Part shown: piece by piece, positions 1-64,000 of the stretch
Position numbering within the stretch: position 1 is the first letter of the stretch
How the letters are laid out: the number at the start of each line of letters is the position of its first letter
DNA from: Vicinamibacterales bacterium
GTDB taxonomy: Bacteria > Acidobacteriota > Vicinamibacteria > Vicinamibacterales > 2-12-FULL-66-21
Direction: 5' to 3'
Assembly (NCBI GenBank): GCA_035495555.1
Contig: DATJFQ010000098.1
Location: 12,325 to 76,324, forward strand
Length of the DNA stretch: 64,000 nucleotides
Position numbers and translations under genes: made by a program
The notes under the pieces: model-generated
Seen by the model: the letters and a program-made list of their open reading frames with translations, nothing else
The model's database searches: none
Told to the model about the DNA's origin: nothing

Positions 1-1
1 C

Positions 2-529
2 GTCAGCGTGCTCGAGCACGATCGGTACTATCGCGATCGGAACGACCTGCGGCTCGAGGAGCGCGCCGCGCTCAATTACGACCACCCCGATTCTCTCGAA
101 ACGGACTTGATGGTGAGCCATGTGGAGGCGCTGCGGCACGGACAGACGATTGAGGCGCCCGTCTACGATTTCGCCCGGCACACGCGAACGGCCGCAACGG
201 ATGCGATCGTCCCTGGGCGCGCGATCATCGTCGAGGGCATTCTGATCTACACGGACGCGGCGCTCAGGAACCTCATGGACGTGAAGGTGTTCGTGGACAC
301 GGACGCCGACACGCGGTTCATCAGGCGCCTGCAGCGCGACATCAGCGCGCGGGGCCGGACGGTCCAGTCGGTCATCGAACAGTACCTCTCGACCGTCAAG
401 CCCATGCACCTCGAGTTCGTGGAGCCCAGCAAGCGCTACGCGGACGTGATCATTCCGCAGGGGGGACACAATGCCGTGGCGATCGACATGCTCCTCACGC
501 TGATTCGGGGGAGCATGCGGCAAAAGTAA
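2..529 (+). CDS. udk: uridine kinase, 5' end cut by window edge
   Basis: Frame is open to the window edge. Translation has a Udk-type core (VYDF..H.R, IIVEGIL, DTDADTRFIRRLQRDISARGR, VIEQY..VKPMH..FVEPSK.YADVIIP). Confidence 0.9.
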   Translation, partial: VSVLEHDRYYRDRNDLRLEERAALNYDHPDSLETDLMVSHVEALRHGQTIEAPVYDFARHTRTAATDAIVPGRAIIVEGILIYTDAALRNLMDVKVFVDTDADTRFIRRLQRDISARGRTVQSVIEQYLSTVKPMHLEFVEPSKRYADVIIPQGGHNAVAIDMLLTLIRGSMRQK

Positions 530-634
530 AAGCAGACAACGACTCGACTTCACAACTTCCAACTGCTCGAGGCGCACCCGATTGACGGTCGTCCTGAGTC
601 GTTGGCAGGTGGGTCATTGCCTCGTTGATCTGAT

Positions 635-1228
635 TCACTTCCTGGCTTTCTGCACGTTATTGAGCAGCACCGGCTGGTTCTCGAAGTTCTCCAACTCGAT
701 GACGTTGTCCATTCCGCCCTGCGTGATTTTCGTCGCGATCGACGCTTTGCCGACGCCCTTGCCGTCGGGGCCGATCTGCAGCTGTACGAGCGTGAACGGA
801 TAATTCGTGCTGCGCGTGCTGTTGACGACTTCCCACATCGCCATGTGACGGTCGGTCAGCAGGATGATCTTCCGTCCGCCTTCCGGATTGGGGATTTGCC
901 GCGCGAAGTGCAGATCATAGCGGAGTGACGACGGGGTCCGGATATAGCCGACGACCGGCAGCTTCTGAAGCTCGTCGAGCAGCGCGTCCTGGCCGCCGGA
1001 CTTGAACGCCTTCATGAGGTCGTCGCGCTCCTTGTCGGTGGAATACCGCTGGACGTGAATATCCACCTGCGACGTCGCCGCGCCGCTCGCCTGGGTATTC
1101 ATGTTCACCGCAAACGCGGTGAACGTCTCCGGCGCGTTGTTCGCCAGTTGCGCCGCACTCTGCTGTTGCGCGAACGCCGTGGTCATCGCGGCGCCGCAGG
1201 CCACGATGGTGAGAAGTGCCTTTCGCAT
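635..1228 (-). CDS. secreted hypothetical protein
   Basis: ATG at 1228 gives MRKALLTIVACGAAMTTAFAQQ, a signal-peptide-like N-terminus. The longer ORF to 1522 is Arg-rich and overlaps the divergent gene. No family recognised. Confidence 0.55.
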   Translation of the reverse strand: MRKALLTIVACGAAMTTAFAQQQSAAQLANNAPETFTAFAVNMNTQASGAATSQVDIHVQRYSTDKERDDLMKAFKSGGQDALLDELQKLPVVGYIRTPSSLRYDLHFARQIPNPEGGRKIILLTDRHMAMWEVVNSTRSTNYPFTLVQLQIGPDGKGVGKASIATKITQGGMDNVIELENFENQPVLLNNVQKARK

Positions 1229-1309
1229 ATCGCCAACCCCTTTCGCGAGCAGTGAGTGCAAGGCCCGCGCCGCGCGAACCCCGTCGGTGAGCGATAATTT
1301 GCGCGCCGC

Positions 1310-2923
1310 ATGACCTCTGCCACGCGCCGCGCCTCCGCGGCGGCCGTCTGCCTGCTCCTGGCCATTCTGCATACGTGGCCGCTGGCGCTCGCGCCGGGAC
1401 GCCACTCGCGCAACGACAACGGCGACGCGCAGCTCAACGAGTGGATCATGGCCTGGATCGCGCACCAGCTTCCGCGCGACCCCGCTCACCTGTTCGATGC
1501 GAACATCTTTTATCCGGCGCACGATGCGCTCGCGTTTTCCGAACCGCTCATCGTCCCGGCCTTGATGGGCGCGCCGCTCGCGTGGGCCGGGGGCTCACCG
1601 GTGCTGGTGCACAACCTCGTCCTGATCGCAGGATTTGCGCTCACGGCGTTCGCCGGTGTCCTGCTGGTAGAGACGTGGACAGGGGATTTGCTCGCCGGCC
1701 TCCTGACCGGGTCCATGATCGCGTTCAACACCCACACGCTGACCCGTACGGCGCACGTCCAGGGTGTCCACCTTTACGGACTTCCGTTAGCGCTTCTGGC
1801 GACAGATCAGATCATTCGGCTTCGCGGATCAGCGACCCCGCGCGGCTGGATCCTCGTGCTGGCGGCGAGCATGGTCGTGCTCGCGTACACCTCCGGCTAT
1901 CTCATCGTCTTCGGGACGGTGATGGTCGGTATCGCCGTCCTGCTCCGCGCGCCGGAGTGGTGGACCGATGCGAGAACCGTGCTGCTGCGCTTTGGTGTGG
2001 CGGCAGGAGCGGCGGTCGCACTCGTCTTCCCGCTCTCGATCCCGTATGCGCGCGTCGCGCGTGAGCAGCACATGGTGCGGACGCTCGACATCGTGAAGGA
2101 CTATTCGGCGACGCTGAAAGGATATCTGGCGACGGCCGGCCGTGTGCACTTTGCCACCTGGAGCGGCCGGTTCTTTCGCGATCCGATCGACAGCTTCTTT
2201 CCCGGCTTCGTGATCCTGCTGCTCGCGATTGCCGGCGTTGCGATTGGCATCCGGCGCCCGGCGTGGCGCGGCCGCGTCGTCATGCTCGTGGCCATCGCTG
2301 CCGCCGGCGTGGTGCTGTCGCTCGGAACCGCCACGCCTGTTTACGGGTGGCTGTTCGCGGTCTTCCCTCCGCTGCACGGACTTCGCGCGGCCGCCCGGTT
2401 TGGCGTGCTGTTCCTCATCGGCGTCGCTGTCCTCGGGGGGCTCGGGCTGGCGCTCTGGAAGCCTCGGACCTGGGTCGCGATCCTGCTGATCGCGCTCGCG
2501 AACGTGGAATCGCTCCGCGCGCCGTTCGAATATCGAAATTTCACCGGGATCCCCGGCGTGTATCGCCTGCTCGCGAGCGAACCGGGAAAAGTGATCCTGG
2601 TCGAGCAGCCGTTTTATCCGCGCGACGCCGTATTCGAAAACGCGCCGTACGTGCTGAATTCGACCGCACACTGGAAGCCGCTGATGAACGGGTACAGCGG
2701 CTACACGCCGGAGACGTATCAGCGATATGCGGAGACGTTCTGGTACTTCCCGGACGAGCGTGCGTTCACCGCGATGAAAGCCGCCGGTGTCACCCATGTC
2801 ATCGTGCACCCGGAGCGCTTCGGCGAGCGGGATGCCCGGAAGGTCATCGACGCGATCAGCAGCCGACCGGACATGGAACTCGTCGCGGTATCGCAGGGAA
2901 TCCGGCTGTACCGCTTGAGGTGA
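1310..2923 (+). CDS. polytopic integral membrane protein, GT-C-glycosyltransferase-like, function unknown
   Basis: 537-aa ORF with many hydrophobic helices and a soluble C-terminal domain. The functional assignment is only a resemblance. Confidence 0.5.
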   Translation: MTSATRRASAAAVCLLLAILHTWPLALAPGRHSRNDNGDAQLNEWIMAWIAHQLPRDPAHLFDANIFYPAHDALAFSEPLIVPALMGAPLAWAGGSPVLVHNLVLIAGFALTAFAGVLLVETWTGDLLAGLLTGSMIAFNTHTLTRTAHVQGVHLYGLPLALLATDQIIRLRGSATPRGWILVLAASMVVLAYTSGYLIVFGTVMVGIAVLLRAPEWWTDARTVLLRFGVAAGAAVALVFPLSIPYARVAREQHMVRTLDIVKDYSATLKGYLATAGRVHFATWSGRFFRDPIDSFFPGFVILLLAIAGVAIGIRRPAWRGRVVMLVAIAAAGVVLSLGTATPVYGWLFAVFPPLHGLRAAARFGVLFLIGVAVLGGLGLALWKPRTWVAILLIALANVESLRAPFEYRNFTGIPGVYRLLASEPGKVILVEQPFYPRDAVFENAPYVLNSTAHWKPLMNGYSGYTPETYQRYAETFWYFPDERAFTAMKAAGVTHVIVHPERFGERDARKVIDAISSRPDMELVAVSQGIRLYRLR

Positions 2924-2926
2924 TCG

Positions 2927-3370
2927 ATGGAAGTGACTGTTCGTATTCGCCGGCTGCACGATCACGTCCGGCTGCCGCAGTATCAGACGGCTGGCGCGGC
3001 CGGATTCGACCTCGCCGCGAGCGCAGACGTCACGATCGAGCCGCACTCGATCGCGCTCATCCCGACGGGGCTCGTCATCGAAGTGCCGCCCGGGCAGTTC
3101 CTGGGCATCTTCGCCCGGAGCAGTACGCCGATCAAACGCGGCCTGATGGTTGCGAACGGCGTCGGCGTCATCGACTGCGATTACTGCGGCGACTCGGACG
3201 AGATCAAGGTGCAGGTGCTCAACTTCACCGACCAGCGTGTCGTCGTAAGGGGCGGGGACCGGATCGCGCAAGGTTTGCTGATTCCGGTCACCCGCGCCCA
3301 CTGGGTCGAGACGTCCGGTCCGCTGCGGGACGGCTCCCGCGGCGGATTCGGCGCCACGGGCGAGCGATGA
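2927..3370 (+). CDS. dut: dUTP diphosphatase (trimeric dUTPase)
   Basis: 147 aa with dUTPase motifs (AAGFDL, ARSS, GVIDCDY.GD, GDRIAQ, RGGFGATG). Confidence 0.9.
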   Translation: MEVTVRIRRLHDHVRLPQYQTAGAAGFDLAASADVTIEPHSIALIPTGLVIEVPPGQFLGIFARSSTPIKRGLMVANGVGVIDCDYCGDSDEIKVQVLNFTDQRVVVRGGDRIAQGLLIPVTRAHWVETSGPLRDGSRGGFGATGER

Positions 3371-3798
3371 ACATCTATCTTGCGTGCACGGTGCGCGGCG
3401 ATCGCGATGCCATTCACGCGCTGCGGCGGCTTGCGGACGACCTCGAAGCCGCCGGGCACGTCGTCCTCACGCGGCACCTGCTCGAAGACGAGGTCGACGT
3501 CGCGGAAGCCAAACTCTCGGAGCGACAGGTCTACGAGCGGGACATCGAGTGGCTGAACGCCGCGGAGGTGCTGATCGCCGACGCGTCCGGTTCGAGCTTC
3601 GGCGTCGGCTTCGAGGTCGGCTGGGTACTGGCGAACTCCGGTCGAACGAGCCAGCGGGTCCTGCTGCTCTACCGTGCGGATCGCCGCGATCGCATTTCGC
3701 GGCTCATCGTCGGCAACGCGCACCCGAACTGCACGGTGCTTCCCTATTCAGACGCGACCGAGCTTGTGAAGCGTGTGCGAGGGGCGATAGGGGACGGA

Positions 3799-3804
<6 letters not shown>
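3367..3804 (+). CDS. 2'-deoxynucleoside 5'-phosphate N-hydrolase-like protein (DNPH1/Rcl, nucleoside 2-deoxyribosyltransferase superfamily)
   Basis: ATG at 3367 overlaps the dut stop (ATGA). MNIYLACTVRGDRD ... YERDIEWL ... VLIADASGSSFGVGFEVGW matches the Rcl signature (YFCGSIRGGRED, EQDL.WL, AEVTQPSLGVGYELG), including the Tyr/Asp/Glu catalytic positions. Confidence 0.75.
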
Positions 3805-3847
<43 letters not shown>

Positions 3848-4070
3848 AGACAGGCGCCGCGGGAAGCGATGGGGGCGAGGACGGGGCGCCCCGGTTCGCG
3901 CGGAGGCGGCTCCTCGTCGACGCGTCTTTCTCGCCGCCGAGCACGAACTGGGTCCGCCTCCGCCGCGAAGCGGCTTCGGCGAGATCGCGCCGGAGCGCAG
4001 CTGGAGCCTCTGACTGCGCGAAGGCGGAGCTGGCCGAGCAGGGGCCCCATCGCCGGCGGTGCTGCCAGCC

Positions 4071-4150
4071 GACGAACGATGTCCGAAGTTCGATGAACGT
4101 TGATCGGCAATCGCCCATCGTCCATCGGTCATCGTCTATCTTCTATCGAT
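4071..4150. repeat. heptamer-based imperfect hairpin (CGATG-type units followed by CATCG-type units)
   Basis: GACGAACGATGTCCGAAGTTCGATGAACGTTGATCGG is followed by CCCATCGTCCATCGGTCATCGTCTATC..ATCGATC. The CGATG/CATCG cores are complementary. The element abuts the RND gene stop. Confidence 0.55.
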
Positions 4151-7100
4151 CACTTCCCCGTTGCTTCCGCTCCCACGCCAGCCAGCGTCGGACGCTTCGC
4201 GGCGCGGCGGTGCGTCAGCCACTCCTGGATCTTCTCCATGTAGACGTAGAAGACCGGCGTGACATACAGCGTGAGCGTCTGCGAGACCATCAGTCCGCCG
4301 ACGACGGCGAGCCCGAGCGGACGCCGCGCTTCACCGCCGGCGCCCCAGCCGAACGCGATCGGCAGCGTGCCCATCAAGGCCGCCATCGTCGTCATCATGA
4401 TGGGGCGGAAGCGGACGAGACACGCTTCGTAAATCGCGTCCGTCGCGCCGACGCCTTCGCGCCGCCGCTCGATCGCGAAGTCGATCATGATGATGCCGTT
4501 CTTCTTCACGATGCCGACGAGCATGATGATGCCGACAAACGCGTAGAGGTCGAGCTCCTGCCGGAAGAGCAGCAGCGTCAGCAGCGCGCCGAACCCCGCG
4601 GACGGCAGACCCGAGAGAATCGTCAGCGGGTGGATGAAGCTCTCGTAGAGGATGCCGAGGACGACGTAGATGACGAAGATGGCGAGGCCGAGAATCCAGC
4701 CAAGGCCCTGCATGGAGTCCTGGAACGCCTGCGCCGTGCCCTGGAAGCTGCCGGCGACCGTGTCGGGCAGGGTCTCGCGCGCGACCTGATTCACGCGTTC
4801 GACGGCGTCGCCGAGCGATACGCCCTGGCGCAGGTTGAACGACAGCGTGACGGCGGGCAACTGGCCGGCGTGGTTGATCGACTGCGGGCCGACCGTCTGA
4901 CGCGTCGTCACCACGGCCGACAGCGGAACGAGCTTGCCGTCAGGCGTCGTCACCGACAGCATCGAGAGCGCCGCAGGATCGCGCTGGTACTTGTCCTCGA
5001 CCTGCATGATGACCTGATACTCGTCGTTGGGCGCGAAGATCTGCGACACCTGCCGCTGGCCGTAGGCCGAGTTGAGCGCGTTCTGTACCTGATCGACCGT
5101 CAACCCGAGCGCCGCGATCTGCTCGCGGTCGAGCAGCACGTCGAGCTGAGGCGTTTTGATCTGCAGGTCCGACGAGATGTCCTCGAGCCCGTCGACCTTG
5201 TGCAGCGCCTGCTCGAAAAGCGGCGCCACCCGATAGAGTTCGTCGGTGTCGGGGTCCTGCAGCGTGTACTGATACGCGCTGTTCGAGCGGATGCCGCCAA
5301 TGCGGATCGCCGGGGGGTTCGAGAGAAACACCCGCACGCCCGGCACGCGGGACAGCTTCGGACGCAGTTCGTCGATGATCTGGTCTGCCGAAAGCGAGCG
5401 TTCCTCGCGCGGTTTCAAATCGATGTTGAGGCGGCCGCCGCCCGCATCGGCGGTGAACGCCGCGACATTGGGATCCTTTTCGAGGATCCCCATGATCTCG
5501 CGCATGTGCGACGCCATCGATTCGAACCCGATGCCCTGGATCGCCTCGATGTTGCCGCTGATCTGGCCGGTGTCGACGCTCGGGATGAACCCTTTCGGCA
5601 CGACCTCGAACAGATACACCGTGCCGGCGAGCATGAGCGCCGAGACCAGCATCGTCGTGCCGCGGAACCGCAGGGTGCCGCGCAGCGTGAACGAATAGAA
5701 ACGCAGCCACGAGTCGAACATCCGCTCGACCGCGTTGTAGAACACCCCGTGCTGCTCGGCGTGCTGCGGCTTCAGGAAGCGGCTGCAGAGCATCGGCGTC
5801 AGCGTGAGGGAGACGAGGCCGGACACGAGAATCGCCGCGGCAATCGTCACCGCGAACTCGTGCATCAACCGGCCGACGATGCCGCCCATGAAGAGGATCG
5901 GGATGAACACCGCGGCGAGGGAGATGGTCATCGACAGAATCGTGAAGGAGATTTCCTTCGATCCATCGAGCGCCGCCTGCATCCGCGTCTTCCCCATGTC
6001 GAGATGGCGCACGATGTTCTCGAGCATGACGATCGCGTCGTCGACGACGAAGCCGACCGACAGCGTGAGCGCCATCAGCGACAGGTTGTCGAGGCTGTAG
6101 TCGAGCGACCACATCACGGCAAAGGTGCCGACGATCGAGAACGGCAGCGCCAGCGACGGGATAATCGTCGCGGAGACGTTCCGCAGGAACAGGAAGATGA
6201 CGAGGATGACCAGGAAGACGGTCAGCAGGAGCGTGAACTTCACGTCCTGCACCGAATCGCGGATCGGAATCGAGCGATCGCTGCGGATCTGGAGCTGCAG
6301 CGATGCGGGCAGCTGCGCCTGCAGTTGCGGCAGCGTGTCCTTGATGGCGTCGACGACTTCGACCGTGTTGGTGCCCGGCTGACGCTGGATTGCGAGGTAG
6401 ACCGTCGGGACGCCGTTGAACCAGCTCAGGTTCCGCGGATTTTCGACGCCGTCGTAGACGTGCGCAATGTCTTCGAGGCGGACAGGGTTGCCGTTGCGAT
6501 ACGCGATGATGATCGGCCGGTACGCTTCGGCGTCCATCAACTGGCCCCGCGCCATCACGACGAAGTTGCGCTCGGGGCCGTACAGCGTGCCCGTCGGGCG
6601 GTTCGAGTTCGCCGCGTTGATCGCCGTGGCGACCTGGTCGACGCCAATCTGCCGTGCGGCGAGCTGGACGGGGTCCAGATCGACACGGACGGCGAACCGC
6701 TTCTCACCGTAGACGTTGACCTGCGCCACACCGGAGACCATCGACAGCCGCTGGACGAGGACGTCCTCCGCGTACTGCGTCACCTGGATCAGCGGCAGCG
6801 TTTTCGAATTCAGGGTCAGGAAGAGAACCGGTGTCGCTGACGGGTCGCTCTTGTTGTACGACGGCGGCGACGGCATGCCGGGCGGAAGCGATCGCGACGT
6901 GCGCGCAATCATCGACTGCACGTCCTGCGCGGCGGCGTCGATGTTCCGGCTCAGATCGAACTGCAGCGTGATGCTCGTGCTGCCCTGCGAGTTGCGGGAA
7001 CTGATCGAGGTGACGCCGGAGATCGTCGAGAACTGCTTCTCGAGCGGCGTGGCCACCGAGTTCGCCATCGTGTCCGGATTGGCGCCGGGCAGGTTCGCGT

Positions 7101-7242
7101 TGACGGTAATGGTCGGGTAGTCGACGGTCGGCAGATCGCTGACCGGCAGCAGCCGATAGCCCATGATCCCGAAGATCAGGATCGTCAGGACGAGGAGGGT
7201 CGTCGCGACGGGCCGTTTGATGAATGGTTCAGCGAAGTTCAT
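4150..7242 (-). CDS. RND efflux transporter permease (HAE1/AcrB-MdtB-like)
   Basis: 1030 aa with the typical N-terminus MNFAEPFIKRPVATTLL..LPVSDLP.VDYPTI.V and 12-TM architecture. Confidence 0.95.
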   Translation of the reverse strand: MNFAEPFIKRPVATTLLVLTILIFGIMGYRLLPVSDLPTVDYPTITVNANLPGANPDTMANSVATPLEKQFSTISGVTSISSRNSQGSTSITLQFDLSRNIDAAAQDVQSMIARTSRSLPPGMPSPPSYNKSDPSATPVLFLTLNSKTLPLIQVTQYAEDVLVQRLSMVSGVAQVNVYGEKRFAVRVDLDPVQLAARQIGVDQVATAINAANSNRPTGTLYGPERNFVVMARGQLMDAEAYRPIIIAYRNGNPVRLEDIAHVYDGVENPRNLSWFNGVPTVYLAIQRQPGTNTVEVVDAIKDTLPQLQAQLPASLQLQIRSDRSIPIRDSVQDVKFTLLLTVFLVILVIFLFLRNVSATIIPSLALPFSIVGTFAVMWSLDYSLDNLSLMALTLSVGFVVDDAIVMLENIVRHLDMGKTRMQAALDGSKEISFTILSMTISLAAVFIPILFMGGIVGRLMHEFAVTIAAAILVSGLVSLTLTPMLCSRFLKPQHAEQHGVFYNAVERMFDSWLRFYSFTLRGTLRFRGTTMLVSALMLAGTVYLFEVVPKGFIPSVDTGQISGNIEAIQGIGFESMASHMREIMGILEKDPNVAAFTADAGGGRLNIDLKPREERSLSADQIIDELRPKLSRVPGVRVFLSNPPAIRIGGIRSNSAYQYTLQDPDTDELYRVAPLFEQALHKVDGLEDISSDLQIKTPQLDVLLDREQIAALGLTVDQVQNALNSAYGQRQVSQIFAPNDEYQVIMQVEDKYQRDPAALSMLSVTTPDGKLVPLSAVVTTRQTVGPQSINHAGQLPAVTLSFNLRQGVSLGDAVERVNQVARETLPDTVAGSFQGTAQAFQDSMQGLGWILGLAIFVIYVVLGILYESFIHPLTILSGLPSAGFGALLTLLLFRQELDLYAFVGIIMLVGIVKKNGIIMIDFAIERRREGVGATDAIYEACLVRFRPIMMTTMAALMGTLPIAFGWGAGGEARRPLGLAVVGGLMVSQTLTLYVTPVFYVYMEKIQEWLTHRRAAKRPTLAGVGAEATGK

Positions 7243-8555
7243 TTCTCACCGTTCCCGGTTGTCCCTGTCTCGGTTCCGGCGCGGCTGCCCCGCCCGCGCG
7301 CTCCTGCTCCTGCCCGCACGATCCGTACCCCCGGCGTCAGGCGAAGCTGGCCGTCCGTCACGACCTCTTCCCCGGCCGACAGGCCGTTGGCGATGACCAT
7401 CTGTTCGCCCTGCTGGCGTGCGACCGTGACGTTCCTCATCTCGACCGTGTTGTCGGGCTTCACGACGTACACGAACTGGCCCTGCTGCGAAGCCTCCACC
7501 GCGATCGCGGGTACCACAATCGCATTCGGATCTGTGGAAAGGTTCAGCGTGACCTGCACGAACAGCCCGGGCCAGAGCTTATGCTCCGGGTTGGGAAACG
7601 TCGCTTTCAACTTGATCGTGCCAGTCGACGGATCCACGGTGTTGTCGATGAAAGTCACCGTGCCGACGGCGGTCGGCACCGCCGCGGACGCGTCGGGGAC
7701 GTCGGCGCCGAGGTCCGCACCGTTGGCCTGTTCGACCGTCGTCGGCGGCGGCGGCTGGGCACCCGGCGGGAGGGACGCCTGCCCGCGTGCCACCGCCTGC
7801 AACGGCTTTTGCGCCTGATATCGGCGGATATCCCCGAGATAACGGCCAGGCACCGCGAAGGTGACGTAAATCGGCGAGAGCTGGTTGATGACCACGAGCG
7901 GCGTCGTATCGTTCGCGCGAACGAGATCGCCCTCATGGGCGGACAACGATCCGGTCCGGCCTGAAATCGGCGCAGCAATTTTCGTATAGGAAAGGTTCAG
8001 CTTTGCCGTCTCGACCGCCGCCTGGTCGGCCTGCAGCGTGGCCTGCGCAGACTGCGAACTGGCCTGCTGCGTTTCGAACTGATCGCGCGGGATGAGGCCG
8101 CGCTTGTACAGATCCTCGTATCGCGCATTCTGCGACGCGGCGTTGGTGGCCGTCGCCGTATCGCGCGCCAGCACCGCTTGCGCCTGCTGCAGGGCGGCTT
8201 CGAACGGTCGCGCATCGAGCGTGAACAGCAGGTCACCCTTCTTGACCTCCTGCCCTTCCGCGAAATGCACCTTGCTGAGCTGGCCGGTGACCTGTGCGCG
8301 TATCTGAACCGTTTGGATGGCTTCCGCCGTGCCGACGGCTGGAATCGTCACCGGTACCGACTTCTCGACCGCGTGGGTGGTCGTTACCGGCACGGGTCCG
8401 CCACCGCCCCCGCGTTCGCCCCGACCGCCCCGGCCGCCGGCGCCCTCGCCGCCGGTGCCGGCATGGTTGGGCTGCGCAGCTCCCCGGCTGCACGCCGGGA
8501 CGGAGAAGCTCAAGAGAATCAAGAAGATGACGTAGATTTTCGAGTGGATAGACAT
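7239..8555 (-). CDS. RND periplasmic adaptor (membrane fusion protein), lipoprotein-type signal
   Basis: Its stop overlaps the RND pump start (ATGA). Signal ...SFSVPAC, a Gly/Arg-rich linker, then an MdtA/AcrA-like barrel-sandwich hairpin (V.AQV.G....V.F.EGQ.VKKGD.LF.LD). Confidence 0.9.
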   Translation of the reverse strand: MSIHSKIYVIFLILLSFSVPACSRGAAQPNHAGTGGEGAGGRGGRGERGGGGGPVPVTTTHAVEKSVPVTIPAVGTAEAIQTVQIRAQVTGQLSKVHFAEGQEVKKGDLLFTLDARPFEAALQQAQAVLARDTATATNAASQNARYEDLYKRGLIPRDQFETQQASSQSAQATLQADQAAVETAKLNLSYTKIAAPISGRTGSLSAHEGDLVRANDTTPLVVINQLSPIYVTFAVPGRYLGDIRRYQAQKPLQAVARGQASLPPGAQPPPPTTVEQANGADLGADVPDASAAVPTAVGTVTFIDNTVDPSTGTIKLKATFPNPEHKLWPGLFVQVTLNLSTDPNAIVVPAIAVEASQQGQFVYVVKPDNTVEMRNVTVARQQGEQMVIANGLSAGEEVVTDGQLRLTPGVRIVRAGAGARGRGSRAGTETGTTGNGEK

Positions 8556-8715
8556 TCAGACAGACAGAGGGCTGTGCTTGTAAAAGACGACGGCGAAGCC
8601 GAGGCTGTTTACTCGAGGCCCGAACAAGCCGACGTCATGGGAACGCTCGCGATCGGTACGCTCACGGTGTCGAAATCGGAACTTCACGTCGCCGGTCCCC
8701 GTCCTTCCCAGCCGT

Positions 8716-11196
8716 ATGTTCAATGTGCTGCAGGACCTGCGTTTCGGCGCGCGCACGCTCCGCAAGACCCCCGGGTTCACCGCGATTGCGGTGGCGATGC
8801 TCGCGCTGGGCATCGGTGCGAACAGCGCGATGTTCACCGTCGTAAACGCGTTGTTGTTCAAATCGCTGGCCGGGCGGGCCGACGAGCTGGTGGGCGTCTT
8901 CACCCACGATCGTACCAAGCCCGACTCCTACCGCGCCTTTTCGTACCCGGAGTATCTCGACATTCGCGACCGCAGCGGCGTGTTCGACGGCCTGATGGCG
9001 CACGACTTCGCGATGGTCGGCTTACCGGAAGGCGACAGCACACGGCAGACGTTCGCCGACGTCGTCTCTTCGAACTTCTTCGACACGCTCGGCGTCCGGC
9101 TCGCCGCCGGCCGTACGTTCACCGCGGCGGAAGAGCGCCCCGGCGCGCGCATTCCGGTTGCGATCGTCGGCAACGATCGCGCCTCGCTCCTCGGCCACAC
9201 GCTCGAGATCAACACCATTGCTTTCACCGTCGTCGGCGTCGTGCCGCGGGGGTTCACCGGGACGATGGCGCTCGTGTCCCCGGAACTATGGCTGCCGATG
9301 GGCATGCACGACGTTGTCGTCAACGACATCTTCAGGCGGAAGAGCACGGGGCTCGAGGACCGAACCAATCGCTCGCTGGTACTCGCGGGCCGGCTGCAAG
9401 ACGGAGTGACGGTCCAGGGCGCCACCGCCAGGCTCGACGCACTGTCCCGGCAACTGGAAGCCGCGTATCCCGCCGACAACAAGAACCAGCAATTGACGAT
9501 TCATCCGCTCTCGCGGATGACCACCAGCACATCTCCGTCCAGCGATTCAGGCCTTGGGATCGCGGGCGGGTTGCTGATGGCGGTGGCCGCGGTCGTGCTC
9601 GTCATCGCGTGCCTGAACATCGCGAACATGCTGCTCGCGCGCGGGATGGCCCGGCGAAAAGAGATGGCGATCCGGCTCGCCGTTGGCAGCGGCCGCGGCC
9701 GGCTCGTGCGGCAGTTGCTGACCGAAGGGCTGCTGCTGGCGATGGTCGGGGCGGCGGGTGGCCTTCTGCTCGCGTTCTGGAGCACCAGGGCGCTCGTCCA
9801 GTCGTTCCAGGCCGTGCTGCCCCTGTCGGTGCAGTTCGACGCCCGGCCCGATGCCCTCGTGACGAGCGTGACGACGGCCGTCGCCGTCGCCGCTACGCTC
9901 CTCTTCGGCCTCGGCCCGGCGTTGAAAATGGCACGAACGGACGTCGTCAGCGACTTGAAGGAAGCCGCGAACGACACGTCGGTGTTCGGCCGCCGGTTCT
10001 CTGCACGAAACATCATGGTCGTCGGCCAGATCGCGCTCTCGCTCATGCTGCTCGCGGCGGGGGGCCTCTTCGCGCGCGGCGCACTGAAGGCGGCGGCTGC
10101 GACGCCGGGGTTCAGCTATGCGCAGGAACTGCTCGTCACCATCGATCCCAGCCTCGTCCAGTACCCCGAATCGCGAGGACGTGCGTCGCATCGCGACGCG
10201 CTGGCGCGCATCCGCGCGATGCCCGGCGTCGTTTCCGCCAGCTCTGCTTCGACGGTACCGTTCGGTGACATGCACGAAGGACGGCCGATCGAACGCGTCG
10301 GCGGCAATTCGACGCAACACGTCGAAAGCGTGTTCAGGATCATCGGCGCCGCCTATTTCCGAACGCTGAACCTGCCGATGCTGCGCGGTCGTGAGTTCAC
10401 CGCGGCCGAAGAGGACTCGCCCACCGCACCCCGCGTCGCCATCGTCGACGAGCGGCTCGCGCGCCGCCTCTTCGGCGACGACGACCCGATTGGCCAATCG
10501 ATCCGATTGCAGCATCGAGACGATCTGCAGGGCGCATACGACAGCGAGCCCATGGCGATCGTGGGCATCTCGGCCCCCATACGCGATGAGCTATTCGATC
10601 GCGAGGCGGGACCGGCGATCTACGTCCCTTCCGGACGGTTCTATCAGGCCATGACGAACGTCCACGTGCGCATCGCGCAGCCGGGAGCGGAAGCGGCAGT
10701 TCTGTCATCAATCCGGCAGGAGCTTCGCTCGCTCGATCCGCGGCTTCCGCTCCTGCAGGCCACCACCACGGCGTCGTTCCACGACAGGAGCATCGAGCTG
10801 TGGGCGGTGCGCGCGGGCGGCCGGCTGTTCCTCGTGTTCGGGCTTTTGGCCCTCTCGCTGGCCATCGTCGGTTTGTATGGCGTGAAGTCCTACGTCGTGT
10901 CGCAACGCACGAAAGAAATCGGGGTACGCATGGCGCTCGGCGCCGATCGCGGCGCCGTGTTGCAGATGATGCTCCAGGAAGGCGCCGTGCTCGCCGGGAT
11001 CGGCATCGCCGTCGGTCTTCCGTTGGCAGCGGCGCTCGGGAAGCTGCTGAGCGCAATGCTCTACGACGTGAAGCCGCTGGACCCGATCGTCTTCGTCTCG
11101 GCGCCGGCCCTGCTCGCGCTCGCTGCGCTCATCGCGACCTGGATTCCCGCGAGGCGAGCCACAAAGGTGAGTCCTTTGGCAGCGCTGCGGTCATGA
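8716..11196 (+). CDS. ADOP-family duplicated FtsX/MacB-type permease
   Basis: 826 aa. The N-terminus MFNVLQDLRFGARTLRKTPGFTAIAVAMLALGIGANSAMF is the hallmark of acidobacterial duplicated orphan permeases. Two FtsX modules are present. Confidence 0.9.
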   Translation: MFNVLQDLRFGARTLRKTPGFTAIAVAMLALGIGANSAMFTVVNALLFKSLAGRADELVGVFTHDRTKPDSYRAFSYPEYLDIRDRSGVFDGLMAHDFAMVGLPEGDSTRQTFADVVSSNFFDTLGVRLAAGRTFTAAEERPGARIPVAIVGNDRASLLGHTLEINTIAFTVVGVVPRGFTGTMALVSPELWLPMGMHDVVVNDIFRRKSTGLEDRTNRSLVLAGRLQDGVTVQGATARLDALSRQLEAAYPADNKNQQLTIHPLSRMTTSTSPSSDSGLGIAGGLLMAVAAVVLVIACLNIANMLLARGMARRKEMAIRLAVGSGRGRLVRQLLTEGLLLAMVGAAGGLLLAFWSTRALVQSFQAVLPLSVQFDARPDALVTSVTTAVAVAATLLFGLGPALKMARTDVVSDLKEAANDTSVFGRRFSARNIMVVGQIALSLMLLAAGGLFARGALKAAAATPGFSYAQELLVTIDPSLVQYPESRGRASHRDALARIRAMPGVVSASSASTVPFGDMHEGRPIERVGGNSTQHVESVFRIIGAAYFRTLNLPMLRGREFTAAEEDSPTAPRVAIVDERLARRLFGDDDPIGQSIRLQHRDDLQGAYDSEPMAIVGISAPIRDELFDREAGPAIYVPSGRFYQAMTNVHVRIAQPGAEAAVLSSIRQELRSLDPRLPLLQATTTASFHDRSIELWAVRAGGRLFLVFGLLALSLAIVGLYGVKSYVVSQRTKEIGVRMALGADRGAVLQMMLQEGAVLAGIGIAVGLPLAAALGKLLSAMLYDVKPLDPIVFVSAPALLALAALIATWIPARRATKVSPLAALRS

Positions 11197-11201
11197 CGGC
11201 A

Positions 11202-11312
11202 GTCAACTACGCAATTTCACAACTACCAACTACACAAGGCGCGATCGCTTGGAAGTTGTCGCCTTAGTTGGTAGTTGCCGTGAGTAGTTGGTAGTTGCGA
11301 AGTTATGTAGTT
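11202..11312. repeat. inverted heptamer-repeat hairpin (CAACTAC/CCAACTA arm versus TAGTTGG/TAGTTGC arm)
   Basis: Left arm GTCAACTACGCAATTTCACAACTACCAACTACACAA. Right arm ..TTAGTTGGTAGTTGCCGTGAGTAGTTGGTAGTTGCGAAGTT.. Lies between convergent gene ends and overlaps the S9 peptidase stop. Confidence 0.8.
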
Positions 11313-14163
11313 ATCGCGCCCCACCCTTCTGTTGCGACGTCGTCTTCGACTTCGCCGGCTCGTAGAGCGGCGTCACATCGCGCCGTCCGCGCTCGAGATA
11401 GGGCACGCCCTTCTCCATCCACTCCGGCTTCGATTTCCCGAGCAGGTAGTAATCGAAGAACTCGTCGAGGTGGACGGTCCAGTACTTCTGGTTGTCGCGA
11501 TCCCGCAGCCCGTGCTTTTCGCCGTTGAAGCTGAACATGTACGCCTCTTTGCCGAGGCGCCGCATCGCGCTGAAGAACTCGATGCCCTGATACCACGGCA
11601 CGGCGTCGTCTTCGTCGTTATGGATGGTCAGGTACGGCGTGTGAATCTTCTCCACCCAGAAGATTGGCGAGTTCTCGATGTACTGCAGCGGATCCACCCA
11701 GGGCGGCCCGCCGATGCGGGACTGCGTCTTCTCGTACTGGAACGCGCGTGACATGCCGGTGCCCCAGCGGATGCCGCCATACGCACTGATCATGTTCGCA
11801 ACCGATGCTCCCGCTTCGACGGCGCGGAACAGGTCGGTTCGCGTGATCAGATACGTGATCTCGTAACCGCCCCAACTGTGTCCCTGAATCCCGATTCGCT
11901 TCGGGTCGACGAATCCTTTCGCCACGACCGACTGCACGGCCGGAATGACACACTTGAACGCGCTCTCGCCCGGATAGCCGATGTCGTACACGATGTCGGG
12001 CTCGAGGACGACGTAGCCGTTGCTGACGTAGCGCGTGATGTTGATGCTCGTCCCGGGCGACGGCGCGTGATACGAGTGCAGTCCGTTGGTCAATTCCTCG
12101 TAGATGTAGACCATCAGCGGGTACTTCTTCGAGGCATCGAAGCCGTCCGGTTTGAACAAGAGGCCGCGGAGCGGCTTCCCGTCGGCGTTCACGTAGTCGA
12201 CGAGTTCAGCGGTGCCCCACGCGTACTGCGATTGCTGCGGGTTGGCGTCGGTCACCTTCTTCATGTTCGCGAAGCTGCCGTCGCTCACCCACAGGTCCGG
12301 AAATTCTTCGAAGCGCGAGAGGCTGTAGACGAGCACGTCGGCGTTCTTTGCTTTCGTCGGGCGGCCGAACTGCTTGTCGAGCATCACGACTTTTTCGGGC
12401 GCGGCGGATTGGGCGAGCGTGATCCGGTAGAAGCCGGTCGCCTTCGTGCGGTCGTCGGTAGTGTCGAGGAGCAGCGGGCGATCGGGTGGAATGCTCCGCT
12501 CGTCTGGATCGAGGCGCTGGTACCGGAACACGAGGCTCTGCTGGCGTCCGAAGCCTTGCGTCACCATGTATGCGCCCGTTCCGTCGGGTTTAACCTCCCA
12601 GATGTCGTACCGGTCGTACAGCAGGACGGACTTGTCGCCGGCGGTCCATCCGGCCACGCCGTACGGCGAGGGCTGACCTGGCGTATCCCATGTCTCGTCT
12701 TCGAAGCTGACCTTCAGCCCTCGTGTGAGTGGAACCGCGGTGGTCGTTCCGACCTTCTGAGCGAACCACGCGTGGCTTTCGTCGGAGTACCAGAGGATGT
12801 AATTGCCGCCGGGCGACAGCATCGGCGTGAAGTGCTGATGGGACAGAACGCGTGTCTTCGCGCCCGTGTTCAGGTCGACGACGTACGCGTCGTTGTAATC
12901 GCCGTCCCACGAGATGAGCTGCTGATACGGCACATCCGACTCGCCGAGCGCCACTGGCGCGCCGTCGGTCACGCGCAAATCCGGCATCTCCGGGGATGCG
13001 AGCTGCATGAACTTGCGATCCTTCATCCGCACGACGGCCTGGTAACTGCGCTTCTTCTCTTCGTCGGCGCGGACGCGCTGCATCGGCTGGAGCAGCGGAT
13101 CCTTGTAGTTCCAGATGTCGACCTTGACGGGATCAGGCGCATCTTCGGGCTGCGGAGCGGGAACAGGTGCGGTGCCGAAGAAGAGATGCGCGCCGGTCTT
13201 CGAGAACGACACCTTGCCGTTTTCGCTGACGCTCATGCCTTCCGGCATGCCGGCCGTACGGGCGGTCACGAGCGCGGCAGCGCCGCTGTCGGCCCTCGTC
13301 CAGTAGTACAGCTTGAACGGGCTCGGGTCGTTCCGGTAGTCGTCGCGATCGCTCACGAAGGCGAGCTGCTTGCCCGCATCGTCGAACGCGAAATCCTTGT
13401 AGTGGCCGATGCCGCGGGCCAGCGGAGTCGTGCTGCCCTCCGCCGTGCGCACGAATGCGCCGTCGGCGTCGCCCGACTTCGAAGATGTCCCGTAGGCGAG
13501 CATCGAGCCGTCCTTCGACCATGTGTATTCGACGACGTCGGGGATTGTCGTCGACGTGCCGGACTGCAGGTCGCGAACGATCAACTCGGTGCCCGCGTCC
13601 TTTTTCTTCTCTTTCTTTTTCGGCGCGGTGGCGTCAGGCTCTTTCTTCTCCGCCTCCTTGTCGTCGTCTTTTTTCGCAGTGGCCTTCGCGGGTTCGAGGA
13701 GGTAGGCCACCGAACGAGACCCGTCCTCGGCGACCTTGAAGCTCTTGACGCGATCGGCGGTAAAGACCTGCCCGTTCGCCAGGGACATCACGCCCATGCC
13801 GCTTTTGGGCTGATCCTCAGGCTTCTTCTTCTCCTTTTTCGCCTTGTCGAGGTCGGCCCGAGTTGGCGAGACCGCAAACACCACGAAGCGGCCGTCCGCG
13901 GTAATCACAGGAGACTTGCCGCGCGGCGCGCGGTACTCGGCGCCCGTTTTCAGGTTGCGCGCCACGAGTTCGCCGTCGGCTTCCTCGGGCACCAGTGCGT
14001 AGACGAGCCACGTCCCATCGCGCGAGAGCTGGGTGTTTTGAATCGAACGCCAGCCGTCGTACACGTCGTACGAGAGCGGCCGTTTCTGCTGCGCCAGGGG
14101 ATGGGCGGCAGCGCAGATGGTGAGGACGATGCCAAGCAGGAGCCGGCGGGGGCGTTGAAGCAT
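11311..14163 (-). CDS. S9 prolyl-oligopeptidase-family serine peptidase with N-terminal beta-propeller region
   Basis: 950 aa with a signal peptide. The C-terminal catalytic domain has GHSWGGY, DEDDAVP and GEKHGL (Ser/Asp/His). Confidence 0.9.
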   Translation of the reverse strand: MLQRPRRLLLGIVLTICAAAHPLAQQKRPLSYDVYDGWRSIQNTQLSRDGTWLVYALVPEEADGELVARNLKTGAEYRAPRGKSPVITADGRFVVFAVSPTRADLDKAKKEKKKPEDQPKSGMGVMSLANGQVFTADRVKSFKVAEDGSRSVAYLLEPAKATAKKDDDKEAEKKEPDATAPKKKEKKKDAGTELIVRDLQSGTSTTIPDVVEYTWSKDGSMLAYGTSSKSGDADGAFVRTAEGSTTPLARGIGHYKDFAFDDAGKQLAFVSDRDDYRNDPSPFKLYYWTRADSGAAALVTARTAGMPEGMSVSENGKVSFSKTGAHLFFGTAPVPAPQPEDAPDPVKVDIWNYKDPLLQPMQRVRADEEKKRSYQAVVRMKDRKFMQLASPEMPDLRVTDGAPVALGESDVPYQQLISWDGDYNDAYVVDLNTGAKTRVLSHQHFTPMLSPGGNYILWYSDESHAWFAQKVGTTTAVPLTRGLKVSFEDETWDTPGQPSPYGVAGWTAGDKSVLLYDRYDIWEVKPDGTGAYMVTQGFGRQQSLVFRYQRLDPDERSIPPDRPLLLDTTDDRTKATGFYRITLAQSAAPEKVVMLDKQFGRPTKAKNADVLVYSLSRFEEFPDLWVSDGSFANMKKVTDANPQQSQYAWGTAELVDYVNADGKPLRGLLFKPDGFDASKKYPLMVYIYEELTNGLHSYHAPSPGTSINITRYVSNGYVVLEPDIVYDIGYPGESAFKCVIPAVQSVVAKGFVDPKRIGIQGHSWGGYEITYLITRTDLFRAVEAGASVANMISAYGGIRWGTGMSRAFQYEKTQSRIGGPPWVDPLQYIENSPIFWVEKIHTPYLTIHNDEDDAVPWYQGIEFFSAMRRLGKEAYMFSFNGEKHGLRDRDNQKYWTVHLDEFFDYYLLGKSKPEWMEKGVPYLERGRRDVTPLYEPAKSKTTSQQKGGAR

Positions 14164-14194
14164 GGCGGCATCATAGACGAGGTGTGCCGCGGAT

Positions 14195-14273
14195 CAACTC
14201 CCAACGCCCAACGCCCAATATGAATTGCGAATTGAATTGGAAGTTGGGAATTGGGAATTGGGAATTGGGAATT
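14195..14273. repeat. inverted heptamer-repeat hairpin, TTGGGAR family (archetype)
   Basis: Left arm CAACTCC CAACGCC CAACGCC CAATAT. Right arm ..TTGGAAG(TTGGGAA)4TT. Located between the ABC-operon 3' end and the S9 peptidase start. Confidence 0.9.
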
Positions 14274-15666
14274 ATTTGTTTCGGAAAGTCTCAGCACTCC
14301 CCGGTGCAGCGAAGCGGTACTGCTTGTTTCCAACGCGCGCCTCGACTTCGTATCGAGCCCGCATCTGCAGAAAGTCGAGCCCGTCGCCCACGCGGCCTCG
14401 CGTCATCGGCGTCATCGTCGTCTGGTCCACAGAGAGCGTCAGCGTCGCCTGAATCGATTCACCCGAGGCGCGGACGACGATGCGTGCGGGCCGATCCGTG
14501 CCGGGCGCATTCGTCTCGTCGATCGTCGCATCCGTGGAAAAGGCGAGCGGCCCCGAGGGCCCGAGCACGGCGAGAAACCCCGGCACGTGCTGCGGGTCGG
14601 CAGCATCGGCCGGAGGGCGCACGCGGCCATACACGAAGGAAATGCCCTCGTGCTGCACCTGTCCCCACTGCCAGGACACGCCCTCCCAGAAGCCCCAGTT
14701 GTGATCGTGATATCCAGTGCCGCCGGAGAAGTCGACGGTTTGGGTGCCCACGGTCAGCGACCCGTCGAGGGTTCCGGAGGTGACCGGCACCGTGTAGCCC
14801 GACAGCCACCCGCCCGCGCCTTCGAGCACGAACGGCGGGACGGACCGATCGGGATCGGCGTGCACGACGATGTCTCCCGTCGCGCGCAAGCGACCCGACT
14901 CCGATGGCAGATCGAGGTGAATCCGATAGCCGACGCCCGTCAGTCGGACCGTCGTCGTTTCGACGCTCAAATCAGGCGCGTCCTCGATCAAAGCGTCGGG
15001 ATCGATCTCGCGACGGGCGGAATAGGCGGACATCACACCGTTGCGCTCCAATTGCAGGCGCGCGACGAGGGATCGGTGGCCGCTCGCGTCGACGGGTCCC
15101 GCGAGAAATGTCAGGTAGAAACGCCCGGCGCGTGCGATGCCGTTGAAGTACAGCCACTCAGCCCAGGAACCCGCGCGCGACGGCACATCGGGGACGGGGT
15201 GAAAGCGATCGATGCCGCGGAGCACCGACGACGCGTCGATGTCGAGCCACCGGCGATCTCCCGCCGAGTCCACCCAGGCCGGGATGCTGGCAATCTCGTG
15301 ACTCCCGAGCGCGCGATCGGAGGATGGGATGCTGCCGTGCATCGCCACCGGGATGCTGCGGCCGTCGTGGCGAAGGTACACGGTGTCGCGGATCGACGGG
15401 GCCAATGCCCGCACGGCCGTGCCGAACGGACCATTCGTGCGCAGTTGATACAGCACGAACCGGCCGTTCGCGATGCGGCCGGCGGCCGATCCGATGCGGA
15501 CGTCTCCACCTCCGACGAGTGCGGGCGCGCGGGCCTGGTCGAGGATGACGTCGCCGACGCCGAGGAGCACCGCCATCACGCCGACCCCGAGGCCGAAACC
15601 GATCGCCAGGACGGCGCTGCGCACCGGCCGCGCGGCAATCGAACGAAACGCGAGCTTCAACAGCAC
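14272..15666 (-). CDS. membrane-anchored AttH/CrtC-like (COG5621) lipocalin-fold protein
   Basis: GTG at 15666 (or TTG at 15660) overlaps the ATPase stop. The N-terminus LKLAFRSIAARPVRSAVLAIGFGLGVGVMAVLL looks like FtsX TM1. It is followed by EWLYFNG and YHDHNWGFW motifs, as in AttH/hydroxyneurosporene-synthase-like domains. Confidence 0.7.
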   Translation of the reverse strand: MLLKLAFRSIAARPVRSAVLAIGFGLGVGVMAVLLGVGDVILDQARAPALVGGGDVRIGSAAGRIANGRFVLYQLRTNGPFGTAVRALAPSIRDTVYLRHDGRSIPVAMHGSIPSSDRALGSHEIASIPAWVDSAGDRRWLDIDASSVLRGIDRFHPVPDVPSRAGSWAEWLYFNGIARAGRFYLTFLAGPVDASGHRSLVARLQLERNGVMSAYSARREIDPDALIEDAPDLSVETTTVRLTGVGYRIHLDLPSESGRLRATGDIVVHADPDRSVPPFVLEGAGGWLSGYTVPVTSGTLDGSLTVGTQTVDFSGGTGYHDHNWGFWEGVSWQWGQVQHEGISFVYGRVRPPADAADPQHVPGFLAVLGPSGPLAFSTDATIDETNAPGTDRPARIVVRASGESIQATLTLSVDQTTMTPMTRGRVGDGLDFLQMRARYEVEARVGNKQYRFAAPGSAETFRNK

Positions 15667-16352
15667 GGGCGTGTCGTCTCCTCGACGATCTCGCCGTCGC
15701 GCATGCGCACGCTGCGCGAGGCGCGTGCCGCGACCTCCGGATCGTGCGTGACGACGACGAGCGCGGTGCCATCGGCATTCAAGCGATCGAACAGCGACAC
15801 GATCTGGGCGCCCGTCGCCTGGTCCAGCTCTCCGGTCGGCTCGTCGGCGAGCAGCAGACCCGGACGATTGGCGAGCGCGCGCGCAATCGCCACACGCTGC
15901 ATCTCGCCGCCCGAGAGCTCCGCCGGGCGATGCGAGGCTCGCGCCGACAGGCCGACGTACTCGAGCAGCTCGCGCGTCCGCTGCCGCCGCTCTGCCCGGC
16001 TCACGCCGGCTTCGGCCTGCGGCAGCTCCACGTTCTCCCACGCGCTGAGCATCGGCAGCAGAAAGAATCGCTGGAACACGAAGCCGATTCGCCGGAGCCG
16101 CAGTGCGCTGCGCGCGGAGTCGCTGAGCGTACTCACATCGATGTCGTCCACCAGCACCGAGCCTGCGGTGGGCACATCGATGCAGCCGAGGAGGTGCAGC
16201 AGCGTGCTCTTGCCGCAGCCCGACGGACCGACCACGCTGACGTATTCACCGGGCTGGACGGACAGCGAAACGCCCCGCAGCGCGTGCACAGCACCGGCGG
16301 GCATCACGAACGTCCGCGACACGGCGTTGGCGGCCACGACCGGAACGGTCAT
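15657..16352 (-). CDS. ABC transporter ATP-binding protein (MacB/LolD-type)
   Basis: 231 aa with Walker A GPSGCGKST, signature LSGGEMQRVAIARAL and Walker B LLLADEPTG. Its ATG overlaps the upstream stop (ATGA). The rest of the 621-aa ORF is spurious. Confidence 0.95.
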   Translation of the reverse strand: MTVPVVAANAVSRTFVMPAGAVHALRGVSLSVQPGEYVSVVGPSGCGKSTLLHLLGCIDVPTAGSVLVDDIDVSTLSDSARSALRLRRIGFVFQRFFLLPMLSAWENVELPQAEAGVSRAERRQRTRELLEYVGLSARASHRPAELSGGEMQRVAIARALANRPGLLLADEPTGELDQATGAQIVSLFDRLNADGTALVVVTHDPEVAARASRSVRMRDGEIVEETTRPCC

Positions 16353-17545
16353 GAGACCACCTCGCGCCGCAGCGTTGCCGCGATCGGAAGCGTTGCCACC
16401 AGCCGCATCGGATAGACGGCCGCGAGCACGGCCCCGATGACGAGCAGCGCCGCGTGAACTTCGAGCGCGTGCAGGGTGAAGACGAAGAAGCGCGCGTCGG
16501 CCGGAATTCCGGGCATCGAACGGAGAATGGCGTCCAGCCATCGCGACAGCAGCCCTCCGATTGGCACCGCTGCGATCCCTCCCAGGCCGATGAACAGCGC
16601 CGACTCGCAGAGCACACCTGCCATCACGCGGGCGCGAGACAGCCCCAGCGCGCGGAGCGCGGCGATTTCGCCAAGCTGTTGATTCACCGACACCGTGAGC
16701 AGAACGGTGATGAGCAGCAGTCCGAAAAACAGCGTCACCGTCGTCAACACGCTCGAGAGCTGCCGGAAGTACGAGAACTCGACCCGGCTGAATCGCTCCA
16801 CGATCTGCTCGTTCGTGAGCGCGTGGAGCGCGGGAAAGGCGGCCCGAATGGCCGCTGCCGCGGCATCTGGTCCGCCGGCGGCGGGATTCGACTGGACGAG
16901 CAGCATGTCGGCGAGGTCGCCGCGCTCGCCGCAGAGCGCCGCGACGGCCTGAGACGACGTCGCCGCGGTGAGCGCGTCGGCGGCATCGTTCTGAAACTCT
17001 GCGACGCCGGCGACCGTCGCGTCCAGCGGAAGAGGCCGTGACGCGTCCCCGCAGCGCCCGTTCAGGACGACCGGCGACCCAACCGTCAGGTGAAATGTGC
17101 GAGCGAAATTGCGGTTGATCACGAGCGGTGCGGGCGACGCCTGGGCATTTGGTGGTGCCCCTTCGAGGAGCGTCCACGGTACCGGTGCGCCGAGGTCCAC
17201 GCCGGCAACCGCCAGATGACGAGTCGAGGGATGATCGGCGACATCGGCTGACGCCACACGGACCCGCTGTACAGCAGCGATCGATGGCTCCCGTCCGAGT
17301 TCGGTCAGCTTCGCGGATACGTGGTCGATGGGTGGCCCGGCGATGACGGCGCTCTCCGACGCGATCACACGCACGTCGAACCCGGAGCGATCGAGCCGCT
17401 CTCTGAACGACACGAGCAGTCCGTTCGACAGCAGCAGCATGTCGAACAGAAGTGCGCCGATGGCTGTCACGCCAATTACACCGAGCAGCATGCGCCCAGG
17501 CTCGCGGCGGAGGCGCAGCCACGCAAACGCGAGCGCGCGCCTCAT
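16349..17545 (-). CDS. ABC transporter permease, FtsX family
   Basis: MRRALAFAWLRLRREPGRMLLGVIGVTAIGA (TM1), a periplasmic domain, then a C-terminal 3-TM FtsX module. Its ATG overlaps the upstream stop. Confidence 0.85.
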   Translation of the reverse strand: MRRALAFAWLRLRREPGRMLLGVIGVTAIGALLFDMLLLSNGLLVSFRERLDRSGFDVRVIASESAVIAGPPIDHVSAKLTELGREPSIAAVQRVRVASADVADHPSTRHLAVAGVDLGAPVPWTLLEGAPPNAQASPAPLVINRNFARTFHLTVGSPVVLNGRCGDASRPLPLDATVAGVAEFQNDAADALTAATSSQAVAALCGERGDLADMLLVQSNPAAGGPDAAAAAIRAAFPALHALTNEQIVERFSRVEFSYFRQLSSVLTTVTLFFGLLLITVLLTVSVNQQLGEIAALRALGLSRARVMAGVLCESALFIGLGGIAAVPIGGLLSRWLDAILRSMPGIPADARFFVFTLHALEVHAALLVIGAVLAAVYPMRLVATLPIAATLRREVVS

Positions 17546-18384
17546 CGACCCACCGTCAGCAGGGCGCGGCGGCGCAAGATGGTCCATCCCGCGATCGCGC
17601 TGGCCGCCAGGCCCACCGGGACCGCAAGCGCCACACACCGAAGCGCAATCGCGGGCGTAACCCGGACGAAGACGAGCGCGGTGTCATACCGCCATTGAAA
17701 AAACCGGTTGAAGACGGGTTCCGCCGCCCGCGCGAACAGAACCCCGAACGCCGCACCCGCGACCGCAATCAGCGCGCCTTCGACGAGCACCTGCGCGATG
17801 AGCCGCTGCTTCGTCAGGCCAATCAATCGCAGCGTCGCGACCGTCTCGCGCCGCTCGTCGACGAGCATCACCATCAGCGCGAGGAGGAATGCGCCGCTGC
17901 CGAAGACCGTGACCATCGCAATCGCGAGGTGAAATCGATCGAGGACGGCGAACGTGGACGTCCGCTCGTCGGGCGCGGCCGTCGACTTCGCGGTCAATCC
18001 GGGCAGACGGCGCTCTACATCGGATGCAAACCCCGCGGCGTCCTCGCGGTCGCGCAGTTCGACGTTGATGCTCGTGAGCGAAGACGACGGGAGGCGGTCC
18101 TCGAGCGCGGCCGCGTCCGGCAGATGCACGCGCACTTCGAGCCGCTCCTGGGCAAACCGCATGGGATCCGGTGTCGGCTCGTAAACGCCGACGATGCGGA
18201 ACGGGCGCGCAGCCGTGCCGGCAGCATCGGACGACAGCTCCACGGTTTGACCGACGGCGAGGTGCTCACGCTCCAGCAGTTGACGCGAGACGAGCACATC
18301 CGCAGGCGCCGGAGCCGCCGCGAGGGCGGTCCACGTCAGCAGCACGACGGCGAGGAAGGAGGCGGTCCGACGCATCCTTCTCAT
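17542..18384 (-). CDS. ABC transporter permease, short FtsX family
   Basis: N-terminal hydrophobic helix, a short periplasmic domain (VLVSRQLLEREHLAVGQTVEL) and an FtsX 3-TM module (..LRLIGLTKQRLI..). Start is uncertain: ATG 18384, ATG 18375 or GTG 18402. Confidence 0.8.
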   Translation of the reverse strand: MRRMRRTASFLAVVLLTWTALAAAPAPADVLVSRQLLEREHLAVGQTVELSSDAAGTAARPFRIVGVYEPTPDPMRFAQERLEVRVHLPDAAALEDRLPSSSLTSINVELRDREDAAGFASDVERRLPGLTAKSTAAPDERTSTFAVLDRFHLAIAMVTVFGSGAFLLALMVMLVDERRETVATLRLIGLTKQRLIAQVLVEGALIAVAGAAFGVLFARAAEPVFNRFFQWRYDTALVFVRVTPAIALRCVALAVPVGLAASAIAGWTILRRRALLTVGR

Positions 18385-18445
18385 CGTATCTGGAGCGCGC
18401 ACTCCAGTTGCGCGATCGGCTGTCGATCACCACAATACGGACACC

Positions 18446-19630
18446 ATGAAGCTGCTGCTGTTCGGGGTCGTGCTCGTCGCGATCGCCCAATCGACGCCAT
18501 CGCCGCGGCCGCGCGCGAGAGATCTCGGCATCGCGCCCGGAACGTTTCCTCCGGGGCCGCTCAACGCGATCACCGACGTCAGCGGCGTCACCGTGGGCCA
18601 GACGACCGTCACCGAAGGCGACACCGTCCGCACCGGCGTCACCGCGATCGTGCCCCACGGCGGCAATCTCTTTCAGGAGAAGGTGCCCGGCGCCGTCTTC
18701 GTGGGGAACGCCTTCGGCAAGCTGGCGGGCTCGACGCAGGTGAACGAGCTCGGCACGATCGAAACCCCCGTCGTCCTCACCAACACGCTGTCGGTCGGCA
18801 CGGCGGTCGACGCGGTCGTCCGCTGGACGCTGGCGCAGCCGGGGAACGAACACGTGCGCTCGGTCAACGCCCTCGTCGGCGAAACGAACGACGGCACGCT
18901 CAACGACATCCGCGGTCTTCACGTCACCGGCGACCACGTGCGGGCCGCGATCACCGGTGCGAAGAGCGGCCCCGTGGACGAAGGCGCCGTCGGGGCGGGC
19001 ACCGGCACGGTGGCGTTCGGCTGGAAGGGCGGCATCGGCACGTCGTCGCGCCTCGTGCGCGTCGGTTCCGACACGTGGACCGTCGGTGTGCTCGTGCAGA
19101 GCAATTACGGCGGACGCCTGGTCATCAACGGTGTTCCCATCTGGCGCGAGTTGAACCCGAACCAGAACGAGAACCCGAACCCGAACGAGAACCCGAACCC
19201 CGAACCGCGAACCCGAAACAGAACCTCCGCACCGCCGAACCCCCGCACCCCCGAACCGCGCGTGTCACCCGACGGTTCCTGCATGATTGTGGTGGCGACC
19301 GACGCGCCGCTGGACGCACGGAACCTGCAGCGGCTCGCCGCGCGTGCCGTGTTCGCGCTGGCGCGCACCGGATCGACCTATTCCAACGGCAGCGGCGACT
19401 TCGCCATCGCGTTCTCGACCGCGCCGTCGCTCCGCGTAACGAGCGCGCGCGGTCCGCAGACGCGGACCGTCCTGCCGACCGACGACGTGTCGCCGTTGTT
19501 CGAGGGCGTCATGGATGCGACCGAAGAAGCCGTGGACAACTCCCTTCTGCAAGCGACCGACGTCACCGCAAACGGGCGGACCGTTCGGGCGATCCCGATT
19601 GACCGGCTGAAAGCGCTGCTGCAGCGATGA
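18446..19630 (+). CDS. DmpA/BapA-like P1 (S58) family aminopeptidase, self-processing Ntn type
   Basis: Signal peptide, NAITDV.GV.VG, and the predicted autoprocessing site DG|SCMIVVATDAPL. Confidence 0.85.
   Translation: MKLLLFGVVLVAIAQSTPSPRPRARDLGIAPGTFPPGPLNAITDVSGVTVGQTTVTEGDTVRTGVTAIVPHGGNLFQEKVPGAVFVGNAFGKLAGSTQVNELGTIETPVVLTNTLSVGTAVDAVVRWTLAQPGNEHVRSVNALVGETNDGTLNDIRGLHVTGDHVRAAITGAKSGPVDEGAVGAGTGTVAFGWKGGIGTSSRLVRVGSDTWTVGVLVQSNYGGRLVINGVPIWRELNPNQNENPNPNENPNPEPRTRNRTSAPPNPRTPEPRVSPDGSCMIVVATDAPLDARNLQRLAARAVFALARTGSTYSNGSGDFAIAFSTAPSLRVTSARGPQTRTVLPTDDVSPLFEGVMDATEEAVDNSLLQATDVTANGRTVRAIPIDRLKALLQR
19153..19260. repeat. in-frame 6/7-nt tandem repeat tract (GAACCC/GAACGA/GAACCA ...) inside the DmpA-like CDS
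   Basis: Eight clean hexamers degenerate into heptamer-like CGAACCG/CCGCACC units. The tract encodes NPNQNENPNPNENPNPEPRTRNRTSAPPNPRTPEPR. Confidence 0.85.
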
Positions 19631-19654
19631 CGCCGCCGCAGCAATTCGTGCAGC

Positions 19655-19660
19655 TATAAT
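19655..19660 (+). promoter_or_regulatory. candidate -10 box TATAAT upstream of VPS10 paralog 1
   Basis: Perfect TATAAT in a GC-rich context, 64 nt before the ATG at 19724. No convincing -35. Confidence 0.3.
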
Positions 19661-19663
19661 CCC

Positions 19664-19705
19664 CGTCGTCCATCGTCCATCGTCCATCGTCCATCGTCCA
19701 TCGTT
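19664..19705. repeat. single-orientation tandem heptamer array CGTCGTC(CATCGTC)4CATCGTT
   Basis: Six contiguous 7-nt units immediately upstream of the GGAGG-ATG of the VPS10 gene. Confidence 0.9.
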
Positions 19706-19723
19706 CTCTGGAGGCCCGTGTCC

Positions 19724-22700
19724 ATGAGGCACTACCGTGTCTTCGCACTTGGTGTGGCGGCAGCGCTGGCGTTCGGCGCGCAATCGCTCGCCGGCCGCGC
19801 GGCGCAGCCGTCTGCCGCCGCGGCAGCATCCGAAACGCCGTTCGACCATCTGCACTTCCGCTCGATCGGGCCCGCCGGCATGTCGGGCCGGATTGCCGAC
19901 ATCGCTGTCTACGAGGCGAATCCCAATATTTTCTATGTCGGCGCGGCACACGGCGGCGTCTGGAAAACGATCAACGGCGGTACCACGTTCGATGATCAGT
20001 TGCAGCACCAGGGCCTGATGTCGATTGGCGACATCGCCGTCGCGCAGAACAATCCTGATGTGGTCTGGGTCGGCACCGGTGAGTCGAACAATCGCCAGAG
20101 CACGTCCTGGGGCGACGGCGTGTTCAAGTCGATCGACGGCGGGAAGACGTACACGAACGTCGGGCTCGAGACCTCGCGCCATATCAATCGCATCGTCATC
20201 GATCCGCGCAACACCGACGTGGTCTTCGTCGCCGCGACGGGGCCCCTCTTCGGTCCCGGCGGCGAACGCGGCGTCTACAAGACGACCGACGGCGGCAGGA
20301 CCTGGAAGCAGGTGCTGAAAGGCGACGACGACACCGGCGCCAACGATCTCGTCATCGACCCTTCGAACAGCCGGATCCTCTACGCATCCATGTATCAGCG
20401 ACGCCGCACGGCCTGCTGCATGAACGGCGGCGGCCCCGGCAGCGGCATCTGGAAATCCACCGACGCTGGCGAAACCTGGACGCGGCTGACCAAAGGGCTT
20501 CCTGAAGGATCGCTCGGGCGTATCGGCCTCGACGTGTATCGGCGCCGACCGAACATCCTGTATGCGCTGGTCGAGGGGCCTGTCCCTCCAGCCGGTGAAG
20601 GGCGTGGGGGCGGCGGCGGGGGCCGGGGCACGGCCACCGGCGTCGATCAGAACGCCACCGGACTGTATCGCTCGGACGACAGCGGCGCGTCGTGGCGCAA
20701 GGTAAACAACGAGAACGCCCGGCCGATGTACTTCAGCCAGGTCCGCGTCGATCCGAACGATCCGGAGGTCGTGTTCATGGGCGGCGTCAAGCTGCACCTG
20801 ACGACCGATGGCGGCAAGACCATCTCGACCAATGTCACGCCGACGGCGCATGACGACGTGCACGCGATCTGGATCGATCCGTCGAATTCGCAGCACGTGA
20901 TGATTGGCGACGACGGCGGGCTGGCCGCCACGCACGATCAGGCCAAGACGTGGGAGTTTTTCCCGAACCTGCCGGTCGGGCTCTTCTATCACGTGAGCGT
21001 CGACATGGCGAACCCGTACAACGTCTGCGGCGGCATGCAGGACAACTACGACTGGTGCGGCCCGAGCAGCACGCGCAGTTCCGCCGGCATCGGCAACTAC
21101 GAGTGGAAAACGCTCCAGGGCGGCGACGGCTTCGTCGTGCTGCAGGATCCGCGCGACCAGCGCGTGATCTACAGCGAGACGCAGGACGGCAACATCGTTC
21201 GAGTCGATCGCGTGACGAACGAAACGCAGTCGATCCGTCCCGTTGCACCGTCGGGTGAGCCGGCGTACCGGTGGCACTGGGACACGCCGATGATCCTCTC
21301 GCCGCATGACCCGGCGATGGTCTATGTCGCCGCACAGAAAGTCTTCCGCTCGACCGACCGCGGCCTGTCGTTCACGCCGATCAGCGGCGATCTCACCAGC
21401 AACGCGAACCGCGAAGACATCGTCACCATGGGCCTCAAGGGCAGCGACATCCGCATCGCGAAAGACGACGGGATCGTCGCGTGGCCGACGATCGTGGCGC
21501 TGTCGGAATCGCCCAGGCGTGCGGGGGTCATTTACGCCGGCACGGACGACGGGAACCTGCAGGTTACGAAGGACGCGGGCAAGACGTGGACGAACGTGTA
21601 CGACAAGCTGCCGAACGCGCCCAAAGGCGCCTTCGTGTCGCGCATCGCGGCGTCACGTTATGACGACGGGGCCGCCTACGTCACCGTGGACGACCACCGC
21701 CAGAACAACTACGGCACGTATGTTTATGCGACCGGTGATTACGGACAGACGTGGAAATCGCTGAAGGCGAACCTGCCATCGTTTGGCGAGGTCGTCGTCA
21801 AGGCGATCACCGAGGATCAGAAGAACCCCGACGTGCTGTATCTCGGGACGGAAACCGGGCTGTTCATCTCGGTCGATCGGGGCGCGTCGTGGATCCGTCC
21901 ACGCACCAATCTCCCCGACGTGCGGGTGGATGAGATCACGCTGCACCCGCGCGACAACGCGATGATCCTCGCCACACACGGCCGCGCGCTCTGGATCCTG
22001 GATCACCTCGAGCCGATTCAGGAGTACGCGGCGGCGGCGAAGACCGACGCGAAACTCTTCACGCCCGCGGCGTCGATGTATCGCCGGCCCGCGCGCGACC
22101 GCAACTATGAGTTCTGGGGCGACCAGACGTTCTTCGGCGAGAACCCACCGGAGGCCGCGATGATCTCGTGGTACCAGAAGCAGAACGTGAACGACGTCGC
22201 GCTGAAGATCACGGACGCCGGCGGCCGCACGGTGCGTGAGATCTCCGGACCGGTGCTCGCAAAGAGCAAGTCCGCGGGGATTCAGACCGCGTGCTGGGAC
22301 CTTCGCGTCGAGCCCATTCCGGCGCCCCCGGCGGCCGGTCGGGGCGGACGCGGCACAGCAGCGTCTGGACGCAGCGATCAGCCCGAGGCGCGAGGCGGCG
22401 GTGCCGCGCAGACTCCGCAGAACGGGAATAACGACAACGAAGACAGCGGGTTCGGCGCCGGATGCGGCAGTGGTGGCGGTGGCTTCGGCGGATTTGGCGG
22501 TGGCGGCGGCGCAAGCCCCGGGCCGTTCGTGCTCGCGGGAACCTACAACGTCGCGCTCGTCGTCGATGGAAAGACCGTCGACACGAAGCCGCTGCGCGTG
22601 ACCAGCGATCCCCAGGTCGTGCTGACGGAGGCACAGCGCAAGCAGTTGTTCGATGAGGCGATGGAACTGCACCAGTTGCAGAAGGGGGCGACAGACGCGG

Positions 22701-23113
22701 CGTCCCGCGTGACCTCTTTGAACCGGCAGACGAACGAGATCGCGCAGTCGCTGGAGTCGAAGAGTGATGTGCCGGCGGAAGTGAAGACGTCGTTCGAGGC
22801 GTTCAGGAAAGAGGTCAACGGCATGGCGCCGAAGTACGCCGCGGGCGGCGGCCGCGGCGGGTTCGGCCGCGGCAATGCCGAGCCGACCGTCCTCGGGAAG
22901 CTCACGCAGGCGAAGAACGGCCTGATGGGCGGCATGTGGCCGACCGAGCAGACGCTGAAGTCGTACCGCGAGGCAAAAGCGGAGACACCGAAAGCCGTCG
23001 CGGACGCGAACGCCCTGTTCGCGAAAGCGAAGATGCTGGGCGCGGATCTCGCGAAGTACAACGTGACCCTGACCGCGCCGGAGCCGGTCAGCGCGCCTGA
23101 CGCGAAGAAATAA
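19724..23113 (+). CDS. secreted VPS10/sortilin-type BNR (Asp-box) repeat protein, paralog 1
   Basis: GGAGG lies 9 nt before the ATG at 19724. Signal peptide present. Repeated S.D.G.TW Asp-box motifs (KSIDGGKTY, KTTDGGRTW, KSTDAGETW, VTKDAGKTW, ...). Confidence 0.85.
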   Translation: MRHYRVFALGVAAALAFGAQSLAGRAAQPSAAAAASETPFDHLHFRSIGPAGMSGRIADIAVYEANPNIFYVGAAHGGVWKTINGGTTFDDQLQHQGLMSIGDIAVAQNNPDVVWVGTGESNNRQSTSWGDGVFKSIDGGKTYTNVGLETSRHINRIVIDPRNTDVVFVAATGPLFGPGGERGVYKTTDGGRTWKQVLKGDDDTGANDLVIDPSNSRILYASMYQRRRTACCMNGGGPGSGIWKSTDAGETWTRLTKGLPEGSLGRIGLDVYRRRPNILYALVEGPVPPAGEGRGGGGGGRGTATGVDQNATGLYRSDDSGASWRKVNNENARPMYFSQVRVDPNDPEVVFMGGVKLHLTTDGGKTISTNVTPTAHDDVHAIWIDPSNSQHVMIGDDGGLAATHDQAKTWEFFPNLPVGLFYHVSVDMANPYNVCGGMQDNYDWCGPSSTRSSAGIGNYEWKTLQGGDGFVVLQDPRDQRVIYSETQDGNIVRVDRVTNETQSIRPVAPSGEPAYRWHWDTPMILSPHDPAMVYVAAQKVFRSTDRGLSFTPISGDLTSNANREDIVTMGLKGSDIRIAKDDGIVAWPTIVALSESPRRAGVIYAGTDDGNLQVTKDAGKTWTNVYDKLPNAPKGAFVSRIAASRYDDGAAYVTVDDHRQNNYGTYVYATGDYGQTWKSLKANLPSFGEVVVKAITEDQKNPDVLYLGTETGLFISVDRGASWIRPRTNLPDVRVDEITLHPRDNAMILATHGRALWILDHLEPIQEYAAAAKTDAKLFTPAASMYRRPARDRNYEFWGDQTFFGENPPEAAMISWYQKQNVNDVALKITDAGGRTVREISGPVLAKSKSAGIQTACWDLRVEPIPAPPAAGRGGRGTAASGRSDQPEARGGGAAQTPQNGNNDNEDSGFGAGCGSGGGGFGGFGGGGGASPGPFVLAGTYNVALVVDGKTVDTKPLRVTSDPQVVLTEAQRKQLFDEAMELHQLQKGATDAASRVTSLNRQTNEIAQSLESKSDVPAEVKTSFEAFRKEVNGMAPKYAAGGGRGGFGRGNAEPTVLGKLTQAKNGLMGGMWPTEQTLKSYREAKAETPKAVADANALFAKAKMLGADLAKYNVTLTAPEPVSAPDAKK

Positions 23114-23132
23114 CGCGCGCGGAGCGCGCGCG
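23114..23132 (+). terminator. GC hairpin CGCGCGCG-GAG-CGCGCGCG after the VPS10 gene (no U tract)
   Basis: Perfect 8-bp stem read directly after the stop. Function is inferred only. Confidence 0.3.
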
Positions 23133-23168
23133 TGAGCCGGGTTGGGGCCGTTTCGCGCCTTCCCTGGT

Positions 23169-23804
23169 GTGAAGGCACTCGCGACGATTTCCGCGCTTCT
23201 GCTCGCCGCCTCGGCGGCGTCGGCCCAACCGGCGATTCAACCTGCGCTTCCCCGCGCCGACGTGCAGGCGGCCGTCGGCTGGCAGAACCTCCGCAGCGAC
23301 CCGGCTGGCACCAGCAACAACTGGGTCAACTCCATCGCCTTCGCCGACGCGGCGGCGGGGTGGTACTGGACCGAGCACCTGCGGACCCAGGTCGACGTGG
23401 GCATCGGCTCGACGGGCAAGACCTACCGGACGGTTGAGATCTCGTCCGGATCCCGGCCTGTGTATCGATTCGTGCGGACCGACGTGCGGCCCGCGACCTT
23501 TGCCATCAGCCAGCAATACCAGTTTTTCCACAACGCCATCTTTCATCCGCACGTCGGCGGGGGCGTACTCGTGCGCTCAGAACGGCTGCATGACGACTAC
23601 GTGGACTACGACTTCGTCACACCCGGAACGCCTGACCCGGGGCACACCGAAGATCGAACCCGGACGCGAGTGGCCGCGCTCGCCGACGTGGGGTTCAAGG
23701 CCTACATGTCGGAGCGCGCGTTCTTTTCGAGCGACGCACGGTTCACGATCCGCAAGAGCGTCGACGGGGTCCTGTTCCGCTTCGGCTTTGGCATCGATTT
23801 CTAG
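23169..23804 (+). CDS. outer-membrane beta-barrel-like protein
   Basis: GTG at 23169 gives VKALATISALLLAASAASAQP. The sequence shows alternating amphipathic beta-strand patterning and ends in ..FRFGFGIDF (terminal Phe). Confidence 0.6.
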   Translation: MKALATISALLLAASAASAQPAIQPALPRADVQAAVGWQNLRSDPAGTSNNWVNSIAFADAAAGWYWTEHLRTQVDVGIGSTGKTYRTVEISSGSRPVYRFVRTDVRPATFAISQQYQFFHNAIFHPHVGGGVLVRSERLHDDYVDYDFVTPGTPDPGHTEDRTRTRVAALADVGFKAYMSERAFFSSDARFTIRKSVDGVLFRFGFGIDF

Positions 23805-23813
23805 AGGACAGCC

Positions 23814-24221
23814 ATGATCAAAAAATCCATCGCGCTCCTGCTCGTCGTGGCTGTCGTTTCATCCGGTTGTGCGTCGGCCGAGGGCGCGCGCGTTGTGCCG
23901 ACCCACGTCGCGCCCCAGGAGGTGCACAAGGAAATGGTCGATTACGTGCTCGCGCTGCCGGTCGGGTCGCGCGTCCGGGTCGAACGCACGGCCGGCCGCA
24001 CAATTCACGGCACCTTGATGGCGGCGGACACACGCGCAGTGATCGTCCAGCGCGCGACTCGCATCCCCGAAGCGCCCGTCACCGTTCCGCTGGGCGACAT
24101 CACGCGCATTCAGATCGAAGAACGATCGAACCTCGCCAAGGCGATCATTATCGGGGCGGCAGCCGGAGCGGGCGCCACCTTCGCCGTCCTGCTGCTCATC
24201 GCTGCGGCGCTCGAGGACTGA
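23814..24221 (+). CDS. small lipoprotein with C-terminal hydrophobic helix, hypothetical
   Basis: Lipobox VVSSGC after MIKKSIALLLVVA. C-terminal AIIIGAAAGAGATFAVLLLIAAAL. Confidence 0.6.
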   Translation: MIKKSIALLLVVAVVSSGCASAEGARVVPTHVAPQEVHKEMVDYVLALPVGSRVRVERTAGRTIHGTLMAADTRAVIVQRATRIPEAPVTVPLGDITRIQIEERSNLAKAIIIGAAAGAGATFAVLLLIAAALED

Positions 24222-24234
24222 GGCGCTCGCACGG

Positions 24235-24252
24235 GCAGGCCTGAAGGCCTGC
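24235..24252 (+). terminator. GC hairpin GCAGGCC-TGAA-GGCCTGC after the lipoprotein gene (no U tract)
   Basis: 7-bp stem with a tetraloop, 14 nt after the stop. Confidence 0.3.
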
Positions 24253-24292
24253 GCTACGGCGGCCGCGCACTACGCGCCGCATGGGTAGCCCC

Positions 24293-24373
24293 CGCAACGC
24301 ATGCCGCAGTCCGCACGCCGCACCCCGCAGCCCGCACGCCGCAGGCCCGCACGCCCCACACCGCACGCCCACG
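24293..24373. repeat. single-orientation GC-rich heptamer array (CCGCACG/CCGCAGN units)
   Basis: The CGCA core recurs at 24305, 12, 19, 26, 33, 40, 48 and 62 (period 7). Located in the leader of VPS10 paralog 2. Confidence 0.8.
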
Positions 24374-24411
24374 TTCGCGGTAAACTCCCCCTGCTCCAAG
24401 GAGGACGGTTC

Positions 24412-27400
24412 ATGCGACGTGCGCTCATCCCGGTTGCCGCAATCGCGGCGGCAGCCGGTCTCACCCTGCCACTCGGCGCCAGCCAGGCGACCCCAGCCAC
24501 ACAGACATCCACCTCGCCGCTCGATCAAGCGGTCGCGGCGGCCTATCACTGGCGCAGCATCGGGCCGCTGCGCGCGGGCCGATCGATTGCGGTCAGCGGC
24601 GTGAAAGGCCGCCCGAAGGAAGCGTATTCGGGGCAGACCGGCGGCGGCTTGTGGAAGACGGTGGACGGCGGCGACACTTGGACGCCCGTGACGGACGGCC
24701 AGGTCCACAGCAGCTCGGTCGGCGCGGTCGCGGTCTCCGAGTCGAACCCCGACGTCGTCTACATCGGGATGGGCGAATCGTGCATTCGCGGCAACATCCA
24801 GCCGGGCGACGGCGTCTACAAATCGGCCGACGCGGGCAAGACGTGGACGCACATCGGGTTCGACCAGTCCGACGCGATATCGCGGATCCGCGTGCACCCC
24901 ACGAATCCCGACATCGTGTTCGTCGCAGACTTCGGCAAGTACAGCGTGCCGAGCGATGAGCGCGGCGTCTACAAGAGCACCGACGGGGGGAAGACCTGGA
25001 AACGGGTGCTGTTCCGCAACGACAAGACGGGCGCCGTCGACATCGCGATCGATCGCAGGAACCCGAGCGTGATGTTCGCGGCGCTGTGGGAGGCGTATCG
25101 CGTCGAGTATCAGATGTCGAGCGGCGGTTCCGGCAGCGGGCTCTTCAAGTCGACCGACGGCGGCGACACCTGGACGGAAATCACGCGTGCCCAGGGCCTT
25201 CCCGCCGGCGTCGACGGGAAGATCGGCGTCGCCATCTCGGGCGCGGACTCGAACCGGATCTACGCGCTCATCGAAAACGAGCACGGCGGGCTGTTTTCCT
25301 CGGATGACGCGGGCGCAACCTGGAAGCTCGCGAACGACGGCCGCAACATCCGCCAGCGCGCGTTCTACTACACGCACGTGATCGCGGACCCCGTGAACAA
25401 AGACGAAGTCTACGTCGGCAACGTCGGTATGTTCTGGTCGAAGGACGGCGGAAAGACGATGGTGAACTTCGCCGGCGGCGACTCACACGATTTGTGGGTC
25501 GACCCGGACGACACCAACCACATCGTCCATGCGAACGACAGCGGCGGCGCCGTGTCGTTCAACGCGCAGGCGGCCCAGCGCACGTGGTCGTCGCGCGACT
25601 ACCCGACCGGGCAGTTCTACCACGTGATCTCGACGAAGCACGTGCCGTACGACGTGTGCGGCGCCCAGCAGGACAGCAGCACGATCTGCGTGGCCAGCAA
25701 TACCAATCTCGGCGCCGGCGGCCGCGGGTTCGGACGCGGCAACGTCCACGAGCCCTATACCGCCGGCGGCGCAGAACCCGGATACATCGCGCCGGATCCG
25801 CTCGATCCCGACATCATCTATGCGGGCGGCAACAACGGCTCCTTCCTCACCCGCCTCGATCGGCGGACCAACAACGAGCGGGAGGTGAACCCGTATCCGC
25901 GCGAGTTCTCCGGCGAAGCGTCGAAGGACGTCGTCGAGCGCTGGCAATGGACGTATCCGATCATCTTCTCGCAGGCGGATCCGCACGTGCTCTTCGCGTC
26001 GTCGCAGCACGTGTGGCGGACGCGCGATGGCGGCGTCACATGGGAGCGGATCAGCGGCGATCTCACGCGGCACGATCCGAAAACGATGCAGGATTCGGGG
26101 GGACCGATCACGCACGACATGAACAGCCCTGAGATTTACGCGACGGTGTTCGCGCTCGGCCCGGGAAAGAAGAACGTCGACGTGCTCTGGGCAGGTTCGG
26201 ACGACGGGTTGATCAACGTCACGCGCGACGGCGGGAAGACCTGGACCAACGTGACGCCCAAAGAGATGCCCGACCTCGGCCGTGTGAGCATCATCGATGC
26301 GTCCGCCTTCGATGACGGGACGGCGTATGTCGCGGTAAAGAAGCCGTTGCTGAACGACTTCGCGCCATACATCTTCCGCACGCACGACTTCGGCGCCACG
26401 TGGACGAAGATCGTCAACGGGATCGGCGCCGGCGACTACGTCCATGCCGTCCGTGAGGACCCGGCCCGGAAGGGACTGCTCTACGCCGGCACGCAGCACG
26501 GGTTCTACATCTCCTACGACGACGGCGATCACTGGTCGATGTTCAACCCCGGGCTGCCGAACGCGCAGGTGTCGGACATCTGGGTCGAGGCGAACTCCAT
26601 CGCGGTCTCCACGCACGGACGCGGGTTCTACGTGCTCGACGACATCGCGCCGCTGCGTCAGGCAGGGACCGCGACCGCGTCGAATGGTTTTACGCTCTAC
26701 AAGCCGGCTGACGTCATCCGCACGGGCGGCCCTGCGACCATCAGTTATCTGCTGACCAAACCGGCGGAAACACTGACGGTGGAGATCCTCGACGGCAAGG
26801 GTGACGTCGTCCAGACCATCCCCGGCCGGAAGCCGGAGGAGGGGCGCGGTGGACGAGGACGCGGCGAGGGCGACCCGGCCGCGCAAGGCGGCGGGCGCGG
26901 CCGCGGCGGGAATCCGACGGCGCCCATGAACACCGGCTTCAATCGCGTAATGTGGAATCTCGATTACCCGAGCGCCGTTACCTTCCCGAACATGATCCTG
27001 TGGGGCGCCACGACGAACGGCCCGATGGCGCTGCCGGGGACGTATCAGGTGAAGCTCACCGTGGACGGCGTGTCGCAGACGCAGCCGATCACGATCGTGA
27101 AGCACCCGCTGCGCGATACATCGGACGCCGCACTGCAGGAGCAGTTCGACCTCGCGATGCAGATCCGCGACAAGGTCAGCGAAGCGAACCAGGCGGTGAT
27201 CGAGATCCGCCGGATCAAGGACGCCGTGGCGGACCGCCTGAAGAAATCCGACAAGCGCGAGCTGAAACTGGTGGGCGACCGTCTCGTGGCGGCGTTGTCA
27301 GCCGTCGAGCAGGACGTCTATCAGGTGAAGAACCAGAGCGGCCAGGATCCCCTCAACTTCCCGATCAAGACGAACAACCGTCTCGCGTCGCTGCTCGGCA

Positions 27401-27588
27401 TGACGGAGCGCGGCGAGGGTCCGCCAACCAAAAATATCTACCCGATCTTCGAGGACCTGAAGAAGGAGCTCAAAGGCGAAACCGACAGATTGAACGCGGT
27501 CTATGGGAACGAGCTGAAGGCCTTCAATATCGAGGTGACGAACGCCGGCCTGGAGCCTGTGCAAGCCGGCTCTACCAGTGGAAAGTGA
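24412..27588 (+). CDS. secreted VPS10/sortilin-type BNR repeat protein, paralog 2
   Basis: AAGGAGGA precedes the ATG at 24412. Signal peptide MRRALIPVAAIAAAAGL. Collinear with paralog 1 (WKTVDGGDTW, KSADAGKTW, KSTDGGKTW ...). Confidence 0.85.
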   Translation: MRRALIPVAAIAAAAGLTLPLGASQATPATQTSTSPLDQAVAAAYHWRSIGPLRAGRSIAVSGVKGRPKEAYSGQTGGGLWKTVDGGDTWTPVTDGQVHSSSVGAVAVSESNPDVVYIGMGESCIRGNIQPGDGVYKSADAGKTWTHIGFDQSDAISRIRVHPTNPDIVFVADFGKYSVPSDERGVYKSTDGGKTWKRVLFRNDKTGAVDIAIDRRNPSVMFAALWEAYRVEYQMSSGGSGSGLFKSTDGGDTWTEITRAQGLPAGVDGKIGVAISGADSNRIYALIENEHGGLFSSDDAGATWKLANDGRNIRQRAFYYTHVIADPVNKDEVYVGNVGMFWSKDGGKTMVNFAGGDSHDLWVDPDDTNHIVHANDSGGAVSFNAQAAQRTWSSRDYPTGQFYHVISTKHVPYDVCGAQQDSSTICVASNTNLGAGGRGFGRGNVHEPYTAGGAEPGYIAPDPLDPDIIYAGGNNGSFLTRLDRRTNNEREVNPYPREFSGEASKDVVERWQWTYPIIFSQADPHVLFASSQHVWRTRDGGVTWERISGDLTRHDPKTMQDSGGPITHDMNSPEIYATVFALGPGKKNVDVLWAGSDDGLINVTRDGGKTWTNVTPKEMPDLGRVSIIDASAFDDGTAYVAVKKPLLNDFAPYIFRTHDFGATWTKIVNGIGAGDYVHAVREDPARKGLLYAGTQHGFYISYDDGDHWSMFNPGLPNAQVSDIWVEANSIAVSTHGRGFYVLDDIAPLRQAGTATASNGFTLYKPADVIRTGGPATISYLLTKPAETLTVEILDGKGDVVQTIPGRKPEEGRGGRGRGEGDPAAQGGGRGRGGNPTAPMNTGFNRVMWNLDYPSAVTFPNMILWGATTNGPMALPGTYQVKLTVDGVSQTQPITIVKHPLRDTSDAALQEQFDLAMQIRDKVSEANQAVIEIRRIKDAVADRLKKSDKRELKLVGDRLVAALSAVEQDVYQVKNQSGQDPLNFPIKTNNRLASLLGMTERGEGPPTKNIYPIFEDLKKELKGETDRLNAVYGNELKAFNIEVTNAGLEPVQAGSTSGK

Positions 27589-27686
27589 CAGCGACGCAAC
27601 CACACAACTCCGAACTGCGCAAGGCGGTTTCTGTTTTGGGAATTGACGCCTCGAGTAGTTGGTAGTTGCGAAGTTGCGAAGTTGTC
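27587..27686. repeat. imperfect inverted heptamer hairpin (CAACNNN arm versus TAGTTGG/CGAAGTT arm)
   Basis: Right arm GAGTAGTTGGTAGTTGCGAAGTTGCGAAGTTGTC. Left arm GACAGCGACGCAACCACACAACTCCGAACTGCGC is partly complementary. Between convergent gene ends. Confidence 0.6.
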
Positions 27687-29736
27687 ACTGCGCCAGTGTC
27701 AGCAGTACGACGCCATGCGTCGGGACCGTCGCGGTGAAGGTCCCATCCTTCACCGTACCTCCATCCTCGTGCGTCCAGGGATAATGCACCTTCGCGTTTG
27801 CTGACGCACCGACATCGGCGGTCCTCACCGAAACCGGCGCGTCGACCGGCCCACGATTGAAGAGGCCGACCGCCGTGCGGCCATCCGCCAGCGGCCGTGC
27901 CCAGACCTCGGTCCAGCCGTCGCTCGTCACGCGGTGCGCGGCCTTGCCGAGCGGGTCCTGATCGATCGCGATCACCTCGCGGTTGCCGAGCAGGTCGCGC
28001 GTGAAGTCGTCGATTTGCGACAGGTCGGCCCCGATCAGCAGCGGCGCCGCCTGCAAGGCCCACAACGAAATGTGTGTGAGCTGCTCGTCATAGGTGAGGT
28101 TCGTCGGCCGCGGTGGATCGATCCGCCCCCACCCGAGATGGCCGACCACGAGCATGTCGGTGTCGTTCCAGTGCCCGGGTCCGGCGTACTGCTCGTGCCC
28201 GGTTTGCTGGAAACCGATCGACGACATGGACGGCCAGGTATCGGTGATGTCGCCGGTCACGCGCCAGAGATTCCCGCCGACCTCGGCGCCCCATTCCCAG
28301 ACGTTTCCCCATCCGTACTGGCAGAGCGAGAAGACGAAGTCGCGATCGAGCGCGTCCAGAACGCCACGCATGACTTTGTACGGCTTCTCCAACGCATCGC
28401 GCGGGGCGTTCCGATCGCGCGGTTCCACCTCGCTGTACGCGCACCAGTCGTATTTGATGTAGTCGAACCCCCACTTCGCCCACGTGCGGGCGTCCTGCGC
28501 TTCGTGCTGGTAACTCCCCGCGAGTCCCTGACAGGTCGCCGGGCCTGGGCCCGAATAGATGCCCGCCTTCAATCCCTTCGCGTGGATGTAATCGACGAGC
28601 CCTTTCATGTCCGGAAATTTCTCGTTGGTGAGGATCTCCCCGTCGGGCGCGCGCCCGGCAGCCCGGTCGTTGCGGCCGTTCGGACCCTTGTGCCACCCGG
28701 CCTCCCAGGCGTCGTCGATGTTGATGTAGGTATAGCCTTGCGCGGCGAGGCCGCTGCTGACCATCGCGTCAGCCGCGGCGCGGACATGGTCCGCGGTGAC
28801 GTTGCCGCCCCACACGTTCCACGAGTTCCACCCGAGCGGCGGCGTGAGCGCGAGCGCGTGATGGCCGCCGACGATCGTGATGACCGCACTGCTCGTCTGT
28901 CCGGCCGCGTTGCGAACCGTTACCGGCACGTCCGTGCGTCCGGCGGACTGGAGCGATCCGGTAATGATGCCGGTCGTCGGGTCGAGCGTCAGTCCAGGCG
29001 GCAGGTTCTTCGCGGAGAAGGTCAGCTCGCCGGCGCCCGACGCCGGAATGCGGAACAGGAACGGACGGCCCGGCGTGGCTCCGGTAATACGCGGGAAGTT
29101 GATCATCGGGGCGGCGCTGCGGCTCGGGGCAATGCGCGGCGGCGGCCCGCTTCGATGCACCACCATCGGCCCGTGCTCGCCCGGTCTCATGATGAGGAGC
29201 GCGCCGCCCCATTCCGCCGTATCGTTCCCGGTTCCGTCGTTCGCATCGTTCATGGCGAGCACGAGCGAACGGGCGCCGGCGAGGTCGATCGAGACCGGTT
29301 TCGGCGCGGCACCGCCGCGCATGAGGCCGCTGTCGAACACCTTCTTGCCATCGACCCACGCGCCGAACAGGACGCTGCCGGACCCGGCCGCGACCGAGTC
29401 GTCCAACGCGACGACCGCATCGAATCGCACCGCCTGACCACCCAGGGCGAGTTCGATGGCGCCGTCGGAGACGAGCGGGAGCGCATGCGCGTAAGTTGCG
29501 CCGCCGAGCGAGACTTTCAGGGGCGGCGGCGTTCCTGTCTGCCCCCGCGGGAGCCGCGGACGGCGGAGGGCCTCCTTCGAGAGATCGAGCGAATCGATCC
29601 AGAACCCGTTCGACGGCGCATCGGATCGCTGCAGCGTCGCGGCGTCCTGCGCGGAGATCCCGATGGTCATCACGGCGGCAACGGCGATAGATACACCGGC
29701 GGCCGCGCAAGCGATGGGCACGTGCATTCGGATCAT
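27685..29736 (-). CDS. GH27 alpha-galactosidase with N-terminal NPCBM-like and Ig-like domains
   Basis: Signal peptide. Catalytic domain TPPLGWNSWNVWG...YTYINIDDAWE...GLKAGIYS..G..TC. The N-terminal carbohydrate-binding-like module has ..NDANDGTGND.AEW. Confidence 0.9.
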   Translation of the reverse strand: MIRMHVPIACAAAGVSIAVAAVMTIGISAQDAATLQRSDAPSNGFWIDSLDLSKEALRRPRLPRGQTGTPPPLKVSLGGATYAHALPLVSDGAIELALGGQAVRFDAVVALDDSVAAGSGSVLFGAWVDGKKVFDSGLMRGGAAPKPVSIDLAGARSLVLAMNDANDGTGNDTAEWGGALLIMRPGEHGPMVVHRSGPPPRIAPSRSAAPMINFPRITGATPGRPFLFRIPASGAGELTFSAKNLPPGLTLDPTTGIITGSLQSAGRTDVPVTVRNAAGQTSSAVITIVGGHHALALTPPLGWNSWNVWGGNVTADHVRAAADAMVSSGLAAQGYTYINIDDAWEAGWHKGPNGRNDRAAGRAPDGEILTNEKFPDMKGLVDYIHAKGLKAGIYSGPGPATCQGLAGSYQHEAQDARTWAKWGFDYIKYDWCAYSEVEPRDRNAPRDALEKPYKVMRGVLDALDRDFVFSLCQYGWGNVWEWGAEVGGNLWRVTGDITDTWPSMSSIGFQQTGHEQYAGPGHWNDTDMLVVGHLGWGRIDPPRPTNLTYDEQLTHISLWALQAAPLLIGADLSQIDDFTRDLLGNREVIAIDQDPLGKAAHRVTSDGWTEVWARPLADGRTAVGLFNRGPVDAPVSVRTADVGASANAKVHYPWTHEDGGTVKDGTFTATVPTHGVVLLTLAQ

Positions 29737-29761
29737 GCCGCGGATTGTAATGCGCTCGGGG

Positions 29762-29846
29762 GAAATTGCAGATTTCGGGTTGCAGATTGCGGATTGATTG
29801 CTAATTTCCTAATCAATCTCGAATCTGCAATCTACAATCTGCACTC
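29762..29846. repeat. inverted heptamer hairpin (TGCAGAT/TGCGGAT arm versus ATCTGCA/ATCTACA arm)
   Basis: GAAATTGCAGATTTCGGGTTGCAGATTGCGGATTGATTG...CAATCTCGAATCTGCAATCTACAATCTGCA. Lies in the divergent promoter region. Confidence 0.8.
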
Positions 29847-29855
29847 GCCACAGCG

Positions 29856-32800
29856 ATGCAGTACCAGCCAATCGCCATCGTCGCGGTCCTCGTCCCGGCA
29901 CTCGTTCCTGCGGTCTGGTGGGGCGTCGAGACGCACCGGCTCCTGCGTCGTCCGGACGATCCGCTGCTGCCCGAGCGGCTGCTCGCGGCACGCCGCCGCG
30001 CGGCGGTCGTCCTCATGTTCTCGTTGGGCATCATCGCCGGCGTGAAGACGATCGCCCTGTGGTGGGCCGTACCGTTCGCGCTCGTGAGCCGCGCCGCGGC
30101 CGGGTTCCGGCTTCGGCGGCGGCTCTATGAGGAGACCTGGGGATTCTGGACCATGGTCTCGTTCGCGACCCGGCTGATCGTCGGCGTCTACGGCTTTCAT
30201 CTCACCTTACTTGCGCTCCCGTTCATCGTCTCTGCGGCGGGCCGGCACGTGTGGCTGGCATCCGGGTTCGCGGCGGCAGTGCTGCTCGCCTGGGCGCACT
30301 GGTACTCGCCGCTGCTGCGTGTGCTGCTCCGTACGGCGCCCGTGGGCGACGAAACGCTGGTGCGCGCCTTCTCTGATCTCGTCGCGCGCGCCGGCGTCGC
30401 AGCCCCGCGATTCGAGTCCGTGGACATGCGTGGAGGATCGCTGACGAACGCCATCGCGCTGGCGGCGCTGAACGGATCGTCCGTGGTGTTCACCTCCCCG
30501 CTGCTCGAGCGGTTGCAGACCGACGAGATCGTCGCGATTGCCGCGCACGAGATCGCGCACCTGGAGTACTACTCGCCGCGACGCCTGTGGCAGTACCGGC
30601 TCGTCCAGTGGTCGCTCATTCTCATCGGCGCGTTCGCGTTCCGCTTCTGGCCCGCCAGCCTGCCGGCATGGGAGCAGGCCTTCGTCTGGTTCGCGCTCAT
30701 TGTCGCGATGCTCGGATGGCGCGCCCGCAGACGCCAGCAGAACGAGACGGAGAGCGACCGCCGCGCGGTCGGACTGACCGGCACACCAGACGCGCTTGCG
30801 CGAGGCCTGACGAAGCTGAACACGTTCGCGCGCCTGCCCCGCCGATGGGACGCCGCGTTCGAGCGCCGCGCCACGCATCCGAGCCTCGCGCGACGCATTC
30901 GGGACATCTACGCAGCCGCCGGCGTGACGCCGGTCACCCGCGACATCGCCGAAGTCTTCGTCAGCGAAGCGACGGCCACTCGCGTCACCTTCGGGCCCGA
31001 CGAACTGCGGTGGGCCCGCGACGGCGCACAGCACCACCTGCGCTACGGCGCGCTTTCGGAACTTCGCGTGCTGGCCCGCCGCGGCGACACGGCACTGCTC
31101 GTCGCTGCCGACCGGTTCGGACATCGCTGGGAAATGCCGCTCGACGCGGCCGACATCGGGCGTGCGCAATCCGTCCTCGACACGGTCGACGTTCATCTCG
31201 TCGCGCACGAACCGCCGCCGACAATCAGTGGCGCGGCACGATGGGCCGCCTTCCTGGCCGCGCTGCTCGCCTTGACTTCGGGCCAGTTCGGGTATGCACT
31301 GGTGGCGCTCCTGACGAGTGTGGCCGCCAGCACGCGCCTGTTAGCCGCAACGGCGGTAGCATCCGCCGCGGCCGGCGTGATCGCGATTCGCGACGGCAGA
31401 GTCGAGCGGGGCATCGGGTTCCTGGCCATCGCCGCGATATTCGGCCTCTTCACGATCCTGTACAGGCGCGGCGTGAGCAATCCGCTGGATCGACGCGCGC
31501 TCGCGATGATGACCGTGGCGACCGCGCTCGCGCTCCTCCTGATCCTCGACAACGGCATCGGCGCTTACAGGCTGCATCAGGCTGCCCGCTCAGTGCCCGA
31601 CGCCGCGATCCTTCTGCTCGCGACCGCGGCGGCGATCCGCGTGACGGCGCGGCGGCGCGCGACGCGGTACGCGGTGCTGCTGCTCGCGCTCGCCGGTCTC
31701 GGCCTCGCATTTGCCGGTTCGTCCGCGTACGTGAACGGCTTCGTGAACGACCCGATGCTGGTGCGCGCACCGGCGCTCGAGGCTGTCCACATCACCGCCG
31801 CTCCCCTCGCGACCATGGCTGTGCCATTCGATCCGTCGGACCTCACGTTGTCGCCCGACGGCACCCGCGTCATGCTGTGGCGCGACGAGGAAGAGGTCAC
31901 CGATCAACCGGGCAACGACTGGACGGTGCAGATCGGTACCGTGGGCGGCAATCTCTCTCGTACGAAGGCGGACGATGCCGTGTTCCTGCCAGGTGGAGAG
32001 GTGCTCGCGGTCGCGTTCGACGCGGAGGGCGCGGAACTTCGGAAGAGCGTTGCCGGCGCCGCGCCGTCGTGGCGGACGCGCGCGACCGGAATCGTCGCGG
32101 GCAGACTGACGGTTGACGGCGGCGGGCACCACTGGACGATTGTCGGCTGGGACGGCCGACAGCAGCCCGTCAAGGGCACCGGCACGGTGGGGACGACGCA
32201 GATAGATGTCGCCCGGTGGTCAGCCGTCCCCGGGATTCGCTACACCAACGTCGCATCGACCGGTGGAATCGCGACGGTGCTCGAGCAGCATTACCGGAGG
32301 TCGCCCGTTTCGTGGACGTTGGCGCGATGGGGGCTGCAGCTGCCGTACGAATCGCACACACGCGTGTGGCGGCTGGATGGCCACGGGCGGACCCTGGTGG
32401 CCGACTCCGAGCTGCAGATCGCGTGCGCGGCTGCCGTGGCGCCCGACGCGTTCACCTGCGCCGCATACGACGGCACGCGAACACGCATCTCAACGCTCGC
32501 GATCACCTCCGGCCGGATCCTTCCGCTTGCGATCGTGCGCGGACGATTCACACCGTTTGTCGCGCACGCCGCGGCCGGATGGCTCACCGGCTGGCGCGAC
32601 CGGTCCCCGGTGGCGATCCGGCTCGATCCGCTGACCGCGTATGACGTGCCGGTCAATCAGGGAGAGTACGTACGCAGCATTGCGGGTGCTGGCGATCGTC
32701 TCGCGGCGATCGAATCCAACGGCGATCACTCGAGGATTGCCGTCTACGCGCTCCCGACGAGCGCCGCCGGAGCTACCCACGCGCGAGCGGGGCGCCCCGC

Positions 32801-32948
32801 CCGCCTGCGCGTCCCTTATTTCGAGCGCTTCCCGCGACCGGAACCGGCGGTCATCGCGCGTGGCGACGGCGCGGCCGATGCCATGTCGTTCCAATTCATC
32901 AGCGCGTTGAACACGAGGTTGAATTCGCCGTGGTTCTGCCAGCGGTAG
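29856..32948 (+). CDS. M48-family zinc metallopeptidase fused to extra TM segments and a large C-terminal domain
   Basis: HEIAHL zinc motif with a downstream E..ESDRRA, plus HPSLARRI. Many hydrophobic helices. The last ~130 nt overlap the convergent M14 gene. Confidence 0.75.
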   Translation: MQYQPIAIVAVLVPALVPAVWWGVETHRLLRRPDDPLLPERLLAARRRAAVVLMFSLGIIAGVKTIALWWAVPFALVSRAAAGFRLRRRLYEETWGFWTMVSFATRLIVGVYGFHLTLLALPFIVSAAGRHVWLASGFAAAVLLAWAHWYSPLLRVLLRTAPVGDETLVRAFSDLVARAGVAAPRFESVDMRGGSLTNAIALAALNGSSVVFTSPLLERLQTDEIVAIAAHEIAHLEYYSPRRLWQYRLVQWSLILIGAFAFRFWPASLPAWEQAFVWFALIVAMLGWRARRRQQNETESDRRAVGLTGTPDALARGLTKLNTFARLPRRWDAAFERRATHPSLARRIRDIYAAAGVTPVTRDIAEVFVSEATATRVTFGPDELRWARDGAQHHLRYGALSELRVLARRGDTALLVAADRFGHRWEMPLDAADIGRAQSVLDTVDVHLVAHEPPPTISGAARWAAFLAALLALTSGQFGYALVALLTSVAASTRLLAATAVASAAAGVIAIRDGRVERGIGFLAIAAIFGLFTILYRRGVSNPLDRRALAMMTVATALALLLILDNGIGAYRLHQAARSVPDAAILLLATAAAIRVTARRRATRYAVLLLALAGLGLAFAGSSAYVNGFVNDPMLVRAPALEAVHITAAPLATMAVPFDPSDLTLSPDGTRVMLWRDEEEVTDQPGNDWTVQIGTVGGNLSRTKADDAVFLPGGEVLAVAFDAEGAELRKSVAGAAPSWRTRATGIVAGRLTVDGGGHHWTIVGWDGRQQPVKGTGTVGTTQIDVARWSAVPGIRYTNVASTGGIATVLEQHYRRSPVSWTLARWGLQLPYESHTRVWRLDGHGRTLVADSELQIACAAAVAPDAFTCAAYDGTRTRISTLAITSGRILPLAIVRGRFTPFVAHAAAGWLTGWRDRSPVAIRLDPLTAYDVPVNQGEYVRSIAGAGDRLAAIESNGDHSRIAVYALPTSAAGATHARAGRPARLRVPYFERFPRPEPAVIARGDGAADAMSFQFISALNTRLNSPWFCQR

Positions 32949-35884
32949 ATCGGGTTGTTGGCGAACATGATGATCCGCCCTTTGCCCGCGAACCCTCCAG
33001 GCACGTCGACCGCGAAGGCTTTGTCGCGGATTTCGTCGGCTCCGCGCATCAGCCCTGTCAGCACGGACGCCTCCCCGCCGATGTAGCGGCCCAGCACGAA
33101 CGCCTGGTCGCTGCCCTGAACCGTCAGCAGCGGCCCCCCCAGGTATTTGATCGGGAGCGTCTCGTCCGAATACCCGTAGAACACCGGGTGATCGCGCTTG
33201 ACGATTTCGGCGCTGACGATCGGCCGCGGCGCATAGAAGTTCGCGGAGGTGGAGGTCGCATCGACCGTACGGGCCAGCCCGAATTCCGCCGGGAACCGCG
33301 AGGCCTCTCCCATCGTGATGAGCGTCCCGCCGGCGTCGAGGAACTTGGCGATCGCATCGACGCCGTCGCCGCCCATGCCGCCGGTGATGTCCGGCGACTC
33401 GCCATACATCCCCAGGAACTTGTATTTCGCGCTCTTCACGTACGGCACCGGGCGCGCCGCGGGCGGCGCGAACACCGCCTGGCGCGTGGCCTGCTGCGTC
33501 GGCATTACGATCACGTCGTACTGATTCCGCAGGTTCCCCTGCTGGAGGCGCTCTTTGAAAATCAGATCGTACGGAATGCCGAACTTGTCGAACGTGTACC
33601 GCACCCAGCCGATTTCCTGCGTGCCGTTCCACGAGGAGAGCATCGCGATGCGCGGCAGGTCCGCATCGTGCATCGGCACTGTGGGCGCCGCATTCAGCCC
33701 GGCCGCGGTGAGCCCCAGCTCCTCGACCGCCACCTTCACCCGCGCGCTGTCCGCCGGCGGCGTGATCACGAACGAACCTGCCGGGAACTCCGTGTCGTCG
33801 GCCGTAAAGCTCTTCTCGGCGATCTTCATCGGCACGTCTTTGAGCCGGTAGCGGAAGGCGATCATGTTATTGGAGCCGTAGTCCGCGACGGCGATCGCCG
33901 CCGGGCCGGTGCCCACAATTCTGCCTTTCGCGATGGCCTCGTTGACCGGCGTCACCGGCACGTCGAGGATCGCCTTGTCCTTGATTTCCTTCACATCGAC
34001 CAGCATCGCAAGGCCCATCGTCCAGCCGCTGTCGTCGTAGGTCGTCAAGTTCGGATCGGGATAGTCCTGCTTCTCGAGCAGGTTTTTCGCCAGACGCCCG
34101 TACGGCTGGTTCCGCTTGATGACGTACGAACCGGCGGGGAACGTCCCGTCGGTCGTCTTGATCTCCGACGTGGCCTGCCCGACTTCGATTCGCTGAACGC
34201 GCATGATGTTGACGAGGGTCGCGGCGCGCGTCATGTCACGCGTGACCGGAATGACGTAGCCGTACGGCGCGTCCTTGCTGCCCGAGTCAATCGAGTTCTG
34301 CGTCTTGCGATAGAAGTTCTCGAGCACCAGGTTGGGGAACATGGACGTCAGCTGCAGCCCCGACAGCACACCGGTCTCCATGTAGTTCGTGTTGTTGCGG
34401 CGCGAGAAGTTCTGCAGCGCGTCGGGCGGAATCGGAAGCCCGCGGTACCACTCGCGCGGCTGGCTGCCGCCGCGACCCGTCGGGACCGAGGTCCGCGCAA
34501 ACCCGGTCGTGATTGCGCCTGCAGCGGTCGGATCGACGCCGCGTGCCGGCGCGCCGCCTGCGGAACGTCCGCCGCGCCCTTCCCCTCGGGCGCCCCGTGC
34601 GGTCCCGGTCGCAGGCTGGCCGCCCGATGCGGCTTCGCTCGCGGTGGTTTCAGCAGCGGCGCCTCCACGCGCAGGCGCCGCCCCGGCCGGTGCGTTTTCG
34701 CGGCCGCTTTGCGTCTCGTACATGCGCATCATGCCGTTGTGGTTGTAGGCGACGGAGCCGAGATAGCCGGGCGACCACCCGTCCATGAACGCGTGCGTGT
34801 AAACGCCGGGCATGCCCCACTTCGTCATCTGCTCCAACTCGAAGTTCGAGAAAAACGGCAGCTCCGCGAAGAGGATGGGATCGAGATTGGGATTCTGCGG
34901 GGGGCCGCCGCTGTAGGTGTACATGAGCGGCTGCGCCTCGTGGAGGTCGTGCATGATCGGCGGATGCGCGGTGAAGTACCAGTCGACGATCGCGCGCATC
35001 GACACCTGCGACAGATTGATGTCGCGATTGTTGTCGTGGTACACGTACTTGCCCCAGTACGGAAGCTGCGCTCCCCCGCGCCCTGCGCCCGCCCCGCGTC
35101 CGCCGCCCGCCACCGCGCCGCGGCCCTGATCCGCTCCACGGCCCTGTTCGCCGCCACGCCCTGTCGCGGCTGGCGCCGCCGCTGACGCCGGCGGATTCTG
35201 CGCGAGCCGTTCCTGCTCGCTGTAGAACCAGTCGACGTTGCGGTCGCGGCCGTCGGGATCGGCCACCGGCGTAATCGAGACGTAGACGTGATCGCGGATC
35301 TGGTCGATGAGCGGGGAGGTCTCCGTCGCAATGCGATACGCGAGCTCCATCAACATCTCGGACGGGCCGGTCTCCCCGCTGTGCAGGCCGCCCATCAGGT
35401 GATACTCGGGTTTGGTCGTCGCGATGAGCTGCTTGATCTGATCCGGTGAGAGCCCGCGCGGGTCGGCGATCTTCGCCAGGTTGTCGCGGTTCTGCTGCAG
35501 GTTCCGCATGTTCTCGTCGGACGAGACCCACACGACGACGAGCTCGCGGTCTTCATCCGAGCGGCCGATCGTCTCCACCTTGACGCGCGGCGTGGCCGCG
35601 GCCAGCGCGCGGTAGTACTTCAGGATGTCGGCGTAATACGTCAGCTTGTACGGCGCGCCGATGTGGTAGCCAAGCACGTCTTTGGGGCTCGGGATCCCGG
35701 CGACCTTCGGCAGATGGTCGACGAGGGGACTGATGTAGTACGGTTTCGTCGTCCATTCCTTGACCGATTTCGCGAAGTCTTCGTCCTGCGTCTGCGCCGG
35801 ATCGCGCGTTTCCGTCACCATCTGCTGCGCCGGCAGCGACACGACCGCGGCGAGCAGCGCTGCGCCGACCAGGAACCTTCTCAT
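32816..35884 (-). CDS. M14-family zinc carboxypeptidase-like protein, large secreted form
   Basis: ATG at 35884 gives MRRFLVGAALLAAVVSLPAQQ. HSGE zinc motif in LMGGLHSGETGPSE. Contains Gly/Arg-rich low-complexity inserts. Confidence 0.85.
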   Translation of the reverse strand: MRRFLVGAALLAAVVSLPAQQMVTETRDPAQTQDEDFAKSVKEWTTKPYYISPLVDHLPKVAGIPSPKDVLGYHIGAPYKLTYYADILKYYRALAAATPRVKVETIGRSDEDRELVVVWVSSDENMRNLQQNRDNLAKIADPRGLSPDQIKQLIATTKPEYHLMGGLHSGETGPSEMLMELAYRIATETSPLIDQIRDHVYVSITPVADPDGRDRNVDWFYSEQERLAQNPPASAAAPAATGRGGEQGRGADQGRGAVAGGGRGAGAGRGGAQLPYWGKYVYHDNNRDINLSQVSMRAIVDWYFTAHPPIMHDLHEAQPLMYTYSGGPPQNPNLDPILFAELPFFSNFELEQMTKWGMPGVYTHAFMDGWSPGYLGSVAYNHNGMMRMYETQSGRENAPAGAAPARGGAAAETTASEAASGGQPATGTARGARGEGRGGRSAGGAPARGVDPTAAGAITTGFARTSVPTGRGGSQPREWYRGLPIPPDALQNFSRRNNTNYMETGVLSGLQLTSMFPNLVLENFYRKTQNSIDSGSKDAPYGYVIPVTRDMTRAATLVNIMRVQRIEVGQATSEIKTTDGTFPAGSYVIKRNQPYGRLAKNLLEKQDYPDPNLTTYDDSGWTMGLAMLVDVKEIKDKAILDVPVTPVNEAIAKGRIVGTGPAAIAVADYGSNNMIAFRYRLKDVPMKIAEKSFTADDTEFPAGSFVITPPADSARVKVAVEELGLTAAGLNAAPTVPMHDADLPRIAMLSSWNGTQEIGWVRYTFDKFGIPYDLIFKERLQQGNLRNQYDVIVMPTQQATRQAVFAPPAARPVPYVKSAKYKFLGMYGESPDITGGMGGDGVDAIAKFLDAGGTLITMGEASRFPAEFGLARTVDATSTSANFYAPRPIVSAEIVKRDHPVFYGYSDETLPIKYLGGPLLTVQGSDQAFVLGRYIGGEASVLTGLMRGADEIRDKAFAVDVPGGFAGKGRIIMFANNPIYRWQNHGEFNLVFNALMNWNDMASAAPSPRAMTAGSGRGKRSK

Positions 35885-35903
35885 TGCCAGTCTCCTTCGC
35901 GTG

Positions 35904-35991
35904 CTAGTCCCCTGGAAACGTGATGCATCACACAAGTCCCGGGCGCCGCGCTCCGGGACTTGTGCAACGCGTCACGTTTCCAGGGGACTAG
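35904..35991. repeat. two-tier near-perfect palindrome in a divergent intergenic region
   Basis: Outer 20-bp arms CTAGTCCCCTGGAAACGTGA (35904-23) and TCACGTTTCCAGGGGACTAG (35972-91). Inner 12-bp arms CACAAGTCCCGG (35931-42) and CCGGGACTTGTG (35953-64). Confidence 0.9.
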
Positions 35992-35998
35992 AGCGCGC

Positions 35999-36865
35999 AT
36001 GATACCTGATTGGGCCGCCTGGCGCGTGCGGTTCGACGACTTCACCGCACGAAAGACGCGCGCAGCCGCGAGCGCGGCCCTGTTCCCGCTGGTCACGACC
36101 CTCGAAAACCCCGACGATCGATTGCAACCTGTCGGGAGCGAGTGGTCGCGGCGTCTCTTCAACGGCGCGTTCTACGTCGCGCACCCGCCGGACGCGCAGC
36201 GGCCGGCATGTTCGCTCGTCTTCGTGCAATCCGCCGATGGGAACACGGGCGCCGACGAGCCGGGGACGCTGGGCGGCGGCGAGACGGACAAGCACCTCAT
36301 TTACGAAGGACTTTCGCGGGTTGCCGCCGATGCCGTGCTGGCCGGCGCAGGTACGGTGCGCGGCACCGACGTCGTATTCTCAGTCTGGCATCCCGAGATC
36401 GTCGCGCTGCGCGCCTCGCTGGGGCTACCGCGCCATCCCGTCCAGATCATCGCCACGAATCGCGGGCTGGACTTCGACGGGCACCTCATGTTCAACGTGC
36501 CGGACCTGCGGGTCGTGCTCCTGACCGGGCCGTCTGTGCCCTCCACGATGCACGATCGGATTCGCGAACGGCCGTGGATTCTCGAGGTGCCGCTGCCTGC
36601 AGCCGGACTGCGCGATGCCTTCGAACGGCTGTACGCGATGGGTATCGGCCGCGTGTCGTGCGTCGGCGGCCGCACGCTCGCTCGTGAATTGCTGGCGGGC
36701 CGGCTCGTGGACGACGTCTATCTGACGACGGCGCCACAGCCTGGCGGACAGCCGGACACCGCGATCGCGCCGTGGCCGTGGCGCGGTCGCGTGGTGGTTC
36801 GAAAACACGGCACCGGGCCGGACGCCGGGGTGGTGTTCGAACAGGTGGTGCCGCACACGCCATGA
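35999..36865 (+). CDS. RibD C-terminal-domain/dihydrofolate-reductase-like reductase
   Basis: ATG at 35999. Pattern ..VFVQSADG......G.LGGGETDKHLIYEGLSRVAADAVLAGAGTVR and C-terminal ..VGGRTLARELLAGRLVDDVYLT.AP, typical of the RibD_C fold. Confidence 0.65.
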   Translation: MIPDWAAWRVRFDDFTARKTRAAASAALFPLVTTLENPDDRLQPVGSEWSRRLFNGAFYVAHPPDAQRPACSLVFVQSADGNTGADEPGTLGGGETDKHLIYEGLSRVAADAVLAGAGTVRGTDVVFSVWHPEIVALRASLGLPRHPVQIIATNRGLDFDGHLMFNVPDLRVVLLTGPSVPSTMHDRIRERPWILEVPLPAAGLRDAFERLYAMGIGRVSCVGGRTLARELLAGRLVDDVYLTTAPQPGGQPDTAIAPWPWRGRVVVRKHGTGPDAGVVFEQVVPHTP

Positions 36866-36889
36866 CGATGAGGCCGAAGGCGCGGGTCG

Positions 36890-37903
36890 TCAGTCCGTCG
36901 CCGCACCGTCGAACAGCGGCTCGCACGCGCGCGTCTCCGCTCCGTGCTCCGTACATACCGCGAAGCGGGCTTCGCAGTACAGAGAAACGCCGGCACAGGC
37001 TCCCGACGCACTGAGCACGTAGAAGATCACGTTGAAGTTCGGGCGGCCGCGCGAGTTCAGGAGGCGCGGTTCAAGGGTGTTCGCCGAAATCCGGCGCAGC
37101 GCCTCCAATCCCGCATCCTTCGGGTGCATCCCCCGGCGCATGCACTCCACAATCAGGAACGAGCTGACACCGTAGATGTTCGCCTCCCCGCGGCCGGTCG
37201 AGCCTGCCGCGCCGACAGCGTTGTCCACGTACAGTCCCGCACCGATGATCGGTGAATCACCCACACGGCCGGGCATCTTCCACGCGAGCCCGCTCGTCGT
37301 CGTTACGCACGCGAGGTCGCCCGCGGCGTCCACGGCGCTGCAATGGATCGTCCCGTAGAAGTGATTCGGATCAATCCAGCCGCCGGCAATCATCTCGAGT
37401 TCGATGCGCCGCAACAGCTCCGGCCGCGACAGATCCGGCGTGTCACACGCATCCACGCGGCGTTTCCATTCCTGCCAGATAGCGCGCGAGCGTGGCGAAT
37501 TCAGATCGGGCAGCACCTCGAGTCCCATCTTGCGCGCGAATTCGCGGGCGCCAGGTCCGGCGAGCAGGTGGTGATCGGTATGATCCATCACGAGCTGCGC
37601 GACGCGGGCGGCCGTGGGCACCCCCTCGAGCGCGGCGACCGCACCTGCGCGTTTTCTCGGACCGTGCATGCAGCTCGCGTCGAGCTGAACGACGCCCTCG
37701 TCGTTCGGGAGTCCGCCAAACCCCACACTCGTTTCGTCCGGATCGAGCTCGACAATCGTTACCCCTTCGACAACGGCTTCGAGCACGTCACGGCCAGCCG
37801 CCAGCAATGAGAAGGCGCGCTCGACACATGTGTCCGGGCCGCCATTGCGGAAATGATGACCGTTTGCCGACGCGATGACGATGGGAGAGCGCGATGCGGT
37901 CAT
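36890..37903 (-). CDS. Ntn-hydrolase of the asparaginase-2 family (isoaspartyl peptidase / glycosylasparaginase-like)
   Basis: YGTIHCSAVD (Thr nucleophile context) and TTTSGLAWKMPGRVGDSPIIGAGLYVDN..GAAGSTGRGE. Start uncertain (37903, 37933 or 37975). Confidence 0.8.
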   Translation of the reverse strand: MTASRSPIVIASANGHHFRNGGPDTCVERAFSLLAAGRDVLEAVVEGVTIVELDPDETSVGFGGLPNDEGVVQLDASCMHGPRKRAGAVAALEGVPTAARVAQLVMDHTDHHLLAGPGAREFARKMGLEVLPDLNSPRSRAIWQEWKRRVDACDTPDLSRPELLRRIELEMIAGGWIDPNHFYGTIHCSAVDAAGDLACVTTTSGLAWKMPGRVGDSPIIGAGLYVDNAVGAAGSTGRGEANIYGVSSFLIVECMRRGMHPKDAGLEALRRISANTLEPRLLNSRGRPNFNVIFYVLSASGACAGVSLYCEARFAVCTEHGAETRACEPLFDGAATD

Positions 37904-37980
37904 CGGGCGGATCGGCCGAGTAGTGTAGTGCATCCGTTGACGCTGAGGTCGCCGGGCTGTACGATCAGCGCTCAACCCCG

Positions 37981-38949
37981 ATGGCTCGTTCGATCTCTAT
38001 TGACACTATCCGCGATGCGGCGCGCGTCGTCTATGACGCGGCGCTCCGCACTCCACTGATCTCGATTGGGCAGCTCCAGAGCGACGGCCCTGAGATTTTT
38101 CTCAAACTCGAGGTGCTGCAGCCGATCGGGTCGTTCAAGATCCGCGGCGCCTACAACGCCGTGCGGCAACTGCCCGCATCCACCCTGGAGCAGGGCGTCT
38201 GGACGGTCAGCGCTGGCAACGCCGCTCAGGGGGTCGCGCTCGCGGCGAAAAAGGCAGGGGCGAGGTGCAGCGTGATGGTGATGGACACCGCGCCCGACAC
38301 GAAGCTCCGCGCAATCGACCGCCTCGGTGCCGCAATCGTGAAAGCCTCGTACACCGAGTGCTGGCAGACCGTCACCGATCATCGTTCGCCGCGCATGACC
38401 GGTCATTTCGTGCACCCGTTCGACGATGACGCGTTCATCAGCGGGAACGGGACTGTTGCGCTCGAAATCCTCGAGGACGTGCCCGATGCCGACGCGGTGG
38501 TCGCACCCGTCGGCGGCGGCGGTCTTCTGGCGGGCATAGGCGTCGCGTTTCGGGCGCTGCGCCCGAGCGCTGCGGTCTACGCGGCGGAACCCGCAACGGC
38601 TGCGCCGCTCGCGCGATCATTTCAGCGTGGCCGGGCGAGCGAGTTCGACGAATGGGAGGCGTCGTTTGTCGACGGTGCCGGCGGACGCTCGGTGCTGACG
38701 ACCATGTGGCCGCTGCTCCAGGAGTACGTCAACGAGTCGATGGTCGTCTCGCTCGACGACGCGGCGGCCGCGATGCGGCTCGTCGCCGAACGCGCGCGCG
38801 TCATCGCCGAAGGTGCTGCGGCGTGCGCCGTCGCCGCCGCCGTCTCGCCGCACATGGCCCGCAAGGGACACAAGAAGGTCGTCGCCGTCGTGTCGGGCGG
38901 CAACGTCGATCTCTCGCGATTCGCCAAGCTCGTCGGCGCCTGTCAGTAG
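37981..38949 (+). CDS. PLP-dependent threonine/serine dehydratase-family enzyme
   Basis: LQPIGSFKIRGAYN (PLP lysine), SAGNAAQGVA and GGGGLLAG glycine loop. 322 aa with no ACT domain. Confidence 0.85.
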   Translation: MARSISIDTIRDAARVVYDAALRTPLISIGQLQSDGPEIFLKLEVLQPIGSFKIRGAYNAVRQLPASTLEQGVWTVSAGNAAQGVALAAKKAGARCSVMVMDTAPDTKLRAIDRLGAAIVKASYTECWQTVTDHRSPRMTGHFVHPFDDDAFISGNGTVALEILEDVPDADAVVAPVGGGGLLAGIGVAFRALRPSAAVYAAEPATAAPLARSFQRGRASEFDEWEASFVDGAGGRSVLTTMWPLLQEYVNESMVVSLDDAAAAMRLVAERARVIAEGAAACAVAAAVSPHMARKGHKKVVAVVSGGNVDLSRFAKLVGACQ

Positions 38950-38994
38950 CACCTCAGGCCGACGTACACTGAAGCGTTCTCCCAACACCCAACG

Positions 38995-41139
38995 ATGATG
39001 AATCCGGCCGCCATTCCAGTCCCCGAACGCCTTCGTCGCCTCCCCGAACTTGCCATGGATCTCTGGTGGACGTGGAATCCTGAAGCCCGAGAGGTCTTCC
39101 GTCAGCTCGACTACGAGCTGTGGCGCGAGACGGCACACAACCCCGTGCTCATGTTGCGCAAGATTGCCCAAACCCAGCTCGACACGCTGGCAACCGACGC
39201 TGGTTTCCTCGCGGTGTACGACGCCGCGATCGCAGCGCTGGACGATGCACGCGCGGCGCGGCACACGTGGTGGCAGGACCGGTTCGGCAGTTTATCGGGG
39301 CCGATTGCCTATTTCTCGGCGGAGTTCGCTCTGCACCAATCGCTGCCGATCTACGCCGGGGGACTCGGCGTGCTGGCGGGGGACCACTGTAAGGAAGCCA
39401 GTGATCTCGGTTTGCCGCTCATCGGTGTCGGATTCATGTACCCGCAAGGGTACTTTCATCAGAGCGTGTCGCCGGAAGGGTGGCAGCAGGAGTCCTACGA
39501 GAAGCTCTCGTGGGCGGATGCGCCGATCGAACCGGCGGTCAGTGCCGATGGCAATCCGTGCATCGTCCCGGTGCCGCTCGGCAATCGGAGTGTGCTCGTC
39601 CAGGTATGGCGGGTGCGGCTCGGGCGCGTGAAGCTGTATCTCCTCGATACCGATCTCGAAGAAAACGCGCCGTGGGACCGCGACCTGTCCGCCAGGCTCT
39701 ACGGCGGCGACCGCGAGACGCGGATCCAACAGGAGATCATCCTCGGCGTTGGCGGAGTGCGTGCGCTGAAGGCGCTCGGCTCGTCGCCCGCCGTGTGGCA
39801 CCTCAACGAAGGTCACGCGGCCTTTGTCGTCCTGCAGCGCATTCGCGACCTGATTGAGACCGGGCTGTCGTTCGACCAGGCGTTGGAAGACGTGCGGCGG
39901 ACGACGATTTTCACGACGCACACGCCGGTCCCCGCGGGCCATGACGCGTTTCCGTTCAACCTCGTCGAGACGCATCTCGCCGGTTGCTGGGGCACGCTCG
40001 GCGCGTACCGCGATCGGTTTCTGCAGCTGGGCGCGTACGACAACGGGGCGGGAATGCAGTTCAACATGACGGCACTCGCGCTGCGGACGGCGAACGGCGT
40101 GAACGCGGTCAGCCAGCTGCACGGGGTGGTCACGCGCGAGATGTGGGGCCCGATCTGGCCCGGGACGCCGGAACCGGAGCGGCCGGTGCGAGCCATCACG
40201 AACGGCGTTCACATGCCGACGTGGCTCTCGCACGAGATGGCGCGGCTCTTCGACGCGTATTTTCCGCCCGGCTGGCGCGACTCTGCCGACGATCCGGCCG
40301 TGTGGCAGCACGTCTTCGACGTCCCCGACGACGCGCTGTGGGCGGCGCGCAGCGCGCTGCGGCAGTATCTGTTCACGTTCATCCGCGAGCGGTCGCGGCA
40401 GCGGTGGCGCGACGAACACGTGACCGCCGCGCGCGTCGTCGCGTCGGGCACGCTGCTCGATCCGGGGGCGCTGACGATTGGATTCGCGCGCCGGTTCACC
40501 GGTTACAAGCGTCCGGAGTTGATCTTCCGCGACGCCGACCGCCTGCAGCGCATCCTCAATGCTCCGGGGCGCGCCGTGCAGATCGTGTTCGCGGGCAAGG
40601 CGCACCCGGCAGACGAAACCGGGAAGCACCACCTGCAGCAGGTGTATCGGAGGGCGGTCGACCCGGTGTTTGCAGGACGCGTCGCGTTCGTCGACGACTA
40701 CGACCTCCACGTCGCGCACTTCCTCGTGCAGGGCTGTGACGTCTGGTTGAACAATCCGCGCAAGCCGCTCGAAGCCAGCGGCACGAGCGGGATGAAGGCG
40801 TCGGCGAATGGCGTCCCGCACTTCTCGATCGGCGACGGCTGGTGGGCCGAAGGCTACACCGGCCAGAACGGCTGGTTGATCGACGCGCAAGCGCCGGGCG
40901 GCGATGCGGACACGCAGGATGCCGCGGACGCGAACGCGATTTACGAGACGCTCGAACGGGAAATCGTTCCGCGGTTCTACGATCGGGACCGCGGTACCGG
41001 CGTATCTCACCGGTGGCTCGAGGTCGTCCGAGAGGCCATCGCCACCGTGTCGCCGCGCTTCAGCGCCAGGCGTATGGTGAAGCAGTACGCGCAGGAACTG
41101 TACGCGCCGGCGATGGAGTCGCGAACCGTGAACCGTTAG
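38995..41139 (+). CDS. glgP: alpha-glucan phosphorylase (GT35, short bacterial type)
   Basis: 714 aa: LPIYAGGLGVLAGDH, WHLNEGHAAF, LTIGFARRF..YKR, EASGTSGMKA..NG. Confidence 0.9.
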   Translation: MMNPAAIPVPERLRRLPELAMDLWWTWNPEAREVFRQLDYELWRETAHNPVLMLRKIAQTQLDTLATDAGFLAVYDAAIAALDDARAARHTWWQDRFGSLSGPIAYFSAEFALHQSLPIYAGGLGVLAGDHCKEASDLGLPLIGVGFMYPQGYFHQSVSPEGWQQESYEKLSWADAPIEPAVSADGNPCIVPVPLGNRSVLVQVWRVRLGRVKLYLLDTDLEENAPWDRDLSARLYGGDRETRIQQEIILGVGGVRALKALGSSPAVWHLNEGHAAFVVLQRIRDLIETGLSFDQALEDVRRTTIFTTHTPVPAGHDAFPFNLVETHLAGCWGTLGAYRDRFLQLGAYDNGAGMQFNMTALALRTANGVNAVSQLHGVVTREMWGPIWPGTPEPERPVRAITNGVHMPTWLSHEMARLFDAYFPPGWRDSADDPAVWQHVFDVPDDALWAARSALRQYLFTFIRERSRQRWRDEHVTAARVVASGTLLDPGALTIGFARRFTGYKRPELIFRDADRLQRILNAPGRAVQIVFAGKAHPADETGKHHLQQVYRRAVDPVFAGRVAFVDDYDLHVAHFLVQGCDVWLNNPRKPLEASGTSGMKASANGVPHFSIGDGWWAEGYTGQNGWLIDAQAPGGDADTQDAADANAIYETLEREIVPRFYDRDRGTGVSHRWLEVVREAIATVSPRFSARRMVKQYAQELYAPAMESRTVNR

Positions 41140-41210
41140 GCCTTTTGCCGTGGCCGGCAGAAGCCGCTACGGCTGGCCTCCACGGCAGACGCCTCTGCTA
41201 CACTGATCGG

Positions 41211-41669
41211 ATGCCACGCAAGTCTGTCGCCCAGTCGCGCTGCGCGCTGTGCGGCGCGAAGGAGATCTCGGAGCCGCGCGGTGAAGAGCGCTACTGCCGC
41301 GACTGCTGGGACAAGAAGATCGCCGTCGAGGAAATCGTCGCGCGCGAGTTCGCGCTGAAGCGCTACATCCGCGCGCACTCCGCCGAGAAATATCTGGTCT
41401 ACCACTCGACGCTGAAGCGTCCCTGCGGCCAGTTGATCGTCGTCGACGACGGGTACGATTTGTTCCTGACGGTGGTGCTCTACCCGACCTTCGCCTGGGA
41501 AGAGCCGGCGTATCACCTCGAAGGAGATCCGGAGGGACGGACCTTCGCGGAAATCCTGGTCGACGTCATCGCGGCGGAAGTGATCGAGCCGTGGGGCGGC
41601 GGCAAATGGCACCTGGAGATCTTCCGGGCGTCGAATCCGGAACCCGAGGACTGGAACGGCGAACTCTAG
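41211..41669 (+). CDS. hypothetical protein with N-terminal CxxC..CxxC zinc-ribbon
   Basis: ATG at 41211 lies 6 nt after TACACT. CALCG..x13..CRDC. No family recognised. The upstream part of ORF 40842.. overlaps glgP and is spurious. Confidence 0.5.
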   Translation: MPRKSVAQSRCALCGAKEISEPRGEERYCRDCWDKKIAVEEIVAREFALKRYIRAHSAEKYLVYHSTLKRPCGQLIVVDDGYDLFLTVVLYPTFAWEEPAYHLEGDPEGRTFAEILVDVIAAEVIEPWGGGKWHLEIFRASNPEPEDWNGEL

Positions 41670-41689
41670 CGGCCGATGCTGCCGGGGCG

Positions 41690-41695
41690 TATAAT
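41690..41695 (+). promoter_or_regulatory. candidate -10 box TATAAT
   Basis: Perfect TATAAT 48 nt before the GGGAGG-ATG at 41744. Confidence 0.35.
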
Positions 41696-41743
41696 GCGGC
41701 GCGGACGCTGCAACCCCAGGCAGCTCTCTCCCGGGAGGTCGCC

Positions 41744-42199
41744 ATGACTCGTTCCGCGTTCGTTGCCGCCGCGGCTGTCTGCATATCCGCGCTGGCTTGT
41801 CCCTCTTTTGCACAGGCGCCGAAACCTGCGACGCCGACCACGACCGCGCCGGCGACTCCGGCCAAGTGGGTGAAGCCGGTCAAAGGTACCGCCTTCATCG
41901 AAGTCATTCGTGGCCAGACCAAACGCGTCGGCAACGACATGGTGACCGCGCTCAAGGTCAAGAACACGTCGGACGGCGCGATCGCGCTGTTCCGCGTCGA
42001 CGAAATCTGGTACGACCACAAGCTGAAACAGGTAACGGGTGACAGCTTCACCAGTCACAAGCCGCTCAATCCCGGCGAGGTCCTGGACGTGACGCTGAAG
42101 TCCCCGGTCAAGCCGGATCTGTATCAGAGCCAGTACGCGTTCAGCCACGCGAACGGCAAGGTCGACGCGAAGCAGGTCAAGAAGTTCGAAGGCAAATAG
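41744..42199 (+). CDS. secreted hypothetical protein
   Basis: GGGAGG precedes the ATG. Signal peptide MTRSAFVAAAAVCISALACPSFAQA, a Pro/Thr linker and a ~100-aa beta-rich domain. Confidence 0.6.
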   Translation: MTRSAFVAAAAVCISALACPSFAQAPKPATPTTTAPATPAKWVKPVKGTAFIEVIRGQTKRVGNDMVTALKVKNTSDGAIALFRVDEIWYDHKLKQVTGDSFTSHKPLNPGEVLDVTLKSPVKPDLYQSQYAFSHANGKVDAKQVKKFEGK

Positions 42200-42282
42200 C
42201 CACTCCAACTCCCAATTCCCAACTCCCAATTCGCAATTAGATTCAGCAATCTTGGGAGTTGGGAGTTGGGAATTGGGAGTTC
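42200..42282. repeat. inverted heptamer hairpin, TTGGGAR family
   Basis: CCACTCCAACTCCCAATTCCCAACTCCCAATTCGCAATT ... AATCTTGGGAGTTGGGAGTTGGGAATTGGGAGTTC. Between convergent genes; the right arm encodes the C-terminal tail of the minus-strand gene. Confidence 0.9.
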
Positions 42283-43151
42283 TCCGCGCCCGGCGTCCGG
42301 GAGTTGATGCGCCGGGCGGCGAGCCCCTCTGCCCATCTCCCCGCAATCGGCAGCTTCCACGCGCGGCCTTTCCACGCCTGCCACATCAGCACGGCCCAGA
42401 GCACGAGCAGCGCCATCCACGCCACAGTGGCCACCCGTACCATGACCGCCAGGCCGTTCGCCGTGAAGAAGACGGACACCAGCGCGATCACATAGCAGAG
42501 CGCCACAAATACGGCAAAGGCGCCGAGCGCGATCACCGATTGCCACGCATGAAAGCGGACGAACGGCTGCTCCGGTTCCGCCACGAGCATAACGACGCCT
42601 GAGACCGGACCCGCGAGATAGGACAGGACGCCGGCCGTGCGCGGGCGAAGTCCTGTTGAAGAGTTGCGCGAATGCGCGCCCCTCGTGATGCGGTCGATCG
42701 GCTCCGTCCGTTGGGCAATCGCCGTATGTCGTGCGTCGGTCCACCGGATCTCGCCATCGACCCGCGGCAGCATGACGATGTGGAACGGCGACGGCGGCAT
42801 CGAGCCCGCTACACCGGACGCGCCCGCGATCGTCGCCTCCGGGTCGCCAGTACGCGGAAGTTGCATCGTCGCGTCCGGGTCGGATCCCGCCCGCCGCTCC
42901 TCCACGACCAGCCTCGTGCCGCCCTCCTCCTCGACGGCGCCGACGATGTCAATCGACCGCGGCGGCGTCTGGGTTCCGCCGAACGCGGCGGCCACCAACG
43001 ATACGGCGAAGTTGACGGCGGGGGTTTCACTCGCCGGTCCTGCGTGGGCGGCCCAGAGTGCGGCCCACTCCTCTGGTGTACGGACGACGACGCGGCGGCG
43101 CTCCGCGATATGGCTCGCGTTTCCTCTTGCGATCGTCGACAGCGTCCTCAT
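42243..43151 (-). CDS. fusion of a PrcB-like domain and a DUF4870-like 3-TM domain, hypothetical
   Basis: N-terminal ..TPEEWAALWAAHAG....VNFAVSLVAAAFGG resembles PrcB C-terminal domains. The C-terminal YLAGPVSGVVMLVAEPEQPFVRFHAWQS plus hydrophobic helices resembles DUF4870. Its ATG overlaps the VWA gene stop. Confidence 0.5.
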   Translation of the reverse strand: MRTLSTIARGNASHIAERRRVVVRTPEEWAALWAAHAGPASETPAVNFAVSLVAAAFGGTQTPPRSIDIVGAVEEEGGTRLVVEERRAGSDPDATMQLPRTGDPEATIAGASGVAGSMPPSPFHIVMLPRVDGEIRWTDARHTAIAQRTEPIDRITRGAHSRNSSTGLRPRTAGVLSYLAGPVSGVVMLVAEPEQPFVRFHAWQSVIALGAFAVFVALCYVIALVSVFFTANGLAVMVRVATVAWMALLVLWAVLMWQAWKGRAWKLPIAGRWAEGLAARRINSRTPGAENSQFPTPNSQDC

Positions 43152-45247
43152 CGGACGCGGAACTCGACTTCGCGCGAGACGCTGTCACCCTTGCCGACCA
43201 GCGACTTCGCCTCCACGCGAAGCACGTACCGCCCGGGTCCGAGGCCGCTCAGCGGGATGTTGCCCGTGTACCCGTAGCCGCCGGCCGAGCCTTTCAGCTC
43301 GTCGCTGCTTCGTTCATCGGCCCGACTGAAGACCACTTTGCCATCGTCGGCAAGGACGGAGGCGGTGATAGCGACGCGATGCGGCGTTTTCGGCAGGTTG
43401 TCGTAGACCTCCGCGAACATCGCGAGCTGGTCGTTCGATGGGAACTCGCGCATGGCCGTTGGCGGCCCCGGCAACACGTCCTTGAACTCGTTGCCCGAAG
43501 GATCGCCCGACGCCGTCGGCACGCGCGTGCCGGAGGCCGACGTGATGACGATGCCGCTCATCGTCAGCGGCGCCTTCGAGAAGTCCGGCGCTTCGAAATC
43601 GAAGAACACGGTTCCGAGCAGACCGCTGTTCGATTCCCGCGCGCCGATGCGAACCGAGTACTTGCCGGGCGGGATCTGCAGCTTGCGGACGACGCGGAAG
43701 CTTCCTTTCGAGACGACTTCGTGCGTCGCTGGCTTCAGGCGAAGGTTGAGGACGTCCTGCGCGCCGTCCTGAATCTTGCCTTTCTGATCGGCGGCATACA
43801 TCGAGATCTCGAGGTCGTCGGTGAAGAGGCCTTCCGGCGACTGCTTGAATGGCAATCTGGTGCCGTCGATTTCGAGCGCGATCGCCACCGCATCCTTGGG
43901 GGCGGCGCCACGGAAGGCCGCGGCGAAGGCGTGCACCGTGAGGCCGCTCACCCCGACAGGACTGTCCATCGCCTCCCGGAGTTCCGGAGAGCCCTTCCCT
44001 TCCGTCGGTTTCGCAGCAGCCGCTTTGCCCTTTGGTGCGTAGTATCCCTTCCGCGCGCGGACTCGCAACCCGGGTTTCAGCACCTTGATTTGAACGCTGC
44101 GGAACTTCCCGTCGCGGTTCTCGTTCGTCGGGTAGTAGCCGAGCACGTAGTAGCTGCTGTTGTCGTCGAGAATCCGGCCGAAGGCGTTCGTGAAGTCGTT
44201 CTGGTTGAGGACGGCGAATCCCCCCGTCTGATCCGAGAGCACGCGGAGATTGTCGTGCTGCACGCGCATCTCTTCCATCAGTTGGGTCGAACTGATCGAG
44301 TTGTCCTGAGGGAACGACTGGATCTCGATGAGATCCTCCGTGCCGGACGTCACGCCGCGGGGATCGACGCTGTAGATGCTGACGTTGCCGCGCGTGGCAG
44401 CGGCAATCGTCTGCTGCATCGCGTCCTGCACCTCGGTCGCGTACTTGCCCGCGAACGGGTTGGTCGTGTCGTAATCGATCCCTTCGCTGAAGAACACGAC
44501 GGCCTTGCGGCGGCCGTGAATGCCGTCGAGATAGGTGGCGAGCGCCTTCATCGTGCTCAGCGCGTTGCGCGCCTTCGTGTATCGCTCGAGCTCGTTGGAG
44601 TCAGCCGCCGCCGTGCTGTCGCCCGCGATGCCGCCGGAGTTGTTGCGGTAGTAATCGTCGAGCGCGGCGGTGGTCGCCGAGTCGGCCTTCTGGCCGATCG
44701 CGGTGTCGACCGCGCGAAGCGCGAGCGTGCGATTGCTGGTGAAGTCCTGCACGCCGGAGGAAAATCCGGAGGTATTGATGACGGCCACGAGGTCGTTCGC
44801 CCCGACATAGCGGCTGATGAACAGCCGCGCCGCCGCGCGAACGCGCGCCGTGCGGCTGGGAGCCGTATGCAGATCATCGACGACGATGACGAAGAGCCGC
44901 CCTTCGAACGGACGCGCGTTGGTCGAAACATCCGGTGGGATCGCGGTCTTCGCAAAGAGCGGCGGATCGACGTGCTCGACCGGGATGTCGACGGTGGAGA
45001 ACACGGTCAGCGTCTGCGGCTTGCCGTTCTCCACGATCTGGAAGTCGTCTTTCGTGAGGTTGCGGACGAAGTTGCCCTGGGCATCGGTCACCTGGGCATC
45101 GATCTCGACGTAGTTGACGTCGACCTTGAACGTCAGCGGCGGCTGTCCACCGGCGGGCGGCTGCGGCGGAGCGGGCTGCTGGCCTGCAGGCGCTCCCGCC
45201 AGCAGGAGCGTGAACACGGCGGCTGCAAAACTAGTACGCATCTTCAT
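43148..45247 (-). CDS. VWA-domain protein of the 'VWFA-related acidobacterial' family
   Basis: Signal peptide, then PPLTFKVDVNYVEIDAQVTDAQGNFVRNLTKDDFQIVENGKPQ (family N-terminal signature) and a VWA core (FVIVVDDLH). Confidence 0.85.
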   Translation of the reverse strand: MKMRTSFAAAVFTLLLAGAPAGQQPAPPQPPAGGQPPLTFKVDVNYVEIDAQVTDAQGNFVRNLTKDDFQIVENGKPQTLTVFSTVDIPVEHVDPPLFAKTAIPPDVSTNARPFEGRLFVIVVDDLHTAPSRTARVRAAARLFISRYVGANDLVAVINTSGFSSGVQDFTSNRTLALRAVDTAIGQKADSATTAALDDYYRNNSGGIAGDSTAAADSNELERYTKARNALSTMKALATYLDGIHGRRKAVVFFSEGIDYDTTNPFAGKYATEVQDAMQQTIAAATRGNVSIYSVDPRGVTSGTEDLIEIQSFPQDNSISSTQLMEEMRVQHDNLRVLSDQTGGFAVLNQNDFTNAFGRILDDNSSYYVLGYYPTNENRDGKFRSVQIKVLKPGLRVRARKGYYAPKGKAAAAKPTEGKGSPELREAMDSPVGVSGLTVHAFAAAFRGAAPKDAVAIALEIDGTRLPFKQSPEGLFTDDLEISMYAADQKGKIQDGAQDVLNLRLKPATHEVVSKGSFRVVRKLQIPPGKYSVRIGARESNSGLLGTVFFDFEAPDFSKAPLTMSGIVITSASGTRVPTASGDPSGNEFKDVLPGPPTAMREFPSNDQLAMFAEVYDNLPKTPHRVAITASVLADDGKVVFSRADERSSDELKGSAGGYGYTGNIPLSGLGPGRYVLRVEAKSLVGKGDSVSREVEFRVR

Positions 45248-45363
45248 TTCCCGGTCTCAGGGCACTCGGCGTGACGACTCGCACCATCATTTATACGCTA
45301 ACGACAAAGGCGGCAACGAGTTAGGCAAGAGCCCATCCGGGCCGCGCGCGGCCGGGAAACGTC

Positions 45364-45369
45364 TATACT
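45364..45369 (+). promoter_or_regulatory. candidate -10 box TATACT, 6 nt before the ATG (possible leaderless mRNA)
   Basis: TATACT-CATCAC-ATG read directly. No SD between them. Confidence 0.3.
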
Positions 45370-45375
45370 CATCAC

Positions 45376-46554
45376 ATGGCGCTCCAGATTTCCGACGTCC
45401 AGCAGGCGCTCAGGGAAGACGGCCTCGATGGATGGCTCCTCTACGATTTCCATGGGTCGAATCCGATCGCGCGCCGGCTCACGGGCCTCGACGCGCAGGG
45501 GAAAATGACCACTCGCCGTTGGTACTATCTCATTCCCGCAAGCGGCGAGCCGCGAAAGCTTGTTCACGCGATCGAGTCGTACAACCTCGATCATCTACCC
45601 GGCACCAAGACGGTGTACTCGCAGCGCGAAACGCTGGCGGACGGACTCCGCACGATTCTCAACGGCACCCATCGCGTCGCGATGGAGTACTCGCCCAACA
45701 ATGCGATCCCCTACGTCTCCCGCGTCGACGCCGGGACGGTCGAGGCCGTTCGCGCCGCAGGGACCGACGTCGCCTCGTCCGGTGACCTCATCCAGCGCTT
45801 CGAGGCCGTCTGGTCGGACGATGCCCTCGCCACCCATCGTCAGGCGTCTGAAATCCTTTACCGGGTCAAGGACCGCGCCTTCGCCATGATCCGCGACGCC
45901 CGCGCTGCCCGACGTCCCGTGACCGAAGTGGACGTTCAACAAGCCATGCTGGGCTGGTTCGACGAAGAAGGGCTGATCGCGGACGCACCGCCGAACGTCT
46001 CCGCCCAGGAGAACGCCGGCAATCCGCATTACATGCCTGACCGTGCGCACGATCGCCGGATCAACGACAACGAGGTGGTGCTCCTGGATCTCTGGGGCAA
46101 GCTCCCCAAACCCGGCGCGGTGTTTGCTGACATCACGTGGGTCGGCTTTACAGGCTCGAGCGTCCCGGACCGATATGTCAAAGCGTTCGATGCGGCCCGG
46201 GATGGACGCGATGCCGCGGTGGTGCTGGTGAAGCAGGCGACGGCCGACGGGCATGAACTCCGGGGCTTCGAAGTCGACCGCGTCTGCCGCGACGTCATCG
46301 AGCGCGCAGGTTTTGGGGCGCAGTTCATCCACCGCACGGGTCATAGTCTGGGTACCGACGTCCATGGAAATGGCGTCCATATGGACGATTTCGAGACGCA
46401 CGACGAGCGGCGGCTCATCCCGGGGACCGGGTTCACGATCGAGCCGGGCGTCTACACGCCCGAATTCGGGGTGCGAACGGAAATCAACATGTTCATCGGC
46501 CAGCGTGAGGCGTTCGTGACGGGGCCGATGCAGACGGAATTCGTACTTCTGTAG
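45376..46554 (+). CDS. M24-family metallopeptidase (Xaa-Pro aminopeptidase-like)
   Basis: Pita-bread fold motifs VLLDLWG, HRTGHSLG..VHG, FTIEPGVY. Confidence 0.85.
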   Translation: MALQISDVQQALREDGLDGWLLYDFHGSNPIARRLTGLDAQGKMTTRRWYYLIPASGEPRKLVHAIESYNLDHLPGTKTVYSQRETLADGLRTILNGTHRVAMEYSPNNAIPYVSRVDAGTVEAVRAAGTDVASSGDLIQRFEAVWSDDALATHRQASEILYRVKDRAFAMIRDARAARRPVTEVDVQQAMLGWFDEEGLIADAPPNVSAQENAGNPHYMPDRAHDRRINDNEVVLLDLWGKLPKPGAVFADITWVGFTGSSVPDRYVKAFDAARDGRDAAVVLVKQATADGHELRGFEVDRVCRDVIERAGFGAQFIHRTGHSLGTDVHGNGVHMDDFETHDERRLIPGTGFTIEPGVYTPEFGVRTEINMFIGQREAFVTGPMQTEFVLL

Positions 46555-46605
46555 GCCGGGTGACACTTAGAGGGTAGTCAGGAGCTGGAGAGCTGGGAGC
46601 AATAC

Positions 46606-48186
46606 ATGTCGAGCCGCAAGATTTCGCTGTTCTATGCCGTGCTGATCGCCCTCGCGTCGATGGCCGTCACCGCGGTCATCACGTCGAAGATGGACCTGAC
46701 GCCCGTCTCGTCGGCACAGACCGTCGCCGTGCCGTCGACCAACAGCGCGCCGCTCACCGGCGCCATTGATGCGACGACGTTCCGCAATATCGCCAAAGCG
46801 ACAGCGCCCGCGGTCGTCAACATCCAGACGCTCGGCCATGCGAAAGGGCGCGACCTGACCGAGTACTTCGGCAGCCAGGGAGACGACCTGCTCCGGAGAT
46901 TCTTCGGCGGCGGCGGCGACGACCAGACGCCGCCACGCGGCGGCCAGGGGCGCTCGGGGCGGGGCGGCCGCAATCAGGCGCCGGAGATTTCCGGCGCGGG
47001 GACCGGCTTCATCGTCGACAAGGCGGGCTTCATTCTGACCAACAATCACGTCGTCGAGGACGCCGACGACATCCGCGTGAGCCTTTACGGGGCCGAGCGC
47101 GGCGAAACGTACGCCGCCAAGGTGATCGGGCGCGACCTTCTGACCGACTGCGCGCTCATTCAGATGACCGAGCTGCCGAAGCAGCCGCTCGCGGAAGTGC
47201 GGTTCGGTGATTCGGATCAGATGCAGCCGGGCGACTGGGTGATGGCCATCGGAAACCCGTTCCGCCTCGGGCACTCGGTGACCGTCGGCGTGATCAGCGG
47301 CCTTGGTCGTCCCTTCGGCGGCGTGGCGGGCCGTGTGCAGAACATGTTGCAGACCGACGCGGCGATCAATCCCGGCAACTCCGGCGGCCCGCTCCTCAAT
47401 ATCCGCGGCGAAGTGGTGGGGATGAACACCGCGATTTACACGGACCGCAGCGAAGCGAACATCGGCATCGGCTTCGCCACCCCGATTAATGCGCTGCGCG
47501 ATCTGATCCCGCAACTGCGGACCGGAAAGGTCGTCCGCGGCGTGATCGGCGTCCAGGTCGCGACGGACCGCTTGACGCCGGAAGCCGCGAAGCAGTTCGG
47601 GCTGCCGAACACCAACGGCGCGCTCGTCAGCACGGTCAGCCCGAAGGGTCCGGCCGAGAAGGCGGGACTCCAGCCTGGCGACGTCATCGTGGACTACAAC
47701 GGCAAACCCGTAAAAGACAGCGACGAGCTGGTCTCCGACGTCGTCAAGACGAAGCCGGGCACGACGGTTCCGATGACGTATTACCGGAACAATCAGAAGA
47801 AGACGACGAACGTCACGATCGACGAACTGGATCTGGAAGCCGAGCAGGGCCGGGCTGCCGCACGCAACGCGCCGCAGAACAACCCGGACCAGCAGACGTC
47901 GACCGGCCTCGGCATGACGGTCGATGCGATTACGCCGGACATCGCGCGCCGGCTCGACCTGCCGCGCAACCAGGGCGGCGGGATCATCAGCGACGTCGAG
48001 CCGAACAGCCCGGCGTTTGTGGCGGGCCTGGCGCCCGGCGACGTGATTCTCGAGGTGAATCGCCAGCCCGTGAACAACGTCAGCCAGATCACGCGCGAAC
48101 TGCAGAAGGTCGCTGCCGGCCAGCCGGTCTTCCTGCTGATCTGGCGCGACGGATCGACGACGTTTGTGACCGTCACCAAGCGATAG
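46606..48186 (+). CDS. htrA: Do/HtrA-family periplasmic serine endoprotease with two PDZ domains
   Basis: TNNHVV, DCALIQ, TDAAINPGNSGGPLLN catalytic triad context, and two PDZ-like segments (GLQPGDVIV.YNG, GLAPGDVILEVN). Confidence 0.95.
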   Translation: MSSRKISLFYAVLIALASMAVTAVITSKMDLTPVSSAQTVAVPSTNSAPLTGAIDATTFRNIAKATAPAVVNIQTLGHAKGRDLTEYFGSQGDDLLRRFFGGGGDDQTPPRGGQGRSGRGGRNQAPEISGAGTGFIVDKAGFILTNNHVVEDADDIRVSLYGAERGETYAAKVIGRDLLTDCALIQMTELPKQPLAEVRFGDSDQMQPGDWVMAIGNPFRLGHSVTVGVISGLGRPFGGVAGRVQNMLQTDAAINPGNSGGPLLNIRGEVVGMNTAIYTDRSEANIGIGFATPINALRDLIPQLRTGKVVRGVIGVQVATDRLTPEAAKQFGLPNTNGALVSTVSPKGPAEKAGLQPGDVIVDYNGKPVKDSDELVSDVVKTKPGTTVPMTYYRNNQKKTTNVTIDELDLEAEQGRAAARNAPQNNPDQQTSTGLGMTVDAITPDIARRLDLPRNQGGGIISDVEPNSPAFVAGLAPGDVILEVNRQPVNNVSQITRELQKVAAGQPVFLLIWRDGSTTFVTVTKR

Positions 48187-48200
48187 GGTGGTCACCCGGA

Positions 48201-48349
48201 CAACTCCCAACACCCAATTCCCAATTCCCAAGGGTTCGAACTCCCAAGTCCCGGTCCCGGGCTTGGGAGTTTTTGTATCCGCTGGAAATGGGCGGTTAGG
48301 ATTTATTCGGTTCGGGAGCTGGGAATTGGGAGTTGGGAGTTGGGAGTTG
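48201..48349. repeat. nested TTGGGAR-family element: outer inverted arms enclosing a terminator-like hairpin
   Basis: Outer arms CAACTCCCAACACCCAATTCCCAATTCCCAA (48201-31) and TTCGGGAGCTGGGAATTGGGAGTTGGGAGTTGGGAGTTG (48311-49). Confidence 0.85.
48239..48275 (+). terminator. rho-independent terminator candidate for htrA
   Basis: 10-bp perfect stem AACTCCCAAG/CTTGGGAGTT with inner CCCG/CGGG pairing, followed by TTTTTG. Confidence 0.6.
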
Positions 48350-48388
48350 ACACGTTTCAGCTTGTACGGCTGGCTCGGCCTCGCCATC

Positions 48389-49198
48389 ATGGCGGCATCA
48401 GAAATTTTGATGCTGGCGAAGGTTGAGCCGTTCTGGTCGTGGCACACGCCGATTGCCTGGACGGGGTACATCCTCTTCAGCGACGCGTTCGTGCGTTCCC
48501 GCCGCGCGGATTCGCTGCTGTCGACGTACCCGCTCGAGGCCGCTTTCATCGGTGCGGTCGGCATCCCGCTCTGGGTGATCTTCGAGGCGTACAACACCTA
48601 CACGCTTCACAACTGGTACTACATCGGGCTGCCCGAGAATCTCGCGCTGCGATACTTCGGGTTCGCCTGGGCGTTCGCGACGATTTCGATTGCGATCTTC
48701 CTTACCGCCGAGTGCGTCAGCGTGCTGCGCGGCGCTCGCCGTGAAGATCAAGCGGCCACCGTGCCGCCGGTCATTCCGCTCGGGATCGGTGGCGGCGTCA
48801 GCGTGGTCATCGGCGCCGTCATGCTGCTGCTGCCCATCGTGCATCCATCGGATTGGCTGGCGGCGCCCGTCTGGCTCGGGTTCATCTTCTTGCTCGATCC
48901 CCTGAATGCGGCCAACGGTGCGGAGTCGATCCGCGGCGATCTGCGGGAGGGCCACACGGGACGTCTGAAGAACCTGCTCGTGTCAGGGGTGATCTGCGGA
49001 TTCATCTGGGAGTTCTGGAACTACTGGGCGGGCTCGAAGTGGATTTACACCGTTCCGGTGCCGCCGCACGTCAAGATCTTCGAGATGCCGGTGGCGGGAT
49101 TCTTCGGATTCCCGCCGTTCGCCGTCGAATGCTTCACGATGTACGTGTTCGTGCGGCACCTGATCTGGCGGCGGGCCTGGCGGCCCGTGGCGATATAA
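48389..49198 (+). CDS. integral membrane protein, function unknown
   Basis: Multiple hydrophobic helices. ATG at 48389, or TTG at 48347 at the edge of the repeat arm. The upstream part of ORF 48188.. is translated repeat. Confidence 0.55.
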   Translation: MAASEILMLAKVEPFWSWHTPIAWTGYILFSDAFVRSRRADSLLSTYPLEAAFIGAVGIPLWVIFEAYNTYTLHNWYYIGLPENLALRYFGFAWAFATISIAIFLTAECVSVLRGARREDQAATVPPVIPLGIGGGVSVVIGAVMLLLPIVHPSDWLAAPVWLGFIFLLDPLNAANGAESIRGDLREGHTGRLKNLLVSGVICGFIWEFWNYWAGSKWIYTVPVPPHVKIFEMPVAGFFGFPPFAVECFTMYVFVRHLIWRRAWRPVAI

Positions 49199-49199
49199 T
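49194..49199 (+). promoter_or_regulatory. candidate -10 box TATAAT
   Basis: Perfect TATAAT overlapping the preceding stop, 21 nt before the GGGAGG-ATG at 49221. Confidence 0.35.
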
Positions 49200-49220
49200 C
49201 CGGTCTTTCGCGGGAGGACC

Positions 49221-49787
49221 ATGTCGACGACAGCGTCGTTCGAGCGGGAAATCAAGCTGAGGTTCGCCTCCGCGGACGAAGCACGCGCCGCCGTCCTCGA
49301 GGCCGGCGCCACGCCCCTGCACGGCCGGCGCCTCCAGGAGGACTCGCTGCTCGACACGGAGGAGGAGACGTTGCGGCGACGCCGCTGCGTGCTCCGCGTC
49401 CGGGTGGAGAACGGCAAGAGCCGACTGACCTTCAAGGGGCCGGTCCAGCCGTCGACCATGAAGCTGCGCGAAGAGCTGGAGACAGTCGTCGGTGACGGCG
49501 AAGTGCTGCTGCGCGTCCTCTCGGAGCTTGGTCTCCACGTGTGGTTCCGGTACGAGAAGTACCGCGAGGAGTTTGCGCACGAAGACGTCATCGTCGCGAT
49601 CGATGAGACTCCGGTCGGCGTGTTCGTGGAGATCGAGGGCAGCGAAAACGGGATCACGGCGATGGCGGAAGCGCTCGGCCGCACGTCCGCGGATTACGTG
49701 CTCGATTCGTACCGCGGCCTGTTCCTCAAACACCGCGAGGAGTTCGGGCTGTCGGGGGCCGATATGTCCTTCGACGGCGATCAATAG
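49221..49787 (+). CDS. CYTH-domain protein (triphosphate tunnel metalloenzyme / class IV adenylyl cyclase-like)
   Basis: N-terminal FEREIKLRF (ExExK motif), ~188 aa, with the alternating charged beta-strands typical of CYTH. Confidence 0.8.
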   Translation: MSTTASFEREIKLRFASADEARAAVLEAGATPLHGRRLQEDSLLDTEEETLRRRRCVLRVRVENGKSRLTFKGPVQPSTMKLREELETVVGDGEVLLRVLSELGLHVWFRYEKYREEFAHEDVIVAIDETPVGVFVEIEGSENGITAMAEALGRTSADYVLDSYRGLFLKHREEFGLSGADMSFDGDQ

Positions 49788-49793
49788 GCGCGA

Positions 49794-50765
49794 GTGAGCG
49801 CCTCCACGGGCACATCGACGGCAGGACCGTTTCAGCGCGCACTCGTCCTCACGGCGGGGCTCGGCACCCGGCTGCGGCCGCTCACGCTCGCGCGCGCCAA
49901 GGCGGCGGTGCCTGTCGACGGCGAGCCGCTCGCGTCGCGCGTGATCCGCTGGCTGGCGGCCTCGGGGGTCAGAGACCTCGTCCTGAATCTCCATCACAAG
50001 CCGGACACGATTACCGGAACGATCGGCGACGGCTCATCGCTCGGCGTCCGTGTCCGCTATTCATGGGAGACGCCGGTCCTCGGCTCCGCGGGCGGACCGC
50101 GTCGTGCGCTCCCGCTGCTCGTCGACGGTCTCGATCCCGCACCGCCGCTGCTCTTCGTCAACGGCGACACGCTGACCGACGTACGGCTCGCCGATCTCGC
50201 CGACCACCACGCACGGACGGGCGCACTCGTCACGATGGCGCTCATTCCCAACCCGCGGCCGGACAAGTACGGCGGCGTCGTGCTGGATGCGAACGACGCC
50301 GTAACCGGGTTCACGAAACGCGGAAGCGCCGTGGAGTCGTTTCATTTCATCGGCGTACAGGTTGCGGAGCCCCGTGTTTTCGCGTCGCTGGGCGATGGCG
50401 TGTTTGCGGAATCGGTCCTGGGTATTTACCCGGAGATGATGTCCGTCTCGCCGGGATGCATCCGAGGATTCGTGAGCAACGCCAGCTTCTACGATATCGG
50501 CACGCCCGCCGATCTGCTCGCGACGTCGCTCGATCTCGCCGCCGCCGACAGCCGCCCCGGCGCCCCACGCCATGGAAAGCGTGTCCGGATCGATCCCTCC
50601 GCGCGTGTCGAGCGCTGTGTGCTCTGGGACGACGTGACAGTTGAGTCAGGTGCATCGCTCCGCGACTGCATCGTCGCCGACGGCGTAACGATCGCCGGCG
50701 GCGAAACCTTCGAGCGCCAGGCGATCGTCATGGACGAAGATCGGCGCGTAATCGAACGGCTGTGA
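49794..50765 (+). CDS. sugar-1-phosphate nucleotidyltransferase with C-terminal left-handed beta-helix (MurU-like candidate)
   Basis: ALVLTAGLGTRLRPLT (GxGTRL), NGD..TD. C-terminal hexapeptide-like repeats. GTG start. Confidence 0.7.
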   Translation: MSASTGTSTAGPFQRALVLTAGLGTRLRPLTLARAKAAVPVDGEPLASRVIRWLAASGVRDLVLNLHHKPDTITGTIGDGSSLGVRVRYSWETPVLGSAGGPRRALPLLVDGLDPAPPLLFVNGDTLTDVRLADLADHHARTGALVTMALIPNPRPDKYGGVVLDANDAVTGFTKRGSAVESFHFIGVQVAEPRVFASLGDGVFAESVLGIYPEMMSVSPGCIRGFVSNASFYDIGTPADLLATSLDLAAADSRPGAPRHGKRVRIDPSARVERCVLWDDVTVESGASLRDCIVADGVTIAGGETFERQAIVMDEDRRVIERL

Positions 50766-50769
50766 GAGG

Positions 50770-50839
50770 GCACCGAGCACCAAGCACCCCGCACCGAGCA
50801 CGAAGCACCGCGCACGAAGCACCGCGCGCGAAGCGCGCC
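50770..50839. repeat. single-orientation tandem heptamer array (GCACCGA GCACCAA GCACCCC GCACCGA GCACGAA GCACCGC GCACGAA GCACCGC GCGCGAA GCGCGCC)
   Basis: Ten contiguous 7-nt units read directly between the two genes. Confidence 0.9.
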
Positions 50840-50861
50840 CAGATGTGGCAGAATCCGTCGG

Positions 50862-51884
50862 ATGGATGGCAGCGCAACGGCGCCATCGGTAGCCCGCGCG
50901 AAGATAGACGGGTTCCTGGGACGCAGCGGTTACGCGGCGCAGTCGCCGCGGGTCGTCCCGCTGACGGGTGACGCGTCGGATCGCCGGTACTTCCGGATCC
51001 TTCTGGCGAACGAGCCGTCGATCGTGCTGTCGCTGTACACAACGCCGTTCAGGTTCGACGAGCTGTCGTTCGTCAACGTCGCGCAGCTTCTCGAGCAGAT
51101 GCCGATCCCCGTGCCTCGCGTCCTTGGCCACGCGGACGATCTCGGTGTGCTGGCGCTGCAGGATCTCGGCGACGTCACCCTGCAGGCGCATCTCGGTGCG
51201 GCGACGCCGTCGGAGCACGCCGCGCTGTACCGTCAAGCGGTTGCGCTCATCGCGACGCTGCAGCGCTACGGCGCGGAGCTCGCGTCCCCCAGGTATCTGC
51301 CGTACGGGATCGCGTTCGATGTCGAGAAGCTGACGTGGGAGATGGACTTCTTCACGAAGCATTTCCTCGAGGCGTATCGCGGCGTCACCCTGACGACCGC
51401 CGAGCGCGAGGCGCTCAAGCGGGAACTCGCGCACATCATCGAGGAGCTTGCGGCGGACGAGCGCGTGCTCTGCCACCGGGATTATCACAGCCGCAACCTG
51501 ATGCTGCACGATTCGCAGCTGTACATGATCGATTTTCAGGACGCGCGGATGGGGCCCGACACGTACGACCTCGTGTCGCTGCTGCGCGATTCCTACGCCG
51601 ACCTGGCCGAAAGCGCCGTCGACGAGCTGATCGCCTATTTTCTGGCGCTGCGCGGCCAGAGCGGGAGACAACGCGAGTTCCGCGACCGCTTCGACGTCAT
51701 GGCGGTGCAGCGGAACCTGAAGGCGCTCGGTACCTTCGGGTATCAGACGACGGCCCGCCGAAATCCCGTGTACATCCAATACATCCCTCGCACGTTGAAG
51801 TACGTGCGCGACAACCTCGAAGCAAAACCGCGATTCGCACGGCTTCGGGAGCTCCTGGCCACCCACGTCGAAGAGTTCAGGTAG
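50862..51884 (+). CDS. aminoglycoside-phosphotransferase-fold kinase (AmgK-like anomeric sugar kinase candidate)
   Basis: SDRRYFRI, LCHRDYHSRNLML (catalytic loop), IDFQDARMGP. Confidence 0.7.
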   Translation: MDGSATAPSVARAKIDGFLGRSGYAAQSPRVVPLTGDASDRRYFRILLANEPSIVLSLYTTPFRFDELSFVNVAQLLEQMPIPVPRVLGHADDLGVLALQDLGDVTLQAHLGAATPSEHAALYRQAVALIATLQRYGAELASPRYLPYGIAFDVEKLTWEMDFFTKHFLEAYRGVTLTTAEREALKRELAHIIEELAADERVLCHRDYHSRNLMLHDSQLYMIDFQDARMGPDTYDLVSLLRDSYADLAESAVDELIAYFLALRGQSGRQREFRDRFDVMAVQRNLKALGTFGYQTTARRNPVYIQYIPRTLKYVRDNLEAKPRFARLRELLATHVEEFR

Positions 51885-51931
51885 CGACCTTCGGCGGCGG
51901 TTCGGCCCTGCTACAATGGAATGTTCCCCCC

Positions 51932-52765
51932 ATGCGATTCGGCATTTCCACGCACCTGTACCACGACCAGCGGCTCACGCTCGACCATTTGGCGGAGATT
52001 GCGTCGTACGGCTTCGAGGCGGTGGAAGTCTTCGCCACCAGAAGCCACTTCGATTACCAGGACGCGGCCGCGATCGACCAGCTCGCCGGGTGGCTCGGGC
52101 AGACCGGCCTCGTGCTGCACGGGGTCCACGCGCCCATTACGGATCGCCTTTCGCCCGGCGGCGAGTGGGGCGCCGCGATCTCGAACGCGGTGAGCGACAA
52201 CGCCCGTCGAGAGGCCGCGGTGCGCGAGGCCGACGCTGCACTTGCCATCGTGAAGCGCATCCCCGCGAACGTATTCGTCGTACACCTCGGCACGCCGACG
52301 GTGCAGGGAGGCGAAAACAACCGGAGCGCCGCATTCCGCAGCGCGGCCGAAATCTGCCGGCTCGCCCAGGCGGCGGGCGTGCAGGCCGCGCTCGAAGTGA
52401 TCCCGAACGACCTGTCCGACGCGCAATCGCTGGTGACGCTCATCGAGCGCGATCTCGAAGGGTTGAACGCCGGAATCTGCCTCGATTTCGGGCACGCGTT
52501 CCTCATGGGTGACGTCGCCGACACCATCGAAGCCGTCGCGGAACACCTCGTCACGACCCACGTACACGACAACGACGGTCGGAAAGACGACCACCTGGTC
52601 CCGTTCGACGGACGGATCAACTGGGACATGGCGTTGATGACGATGCAGAAAGTCGGGTACGACGGGACCTATCTGATGGAGCTCGCGAACACGAGCACGC
52701 CGGTCGAGGTCCTCACGAAAGCGCGCGCGGCGCGCCAGCGCTTTGAAAAGCTTCTGACATACTGA
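51932..52765 (+). CDS. sugar phosphate isomerase/epimerase (xylose-isomerase-like TIM barrel)
   Basis: ATG at 51932 gives [10 protein letters not shown]... [31 protein letters not shown]. Confidence 0.8.
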
Positions 52766-52799
52766 CCGCGCGGACGCACACGCACACGAGCACCCCATC

Positions 52800-54098
52800 A
52801 TGACGCCGATCGCCTACATCGAGGACATCGCCCGCTTCGAAGGACAGACCGTCCGTCTTCGCGGATGGCTCCACAATCGGCGGTCGAGCGGAAAGATCCA
52901 CTTCCTGACGCTCCGCGACGGGACGGGCTTCATCCAGTGTGTCATGGTGAAAAAGCAGGTCGGCGACGAGCAGTTCACGCGGGCCGACCACCTGGCGCAG
53001 GAGAGCGCCATCATCATCGAGGGCAGCGTGCGCGCCGATTCGCGCGCGCCGGGCGGGTATGAGATCGACGTCGCCAGCCTCGAGGTGGTCTCCGAGTCGA
53101 AGGACTTCCCCATCACGCCGAAGGAGCACGGGGTCGACTACCTCATGGATCGGCGGCACCTGTGGATCCGCTCGCAGCGCCAGGCTGCGATCCTGCGCGT
53201 GCGTCACGAGGTGATCAATGCGGTCCGCGATTTCTTTAACAGCCGCGGGTTCGTCCTCGCCGATACGCCGATCTTCACGCCAGCCGCGTGCGAAGGCACC
53301 ACGACGCTGTTCCCGGTCCAGTACTTCGACGACGCAACCGCGTACCTGACGCAGAGCGGGCAGCTCTACAACGAAGCAAACGCGATGGCGCTCGGCCGGG
53401 TGTATGCGTTCGGCCCGACGTTCAGGGCGGAAAAATCCAAGACGCGGCGCCATCTCACCGAGTTCTGGATGGTCGAGCCCGAGATGGCGTACGCGACGCT
53501 TGACGACGTGATGGATCTGGCCGAGGGGCTGATCGTGTCGGTCGTGGGGCGCGTCCTGGAGACGCGTAAGCACGAACTGCAGGCGCTCGAACGCGACACC
53601 ACGAAGCTCGAACGCGTGCAGTCGCCGTTTCCGCGGATCTCGTACGACGACGCGGTCGAGATCCTGACGAAGAAGGGGCTGCCGTTCGAATGGGGCGGCG
53701 ACTTCGGGGCCCCCGACGAGACGGCGCTGTCGGAGGACTTCGACCGCCCGGTCTGCGTCCATCGGTACCCATCGAAGGTGAAGGCGTTTTACATGAAGCC
53801 GGATCCCGACCGGCCCGAGGTGGCCCTCGGCGTCGACGTGCTCGCGCCGGAAGGCTACGGCGAGATCATCGGCGGCGGCGAGCGCATCTCCGACTACGAC
53901 CTGCTGCTGCAGCGGATCAAGGAACACGATCTGCCGCAGGAGGCCTTCGAGTGGTACCTCGACCTGCGCCGCTACGGCACCGTGCCGCACGGCGGCTTCG
54001 GCATGGGGATCGAGCGCTGCGTGTCCTGGATCTGCGGGTTGGAACACCTGCGGGAAGCCATTCCCTATCCACGAATGTTGTACAGGCTGTATCCGTGA
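52800..54098 (+). CDS. asnS: asparagine--tRNA ligase
   Basis: Collinear with Thermus-type AsnRS: [75 protein letters not shown]. Confidence 0.93.
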
Positions 54099-55522
54099 GC
54101 AAGGTAGGCTTCGTCTCCCTCGGTTGTCCAAAGAACCTCGTCGACGGCGAGGTAATGCTGGGGCTCGCGCAGCAGGCGGGTCATGAGATCACGGCGTCGG
54201 CACAGGACGCCGACGTGATTGTCGTGAACACGTGCGCCTTCATCGACAAGGCGAAGCAGGAGTCGATCGACACGATCCTCGAAATGGCGCAGCAGAAGCG
54301 CGACGGCTCCTGCAAACGCCTCGTTGTCACGGGGTGCCTGGCCGAGCGCTATCGCGACGAACTGAAGAAGGAGATCGGCGAAATCGACGCCGTCCTCGGG
54401 ACGGGCGAAGTCGAAGGGATCATCGAAGCGCTCAGTCCGAGGGACGATGCTCGAGGTTCGATGGACGATGGCCGTCGCCCGATGACCTTTCACAAGAGGA
54501 GCATCGCCACTCGATCATCGAGCATCGAACATCGAACATCGCCCATCGACCATCGATCACTACCCACATACATCTACGACGCGGACACGCCGCGCGTCAT
54601 CACCACGCCGAAGCACTTCGCGTACGTCAAAATCGGCGAAGGCTGCGACTACACCTGCGCCTTCTGCATCATCCCGACCCTCCGCGGCAAGTACCGCAGT
54701 CGCACCGCAGACTCCATCGTCCGCGAGGCGCAATCACTGGCGGAGCGCGGCGTCAGGGAACTTCTGCTGATTTCTCAGGACACGACGTTCTATGGGATCG
54801 ATCGCGGTGAACGCGGAGCACTCGCGCGCCTGCTGCGGCGGCTGAATGCCATCGACGGACTGGCGTGGATTCGGCTCCTCTATCTCTATCCGACCACCAT
54901 CACCGACGATGTCCTGGACGCGATGGCGGAGTGCGAGAAGGTGTGCCGCTATGTCGACCTGCCGCTGCAGCACGCCTCTGCCGCGGTGCTGAAGCGGATG
55001 CGGCGTCCCGGCAACCGGAAGACGTATGACGCGCTGCTCTCCCGGATCCGCGCACGCGTCCCCGGCGTCACATTGAGGACGACGTTCATCGTCGGCTTTC
55101 CCGGCGAGACCGAAACCGACTTCGGCGAGCTCGAGTCGTTCGTCGAGGACACGCGGTTCGACCACATCGGCGTGTTCACCTATTCCCACGAGGAAGGCAC
55201 GCGGGCCTTTGCGGCGGCAGACGACGTAGCCGCGCCCAGCAAACGGGCACGCCGCAACCGGCTGATGAAGCGGCAGCAGCGGATCGTGAACACGGCGCAC
55301 GAAAGCCGGATCGGTTCGCAGGTGCGGGTGCTGGTCGACGGCCCGTCCGCCGAGCATGAGTTGGTGCTCCAAGGCCGCCTGGAAGGGCAGGCGCCCGACA
55401 TTGATCCGGTGGTTTATCTCACCGATTGCGATCCTGCTGAGGTTGCGCCCGGGGACCTCATCAATGCACGCCTGCTCGCCTCCAAAGGCTACGACCTCGT
55501 CGCCGCGCCGCTGCGGCCCTGA
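54095..55522 (+). CDS. rimO: ribosomal protein S12 methylthiotransferase
   Basis: GTG overlaps the asnS stop (GTGA). [21 protein letters not shown], radical-SAM [16 protein letters not shown]-like C-terminus. Contains a repeat-derived insert. Confidence 0.9.
54443..54558. repeat. inverted heptamer hairpin (CGATG arm / CATCG arm) in-frame inside rimO
   Basis: GACGATGCTCGAGGTTCGATGGACGATGGCCGTCGCCCGATGACC ... GCATCGCCACTCGATCATCGAGCATCGAACATCGAACATCGCCCATCGACCATCGATC. Confidence 0.8.
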
Positions 55523-55594
55523 CGAGGCGACGGGGAGGTCGCGGCTACGGTCGTGCTGGTCGCGGCATCGTTTAGGCGTGCGTCTTCGCGGTGG

Positions 55595-55600
55595 TATACT
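55595..55600 (+). promoter_or_regulatory. candidate -10 box TATACT for the rimP-nusA-infB cluster
   Basis: TATACT with TTTAGG 17 nt upstream, located in the rimO-rimP gap. Confidence 0.3.
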
Positions 55601-55630
55601 GATTGGTGCCGTTTGCAGGGGGAAAGTCCT

Positions 55631-55660
55631 AGTGGGCCGGTGCCCACTTTTTGTTTTTCA
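55631..55660 (+). terminator. canonical intrinsic terminator/attenuator hairpin
   Basis: AGTGGGC-CGGT-GCCCACT (7-bp stem, tetraloop) followed by TTTTGTTTTT, a striking T-run in a GC-rich genome. Confidence 0.6.
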
Positions 55661-56176
55661 GGGGTATTCAGTACGCCAGAGCCGCGCGCGATCGGCCGAT
55701 TCAGGCAAGCCGCTGAACGGGTGGCGAACAGCCACGGGCTGGAAATCTTCGACGTCCAGCTCCGGCGTGAACCGATAGGGATGGTGCTCCGGGTGGTGAT
55801 CGATCGGCCGGACCGGGGCAGCATCGAACGGCCGGAGGACAGCGTCGGCATCGAGGAGTGCCAGCGCGTCAGCCAGGACCTGAGCGCGCTCCTCGACGTC
55901 GAGGACGAATTCGGCGAGCAGGCGCTGGGCGACACGTACACGCTCGAAGTCTCATCGCCGGGGCTCGATCGGCCGCTGCGGCACGAGGCCGATTTCCGCC
56001 GCTTCACGGGGCGGCTGGCAAAGATCGTCTCCTCGGAGCCGATCGAACGACAGAGCGCCTTCGCCGGCAGGATCGCGGGGATCGAGGACGGCGCGGTCGT
56101 CCTCCAGCAGGGGCGACGGACGCACAAGGTGCCGCTCGACAAGATCAAGCGCGCGCACCTGGACGTTGAGTTCTGA
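55640..56176 (+). CDS. rimP: ribosome maturation factor RimP (start codon uncertain)
   Basis: ..GLEIFDVQL...LRVVIDRP..V.IEECQRVSQDLSALLDVED......Y.LEVSSPGLDRPL. Candidate starts are GTG 55640 (inside the hairpin loop), GTG 55553 and GTG 55721. Confidence 0.8.
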   Translation: MPTFCFSGVFSTPEPRAIGRFRQAAERVANSHGLEIFDVQLRREPIGMVLRVVIDRPDRGSIERPEDSVGIEECQRVSQDLSALLDVEDEFGEQALGDTYTLEVSSPGLDRPLRHEADFRRFTGRLAKIVSSEPIERQSAFAGRIAGIEDGAVVLQQGRRTHKVPLDKIKRAHLDVEF

Positions 56177-56199
56177 CGCAGGACGTTGGTAGCTGAGAT

Positions 56200-57405
56200 A
56201 TGCAGAATCCGCTGTTGCAACAGATCGACGCCATCGCCAAAGAGAAGGGTGTCGACACCGACATCATCATCGGCGCCGTGCAGGATGCCATCGAAGCCGC
56301 GGCGCGGAAGAAATACAAGGGGGAGGAGCTGAAGGCGCGCTTCAACCCCGAGACCGGCGACTTCGAGCTGTTCGCGATCAAGAAAATCGTCGACGACGTG
56401 ACGGATCCGGCCACGCAGTTCGCCCTGAGCGAGGCGCGCAAGCTGTACGGCGACGAAGCCGAAGTGGACATGGAAGTCGAGTTCCCGAAGGACAAGCAGG
56501 AACTCGGGCGGATCGCGGCGCAGACCGCAAAGCAGGTGATTTTTCAGAAGGTCCGCGAGGCGGAGCGCGAAAACGTCTACGCGGAGTACAGCAACCGCGT
56601 CGGCGAAGTGGTGAGCGGCGTCGTCAAACGGTTCGAGAACGGCGACATCATCATGGAGCTCGGCCGGATCGAGACCGTGCTGCCGCGCAAGGAACAGTCC
56701 CGCGCGGAAAACTACGCGGCGGGCGATCGCGTGCGTGCGGTCATCCGCGGCGTGAACCGCAGCGCCAAGGGGCCGCAGATCGTGCTCTCGCGGACCGACC
56801 CGGCCCTGCTGATCAAGCTCTTCGAACAGGAAGTGCCGGAGATTTACGACGGCACGGTCATGATCCGCGGCGCGGTGCGCGAGGCGGGCGACCGCGCGAA
56901 GGTCGCGGTGTACTCGCGCGAGCGCGACGTCGATCCCGTCGGCGCGTGCGTGGGCATGAAGGGCACGCGGGTGCAGTCGATCATCCGCGAGTTGCGCGGC
57001 GAGAAAATCGACATCGTCGAGTGGTCCGAGGATCCCATCCTGTTCGTCACCAACGCGATTAGCCCCGCCAAGGTGCAGCGCGTGTCCATCGTCGACGACG
57101 CCGAGAAGGTGATGGAAGTCGTCGTCGAGGACAAGCAGTTGTCGCTCGCGATCGGCAAGAAGGGCCAGAACGTGCGGCTCGCCGCAAAGCTCACCGGCTG
57201 GAAGATTGACATCAAGAGCGAGGAAGAGAAGCGGCGCGAAGTCGAGAAGCAGTTCGGCGAACTCGGAGTGGGGGAAGCGGCGGATTCGATCGAACAGGCC
57301 GACGCTGCGGAAGGAGCGGACGCAGAGGCCGAAGCGGCATCTGCGGCCGTGGCGGAAACCGCGGCCGACACGTCGGGCACGGAAGGGTCGGAGACGGGTG
57401 AATAG
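56200..57405 (+). CDS. nusA: transcription termination/antitermination factor NusA
   Basis: N-terminal domain, S1 (G.VV.G.V.R) and two KH domains (GACVGMKG.RVQ.I..EL.GEKIDIV.W, LAIGK.GQNVRLA..LTGWKIDI), with an acidic tail. Confidence 0.95.
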   Translation: MQNPLLQQIDAIAKEKGVDTDIIIGAVQDAIEAAARKKYKGEELKARFNPETGDFELFAIKKIVDDVTDPATQFALSEARKLYGDEAEVDMEVEFPKDKQELGRIAAQTAKQVIFQKVREAERENVYAEYSNRVGEVVSGVVKRFENGDIIMELGRIETVLPRKEQSRAENYAAGDRVRAVIRGVNRSAKGPQIVLSRTDPALLIKLFEQEVPEIYDGTVMIRGAVREAGDRAKVAVYSRERDVDPVGACVGMKGTRVQSIIRELRGEKIDIVEWSEDPILFVTNAISPAKVQRVSIVDDAEKVMEVVVEDKQLSLAIGKKGQNVRLAAKLTGWKIDIKSEEEKRREVEKQFGELGVGEAADSIEQADAAEGADAEAEAASAAVAETAADTSGTEGSETGE

Positions 57406-57410
57406 TACTG

Positions 57411-57467
57411 ATTCCCGGCTCCCAGCTCCCAACGTCCGGATTTTGGGAAGCGGGATTTGAGAATCGG
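57411..57467. repeat. degenerate TTGGGAR-family hairpin
   Basis: ATTCCCGGCTCCCAGCTCCCAACG ... TTTTGGGAAGCGGGATTTGAGAAT. Only partial complementarity. Confidence 0.45.
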
Positions 57468-57483
57468 CAGTTTGGAGTTCTGT

Positions 57484-60303
57484 TTGGCAACAGTTCGGAT
57501 TTATAGAGTCGCGGAGCTGCTCAACACCTCGAGCCAGGAAGTCATGGCCCTTCTGAAGAAGGAGCATGGCATCGAGGTGAAGAGCGCATCGAGCACGATC
57601 GAAGAAGTCGTCGCGCGCGAGTTCGTCGCGAAGCAGGCGCGCCAGCGCGGGCTCAAGGTGCCGTCGAGCGCATCCTTCGCCGACACGCCGACGGCCTCGC
57701 GCGGCACGCAGCGCCGCCAGGGCGGGCGCACGGCGGAACCGCCCAAACCGGCCGCCCCCCCGATGCCGGCGCCCCGACTGGTGAAGACGGTACGGCCCGC
57801 CGCGCCGCCCGCGGAACCGGCAGCTCCGGAAGCTGCTCCTGCGGCTTCAGCGCCGGCGCCTGTCCCGGTCCCTCCGGAGCCGACGCCCGCTCCTGTCGCC
57901 ATCGAACCGCCTCCGCCTGTAGCGCCGTCGCAGCCTGAACCTGAGCCGGTACAGGCAGCGGCGCCCCCGGCCCCCGTGGCAGAAGAACCCGTCGCTCCGT
58001 CGGCGCCTCCGGTCGAAGCTCCGGCCGCGGCTGCGGAAGCGGAAATGCCCGCACCGGTGAAGGCGGCTCCGGCTCCTCCGCCGCCGCCCGCACCTGCGCC
58101 TCCGTCACGTCCCGTCGTCCCGCCGCCGACAGGCCGCGTCGTCCCGCCGACGATCCGCCTGCGCGTCGAGGATCCGCGGACCGGCCAGGCTCCGCCTGCG
58201 CCGCCGCGCCGCCCGATCCTCGTGCGTCCGCCGCAGTCGACGGCTCCGCTGCCTGCGCCAACCGGAAATCTCAGCCGACCGGCCGGTCAGCGTCCCGGCC
58301 AGCCGGCCGCACCGCGTCCCGGAGGCCCGCGTCCCGCGTATTCGCCGCGCCCGCAGGGTCCCGTCGGTGGCCCCAGGCCGCTGCCGTCTCAGCCCGTTCG
58401 TCCGTCGCAGCCGCAGCGTCCGCAAGTGCCGGGCTACCGGCCGCCCGCGCCGCGGCCGTCCTTTCAGAGGACTGGCGGCCCACGCCGCGACCACCCGCGT
58501 GCGGCCATGCAGGCGCCGTCAGCGGCGGCACCGCCGCCGATCACGCGGACGATTACGCTGGCGGAAGGCATGACCGTGTCGGATCTCGCGTCGAAGCTCG
58601 ACGTGAAAGCGAACGATGTCCTCAAGAAACTGTTCGAGAAGCGCATGATGATGCGCATCAACAGCACCCTCGATACGGACACGGCGTCGATGATCGCGCG
58701 CGAGTTCGGCGCGGACGTCAAGATGCACACCTTCGAGGAGGAGCTCCTCCAGGTCGAAGCGGAGGACGTGAACCCCGAGGACGTGATTACGCGCGCGCCG
58801 GTCGTCACCGTCATGGGTCACGTCGACCACGGCAAGACGACGCTGCTCGACGCGATTCGCGAAACGCGCGTGGCCGAGCGTGAAGCCGGCGGTATCACCC
58901 AGCACATCGGCGCCTATGCCGTGCAGGTGAACGACCGCAACGTCGTGTTCCTCGACACGCCGGGTCACGAGGCGTTCACGATGATGCGCGCCCGAGGCGC
59001 CCGCGTGACCGACGTGGTCGTCCTCGTCGTCGCCGCCGACGACGGCGTCATGCCGCAGACGCGCGAAGCGATCGACCACGCACGCGCCGCGAACGTCCCG
59101 ATCGTCGTGGCGATCAACAAGATAGACAAGCCGAACGCGAACCCCGATCGGGTGAAAAAGGAGCTTGCCGATCTCGGACTGGTCCCGGAGGACTGGGGCG
59201 GCGACACGGTCACGGTGCCGGTCTCGGCGAAGAAGCGCGAGAACATCCCGAGCCTGCTCGAGATGATCCTCATCGTCACCGAACTCAGCGAACTGAAGGC
59301 CAACCCGAAGCGCAACGCGTCGGGCACGGTGCTCGAAGCCAAGCTGGACAAGGGCCGCGGCCCTGTCGCGACGATCCTCGTGCAGGATGGCACGCTGCAC
59401 GTCGGCGATACGTTCATCGCCGGCACGATCGTCGGCAAGGTGCGCGCGCTCATCGATGACAGCGGAAGGTCCATTAAATCCGCCGGCCCGGCGACGCCGG
59501 TTGAAGTCCTGGGCCTCGGAGGCTTGCCGCTGCCCGGCGACGTGTTCCAGGCGCTCGCCGATGCGGCGAAGGCGCGCCAGATTGCGCTCTATCGTCAGAC
59601 GCAGGCGAAAGACAAGGCGCTCGGAGCCAAGGGCGCTCGGCTCACGCTCGAGTCGCTGCAGCAGCAAATCGCCGAGGGCGGCATGAAGGAACTGCCGCTC
59701 ATCATCAAGGCCGACGTGCAGGGCTCGGCCGAAGTGCTGGCCGACACGCTGACGAAGCTGTCGGACGACCACGTCAAGATCCGGATCATCCACAGCGGCG
59801 TCGGCGCCATCAACGAATCCGACGTCCTGCTGGCAACCGCATCGAACGCCATCGTCATCGGATTCAACGTGCGTCCTGACCGCAACGCGGCCGACGTCGC
59901 CGACCACGACAAGGTCGACATCCGGCTCCACTCCGTCATCTACAACGTGGTGGACGAGATGAAGAAGGCCATGACGGGGCTTCTGGAACCGACGCTGAAA
60001 GAAGTGCGCATCGGCAGCGCCGCGGTGCGCGAGACATTCAAGGTTCCGAAGTTCGGCACGATCGCTGGGTGCATGGTCACCGATGGCCGGATCACACGGT
60101 CGGGCGACACGCAGGCCCGCCTGCTCCGCGACAACGTCGTGATCCACGAAGGCCGCATCGGCTCTCTGCGCCGCTTCAAAGACGACGTGTCCGAAGTCAA
60201 GGCGGGCTTCGAGTGCGGTATCGGCTTCGAGAAGTACAACGACATCAAGGTCGGCGACATCATCGAAGCATTCGTGGTCGAGCGCGTCGCGGCGACCGTC
60301 TGA
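57484..60303 (+). CDS. infB: translation initiation factor IF-2
   Basis: TTG at 57484 lies 7 nt after GGAG. IF2-N (RIYRVAELLNTSSQEVMALLK), a Pro/Ala-rich linker, G domain (VMGHVDHGKTTLLD, DTPGHEAF, NKID) and C-terminal domains. Confidence 0.95.
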   Translation: MATVRIYRVAELLNTSSQEVMALLKKEHGIEVKSASSTIEEVVAREFVAKQARQRGLKVPSSASFADTPTASRGTQRRQGGRTAEPPKPAAPPMPAPRLVKTVRPAAPPAEPAAPEAAPAASAPAPVPVPPEPTPAPVAIEPPPPVAPSQPEPEPVQAAAPPAPVAEEPVAPSAPPVEAPAAAAEAEMPAPVKAAPAPPPPPAPAPPSRPVVPPPTGRVVPPTIRLRVEDPRTGQAPPAPPRRPILVRPPQSTAPLPAPTGNLSRPAGQRPGQPAAPRPGGPRPAYSPRPQGPVGGPRPLPSQPVRPSQPQRPQVPGYRPPAPRPSFQRTGGPRRDHPRAAMQAPSAAAPPPITRTITLAEGMTVSDLASKLDVKANDVLKKLFEKRMMMRINSTLDTDTASMIAREFGADVKMHTFEEELLQVEAEDVNPEDVITRAPVVTVMGHVDHGKTTLLDAIRETRVAEREAGGITQHIGAYAVQVNDRNVVFLDTPGHEAFTMMRARGARVTDVVVLVVAADDGVMPQTREAIDHARAANVPIVVAINKIDKPNANPDRVKKELADLGLVPEDWGGDTVTVPVSAKKRENIPSLLEMILIVTELSELKANPKRNASGTVLEAKLDKGRGPVATILVQDGTLHVGDTFIAGTIVGKVRALIDDSGRSIKSAGPATPVEVLGLGGLPLPGDVFQALADAAKARQIALYRQTQAKDKALGAKGARLTLESLQQQIAEGGMKELPLIIKADVQGSAEVLADTLTKLSDDHVKIRIIHSGVGAINESDVLLATASNAIVIGFNVRPDRNAADVADHDKVDIRLHSVIYNVVDEMKKAMTGLLEPTLKEVRIGSAAVRETFKVPKFGTIAGCMVTDGRITRSGDTQARLLRDNVVIHEGRIGSLRRFKDDVSEVKAGFECGIGFEKYNDIKVGDIIEAFVVERVAATV

Positions 60304-60312
60304 CCTTCGCGT

Positions 60313-60346
60313 GGAATTGGGAGTTGGGAATTGGGAGTTGGGAGTT
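60313..60346. repeat. single-arm TTGGGAR heptamer array (GGAATTGGGAGTTGGGAATTGGGAGTTGGGAGTT)
   Basis: Four GGG runs spaced by 4 nt, in the infB-rbfA gap. The last GGGAG lies 6 nt before the rbfA GTG. Confidence 0.85.
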
Positions 60347-60351
60347 AAGAA

Positions 60352-60768
60352 GTGACCTCCAACAGACCCGAGCGTATCGGAGAAGCGGTCCGCGACGAGA
60401 TCTCCCTGATGCTCGCGCGTGAGGTCCACGATCCCGGCATCGGGTTCGTGACGCTGACGCGGGTGAAAGTCACGCCGGACCTGCAGATCGCGCGCGTCTA
60501 CTACACGACGCTGGGGGACGAGAAGGCCCAGCGCGAGACGGCAAAGGCGCTTCGCCGGGCCGCGCCGTTCCTGCGCCGGCAGCTCGGCCAGAAAATCCGG
60601 CTCCGGCGCGTTCCCGAAATCGAGTTCCACTACGACGAATCAATCGCGCACGCCGATCGCGTGGAACGGATCCTTCACGATCTCGAAGAAGAGCGGGCGG
60701 CGCGCGCCGCCGAGACCCGCGACACAGCCGGCGACGCCTTACGCGATGACCATCCCGACGACGAGTAG
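60352..60768 (+). CDS. rbfA: ribosome-binding factor A
   Basis: R.ERIGEAVRDEIS.ML..EV.DP..GFVT.T.V.V..DL..A.VYY...G; RR.P.I.F..D. Confidence 0.9.
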   Translation: MTSNRPERIGEAVRDEISLMLAREVHDPGIGFVTLTRVKVTPDLQIARVYYTTLGDEKAQRETAKALRRAAPFLRRQLGQKIRLRRVPEIEFHYDESIAHADRVERILHDLEEERAARAAETRDTAGDALRDDHPDDE

Positions 60769-61747
60769 CCATACAGTCAACGAGATCCGCGACGCGATTC
60801 TTGCCCGCCGCCGATTCCTGATCACCTCCCACGCAAGACCCGACGGCGATTCCATCGGATCTCAGATGGCAATGGCCTATGCGCTCGAGGCGCTCGGCAA
60901 GGAAGTCCGCCTGGTCAACGCCGACCCCGCGCCCGAGCATTATCTGGATTTTCCCGGCGTCGAGCGGATCGAGATCGCTCGCCAGCTGCTCGAGCGCGAC
61001 GCCGACGCCCTCATCGTGATGGAATCGAGCGATCTCAACCGCACCGGCGTCGCGGGCCTCGAAGGGCGCTTCACGATCAATATCGACCACCACCAGGGCA
61101 ACACGGCGTACGGCGATCTGAACTGGCTCGACGAATCCGCCGCGGCCTGCGGCGAGCTGGTGTTCGAGCTGATCGGGTCGCTCGGGATCCCGCTCACGGT
61201 CGAGATCGCGACGCACATCTACCTGGCCATCCTGACCGACACCGGCTCGTTCCACCACTCCAACATCACGCCGAAAACGTTCGACATCTGCCGCCAGACG
61301 GTCGCGGCAGGCGTGAACCCGGCGGCCATGGCCCGGCGCGTGTTCGACAGCAACAGCTTCGGAAAATTGAAGTTGATCGGCGCGCTGCTCGACGAGATGG
61401 ACCTCCTGGACGATGGGCGGCTGGCCGTGCTGTACCTGAACGACGACATCCTCAACGCGACGAACACGACCTACAACGACACGGAAGGCCTCATCAACCT
61501 GCCCCTGACCGCACGGGAGATCCAGGCCGTCGCTTTCTTCAAGGTCGGAGCCGACGGCGACATCCGCGTCAGCCTCCGCTCGAAGTACGACGTCGATGTC
61601 CGGGCCGTTGCGAGTCTCCATGGCGGGGGCGGACACAAGAATGCGGCAGGGTTCACGGTCAGGGGACCGCTTCCCGACGTGCGCCCGGTGATCATCCGCG
61701 AAATCGAACAGGCCATCGCTGCGGGGATGCAAACGAGGCCTGAGTAA
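60746..61747 (+). CDS. nrnA: DHH/DHHA1 phosphoesterase (NrnA-type oligoribonuclease / pAp phosphatase)
   Basis: ITSHARPDGDSIGS, IDHH, TDTG.F, GGGHKNAAG. Sits in the conserved position after rbfA and overlaps rbfA by 23 nt. Confidence 0.85.
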   Translation: MTIPTTSSHTVNEIRDAILARRRFLITSHARPDGDSIGSQMAMAYALEALGKEVRLVNADPAPEHYLDFPGVERIEIARQLLERDADALIVMESSDLNRTGVAGLEGRFTINIDHHQGNTAYGDLNWLDESAAACGELVFELIGSLGIPLTVEIATHIYLAILTDTGSFHHSNITPKTFDICRQTVAAGVNPAAMARRVFDSNSFGKLKLIGALLDEMDLLDDGRLAVLYLNDDILNATNTTYNDTEGLINLPLTAREIQAVAFFKVGADGDIRVSLRSKYDVDVRAVASLHGGGGHKNAAGFTVRGPLPDVRPVIIREIEQAIAAGMQTRPE

Positions 61748-61829
61748 ATTCCCAATTCCCAACGCCCAAACGAGCCTGGTTTGGACGTTCGATTTGGGAG
61801 TTGGAGTTGGGAGTTGGAAGTTGGGAATT
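61746..61829. repeat. inverted heptamer hairpin, TTGGGAR family
   Basis: AAATTCCCAATTCCCAACGCCCAAACG ... CGATTTGGGAGTTGGAGTTGGGAGTTGGAAGTTGGGAATT. Spans the nrnA stop to the truB start. Confidence 0.85.
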
Positions 61830-62765
61830 GACGGCGCCCTGATTGTCGATAAGCCGTCTGGACCCACCTCTCACGACGTCGTCGCCGTCGCGAGGCGCGC
61901 GCTGAAGATTCGCCAGATCGGGCACACGGGGACGCTCGACCCGCTCGCGACAGGCGTGCTCGTCCTGCTGGTGGGCCGCGCCACACGCCTCTCGCAATTC
62001 ATCGTCCACGACCGGAAAGAGTACGTCGCGGAGATCCGCCTGGGCGTCGCCACGGCGACTTACGATGCGGAGGCGCTCCACGATAATTCCCAACTCCCAA
62101 CTCCCAACTCCCAAATCGATCAATCTGGCCAGCCCCGAACAAATCGAATTGGGAATTGGGAATTGGGAATTGGGAGTTTGGACGAGGTCCTCGATGATTT
62201 CCGCGGGACCTTTCTCCAATCGCCTCCGCCATTCTCCGCAAAGAAAGTCGACGGCCGGCGCGCATACGAGCAGGCCCGGAGGGCCCGGCCGGTCGAAATG
62301 CAGCCTGTTCGGGTCACCGTACACGAACTGGAGCGGCTTCAGTCGCCGGACCCCAGGCTGATTCGGCTTCGGATGGTGGTGAGCGCCGGGTTTTACGTTC
62401 GCTCTTTGGCCCACGTTCTCGGGCAGCGGCTCGGCTGCGGCGCGCACCTCGAGACGTTGCGGCGGACGCGATCCGGGCCCTTTTCGATCGACGACAGCAT
62501 CACGCTCGACACGCTCGTCAGCGGTGCGCCGACCCTCGTGCCGATGAACGGCCTGCTTCAGCACATCCCCGCCGTCACCCTTTCGGACGAGGGTCTGCGG
62601 CGGGCTTCGCGCGGGAACGTCATCAGTCCTGGGCACATTACCAACTCCGCCGTCGAAAAGACCGAGGATGGTCGGATCCGGTTGCTCTCGCCTGATGGCG
62701 AGCTCGTCGCGATTGGGGTCCGGGACGCCCGCGCGTTTTTGCACCCGCAAGTTGTGTTGGTGTAA
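61821..62765 (+). CDS. truB: tRNA pseudouridine(55) synthase (start uncertain: TTG 61821 or TTG 61794, both inside the repeat arm)
   Basis: IVDKPSGPTSHDVV, GHTGTLDPLATGVL (catalytic Asp), Y.AEIRLG..T.T.DAE, F.G...Q.PP.FSA.K, LGCGAHL..LRRT. Contains a repeat insert. Confidence 0.9.
   Translation: MGIDGALIVDKPSGPTSHDVVAVARRALKIRQIGHTGTLDPLATGVLVLLVGRATRLSQFIVHDRKEYVAEIRLGVATATYDAEALHDNSQLPTPNSQIDQSGQPRTNRIGNWELGIGSLDEVLDDFRGTFLQSPPPFSAKKVDGRRAYEQARRARPVEMQPVRVTVHELERLQSPDPRLIRLRMVVSAGFYVRSLAHVLGQRLGCGAHLETLRRTRSGPFSIDDSITLDTLVSGAPTLVPMNGLLQHIPAVTLSDEGLRRASRGNVISPGHITNSAVEKTEDGRIRLLSPDGELVAIGVRDARAFLHPQVVLV
62085..62178. repeat. TTGGGAR-family inverted hairpin in-frame inside truB
   Basis: AATTCCC(AACTCCC)3AAATCGAT - 22-nt loop - ATCGAATT(GGGAATT)3GGGAGTT. 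About 31 of 36 arm positions are complementary. Confidence 0.9.
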
Positions 62766-62855
62766 AATGTTGACTCGTTTGCAAATAGGTCAATTACGGC
62801 GGTCTGGTTGCGGGATGCGATTCCCCTCGACTGGGCCGTACGTGGAGGTACAGCA

Positions 62856-63122
62856 GTGCTGAGCAAGGACCGCAAAACGGAAGTCATTGGCAGTTATCGT
62901 ACTCACGACGGCGACACCGGTTCCCCCGAAGTGCAGGTCGCGCTCCTCAGCGAGCGCATCAGCTACCTGACGGAGCATTTCAAGAGCCACGCGAAGGATC
63001 ATCACTCCCGCAGGGGTCTGCTGAAACTCGTCGGCCAGCGGCGCCGCCTCCTGGACTACCTGAAACGGAAGGACTCGGACCGATACGCAGATCTGATCAA
63101 GCGGCTCGGCATCCGCAAGTAG
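62856..63122 (+). CDS. rpsO: 30S ribosomal protein S15
   Basis: GTG at 62856 lies 7 nt after [41 protein letters not shown]...D..RY..LI..LG.R. Confidence 0.95.
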
Positions 63123-63255
63123 AATCTGCTGGAGGCGCCCGATCCGCAGGTCGGGCGACGGCCGGTCCGGGAGACCAGAAGATCGGGCTCCCCTGGCTCA
63201 GACAACCCGCGCTCCACTCTAGAAGCTGGCGCAGCTCATTTCTGAAAGAAGTCAC
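63123..63255 (+). promoter_or_regulatory. rpsO-pnp intergenic leader with stem-loops
   Basis: Stem-loop CGCCCGA-N8-TCGGGCG at 63136-63157, plus GGGAG/CTCCC pairing downstream. In E. coli the equivalent leader carries the RNase III hairpin used for pnp autoregulation. Confidence 0.35.
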
Positions 63256-64000
63256 ATGCACACACGCGACATCTCCGTTGGCGGCCGCACGATCTCGATC
63301 GAGACCGGACGGCTCGCCAAACAGGCTGACGGGTCCGTCCTGGTTCGTTCCGGCGACACGATCGTGCTCGTCACCGCCTGCGCGGCATCGAATCCGCGCG
63401 AAGGCATCGATTTCCTGCCGTTGACCGTCGACTACCGCGAATACACATACGCATCCGGCCGCATTCCCGGCGGGTTCTTCAAACGCGAAGGCAAACCCAG
63501 CGAGAAGGAAGTGCTCACGAGCCGGCTGATCGATCGGCCCATCCGGCCGCTCTTTGCGCAGGGGTGGCGGCATGAAACGCAGATCATCGCGCTCTTGATC
63601 TCGGCGGATGCGGAGAACGACTCGGACGTGCTCGCAATCACCGGCGCGTCTGCCGCGCTCGCGCTCTCGAGCATTCCCTTCACGCGCACGATTGCGGGCG
63701 TCCGGATCGGGCACGTGAACGGCGAGTTCGTCATCAACCCCACGTTCGAGGAGCGGCGCAACAGCCGCCTCGATCTCATCGTCGCGGGCACGAAGGACGC
63801 GATTGTGATGGTGGAGGCCGGCGCCAAAGAGGTCTCCGAAGAGGAGATGGTCGAAGCCCTCGAGCGCGCGCACGCCGCGATTAGGGAGATCGTCGCCGGC
63901 ATCGACGCCCTCGCGAAAGAGGCCGGAAAGACGAAGACCCAGGTCTCGGTCAAGGAAATCAGCAAGGAGTTCTACCGCGAGGTCGAAGAGAAGGCTTACG
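63256..64000 (+). CDS. pnp: polyribonucleotide nucleotidyltransferase (PNPase), 3' end beyond the window; absent from the ORF track
   Basis: My own translation from ATG 63256: [41 protein letters not shown]...[47 protein letters not shown]... The frame stays open to position 64000. Confidence 0.95.

Follow-up and report, generated by a model that had tools for sequence, protein, structure and literature searches.

We analyzed a 64-kb stretch of DNA (66% GC) from a Vicinamibacterales bacterium, hereafter the window, and found 7-base tandem repeats throughout it, mostly as facing pairs that form long intergenic hairpins. Exact period-7 arrays of at least 2.5 copies numbered 11, against 0.28 expected from 100 order-3 Markov simulations (maximum 2), and those of at least 3 copies numbered six, against 0.00 expected from 100 simulations of the same kind. 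Chance is excluded as the source of this excess, and no other period stood out (three exact arrays for period 6, one for period 8, and none for period 9). To our knowledge, no long simple repeat is more over-represented in bacteria than the heptamer repeats, for which we know of no established cause or function. With the window, Xanthomonas and the filamentous cyanobacteria are joined by a third and unrelated phylum, the poorly studied Acidobacteriota of soil (order Vicinamibacterales); the closest named homologs of its TruB protein are likewise labeled "Vicinamibacterales bacterium."

The array loci (n = 15; Table 1) are concentrated outside genes. Intergenic DNA makes up 4.5% of the window and holds 72% of the array bases; 13 loci lie in it, and the other two are in frame within truB and rimO. 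Seen from the spacers, 11 of 36 carry an array, and arrays account for 21% of the intergenic DNA. The units fall into several families with a common architecture (CCCAAYT, CATCGNN, CAACTAC, GATTGCA, and GCACNNN), the first represented at 7 of the 15 loci and the second at four or five. A preliminary description of this DNA, made from the letters alone, had proposed hairpins of inverted 7-nt tandem units at gene boundaries, in several unit families of one design. Every position that it listed holds repeats as described, and the period-7 excess and the folding scores show the hairpins to be a real population of the families named above. An assembly artifact was ruled out, as the same arrays recur in 12 independent metagenome contigs, and so was a CRISPR-like reading, with no unique spacers separating the repeats. 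An Rfam search at the gathering threshold and a tRNA search gave no match.

Table 1. Heptamer array loci of the window, with fold z scores against dinucleotide shuffles (folded interval in brackets)
Positions	Strand	Array	Context and remarks	Fold z
3799-3845	-	(CGATGTT)6.7, CATCGNN family	spacer downstream of acrB-like gene; inverted partner of 4103-4152, ~260 nt apart	
4103-4152	+	(CATCGNC)n	adjoins stop of acrB-like gene (4150-7242, minus strand)	
11204-11297		CAACTAC/GTAGTTG hairpin	between convergent MacB/FtsX and peptidase S9 genes	-4.6 and -5.2 (11198-11302)
14195-14273		archetype hairpin, CCCAAYT/ARTTGGG	C-arm 14195-14218, CAACTCC CAACGCC CAACGCC CAAT; G-arm 14222-14273, degenerate units then (TTGGGAA)4	-3.4 (+ strand), -5.9 (- strand) (14190-14280)
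19666-19704	+	single-arm (TCGTCCA)5.6, CATCGNN family	13 nt upstream of sortilin/BNR gene start; unstructured	+0.2
24304-24370	+	single-arm (CCGCACN)n		+1.3
29765-29843		GATTGCA/TGCAATC hairpin	occupies 119-nt spacer of divergent alpha-galactosidase and peptidase M48 genes	-7.6 and -5.8 (29760-29848)
42205-42281		CCCAAYT/ARTTGGG hairpin	between convergent genes; arms 93% complementary	-10.1 and -8.1 (42198-42288)
48201-48349		CCCAAYT/ARTTGGG hairpin	30-nt arms, long loop	-8.5 (48201-48349)
50770-50834	+	single-arm (GCACNNA)n	NTP-transferase to APH spacer	+1.05
54438-54566		CGATG/CATCGNN hairpin	in frame in rimO; ~34-aa insert at junction of N-terminal and radical-SAM domains	-3.75 (54438-54566)
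57411-57467		degenerate CCCRGYT/ARTTGGG hairpin	nusA-infB spacer	-2.0, weak (57405-57475)
60313-60346	+	single G-arm (TTGGGAR)4.9	occupies infB-rbfA spacer; predicted G4 rather than hairpin	+1.5
61747-61830		CCCAAYT/ARTTGGG hairpin	occupies DHH-truB spacer; truB TTG start (61821) within last G-arm unit	-4.1 (61742-61834)
62088-62175		CCCAAYT/ARTTGGG hairpin	in frame in truB; encodes ...NSQLPTPNSQ...NWELGIGS; loop predicted disordered	-6.9 (62082-62182)

Pairing and arm structure

With two arrays facing each other, either strand, as DNA or RNA, would be able to fold into a long and often periodically mismatched hairpin. We compared the RNA minimum free energy (MFE) of each locus with that of 200 dinucleotide shuffles. 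At eight loci there is an inverted pair whose fold is far more stable than those of its shuffles (z from -3.4 to -10), and the four single-arm arrays (19666, 24304, 50770, and 60313) fold no better than theirs. Chance is excluded for the pairing as well: the arms are far more complementary than shuffled controls, a comparison that the preliminary description had put forward as a check.

Within the arms, the units had been described as a pairing 5-nt core plus two variable nucleotides, giving a periodically interrupted helix. The variable part turned out to be mostly one Y/R position (CCCAA-Y-T) rather than two free bases; the helix is interrupted in this way at 14195 and 62088 and nearly continuous at 42205 and 48201. 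An arm can be homogenized independently of its partner. At 14195, (AACGCCC)n faces (AATTCCC)n, and at 62088 the variable positions are all C in one arm and all T in the facing arm. Beyond the repeated unit the copies have nothing in common, with loops, flanks, and lengths all differing, and a comparison of copies found no shared loop, flank, common core, or target-site duplication.

In the CCCAAYT family, six of the seven loci are inverted pairs. All G-arms of the TTGGGAR type consist of GGGAATT or GGGAGTT units, with copy numbers from TRF of 4.3, 4.3, 5.1, 4.9, 5.4, and 4.3 in this small sample. When G-quadruplex (G4) energies were included in ViennaRNA, the single G-arm (60304-60351) was predicted to form a G4 (-12.1 versus -3.9 kcal/mol); under the same energy model, paired copies strongly favor the hairpin (-32 to -53 kcal/mol) over the G4.

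Position and polarity at gene boundaries

Six of the seven CCCAAYT-family loci are intergenic or overlap gene ends, and their placement relative to the flanking ORFs ranges from an overlap of a few bases to a distance of 31 nt. On the upstream side, a hairpin starts at most 14 nt after the preceding stop codon or overlaps that codon by one or two bases; on the downstream side, it reaches to within 31 nt of the next start codon and in some cases into it. Going from stop to start, the C-arm precedes the G-arm, as it does in 13 of 14 acidobacterial hairpins of this family (p = 0.002). Through this polarity an SD-like GGGAG, and sometimes a TTG start codon, is placed at the start of the downstream gene. 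The 48201 hairpin, for example, comes after an htrA-like gene that stops at 48186, and its last G-arm unit includes the TTG at 48347 with which a 283-aa gene starts, while the GTG start of rbfA has the GGGAG of the single G-arm at 60313 seven nucleotides before it. By gene calls on the near-identical strain L211, the archetype at 14195 is flanked by two minus-strand genes: it separates the stop codon of one, encoding 464 aa, from the start codon of the other, which encodes a peptidase S9. Among single G-arms, four to five face the downstream start against zero to one in the C-orientation, a comparison of few cases drawn from manual reading and an automated ORF test. The automated test suffers from the spurious long ORFs frequent in high-GC DNA and gives a weak hint only.

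Unit families other than CCCAAYT have neither an SD-like core nor a consistent polarity. The array at 24304 probably lies in the 5' leader of a sortilin/BNR gene, whose signal peptide starts from the Met at 24409. At 42205, orf302 (42243-43151, minus strand) runs at its 3' end into the G-arm, which encodes the C-terminus of the product, ...NSQFPTPNSQDC*. With some start codons and C-termini inside arrays, the repeats also affect gene calling.

A stable stem-loop just past a stop codon resembles a Rho-independent terminator, a function that the preliminary description had implied, and the loop at 48201 does contain a nested terminator-like hairpin (48236-48269, then TTTTTG; 48236-48275 overall). 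As a general role, termination was nevertheless rejected: no U-tract follows the heptamer hairpins, some of them sit inside genes or operons or between divergent or co-directional genes, and ordinary terminators are found elsewhere in the window, such as the canonical one at 55631-55658. A scan of the window for terminator-like structures returned 13 against 12.1 expected, showing no enrichment.

Variation among strains and relatives

A TruB-based scan of metagenome contigs identified at least six close relatives, and seven more were added by exact-protein look-up. Vicinamibacterales-like TruB-anchored loci hold 29 period-7 arrays per 100 kb, about 11 times the density of distant loci, which hold 14 in 521 kb. 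Half of the arrays (50%) in the Vicinamibacterales-like loci stand in adjacent inverted pairs whose units differ by species, and adjacent pairs of the same family were inverted in 24 cases and direct in two. The relatives bring in further units (ATGCTGA, AGTTAAA, and others). Single arms exist, as do compound arrays that switch unit midway (L009, which is a Xanthomonas genome, L050, and L069). The heptamer-hairpin trait is lineage-wide in the Vicinamibacterales-like relatives. Enrichment outside the window had been named in advance as a check and is strong at the relatives' loci. The accompanying proposal, that the period and inverted design are conserved and the unit sequence is not, is borne out by units that change across related genomes while both of the former persist.

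Between strains, across 12 near-identical contigs covering 14 array loci, the only change in unit number was one extra CAACGCC unit at 14195 in strain L211, a 7-nt indel within 7.7 kb that otherwise differ at three positions (99.87% identical). The 11 other contigs (12 array loci) contained no further length changes, and the 42205 hairpin was invariant among five near-identical contigs. A single indel implies that the arrays are not hypervariable. We rejected phase-variable contingency SSRs as a reading of the arrays on the grounds of this low strain variation, the frame kept in intragenic copies, and the housekeeping neighbors.

Between species, orthologous spacers have their arrays intact, decayed, replaced by other units, or absent, while truly regulatory spacers of the same operon are conserved. 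The DHH-truB spacer carries its hairpin in the window and in one relative (L209), a decayed form in four (L206, L207, L208, and L210), and other units in two (L124 and L128); in L205 it measures just 10 nt. Two other parts of the operon, the truB-rpsO spacer and the pnp leader, have no arrays and are conserved. In L206, GAATGCC is found at two loci where relatives have TTGGGAR, which hints at a genome-wide concerted change.

The truB copy, already recognized in the preliminary description, is truly in frame and lies within a TruB loop, the insert having a pLDDT below 50. The CATCG family had been listed there as a mere unit type; the unit is as listed, and the family additionally forms the in-frame rimO hairpin, which was omitted. 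Third-position GC of the coding inserts is 0.48-0.52, compared with 0.77-0.80 in the host genes (0.52 and 0.77 for truB). In related species the truB insert measures 81, 81, 81, 84, 102, 105, and 114 nt, with steps of 21 nt (3 units, 7 codons), and the frame of the intragenic copies is kept across species. The insert is missing in L126, L128, and L129, and the same loop contains a nonrepeat 22-bp palindrome in L124 and a palindrome of 11-nt period in L125. In 80-nt MFE windows slid along truB in 25 relatives, the AT-richer heptamer stems did not have the lowest absolute MFE in a gene of 66% GC, where an 80-nt window also cuts the stem short. The truB and rimO copies are cases of repeats adding disordered peptide loops to conserved enzymes.

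Known heptamer repeats and possible origins

The preliminary description took the system to be undescribed, a claim that does not stand: TTGGGAR (= GGGARTT) fits the (GGGANTN)n class of Xanthomonas and Nostoc (PMC4692102), and STRR hairpins are known from cyanobacteria (PMC2670836). Rehm et al. (2015, PLoS One; PMC4692102) described about 186 (GGGANTN)n arrays per Xanthomonas genome, 89-93% of them intergenic and 70-75 cases per genome forming two inverted arrays with stem-loop or cruciform potential. The units there are GGGAATC in Xanthomonas and GGGGAYT in Nostoc; four units are preferred, G4s form in vitro, and no association with mobile elements was seen (PMC4692102). The window's arrays agree with these in unit class, in proximity to ORF ends (tens of bases), in a modal number of about four units, and in inverted pairing, and in both systems the arrays of a given gene pair differ in length and sequence from one related species to another. 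The polarity is opposite. Just past a stop in Xanthomonas and Nostoc, the G-rich sequence is on the coding strand, and just ahead of a start it is on the noncoding strand (PMC4692102); along the coding strand of the window, the C-arm comes next to the stop, and the start lies inside or beyond the G-arm. The acidobacterial host, the several non-G-rich families of like design, and the in-frame truB and rimO hairpins also set the window apart. A scan of a genome collection for exact (TTGGGAR)3 gave, among the matches listed, mainly filamentous cyanobacteria, along with a Xanthomonas genome (L009), the taxon counts being indicative only.

In cyanobacteria it is "not unusual" for a heptamer STRR hairpin to separate two co-transcribed genes, as between hupS and hupL, and effects on transcript stability or on translational coupling have been suggested (PMC2670836). 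The two systems share heptamer units, several families per genome, intergenic placement, and hairpins between co-transcribed genes; in the window, the nusA-infB, DHH-truB, and other hairpins separate co-directional genes. They differ in host, an acidobacterium of 66% GC with very short spacers as against filamentous or heterocystous cyanobacteria. In the filamentous cyanobacterial loci we found inverted heptamer pairs of many unit types, but adjacent inverted pairs made up 9% of the arrays in the sampled loci compared with 50% in the Vicinamibacterales-like loci, and the cyanobacterial TTGGGAR arrays are single-armed, unlike the pairs of the window. An STRR reportedly also lies inside an RNase P RNA gene, as the title of a 1997 paper by Vioque has it.

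An excess of heptanucleotide SSRs in prokaryotes was reported by Mrazek et al. (2007), as summarized in PMC4679880 and PMC4692102. In Beggiatoaceae the TAACTGA arrays are mostly direct, with one inverted set in the BOGUAY genome, and CspB binds heptamer repeats (PMC4679880). A dominant period of 7, intergenic placement near start codons, and a preference for polymerase slippage as the explanation are common to those SSRs and the window; the direct TAACTGA arrays contrast with the window, where inverted pairs are the rule. Our literature search on heptanucleotide or tandem repeats in Acidobacteria or Vicinamibacter found no paper, which given its incomplete coverage is absence of evidence only. 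Relative to these systems, the window is new in its phylum, in how far hairpins prevail, in its in-frame inserts, and in a polarity opposite to that of Xanthomonas. With the GGGANTN class constant, pairing far more frequent, and polarity reversed, a comparison of the systems can test both for an intrinsic advantage of the unit (G4, slippage) and for a selected arrangement, for instance through SD sequestration.

We favor, with moderate confidence, the explanation that the arrays are heptanucleotide SSRs of the same kind as STRRs and (GGGANTN)n arrays, that mutation is mostly what drives them, that each one is dispensable, and that any effects as RNA stem-loops are secondary. The 7-nt unit indel, the 21-nt steps in truB, and the decay or absence of arrays at orthologous spacers argue for slippage-driven, dispensable repeats. 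A lineage-specific property of replication or repair may cause frequent 7-nt slippage, strand-switching during replication may create the inverted partner, and purifying selection would then remove harmful arrays and leave those in spacers and disordered protein loops. Arrays once present would become RNA stem-loops in polycistronic transcripts, and in the CCCAAYT family an anti-SD-like CUCCC after the stop and an SD-like GGGAG (sometimes TTG) at the start could modulate or couple translation.

Selection for that last effect would make the hairpins RNA-level regulators, kept for shaping the expression of polycistronic mRNAs, a reading that we regard as possible though rather unlikely. The 5' C-arm (CUCCC) would sequester the GGGAG/TTG of the 3' G-arm until an upstream ribosome melts the stem, giving translational coupling, or the stem-loops would block 3' exonucleases or act as RNase III sites. 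The closeness of the hairpin ends to stop and start, the starts of truB and the 283-aa gene inside a last G-arm unit, the GGGAG before rbfA, and the C-arm-first polarity are all in its favor, as are the tendency of single G-arms to face a downstream start, the recurrence of structure with unrelated sequences at the truB loop, and the same role proposed for cyanobacterial STRR hairpins (PMC2670836). Sequestration of an SD is, however, meaningless for the convergent (11204, 42205), divergent (29765), and intra-ORF hairpins, and the other unit families show neither an SD-like core nor a consistent polarity. Four relatives have the DHH-truB hairpin in decayed form and one lacks it, the variable positions of facing arms are often noncomplementary, the GGGANTN class has the opposite polarity in Xanthomonas and Nostoc, and the single-arm count is small and its ORF test noisy.

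Some observations sit poorly with slippage and dispensability. Random seeds leave the dominance of a few families (7 of 15 loci CCCAAYT, 4-5 CATCGNN) unexplained, and slippage accounts neither for the 24:2 ratio of inverted to direct pairs nor for the C-arm leading in 13 of 14 CCCAAYT-family acidobacterial hairpins. A genome with 4.5% spacer should purge junk, yet arrays form a fifth of its spacer DNA. Hairpins of unrelated sequence recur at one truB loop, which could mean selected structure or a permissive site, and GAATGCC at two TTGGGAR loci of L206 again hints at concerted change. A maintained, lineage-specific layer of gene organization might underlie such patterns: a genome-wide process, either inter-locus conversion or an enzyme acting on 7-nt-periodic stems, would write and renew a genome's favored units wherever a site permits, the order of stop, C-arm, G-arm, and start would gate or couple translation, and the structured in-frame inserts of truB and rimO would belong to this system too. 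If true, such renewal would explain the dominant families, the inverted excess, and the parallel replacement in L206; we nevertheless consider this account improbable.

We give still less credence to a DNA-level element, in which a G4 of the G-arm (at least four GGG tracts), an i-motif of the C-arm, or binding of a nucleoid or cold-shock-type protein would serve replication, transcription, or chromosome organization. G-arms of 4.3-5.4 units match the four-unit preference and in-vitro G4 of (GGGANTN)n, the single G-arm is a predicted G4, the TTGGGAR unit recurs in unrelated phyla, and CspB binds heptamers (PMC4679880). Against this, the hairpin outcompetes the G4 wherever a C-arm is present, CATCGNN, CAACTAC, GATTGCA, and the relatives' ATGCTGA, AGTTAAA, and other units cannot form G4s, and we identified no candidate binding protein.

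REP/BIME, MITE, and Rickettsia palindromic elements (RPE) are, like the window's hairpins, short extragenic palindromes that lie at gene ends and form structures in the mRNA; RPEs also enter protein genes in frame, extending the product by a surface peptide, and the truB and rimO inserts resemble them in this. Nonautonomous mobile palindromes of these kinds, spread by a transposase encoded elsewhere in the genome, would fit the few families dominating each genome, the family content differing between genomes, the strong preference for inverted arrangement, and the in-frame insertions, but are very unlikely here: REP/BIME has a conserved 20-40-nt imperfect palindrome with a fixed head (GTAG/CGTC), whereas the window's copies share the 7-mer alone, with no common core, head tetranucleotide, TIR distinct from the array, shared flanks, or target-site duplications; arms gain or lose single units; single arms and unit-switching compound arrays exist; Rehm et al. 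saw no mobile-element association (PMC4692102); and the 64-kb window yielded no transposase, RAYT, or integrase among ORFs that were scanned or carried precomputed Pfam hits, as the preliminary description had noted for transposases and integrases. Finally, the hairpin loops themselves resemble decayed units.

Period-7 arrays and their hairpins

The heptamer pattern is real and statistically solid. In the window, which has a GC content of 65.8%, Tandem Repeats Finder (TRF) identified ~22 period-7 arrays at 15 loci. At a minimum of 2.5 copies, 11 exact period-7 arrays were counted, against a mean of 0.28 and a maximum of 2 in 100 order-3 Markov simulations, and six had at least three copies (0.00 simulated); periods 6, 8, and 9 gave 3, 1, and 0 exact arrays of at least 2.5 copies, respectively. 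Period 7 accounted for 15 of the 33 TRF arrays scoring at least 40, and period 14 for 4 more. As the preliminary description proposed, several unit families share the heptamer architecture: we found five, and on inspection the archetype hairpin and all its listed copies matched their description. Two variable nucleotides per unit had been proposed, but in the main family the CCCAA core is completed by Y and, in most units, T, leaving essentially one variable Y/R position.

Coordinates of arrays and other features in the window. The CCCAAYT / ARTTGGG family occupies seven loci.
Position	Unit family or feature	Gene context
3799	CATCGNN / NNCGATG	
4103	CATCGNN / NNCGATG	
11204	CAACTAC / GTAGTTG	convergent
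14195-14273	CCCAAYT / ARTTGGG, archetype	co-directional (-)
16349-17638 and 17542-18402 (-)	overlapping ORFs, each matching MacB_PCD and FtsX	
19153-19257	(GAACCC)n hexamer/18-mer repeat, then (GAACCCCC)n	3' part of peptidase S58 gene (18446-19630)
19666-19704	CATCGNN / NNCGATG, single arm	co-directional
24304-24370	GCACNNN, single arm	
29765	GATTGCA / TGCAATC	divergent
35890-36005	116-nt near-perfect palindrome	divergent starts of peptidase M14 gene (32816-35935, -) and orf 35960-36865 (+)
42205	inverted pair	convergent
48201	inverted pair	co-directional
50770-50834	GCACNNN, single arm	co-directional
54438-54566	CATCGNN / NNCGATG	in frame in rimO (54095-55522)
55631-55658	canonical-looking intrinsic terminator	after rimO
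57411	array	co-directional
60313	single arm	co-directional
61747	array	co-directional
62766-62855	TTGACT promoter-like box and rpsO leader	truB-rpsO spacer
63195-63255	pnp leader (GAAAGCTGGCGCAGCTCATTTCTGAAAGAAGTCAC)	

Inverted pairs were present at eight loci, with arms of 23-36 nt, 79-93% complementary, and loops of 11-89 nt. Their arms exceeded shuffled controls in pairing, the RNA folds beating dinucleotide shuffles at z = -3.4 to -10.1 (rimO copy, -3.75); the degenerate nusA-infB copy reached just -2.0, and the four single-arm arrays (19666, 24304, 50770, and 60313) were no better than shuffles (z = +0.2 to +1.5). The periodically interrupted helix described earlier was confirmed at 14195 and 62088, where it is broken every 7 nt, but not at 42205 and 48201, where pairing is nearly continuous. 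The arms at 14195 and 62088 have been homogenized separately from each other, and at 42205 the two arms mirror each other in a mixed CT/TT pattern. Lineage-wide, adjacent same-family pairs were inverted in 24 cases and direct in 2.

On the sense strand, the single arms at 19666, 24304, and 50770 are rich in C and A and poor in G. They lie just 5' of start codons and fold worse than shuffles (z = +0.2 to +1.3), possibly serving as unstructured leaders. The palindrome at 35890-36005 is not repeat-built, has 53-nt arms with 83% complementarity (RNA MFE -85.6 kcal/mol, z = -10.8), and may represent a symmetric operator or a leader.

Gene context and in-frame copies

Genes were placed using codon-position GC, Pfam, and the gene calls of near-identical public contigs. 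Intergenic DNA makes up 4.5% of the window and holds 72% of the array bases; arrays form 21% of it, occur in 11 of 36 spacers, and are intergenic at 13 of 15 loci (p about 5e-16). They typically fill the spacer to ~35 nt or less from both flanking genes, several abutting or overlapping gene ends, and several copies lie within the conserved rimP-nusA-infB-rbfA-DHH-truB-rpsO-pnp operon.

Two copies lie in frame inside genes. In truB, the copy takes the place of the loop tip between TATYDAE and LDEVLDDFRG and is translated as NSQLPTPNSQ...NWELGIGS; AlphaFold pLDDT is below 50 at TruB residues 79-118. In rimO, a CGATG/CATCG heptamer hairpin encodes an insert of ~34 aa between the N-terminal and radical-SAM domains, missing in Thermotoga maritima RimO (4jc0). 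GC3 is 0.48-0.52 in the two inserts versus 0.77-0.80 in their host genes, indicating that the insert sequence is determined at the DNA level rather than by codon usage. A hairpin arm (42243-42281) also encodes the last ~10 codons of orf302 (42243-43151, -), whose C-terminal peptide motif (NSQFPTPNSQDC*) recurs in the TruB insert.

Elsewhere in the window, the repeat at 19153-19257 is a coding low-complexity tract, and the ORF pair at 16349-18402 may represent one MacB-type permease gene that is split or frameshifted, or else two paralogues side by side.

Distribution and change among relatives

The same arrays were found in 12 JGI/ENA contigs 99.4-99.99% identical to parts of the window, excluding an assembly artefact. 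In one near-identical strain (L211), the archetype C-arm contains (CAACGCC)3 versus (CAACGCC)2 in the window (2100-2130 versus 14200-14218), a difference of exactly one 7-nt unit in sequence otherwise 99.87% identical over 7.7 kb. Length changes at other loci were not seen in the other 11 near-identical contigs; unit gain or loss thus occurs, but the arrays are not hypervariable.

The nearest named TruB homologues come from Vicinamibacterales MAGs. Among the 80 TruB-anchored metagenome loci listed, every one of the six sharing at least 49% TruB identity contained exact period-7 arrays (13 in 42.9 kb), versus 10 arrays in 521 kb among the 74 more distant loci. With seven further close relatives joined to the set, the enrichment beyond the window was ~11-fold (29 arrays per 100 kb versus 14 per 521 kb in distant loci; p about 2e-20), the counts being partly nonindependent as close relatives represent orthologous regions. 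Half of the relatives' arrays sit in adjacent inverted pairs, with units unlike those of the window (ATGCTGA/TCAGCAT, CCAGCTA/AGCTGGA, AGTTAAA/TAACTTT, GATTGCG/CGCAATC, and GGGACCG/GGTCCCC). A few unit families dominate each genome, and L206 carries GAATGCC at two loci where its relatives have TTGGGAR. Inverted arrays with periods 8, 9, 11, and 13 also occur, making period 7 dominant but not exclusive. The pnp-cupredoxin spacer of L204 (3829-4652) is enlarged to 824 nt and consists of inverted (GCAAAGATC)n / (GATCTTTGC)n arrays of periods 9 and 13, and L206 has period-8 inverted arrays at 9389-9453 (AGGAGATC / CTCCTGAA).

Species with 66-82% TruB identity have the same CCCAAYT-loop-ARTTGGG hairpin as their truB insert, with lengths of 81, 81, 81, 84, 102, 105, and 114 nt; the steps are 21 nt, no other change in unit number preserving the frame. 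The insert of L207 has a C-arm expanded to ~12 units and a decayed G-arm. Among more distant relatives, the TruB loop is unexpanded in L126, L128, and L129, while L124 (6256-6316) has a nonrepeat palindrome with a perfect 22-bp stem (GAAAGGGGGACACTCACAGTTC...), L125 (4945-5001) an unrelated palindrome of 11-nt period (GGGGTCAGACC), and L127 and several proteins of alignment A1 carry FRLKAE-type repeats. In the window and in L209, a clean hairpin occupies the spacer between truB and the preceding DHH gene. The hairpin is decayed in L206, L207, L208, and L210, the spacer measures just 10 nt in L205, and L124 and L128 have other unit families there.

The truB-rpsO spacer and pnp leader of the same operon are highly conserved and array-free. 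They are near-invariant in the L204-L210 orthologues (65-82% TruB identity), while neighboring spacers turn over; they are likely the S15 and PNPase autoregulatory leaders, and neither matched Rfam at the gathering threshold.

Compound arrays change unit midway in L009, L050, and L069, for example from (CCGACTT)n to (TTCCCRA)n in Xanthomonas sp. Leaf148 and from (CAACTCC)4 to (GAGYCCC)n in an acidobacterial MAG. Such switches are consistent with a unit that mutated and then expanded.

Known heptamer repeats and possible explanations

The preliminary description regarded the system as undescribed, but the kind is known. TTGGGAR reads as GGGARTT and fits the (GGGANTN)n arrays that Rehm et al. 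2015 (PMC4692102) described. A Xanthomonas genome has about 186 of them, 89-93% intergenic and most often four units long, and 70-75 inverted pairs, whose potential to form stem-loops or cruciforms was noted. The class has no mobile-element link and no established function. STRR hairpins between cyanobacterial genes are "not unusual" (PMC2670836), and the cyanobacterial loci retrieved likewise hold inverted heptamer pairs built from many units. Inverted pairs were nevertheless less frequent there (36 of 414 arrays) than in Vicinamibacterales-like loci (20 of 40; p = 5e-10). An exact-pattern scan of 185,579 species genomes gave at least 118 stretches; filamentous cyanobacteria supplied about three quarters of the matches listed and Acidobacteriota or Vicinamibacterales 13, the remainder including a Xanthomonas, a Gemmatimonadaceae, Chloroflexota, Bacteroidota, and Verrucomicrobiota. 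Our literature search, of incomplete coverage, found no paper tying Acidobacteria or Vicinamibacter to such repeats. What is new is that the host is an acidobacterium, that hairpins predominate, that the polarity is reversed, and that truB and rimO carry in-frame inserts.

Heptamers are the leading class of long SSRs, and polymerase slippage has been proposed as their source (Mrazek 2007, as summarised in PMC4679880 and PMC4692102). We consider it reasonably probable that the arrays are slippage-driven SSRs of the STRR or (GGGANTN)n kind, here usually in inverted pairs. Slippage would drive the arrays and selection would filter them into spacers and disordered protein loops; RNA stem-loop effects would be secondary and each array dispensable. 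This reading does not account for the inverted bias (24:2), the C-arm-first polarity, the SD-like placement, or the dominant families with the L206 replacement.

The main rival, that the hairpins are selected for translational coupling or for mRNA stability, appears doubtful but deserves weight; transcript stability or translational coupling was likewise proposed for the STRR hairpins (PMC2670836). Of 14 acidobacterial hairpins of the CCCAAYT family, 13 have the C-arm ahead of the G-arm (p = 0.002), giving the order stop, C-arm, G-arm, start, opposite to that reported for Xanthomonas and Nostoc heptamer arrays. GGGAG in the G-arm is SD-like, and its complement, CUCCC, is found in the C-arm. 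Both truB and a 283-aa gene (48347) begin at a TTG within the final unit of the G-arm, and GGGAG precedes the GTG start of rbfA by 7 nt. At other acidobacterial loci, single G-arms are likewise just upstream of start codons. A G-quadruplex or protein-binding role seems improbable. With G-quadruplex energies included, the lone G-arm at 60304-60351 was predicted to form a quadruplex, and all paired copies stayed hairpins. We also regard mobile elements as improbable, as the copies have just the repeated unit in common (loops, flanks, and lengths differ, and the loops look like decayed units), no target duplications surround them, and the scanned window ORFs revealed no transposase or integrase, in line with the preliminary description.

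Rfam and tRNA searches gave no matches. Terminator function was rejected as a general role of the heptamer hairpins, as no U-tract follows them, and a scan for terminator-like sites showed no excess (13 versus 12.1 expected). The sole terminator-like piece within an element is an inner hairpin (48236-48269) followed by TTTTTG in the loop of the 48201-48349 copy, built on the family core (CTCCCAAG...CTTGGGAG; 48236-48275 with the T-tract).

Follow-up and report, generated by a model that had tools for sequence, protein, structure and literature searches.

The stretch of DNA analysed here (64,000 nt, the window), from a soil acidobacterium of the order Vicinamibacterales, contains an intact rimO gene in which two arrays of 7-nt units face each other, in frame, across a short loop. 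The features of the gene are:

54095..55522, plus strand: rimO coding sequence, 475 aa, GTG start, intact; the start overlaps the asnS stop
54438..54486, plus strand: left arm, seven CGATG-type heptamer units in exact 7-nt register, encoding a peptide with a 7-aa period and pairing with the right arm in the minimum-free-energy fold
54449..54568, plus strand: predicted disordered segment, residues 119-158 (AlphaFold2, pLDDT < 50), between helix 108-113 and strand 175-182
54479..54501, plus strand: hairpin loop, consisting of the codons of the conserved linker motif P129-M-T-F132-H-K-R-S, as judged from conservation and synonymous variation
54502..54557, plus strand: right arm, eight CATCG-type heptamer units in 7-nt register, found by TRF, inverted-repeat and unit searches

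The reading frame matches TIGR01125 (RimO) at 511 bits and has the expected architecture of the family, with Pfam domains UPF0004 (residues 3-102), Radical_SAM (179-349) and TRAM_2 (406-470), three N-terminal cysteines and a CxxxCxxC motif. C11, C47 and C81, together with C184, C188 and C191, correspond to the invariant cluster cysteines of the family alignment, and the frame is kept through the whole gene, arms included. A first-pass annotation of this DNA had placed the arrays between the N-terminal domain and the radical-SAM motif, in an overlong linker. Domain matches and alignments agree on both points: RimO residues 115->166 align with 113->130 of T. maritima RimO (4jc0), an excess of ~34 residues, and the spacing between the third N-terminal Cys and the first radical-SAM Cys is 103, versus a median of 76 (IQR 74-79) among 143 diverse representatives of RimO. 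Eight cluster members (ENA, JGI, NCBI, Logan) have exactly this linker peptide, and its recovery from several data sources excludes an assembly artefact. In the AlphaFold2 model (60-sequence alignment, pTM 0.81), residues 119-158 are the sole long segment of low confidence; the enzyme is otherwise intact, and the insert lies in a surface linker predicted to be disordered.

The left-arm cores read CGAGG, CGATG, CGAGG, CGATG, CGATG, CGTCG and CGATG (54438, 54445 and so on to 54480), and those of the right arm CATCG, ACTCG and six times CATCG (54502, 54509 and so on to 54551). TRF reports 54502-54556 as period 7 with 7.9 copies. The P-M-T codons of the loop (CCG ATG AC) double as the last unit of the left arm. 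Each arm individually has a length that is a multiple of 3, and the units are interrupted, with one adjacent pair only of identical neighbours. The two arrays contain an inverted repeat of 33 nt (54438-54470 / 54516-54548, 82% complementary) and a longer pair of 41 nt (73% complementary). As the opposing arrays are reverse complements, the DNA, or any transcript of it, is able to form a long hairpin with the motif encoded in its loop. The in-frame hairpin that had been proposed is borne out by computational folding: the RNA of 54430-54575 reaches -54.0 kcal/mol versus -38.7 +/- 3.6 for 200 dinucleotide shuffles (z -4.25), none of which was as stable, and the DNA fold of the hairpin region has -32.9 kcal/mol (z -4.57). 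Rfam and tRNA scans of the window gave no matches. A terminator search of 53800-55800 returned a single site at 55631-55658 and none at 54438-54557, where the stem is not followed by a U-tract, and a promoter-like match at 54489-54518 is weak and at chance level; a terminator or promoter role for the hairpin was rejected on these grounds.

Three other places in the window have arrays that bear on the one in rimO:

3799..4150, no strand assigned: intergenic relative of the unit family, CGATGNN x7 (3799-3845) opposite CATCG-type units (4071-4150); together they form the base of a ~365-nt fold
19664..19704, plus strand: unpaired single CATCGTC x5.6 array of the CGATG/CATCG family in a 5' leader, absent from the first-pass annotation
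62088..62175, plus strand: truB hairpin, TCCCAAC x4 facing GAATTGG x4, in frame within the TruB_N domain

A search for CATCGNNCATCGNNCATCG with up to one mismatch gave 18 matches in the window, where 0.05 are expected, all of them at 3799-3845, 4077-4134 and 19664-19703 or in rimO. The rimO arms and the intergenic arrays at 3799-3845 and 4077-4134 are thus of the same unit type, as had been suggested, with only a 5-nt core in common between the rimO arms and 3799-4150 or 19664-19704. The claim that a second translation gene has an in-frame insert from another unit family also holds. The corresponding TruB site is hypervariable across Vicinamibacterales, and truB in the window behaves like rimO, with a repeat hairpin at a variable site.

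Period-7 arrays are in clear excess, both in the window (19 vs 0-3 for other periods) and in 958 kb of sequence from the order (177 vs at most 40). They are ~5-fold enriched across Vicinamibacterales and form mostly intergenic hairpins; the arm-loop-arm architecture is far commoner between genes, directly 3' of stop codons, than within them. The htrA terminator of locus L083 (stem AACTCCCAA...TTGGGAGTT) is present in the window, nested within outer CTCCCAA/TTGGGAG arrays. Because units differ between the sites of one genome, genome-wide homogenisation of the units was rejected; related genomes have the same units at the same site.

Across the order, ~230 RimO sequences have a variable-length linker at exactly the site of the rimO arms. 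The linker varies in the 120 proteins, the 61+13 GTDB loci and the 80 metagenome loci alike; RimO linker length also varies in other phyla. What is seen is the opposite of a same-length linker conserved as protein and lacking nucleotide periodicity: the linker ranges from 35 to 104 aa in an intact gene, periodicity and complementarity come back repeatedly, and the peptides encoded by the arms (DGRYPMA, EVRGPRSE, NSQLPTP-type and others) are not conserved from lineage to lineage. A significant hairpin occurs at this site in roughly 40% of the ~150 loci with DNA (z < -3 in 23 of 61 loci and 28 of 75 in a replicate set). By a strict criterion, arrays are found on both arms at 21 loci, on one arm at 14 and on neither at 36. 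The 7-nt unit depends on the lineage (CGATGGN, GGGATCC, CTCGGGG, GGGGATT and others). Examples are the structures of L028 (GGGRCTC/GAGYCCC, -118 kcal/mol, z -9) and L067 (GGGGATT/AATCCCC, z -8.3), and further units are GGGATCC in L058, GCGACTC in L011 and GGGTGTC in L037. Arrays, even of the same unit families, are found at the rimO site across RimO core identities down to ~71-78%.

Between the arrays lies the motif P-x-T-F-H, of which P129 and F132 reach 90% conservation or more in the family alignment. Its codons show synonymous third-position variation across 39 loci, indicating that constraint acts on the protein, and P129-M-T-F132-H-K is also present in relatives that have no arms (L066, L040, L039, L108). 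The arms themselves change quickly. Within 90%-identity clusters, alleles are found that are 21 nt apart, equal to three units or 7 aa: P0016 (485 aa) and P0143 (478 aa) are length alleles with multiple members each (P0142 and P0143 are on 14 and 11 contigs), and P0104 (509 aa) and P0184 (502 aa) are a second such pair. The rimO gene of L083 has 13 near-perfect right-arm units, against 8 in the window, and a decayed left arm; in L081, at 89% identity, a different unit (CGCCTCC x5) occupies one side only. The arms vary in length independently, and one-armed states exist.

A recent or window-specific event does not fit these data, as the same two spacer positions have variable arrays throughout the order. 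Fast-changing repeat hairpins at the same rimO spot order-wide indicate a long-lived repeat hot spot rather than a one-off insertion, and the window carries one allele of a site that is hypervariable throughout the order. The first-pass annotation had implied a mobile palindromic element, like a Rickettsia palindromic element (RPE) or a MITE, inserted in frame. We regard this as extremely improbable, although the insert forms a palindrome that keeps the frame of a functional protein and falls in one of its permissive loops, the same unit family is found at three further places in the window, and two genes are affected. The centre of such an element would be an ancestral conserved RimO peptide that is present also without arms, the consensus is limited to the 5-nt core, the units differ among sites of one genome and follow phylogeny at a given site, and arm lengths change independently. 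The proposal of an insertion or expansion mechanism that tolerates coding DNA is divided: repeat expansion stands as the best reading, while a discrete single insertion falls, since the arms flank the ancestral motif.

The pairing of the arms was examined by permutation, because differences in copy number make the arms unalignable for column-wise covariation. Arms of one and the same locus have a mean duplex energy of -49.7, versus -39.1 +/- 0.9 after permutation of arms among loci (z -12; 0/20000 as low). Incidental reverse complementarity of two arrays is very unlikely, which counts against selection of the repeat peptide itself, for instance as a charged, disordered linker that binds RNA, with the nucleotide symmetry as a side effect. 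The R/S/D/H/P-rich 7-aa repeats in the predicted disordered linker of a ribosome-modifying enzyme would suit that idea; nevertheless, it is very doubtful, as nucleotide complementarity is kept where arm peptides are not, and the same order has linkers down to 35 aa.

Co-varying arms, a strong fold and a domain-boundary position conserved order-wide could also point to a selected structure in rimO mRNA, acting through ribosome pausing at the domain boundary (for folding and Fe-S loading) or setting expression as an RNase III or stabiliser element, with heptamer duplication as the easiest way of lengthening the stem. Similar hairpins directly after stop codons elsewhere, one of them enclosing an intrinsic terminator, are in keeping with this. 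However, a structured cis-regulatory RNA should combine compensatory changes with tolerance of G·U on the sense strand, and single mismatches in the sense-strand stems are A·C in 101 cases and G·T in 36 (p 6e-4 after composition correction). This bias is replicated and the reverse of the prediction, so selection on sense mRNA via G·U excess was rejected; mismatches of the A·C rather than the G·U type argue against a selected mRNA structure. The antisense strand folds better than the sense strand, in the truB hairpin by 15 kcal/mol. The A·C bias is tentatively attributed to T-depletion of the coding strand, not to antisense function. In addition, ~40% of lineages have no significant fold (z > -1 in 28 of 61 and 25 of 75 loci), one-armed arrays occur, and the stem has no U-tract. 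Overall, we consider an mRNA role unlikely.

A 7-nt unit within a reading frame is inherently prone to frameshifts, and rimO might be a phase-variable contingency locus in which gain or loss of one or two units shifts the frame and, within populations, toggles RimO, and hence the methylthiolation of S12 D88. Copy number does change, as the 21-nt in-frame polymorphism within species shows, L083 has a long run of near-perfect units, and there is a heptanucleotide precedent in H. influenzae hmw (PMC12721329). Against this, all ~165 assembled rimO loci are in frame, a count in which assemblies and gene callers would under-report out-of-frame alleles. The short proteins P0190 and P0153 were considered as frameshifted alleles and rejected, since their contigs stop inside the hairpin; the truncated cluster members that were examined end where their contigs do. 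Metagenome contigs scanned with exact flanks yielded no same-species length variants. Of the 80 loci recovered by a protein-guided scan, all are in frame, and none belongs to the species of the window. The interrupted units of the window, with just two identical neighbours, indicate that slippage is suppressed in its rimO. Phase variation is, on balance, quite unlikely.

The rimO arrays have the properties of heptameric simple-sequence repeats, namely a head-to-tail 7-nt register, copy-number polymorphism and a period-specific excess. They are probably locally expanding, hairpin-paired repeats of this kind, tolerated in a permissive linker. The spacers on either side of P-x-T-F-H are occupied by mutually reverse-complementary 7-nt arrays, whose birth and turnover may be due to local replication slippage, judging from the allele patterns, and which may have been seeded by a pre-existing short stem or codon sequence, with no mobile element. 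Complementarity of the arms would be renewed by templated repair or strand switching within the hairpin (the quasi-palindrome mechanism), or else by selection for DNA structure. Purifying selection on RimO would ask solely for a kept frame, no stop codons and a sequence that is hydrophilic and poor in T, and the encoded repeat peptide would be a tolerated by-product. Three observations count against local expansion: the arrays persist at fixed positions in rimO and truB, whereas neutral repeats normally decay; the out-of-frame alleles predicted by slippage are absent from the assembled loci; and even within genes the unit measures 7 nt, a length not divisible by 3.

Persistence of the arrays across such divergent RimO cores and in two independent genes could mean selection for structure. 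A more far-reaching proposal, which we advance tentatively and think doubtful, is that Vicinamibacterales possess an active, heptamer-specific stem-expansion process that builds and renews paired arrays, or are under selection for the DNA structures so formed, at the same rimO and truB codons since the order arose. If this is true, rimO and truB form a natural and experimentally tractable system for the bacterial heptamer excess and show heptamer repeats creating modular 7-aa protein linkers, and RimO and TruB may be phase-variable.

To our knowledge, the excess of heptamer repeats in bacteria has no accepted mechanism, and these repeats have been described as avoiding coding DNA. Known examples are the cyanobacterial STRR heptamers, GGGNATC of Xanthomonas and Nostoc (PMC4692102) and TAACTGA of Beggiatoaceae (PMC4679880). 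The two papers report under-representation in coding DNA, and contain neither paired arrays nor Acidobacteriota. The arrays described here agree with known heptamer repeats in having tandem 7-nt units far above other periods, numerous genomic copies that lie mainly between genes and near stop or start codons, and variable copy number, and the units GGGATCC, GGGGATT and TTGGGAR resemble the GGGNATC type. They differ in being mostly inverted pairs that form hairpins, in the coexistence of many unrelated units, and in lying in frame in conserved genes at fixed positions order-wide. A literature search for hairpin-paired heptamer arrays, or for heptamer arrays in Acidobacteriota, found nothing; the work of Elhai (2008) on small dispersed repeats was outside that search. 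As a practical warning, such sites break assemblies, and in MAGs of Acidobacteriota they can mislead alignment as well as gene calling.

In Rickettsia, Ogata et al. reportedly described in 2000 in-frame palindromic repeats within protein-coding genes, the RPEs. These elements are reviewed in PMC10969869. Both systems place in-frame palindromic DNA in surface loops of conserved, functional proteins, where the peptide is tolerated rather than needed. In contrast to RPEs, which are dispersed consensus copies of 100-150 bp inserted as one block, the rimO insert evolves locally, its tandem heptamer arms flank an ancestral peptide, and it has neither a dispersed full-length consensus with defined ends nor presence or absence as one block. 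The extragenic palindromes REP, BIME and REPIN (PMC3733652, PMC3116915) are likewise abundant hairpin-forming repeats after genes and possible terminators or stabilisers. REPs, however, are 20-40 nt long, extragenic and RAYT-mobilised, with a conserved GTAG/CGTC tag, none of which is seen in the 64 kb of the window; the rimO insert has no tag, is intragenic and has arms of tandem units.

In templated mutation at quasi-palindromes (the Ripley model), one hairpin arm templates the correction of the other. By such a process the arms in rimO could stay complementary without selection, although the mechanism is described for single mutations in short quasi-palindromes and the arrays here are long. 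Contingency loci such as H. influenzae hmw, with its 7-nt repeats (PMC12721329), also have a unit that is not a multiple of 3 in or near a gene, with polymorphic copy number, but no out-of-frame alleles were seen in the ~165 assembled loci here, the target is a housekeeping function in RNA or protein modification, and the arrays are hairpin-paired. The site offers a comparative system, a conserved protein scaffold with hundreds of natural alleles, for telling mutational drive apart from selection, and an example of linker length evolving by 7-aa quanta set by the arithmetic of a DNA repeat. What is new are hairpin-paired, in-frame heptamers at fixed positions of two housekeeping genes across an order of bacteria abundant in soil, with units that turn over and complementarity that is kept; in this, the rimO arrays extend two kinds of element already known, heptamer repeats and in-frame palindromic repeats.

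The window has a G+C content of 65.8% and is most closely related to Vicinamibacterales MAGs (Acidobacteriota subgroup 6). The product of its rimO ORF is RimO (TIGR01125 score 511 bits, cut-off 357), and the gene carries two opposed heptamer arrays.

54095-55522, + strand: rimO, GTG start overlapping the asnS stop; TIGR01125, UPF0004 + Radical_SAM + TRAM_2
54438...54480, + strand: left arm, seven CGATG-type cores at exact 7-nt spacing
54502...54551, + strand: right arm, eight CATCG-type cores at exact 7-nt spacing

TRF resolves the right arm as 7.9 copies of period 7, and the best-matching pair of arms is 82% complementary across 33 nt. Folded as RNA, the hairpin reaches -54.0 kcal/mol against -38.7 +/- 3.6 for dinucleotide shuffles (z -4.25); folded as DNA, it has a z of -4.57. 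The 7-nt register, TRF, the fold and a reading frame open along the entire gene confirm the in-frame hairpin of CGATG/CATCG arrays that the first-pass annotation had proposed at 54443-54558. The same unit type had been noted in intergenic arrays near 3799-3847 and 4071-4150, in agreement with the triple-unit pattern, of which the window has 18 occurrences (0.05 expected), all of them at 3799-3845, 4077-4134, 19664-19703 or in rimO. Since the linker is identical in 8 independent database members, the frame is open and the six Fe-S cysteines are invariant, the arrays are genuine and not an artefact; the observation stands and has a solid statistical basis.

The linker joining the N-terminal domain to the radical-SAM CxxxCxxC is, as had been supposed, longer than usual. 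RimO residues 115-166 correspond to 113-130 in T. maritima RimO (PDB 4jc0), about 34 residues extra. The third N-terminal Cys and the first radical-SAM Cys are 103 residues apart, which is also the median of 120 Vicinamibacterales proteins (range 85-139); in 143 diverse RimO representatives the median is 76 (IQR 74-79). Long non-repetitive linkers are found here now and then in other phyla too, so the site is generally permissive. In an AlphaFold2 prediction from a 60-sequence alignment (pTM 0.81), pLDDT falls below 50 only at 119-158 and in a short segment, 186-192; residues 119-158 are predicted coil, flanked by helix 108-113 and strand 175-182.

For comparison, 120 RimO homologues (72-100% identity) were aligned, and linker DNA was taken from 74 GTDB or contig loci and 80 metagenome loci. 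Linker length, counted from 'VLGTGEV' to 'PTYIY', ranges from 35 to 104 aa. A mid-linker motif, P-[LMV]-T-[FL]-[FHY], is conserved (one subclade has IPLLRSNGEP in its place) and is kept even in the shortest arm-less linkers (loci L066, L040, L039 and L108). At the third position its codons vary freely (CCG/CCT/CCA/CCC, ACG/ACC/ACT/ACA, TTT/TTC), indicating that constraint acts on the protein. In every hairpin-bearing locus the motif is the loop, with arms on both sides, which means that each arm alone must be a multiple of 3. The alignment thus upholds a variable linker at one site order-wide, but not the single bounded insertion of the first-pass annotation. As the arms surround a conserved motif also present without them, a mobile RPE/MITE-like element is the least probable of the explanations considered. 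The 'insertion' should be replaced by a reading as locally evolving, hairpin-paired heptamer arrays at a permissive order-wide hot spot.

The units at this site include the following in relatives' rimO loci.

L028: GGGRCTC/GAGYCCC, -118 kcal/mol, z -9.0
L067: GGGGATT/AATCCCC, z -8.3
L058, L042, L015: GGGATCC-type units
L011: GCGACTC/CAGTCGC
L025: GCGATTC/GAACCGC
L037: GGGTGTC

Linker folds have z < -3 in 23 and z > -1 in 28 of the 61 loci of a first set; the counts in an independent metagenome set are 28 and 25 of 75. By a strict repeat criterion, arrays occur in both arms at 21 loci, on the left only at 4, on the right only at 10 and in neither at 36. The arms co-vary: the left and right arms of one locus pair with a mean duplex energy of -49.7 kcal/mol, and permuting arms among 71 loci gives -39.1 +/- 0.9 (z -12, 0/20000 permutations). 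On the RimO core, unit families show only weak clustering: median identity within families is 0.80-0.84 vs 0.76 overall, with minima of 0.71-0.78. Because 7 codons correspond to three heptamers (21 nt), the linkers show 7-aa protein repeats such as DGRYPMA, HRPSPID and TLHPPTS; that the peptide itself is selected is very improbable.

Turnover of the rimO arrays is fast and stepwise. Locus L082 (83% identity to the window RimO) has a CGATGG/CCATCG hairpin as in the window, L083 (79%) has a right arm of 13 units and a decayed left arm, and in L081 (89%) the CATCG arms are gone and CGCCTCC x5 is present on the right side only. Alleles within 90%-identity protein clusters are exactly 7 aa apart, the change lying inside the arms, as between P0016 (485 aa) and P0143 (478 aa), with multiple cluster members behind each allele, and again between P0104 (509 aa) and P0184 (502 aa); P0142 and P0143 are represented by 14 and 11 contigs, respectively. 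A phase-variable locus is considered quite unlikely. None of about 165 assembled loci is out of frame, although assemblies and gene callers would under-report such alleles, and two 'truncated' RimO proteins were rejected as frameshifts because their contigs stop within the hairpin. Metagenome contigs L084 and L085 end exactly in or beside it. Because assemblies break at such repeats, rimO calls in Acidobacteriota MAGs will be fragmented and truncated.

Selection on a hairpin of the sense mRNA would be expected to favour G·U where pairing is imperfect. Isolated stem mismatches on the sense strand are A·C rather than G·T by 38 to 18 in the GTDB set and, replicating the asymmetry, by 63 to 18 in the metagenome set; the combined 101 vs 36 (~135 rimO linker loci) departs from 1:1 (p 2.5e-8) and from a composition-based expectation (p 6e-4). 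The antisense strand folds better than the sense (means -68.9 vs -63.1 and -71.0 vs -64.0), the T content of the sense linker is only 14%, and the rimO stem has no U-tract on its 3' side and the hairpin no Rfam family match. Our reading is that coding pressure (GC3, hydrophilic residues, no stops) erodes A:T pairs into A·C, so that pairing is sacrificed to coding. With no preference for G·U, the bias is evidence against a tuned mRNA structure, and together with the better antisense fold and the lack of a U-tract or Rfam match it makes a functional mRNA element in rimO unlikely. The bias is compatible with a role at the DNA level.

Runs of three or more identical 5-mers at fixed spacing form 19 regions at spacing 7 in the window, vs 0-3 for other spacings in 4-12, and 177 regions in 958 kb of the order, vs at most 40 for any other spacing. 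About one-third of the 177 fall in the rimO linker, which makes up about 1.3% of the DNA; the others turn up repeatedly in intergenic DNA at orthologous places, namely ahead of rimO, in the gap that separates it from rimP, and around locus positions 12300-12400, which probably follow infB. Related genomes share units at one site, and the sites of one genome carry different units. Eight intergenic sites of the window have hairpin pairs, typically beginning no more than about 20 nt from a stop codon, and a second translation-related gene, truB, does contain an in-frame palindromic array of another unit, as first annotated.

3785-4150: giant intergenic fold, -208 kcal/mol, just past the stop of an AcrB-family gene
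11204-11297: intergenic hairpin pair, CAACTAC/GTAGTTG
14195-14273: intergenic hairpin pair, CCCAACG/TTGGGAA
29765-29843: intergenic hairpin pair, ATTGCAG/CTGCAAT
42205-42281: intergenic hairpin pair, CTCCCAA/TTGGGAG
61794-62765: truB, in-frame TCCCAAC/GAATTGG hairpin at 62088-62175, inside the TruB_N domain

The truB hairpin is more stable on the antisense strand. TruB homologues are hypervariable at its position order-wide, where other units occur, among them an array of 11-nt units in L087 and a very lopsided arrangement of 10 left vs 2 right units in L088; L086 was also among the relatives compared. The 3785-4150 fold matches no Rfam family; at its base CGATGNN x7 is paired with CATCG-type units, and these enclose 220 nt of GC-rich interior. 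At 42205-42281 the order of unit variants is mirrored between arms.

TTGGGAG-type arrays (SD-like GGGAG) at 60313-60346 and 61747-61830 adjoin the rbfA start (GTG 60352), and the truB start and ribosome-binding site probably lie within the right arm of a hairpin; such arrays could sequester translation initiation regions. The Peptidase_S58 domain (ORF 18284-19627) has about 34 additional residues at 19153-19257, where GAACCC/GAACCCCC arrays are in frame with periods 6, 8 and 18; this third insert of coding repeats lacks an inverted partner. An unpaired GCACCNA heptamer array at 50770-50834, between NTP-transferase and APH genes, occupies the same place in L083 (4679-4730). At 55590-55660, between rimO and rimP, a TATACT box precedes a conserved leader hairpin AGTGGGCCGGTGCCCACT and a T-run; the stretch is nearly identical in L083 (9530-9600) and probably serves as promoter and attenuator for rimP-nusA-infB.

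The htrA intrinsic terminator of L083 (2985-3160) consists of a simple stem, AACTCCCAAGCCC...GGGTTTGGGAGTT (AACTCCCAA...TTGGGAGTT), and a T-run behind it; the same terminator in the window (48201-48349) is nested within outer CTCCCAA/TTGGGAG heptamer arrays. This comparison suggests that a stem already in place supplies the sequence from which arrays expand.

The rimO arrays are still best explained as a tolerated by-product of mutation. The most likely mechanism, which we favour with some reserve, is local expansion of heptamer arrays by slippage, with arm renewal. Two short unconstrained spacers would flank the conserved linker strand in a disordered surface region, and heptamer repeats would be seeded there; CCG ATG AC of P-M-T, for example, is already a CGATG unit. 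To judge from the 21-nt alleles and one-sided expansions, replication slippage would expand and contract the repeats, and the allele spectrum shows that the only changes to survive are those leaving each arm a multiple of 3 and stop-free. The match between the arms may be restored by templated repair inside the hairpin, by strand switching or through selection on the DNA structure, and the encoded linker peptide would be a by-product.

Heptameric repeats (STRR) are known from cyanobacteria, and in-frame palindromic repeats (RPE) from Rickettsia. GGGNATC repeats have been described in Xanthomonas/Nostoc (PMC4692102) and TAACTGA repeats in Beggiatoaceae (PMC4679880); such heptamers are over-represented in many bacteria, mostly intergenic and of unknown origin. 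In the literature searched, no description was found of hairpin-paired heptamer arrays, of position-conserved coding ones, or of any such arrays in Acidobacteriota. Fixed position with sequence turnover in two housekeeping genes, rimO and truB, is unexpected, and these arrays offer a tractable handle on the unexplained heptamer-repeat excess. The rimO arrays have unit length and genomic habit in common with bacterial heptameric repeats and in-frame tolerance in common with RPE, but they lack the defining properties of RPE/MITE and REP elements.

What the first reader, a model, noticed from the sequence alone, without database searches (positions are those of the whole stretch)
62085..62178. 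Hairpin-forming heptamer-repeat element sits in-frame inside the essential-type gene truB
The two arms, AATTCCC(AACTCCC)3AAATCGAT and ATCGAATT(GGGAATT)3GGGAGTT, are reverse complements at about 31 of 36 positions, with a 22-nt loop. They belong to the same family as the intergenic copies at 14195, 42200, 48201 and 61746.

The truB frame stays open through the element (..YDAEALHDNSQLPTPNSQIDQSGQPRTNRIGNWELGIGSLDEVLDDFRG..). The segment between the conserved T.T.DAE and L..LD.FRG blocks is 34 aa here, versus about 14 aa in E. coli TruB as I recall it.

In the sense strand, three consecutive units have C opposite A. In antisense RNA these would be G-U wobbles, so the hairpin is weaker in the mRNA than in antisense RNA. 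The right arm also fits the G3N4G3N4G3N4G3 quadruplex consensus on the mRNA strand.

The closest known precedent is Rickettsia palindromic elements inserted in-frame in ORFs. I know of no description for Acidobacteriota.
Basis: partly seen in the sequence, partly recalled or inferred. Interest (0 to 1): 0.85.

Follow-up and report, generated by a model that had tools for sequence, protein, structure and literature searches.

The report
In-frame heptamer hairpin repeat in truB
A 94-base hairpin built from 7-base repeats, a kind that normally sits just after genes in this soil acidobacterium, lies in frame inside the tRNA-modifying gene truB at a loop where relatives carry other repeats; it is most likely tolerated repeat DNA, not a new function.

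Summary
Window 62085-62178 is (AAYTCCC)4, a 38-nt spacer, then (GGGARTT)4. It is in frame in an intact truB (61821-62765) and folds strongly (-51 kcal/mol sense, -67 antisense). It belongs to a dispersed family with six loci in the window. A metagenome scan found 75 more hairpins, and 47 of them lie within 70 nt of a stop codon.

The closest described kind is the Xanthomonas GGGAATC heptamer arrays in convergent pairs, not Rickettsia RPEs. RPEs are still the right precedent for in-frame tolerance. The encoded 31 aa are modelled as a disordered loop, and the rest of the model matches E. coli TruB (TM 0.81-0.84).

The new point is that this codon position is shared repeat ground. The spacing between two catalytic-domain motifs is 73-78 aa in 75 diverse bacteria but 74-122 aa in the 120 nearest relatives. 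At least five unrelated repeat families occupy the site. Genomes 97-98% identical elsewhere differ in a ~400-nt truB patch that contains it.

The strand asymmetry and the G-quadruplex idea are not general. I read the element as a tolerated in-frame copy of an intergenic repeat, kept uniform by slippage or conversion.

The parts
61821..62765 (+). truB coding sequence (314 aa, TTG start) that hosts the element
   Evidence: ORF list. The product is identical to P0001. Pfam TruB_N 1.1e-40 and TruB_C_2 4.2e-12. The catalytic-motif residues are invariant in alignment A1. The AF2 model matches 1k8w with TM 0.81/0.84.
62085..62112 (+). C-rich left arm: AATTCCC followed by three AACTCCC
   Evidence: TRF period 7, 3.9 copies, 100% match
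62113..62150 (+). Spacer with an inner stem (AAATCGA / TCGAATT) and a terminal loop
   Evidence: fold; sequence
62151..62178 (+). G-rich right arm: three GGGAATT followed by GGGAGTT. It fits the G3N4 x4 pattern.
   Evidence: quadruplex test
61746..61832 (+). Sister element at the DHH-phosphoesterase/truB junction. Its left arm overlaps the upstream stop codon. Its right arm contains GGGAG (61809-61813) and the truB TTG start (61821).
   Evidence: (I5). Its arms are more complementary to the arms of the truB-internal copy (96% and 91%) than to each other (85%).
60312..60350 (+). G-rich (GGGARTT)5 array between infB and rbfA. It ends 2 nt before the rbfA GTG start. No C-rich partner is present.
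14195..14273 (+). Intergenic family copy (hairpin)
42203..42283 (+). Family copy. The minus-strand ORF 42243-43184 reads into it, giving the C-terminus ..ENSQFPTPNSQDC*.
   Evidence: (I3, 93%)
48201..48352 (+). Intergenic family copy with a long spacer that holds a second small hairpin
   Evidence: I4

Best explanation
The truB insert is a copy of this genome's dispersed heptamer-array palindrome, (AAYTCCC)n-spacer-(GGGARTT)n.

The family's normal home is the few nucleotides after a stop codon. There the transcript would carry a long stem-loop, and the G-rich arm often doubles as ribosome-binding site and start codon for the next gene.

One copy entered a dispensable surface loop of TruB. This loop lies between the strand ending in TYDAE and the helix LDxVLxxFRG. 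The entry was by insertion, or by conversion from another copy, in an ancestor of this clade.

The copy replaced about 12 aa of the ancestral loop. It is read through by the ribosome as a roughly 31-aa disordered loop. It survives for three reasons:
- The unit has no stop codon on either strand.
- The length is a multiple of three.
- The loop is outside the conserved catalytic core.

The loop now behaves like a piece of intergenic spacer embedded in a gene. It gains, loses and exchanges the same repeat families as true spacers do. It stays close to the family consensus through array slippage, conversion or re-insertion, not through selection on the peptide. Alleles are passed between lineages by homologous recombination.

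Shown: the anatomy, family membership, open frame, usual location after stop codons, the disordered-loop model, occupancy of the site by several families, nucleotide-level uniformity and mosaicism.

Inferred: translation of the insert, lack of benefit, and the homogenising mechanism.
For: Family and location:
- There are 28 pattern matches against 0 expected, at six loci in the window.
- A metagenome scan found 75 hairpins. All but one are on contigs of 60-70% G+C.
- 47 of the 75 lie within 70 nt of a confidently called stop codon, and 16 sit between convergent genes.
- Only 4 of the 75 are inside real genes: 3 in truB and 1 in an IMS-family polymerase gene, L114.

Tolerance:
- Residues 79-117 have pLDDT below 50, while the rest of the model is a confident TruB fold.
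- The catalytic-motif residues are invariant.
- The element is open in 5 of 6 frames, and its units are stop-free on both strands.
- Array indels between relatives come in 21-nt steps, for example P0002 against P0005.

Not selection on the peptide:
- Four-fold degenerate sites are only 42% (window vs L002) and 63% (window vs L083) identical, yet the arms are still near-perfect consensus units.
- The palindrome in the other clade is identical at synonymous positions across genomes whose four-fold sites are 34-44% identical.
- In L166 the truB copy shares a genome-specific loop variant (TAAA) and an extra half-repeat with the intergenic nusA/infB copy of the same genome.

Spacer-like behaviour:
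- Relatives carry a heptamer hairpin, a 24-nt palindrome pair, 11-mer arrays, or direct CGATGNN or GAGGCGC heptamers at the same codon position.
- The true intergenic junctions of the same operon show the same turnover of unit types between genomes.
- Some hairpins at this site have decayed or lost an arm (P0002, P0008, P0016).

Stability: three assemblies give an identical element.
Against: - No expression or protein data exist, so translation of the insert is inferred.
- Near-consensus arms at saturated synonymous divergence could equally reflect selection for the structure.
- Every relative examined at DNA level has a period-7 or period-11 array in truB, while PNPase, the DHH protein, RbfA, S15, AsnS, RimP and NusA have none in the same loci. 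A MiaB-like gene is the only other host found. One uniquely permissive loop is a somewhat strained explanation for that concentration.
- No mobilising enzyme and no target-site duplication were found.
- The two neighbouring elements can pair across truB codons 1-85, and the thermodynamic optimum uses that pairing. This leaves room for a regulatory role.
Confidence: 0.62

Rival explanations
1. The hairpin, or more generally a structured or repetitive nucleic-acid segment, is selected at this position of truB. It would act as an RNA or DNA element: a translational pause, an RNase III-type processing or stability site inside the nusA-infB-rbfA-truB-rpsO-pnp transcript, or a switch that pairs with the upstream element to hide the truB ribosome-binding site and start codon.
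For: - The arms stay near consensus although synonymous sites are saturated.
- The site is occupied in 95 of 118 relatives.
- The upstream right arm, which holds the Shine-Dalgarno sequence and TTG start, is 96% complementary to the internal left arm. The minimum-energy fold of 61735-62195 (-221.7 kcal/mol, z -7.5) uses this long-range pairing.
- Strong folds are seen in several families: z -5 to -9 for the heptamer, palindrome and 11-mer types.
Against: - Lineages with direct CGATGNN or GAGGCGC arrays have no significant fold at the site: z -0.6 in L089 and -1.4 in L090.
- Several relatives have lost one arm.
- There is no covariation at the variable unit position across 73 hairpins.
- There is no preference for U.G over C.A in the mRNA sense.
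- L002 has no upstream partner element, and in L083 it is decayed.
- The cross-pairing pattern has about a 1 in 8 chance if each arm is internally homogenised.
- Genome-specific variants shared with intergenic copies point to conversion, not site-specific constraint.
Confidence: 0.15
2. The repeats arose where they are. Replication slippage and template switching in an unconstrained loop produced them, with no transfer from other loci. Resemblance to the intergenic arrays would only reflect a shared mutational bias towards 7-nt units.
For: - Heptamer arrays of many different units are everywhere in these genomes.
- A general slippage bias for 7-nt units has been proposed in the literature (PMC4692102).
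- Indels of 21 nt occur within the coding array.
Against: - The same unit pair, in the same C-arm-then-G-arm layout, recurs at unlinked loci in the window.
- A complex 24-nt palindrome pair, with a genome-specific loop variant and an extra half-repeat, is shared between truB and an intergenic site in L166. This cannot arise twice by slippage.
Confidence: 0.08
3. The G-rich right arm acts as an RNA or DNA G-quadruplex that regulates truB.
For: - Four G3 tracts are spaced by 4 nt. The isolated arm prefers a quadruplex in ViennaRNA (-12.7 against -3.6 kcal/mol).
- Related GGGAATC arrays form quadruplexes in vitro (PMC4692102).
Against: - With the C-rich arm present, the hairpin wins (-51.1 kcal/mol; the fold is unchanged with G4 energies on).
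- Other families at the same site have no G tracts.
Confidence: 0.04
4. truB here is a decaying pseudogene or an assembly artefact, or the segment is removed from the RNA or protein (as by an intron or intein) before the enzyme functions.
For: None beyond the oddity of a long hairpin inside a gene.
Against: - The frame is intact and the motifs are conserved.
- Three independent assemblies give the identical sequence.
- Dozens of orthologues keep the frame through inserts of different length.
- 31 aa is far too short for an intein, and Pfam finds only TruB domains.
- Rfam gives no intron or other family above threshold.
Confidence: 0.03

Closest known systems
G-rich heptamer simple-sequence repeats of Xanthomonas (GGGAATC) and Nostoc (GGGGAYT) (Rehm et al. 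2015, PMC4692102)
   Same: - The unit GGGA(A/G)T(T/C) is nearly the same, and arrays typically have about four units.
- In Xanthomonas, 70-75 arrays form convergent pairs able to make stem-loops.
- They lie mostly between co-oriented or convergent genes, on average 28 nt from the upstream ORF.
- 7-11% overlap ORFs, and lengths vary between close species.
- Here 47 of 75 hairpins lie within 70 nt of a stop codon, and 4 of 75 are inside genes.
   Different: - The last base of the unit differs, and the phylum is different (Acidobacteriota, Vicinamibacterales-like).
- Here the paired C-arm/G-arm hairpin is the rule in the soil contigs.
- That paper does not report an in-frame copy in a conserved housekeeping gene, or a shared intragenic site used by several repeat families.
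Rickettsia palindromic elements (RPE; Ogata et al. 2000, as reviewed in PMC2229807)
   Same: - They are dispersed palindromic repeats with long predicted stem-loops.
- They are found in frame inside conserved protein genes (19 reading frames).
- One host enzyme (Gmk) is translated with the insert and remains active.
- They are interpreted as neutral or slightly harmful passengers.
   Different: - RPEs are 105-146 bp complex sequences with terminal inverted repeats, not tandem heptamer arrays.
- There is no sequence relation to the element here.
- RPE insertions are not reported as several families competing for one codon position.
REP/REPIN elements mobilised by RAYT transposases
   Same: - They are hairpin-forming inverted doublets placed after genes, kept uniform within a genome and vertically persistent.
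- The 24-nt palindrome pair seen in relatives' truB and at nusA/infB in L166 looks like a REPIN.
   Different: - No RAYT gene was looked for or found.
- The GTAG/CGTC tag typical of REP superfamilies (PMC3733652) is absent from the heptamer element.
- The arms here are simple-sequence arrays.
Cyanobacterial short tandemly repeated repetitive (STRR) heptamers and TAACTGA arrays (PMC4679880)
   Same: - They are 7-nt units in direct arrays near gene boundaries.
- The very unit AACTCCC/GGGAATT occurs as direct arrays in Symploca, Moorena and Nostoc.
- Some arrays lie just upstream of start codons.
   Different: - They are mostly single direct arrays, not hairpin pairs.
- The genomes are low in G+C.
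- No housekeeping-gene hot spot has been described.
Bacterial MITEs fused in frame to ORFs (Correia, ERIC, YPAL; PMC2229807)
   Same: They are small, structured and non-autonomous, are sometimes co-translated with host ORFs, and have RNA stem-loops that can affect neighbouring transcripts.
   Different: MITEs have defined terminal inverted repeats and usually a TA target duplication. None is seen here.

Membership tests
G-rich heptamer SSR pairs (Xanthomonas/Nostoc type) | Tandem array of at least 2 units of a GGGNNTN-type heptamer | tested here: met
   Four GGGARTT units at 62151-62178 and four AAYTCCC units at 62085-62112. TRF reports period 7 with 100% match.
G-rich heptamer SSR pairs (Xanthomonas/Nostoc type) | Two arrays in convergent orientation that can form a stem-loop | tested here: met
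   Arms are 87-88% complementary. The fold is -51.1 kcal/mol, z -6.2.
G-rich heptamer SSR pairs (Xanthomonas/Nostoc type) | Located between genes, close to the 3' end of the upstream ORF | tested here: not met
   This copy is inside truB. The family as a whole meets the feature: 47 of 75 hairpins lie within 70 nt of a stop codon, and the window copies at 14195, 48201, 60312 and 61746 are intergenic.
G-rich heptamer SSR pairs (Xanthomonas/Nostoc type) | G-quadruplex formation by the G-rich array | tested here: inconclusive
   Prediction only. The isolated arm prefers a quadruplex; the full element prefers the hairpin.
Rickettsia palindromic elements | In-frame insertion in a conserved protein gene with the reading frame kept | tested here: met
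Rickettsia palindromic elements | Complex 105-146 bp consensus with terminal inverted repeats, specific to Rickettsia | tested here: not met
   The element is 94 nt and made of tandem heptamers. The RPE description is taken from PMC2229807. No RPE sequence library was available for a direct comparison.
Rickettsia palindromic elements | Insert lies on the protein surface away from the active site, and the host protein stays functional | tested here: inconclusive
   AF2 models residues 79-117 as a low-confidence loop, and the rest of the fold is intact. Distance to the bound tRNA was not measured. Activity cannot be tested here.
REP/REPIN-RAYT | Conserved GTAG or CGTC tetranucleotide at one end of the palindrome | tested here: not met
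   62085-62178 contains none of GTAG, CTAC, CGTC or GACG (sequence). The criterion is from PMC3733652.
REP/REPIN-RAYT | A cognate single-copy RAYT (Y1 transposase) gene in the genome | not tested
   Only 64 kb of the genome is in hand. The window's ORFs were not screened.
MITE | Terminal inverted repeats plus a target-site duplication | tested here: not met
   The arms act as inverted repeats, but no direct duplication flanks the copies at 62085, 14195 or 61746 on inspection.
Intrinsic terminator | G+C-rich hairpin followed by a T run | tested here: not met
   No terminator-like site falls at any element in 60000-63300.
Phase-variable contingency repeat | Unit-number polymorphism between close strains that shifts the frame | tested here: not met
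   Three assemblies about 99% identical carry the same element with no indel. Between species, indels are 21 nt, which keeps the frame.
TruB pseudouridine-55 synthase (host gene) | TruB_N and C-terminal domains, the GHxGTLDP catalytic motif and the TruB fold | tested here: met
   Pfam hits, invariant residues, TM 0.81/0.84 to 1k8w.
Known RNA families (Rfam 15) | A score at or above a family's gathering threshold | tested here: not met
   Only sub-threshold hits to generic miRNA-precursor hairpins were found: 35 bits or less against thresholds of 81-102.

The most novel reading that the evidence does not exclude
The middle of truB in this Vicinamibacterales-like group is a repeat-bounded exchangeable module. 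Two codon positions about 100 codons apart act as landing or retention sites for at least five unrelated repeat families. The roughly 400-nt segment between them, which encodes the thumb-loop region, circulates as deeply divergent allele classes among genomes that are otherwise 97-98% identical.

This would imply one of three things:
- Hairpins or arrays provoke breakage and gap repair with foreign DNA.
- Heterologous inserts block recombination and so preserve ancient alleles.
- There is balancing or diversifying selection on this part of a housekeeping tRNA-modification enzyme.
Probability: 0.25. Interest if true: 0.7.

Novelty: new variant of a known kind. Interest (0 to 1): 0.55.

Why it matters
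The finding extends protein-coding palindromic repeats from Rickettsia and a few other bacteria to Acidobacteriota, an abundant soil phylum.

It also links two literatures that have stayed apart: the unexplained excess of 7-nt repeats in large bacterial genomes, and selfish DNA inside genes.

The shared truB site is a natural experiment. Several repeat families sit at one codon position in a conserved enzyme, with empty outgroups and many metagenomic alleles. On such a site one can ask how these repeats move, how they are kept uniform, and whether they drive recombination.

Practically, such inserts inflate and distort protein alignments and gene calls in metagenome-assembled genomes. Examples here are starts called inside G-rich arms, C-termini that read into elements, and short hypothetical ORFs made only of repeat.

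Tried and rejected
1. A search of the protein database with a consensus repeat peptide, meant to find other host proteins, returned only short hypothetical ORFs. It did not even return the TruBs. It therefore says nothing about in-frame frequency, but it showed the same unit in cyanobacteria.
It was used only as an outgroup baseline.
3. I tested whether the truB-internal copy is an inverted duplicate of the upstream copy. The alignment score is only slightly better in reverse (40.5 against 32.5), and other copies score as well. The idea was dropped.
4. I tested for covariation between arms at the Y/R position. There is none: 0.61 observed against 0.58 expected.
5. I tested for a preference for wobble pairs in the mRNA sense. 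It is not significant.
6. Rfam gave nothing above threshold.
7. The terminator and promoter scan found nothing at the elements.
8. I looked for a common target sequence at the left junction of the different families and found none.
9. An exact-string literature search for the repeat found only unrelated Drosophila primers and constructs.
Full report
**1. What is there**

The sequence at 62085-62178 reads AATTCCC, three AACTCCC, a 38-nt spacer, three GGGAATT and GGGAGTT.
- The spacer starts AAATCGA and ends TCGAATT.
- The repeat finder gives arms of 30 nt at 87% and 26 nt at 88% complementarity.
- Tandem Repeats Finder gives two perfect period-7 arrays.
- As RNA the sense strand folds at -51.1 kcal/mol (z -6.2), the antisense strand at -66.7 (z -8.3), and single-stranded DNA at -27.2 (z -5.6).

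The pattern GGGARTTGGGARTTGGGA with up to two mismatches occurs 28 times in the window and never in 100 shuffles. The matches fall at six loci:
- 14195-14273
- 42203-42283
- 48201-48352
- 60312-50 (a G-rich array only)
- 61746-61832
- 62085-62178

**2. The host gene**

The host gene is an intact truB.
- The 314-aa product of 61821-62765 is identical to a called protein on a 91.6-kb contig. It hits TruB_N and TruB_C_2.
- The neighbours are infB, rbfA, a DHH/DHHA1 phosphoesterase, then truB, rpsO and pnp. Related loci show the same order.
- The nearest named relatives are Vicinamibacterales MAG proteins.
- The element codes for residues 89-119, NSQLPTPNSQIDQSGQPRTNRIGNWELGIGS. It is open in five of six frames.
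- Two other soil metagenome assemblies, about 99% identical to the window here, carry exactly the same element with no indel. This excludes an assembly artefact. It also shows that the array is not hypervariable between close strains.

**3. It is an insertion relative to other bacteria**
- The spacing from the catalytic GHxGTLD motif to FxGxxxQxP is 73-78 aa in 75 TruBs from many phyla, and 73-74 aa in 70 of them.
- It is 93 aa in the window and 74-122 aa in the 120 closest relatives.
- Other Acidobacteriota have 24-25 aa between TYDA and FxG with no repeat. The window has 43.
- The gain is about 20 aa although the element codes for 31, so roughly 12 aa of the ancestral loop are gone.
- One relative, P0104, keeps the ancestral LAMPEAFTLDA segment with a palindrome inserted just upstream. 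This places the entry point right after TYDAxSLxx.
- An AlphaFold2 model (mean pLDDT 79) has residues 79-117 below 50, with no secondary structure assigned between residues 86 and 119. The rest matches E. coli TruB bound to RNA (1k8w) with TM 0.81/0.84.

**4. What the family normally does with itself**

A scan of public metagenome contigs for the paired-arm pattern returned 75 loci. All but one have 60-70% G+C.
- In 47 loci a confidently called gene ends within 70 nt of the matched core, usually within 2-35 nt. In 16 loci genes converge on the hairpin from both sides.
- Only four of the 75 are inside real genes. Three are truB: two are the window's own species and one is the P0013 lineage. One is an impB/mucB/samB-family polymerase gene, where the element again reads ..NSQLPTPNSQ..GNWELGVG...

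In the window, G-rich arms supply translation signals for the next gene.
- rbfA's GTG at 60352 follows GGGAGTT.
- truB's TTG at 61821 lies inside GTTGGGAATT, with GGGAG eight bases upstream.
- A minus-strand ORF ends inside the copy at 42203 with ..ENSQFPTPNSQDC*.

No T-run terminators and no Rfam family fit the elements.

**5. Comparison with known kinds**

The closest described kind is the G-rich heptamer arrays of Xanthomonas (GGGAATC) and Nostoc (PMC4692102).
- Arrays typically have about four units.
- In Xanthomonas, 70-75 arrays form convergent pairs that can make stem-loops.
- They lie on average 28 nt from the upstream ORF, and 7-11% overlap ORFs.
- Array length varies between close species.

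The same unit occurs as direct arrays in Symploca, Moorena and Nostoc.

Rickettsia palindromic elements are the right precedent for in-frame tolerance. They occur in 19 reading frames, and Gmk with its insert is translated and active (PMC2229807). Structurally they differ, because RPEs are complex 105-146 bp sequences.

I found no paper that describes these repeats in Acidobacteriota.

**6. The truB site is shared ground**

Of 118 relatives, 95 carry a recognisable repeat-derived peptide at this codon position. The DNA of eleven lineages shows what lies beneath:

| Repeat at the site | Peptide signature | Loci |
|---|---|---|
| Heptamer hairpin | NSQLPTP..GNWELGI | window, L002, L083 |
| Pair of 24-nt palindromes CTTCCGCCTGAAGGCGGAAGCCAC | FRLKAEAT...GFRLQAE | L001, L085, L166, partly L088 |
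| 11-mer arrays GGGGTCAGACY with inverted copies | not noted | L086, L087 |
| Direct CGATGNN heptamers | not noted | L089 |
| Direct GAGGCGC heptamers | not noted | L090 |

The last two families have no significant fold (z -0.6 and -1.4). A hairpin is therefore not the common denominator.

These families are dispersed.
- The palindrome pair also sits between nusA and infB in L166.
- CGATG-type arrays sit at four intergenic loci in the window.
- GAGGCGC arrays occur in a MiaB-like gene of L090 and in L106 and L151.

Heptamer arrays of many units mark almost every junction of this operon, and the unit differs between genomes.

The units seen in frame are stop-free on both strands. Units with a stop on one strand were seen only between genes, although the sample is small.

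**7. The arms are kept uniform at nucleotide level**
- Four-fold degenerate sites are 42% identical between the window and L002, and 63% between the window and L083. The arms in all three are still near-perfect consensus units.
- The palindrome arms are identical, synonymous positions included, in genomes whose four-fold sites are 34-44% identical.
- In L166 the truB copy and the intergenic copy share a loop variant (TAAA instead of TGAA) and an extra GGCGGAAGCCAC half-repeat that other genomes lack.

This points to conversion or re-insertion within a genome, rather than to selection on the peptide or on this site alone.

Against selection for pairing:
- The variable Y/R position does not co-vary between arms across 73 hairpins: Watson-Crick 0.61 observed, 0.58 expected.
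- In 30 elements oriented by their upstream gene, U.G against C.A is 18 to 12, p = 0.36.
- Other window copies show the opposite strand bias or none.

**8. Turnover goes with recombination**

TruBs that are 89-92% identical outside the insert can carry different families. The same family also occurs in TruBs only 61% identical.

At DNA level two pairs show the same picture.
- L085 and L087 are 93-100% identical (mostly 97-100%) in 60-nt windows across the DHH gene and both ends of truB. From the left edge of the insert to just past a second variable site about 100 codons downstream they are only 42-83% identical.
- L090 and L167 show the same pattern, plus a diverged intergenic array.

Among pairs with at least 93% flank identity, the central segment is 87-100% identical when the family is the same and 63-77% identical when it differs. 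The family therefore travels with a roughly 400-nt allele.

Two readings remain open: import of diverged alleles, or ancient alleles shielded from recombination by the heterologous inserts.

Recombination patches are common in these populations in any case. Seventeen of the 19 differences between the window and L092 lie in 205 nt of the DHH gene.

**9. Mechanism**

I commit to the following, with confidence about 0.6.
- The element is a tolerated, translated, in-frame copy of an intergenic heptamer palindrome.
- It sits in a dispensable loop that now evolves like spacer DNA under only two constraints: no stop codon, and a length divisible by three.
- The 21-nt indel between P0002 and P0005, equal to three units, fits this reading.

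The main rival is a selected RNA or DNA structure, possibly pairing with the upstream element across truB codons 1-85. It is weakened by the structure-free families and by the decayed copies, but it is not excluded. The concentration of arrays in truB, compared with neighbouring genes, is not fully explained.

The quadruplex idea is weak, because the hairpin outcompetes it.

**10. Verdict**

- The element is a new variant of a known kind.
- It is not the RPE-like singularity it first seemed.
- The shared, multi-family, recombining truB site is a real and apparently undescribed feature that deserves follow-up.

Noticed in passing
window 35890-36005: An inverted repeat with 53-nt arms (83% complementary) and a 10-nt loop lies between divergent ORFs 32816-35971(-) and 35924-36865(+). 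It is unrelated to the heptamer family.
   Followed up: no
window 3799-3845, 11204-11312, 19666-19704, 24304-24370, 29765-29843, 50770-50834, 54438-54555: Heptamer arrays of other units are present: CGATGTT, CAACTAC/GTAGTTG, TCGTCCA, CCGCACC, ATTGCAG/CTGCAAT, GCACCRA and a CGATG type. Three are hairpin pairs, between convergent or divergent genes. 22 of 73 TRF rows have period 7.
   Followed up: partly
window 42203-42283 and minus-strand ORF 42243-43184: The ORF reads into the element, so its last residues (..ENSQFPTPNSQDC*) and its stop codon are repeat-derived.
   Followed up: partly
window 60312-60352 and 61794-61832: G-rich arms provide the ribosome-binding sequence and start codon. rbfA's GTG lies 2 nt after the array. 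truB's TTG lies inside GTTGGGAATT, with GGGAG 8 nt upstream. Gene callers in relatives sometimes start inside the arm, as in the N-terminus MLGVGNLWELGVG.. of P0116.
   Followed up: partly
window 61747-61832 versus 62085-62178: The two neighbouring elements are more complementary to each other (96% over 27 nt, and 91% over 23 nt) than each is to itself (85-87%). The minimum-energy fold of 61735-62195 loops out truB codons 1-85. The pattern has roughly a 1 in 8 chance if each arm is internally homogenised.
   Followed up: partly
L090 2607-2732; L166 2802-2852 (MiaB-like gene): In-frame heptamer arrays (GCGATGC, CGCGCCT, GGACCTC) sit in the linker before the PTYIYDA motif in two genomes and are absent in L086. 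This is a second intragenic repeat site.
   Followed up: partly
truB second site (between ELExL and LLRLR), e.g. L086 10544-10571, L089 2460-2540, L090 10530-10556; L003 about 4070-4130: Some relatives carry further in-frame arrays at a second truB position (P0102, P0116, P0107). In L003 an array lies between RRAL and GHTG.
   Followed up: partly
L085 2640-3040 versus L087; L090 10211-10622 versus L167: Genomes 97-98% identical in the flanks differ by a roughly 400-nt patch in the middle of truB (42-87% identity), bounded by the two repeat sites.
   Followed up: yes
window 60802-61006 versus L092: 17 of the 19 differences between two assemblies about 99% identical cluster in 205 nt of the DHH gene. 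This looks like a recombination patch unrelated to repeats.
   Followed up: no
L083 1450-1640 (rpsO-pnp spacer); L084 7930-8030: Tandem arrays of about 19 nt (GAAGGTCGGCCCCCATT type) and GGGGTCAGACCCC-type palindromes occur in spacers of close relatives.
   Followed up: no
proteins P0121-P0212: Dozens of annotated 'hypothetical proteins' of 35-90 aa in public databases consist only of translated heptamer arrays (GNWELGI or NSQLPTP repeats). Many come from filamentous cyanobacteria and are probable gene-calling artefacts.
   Followed up: partly
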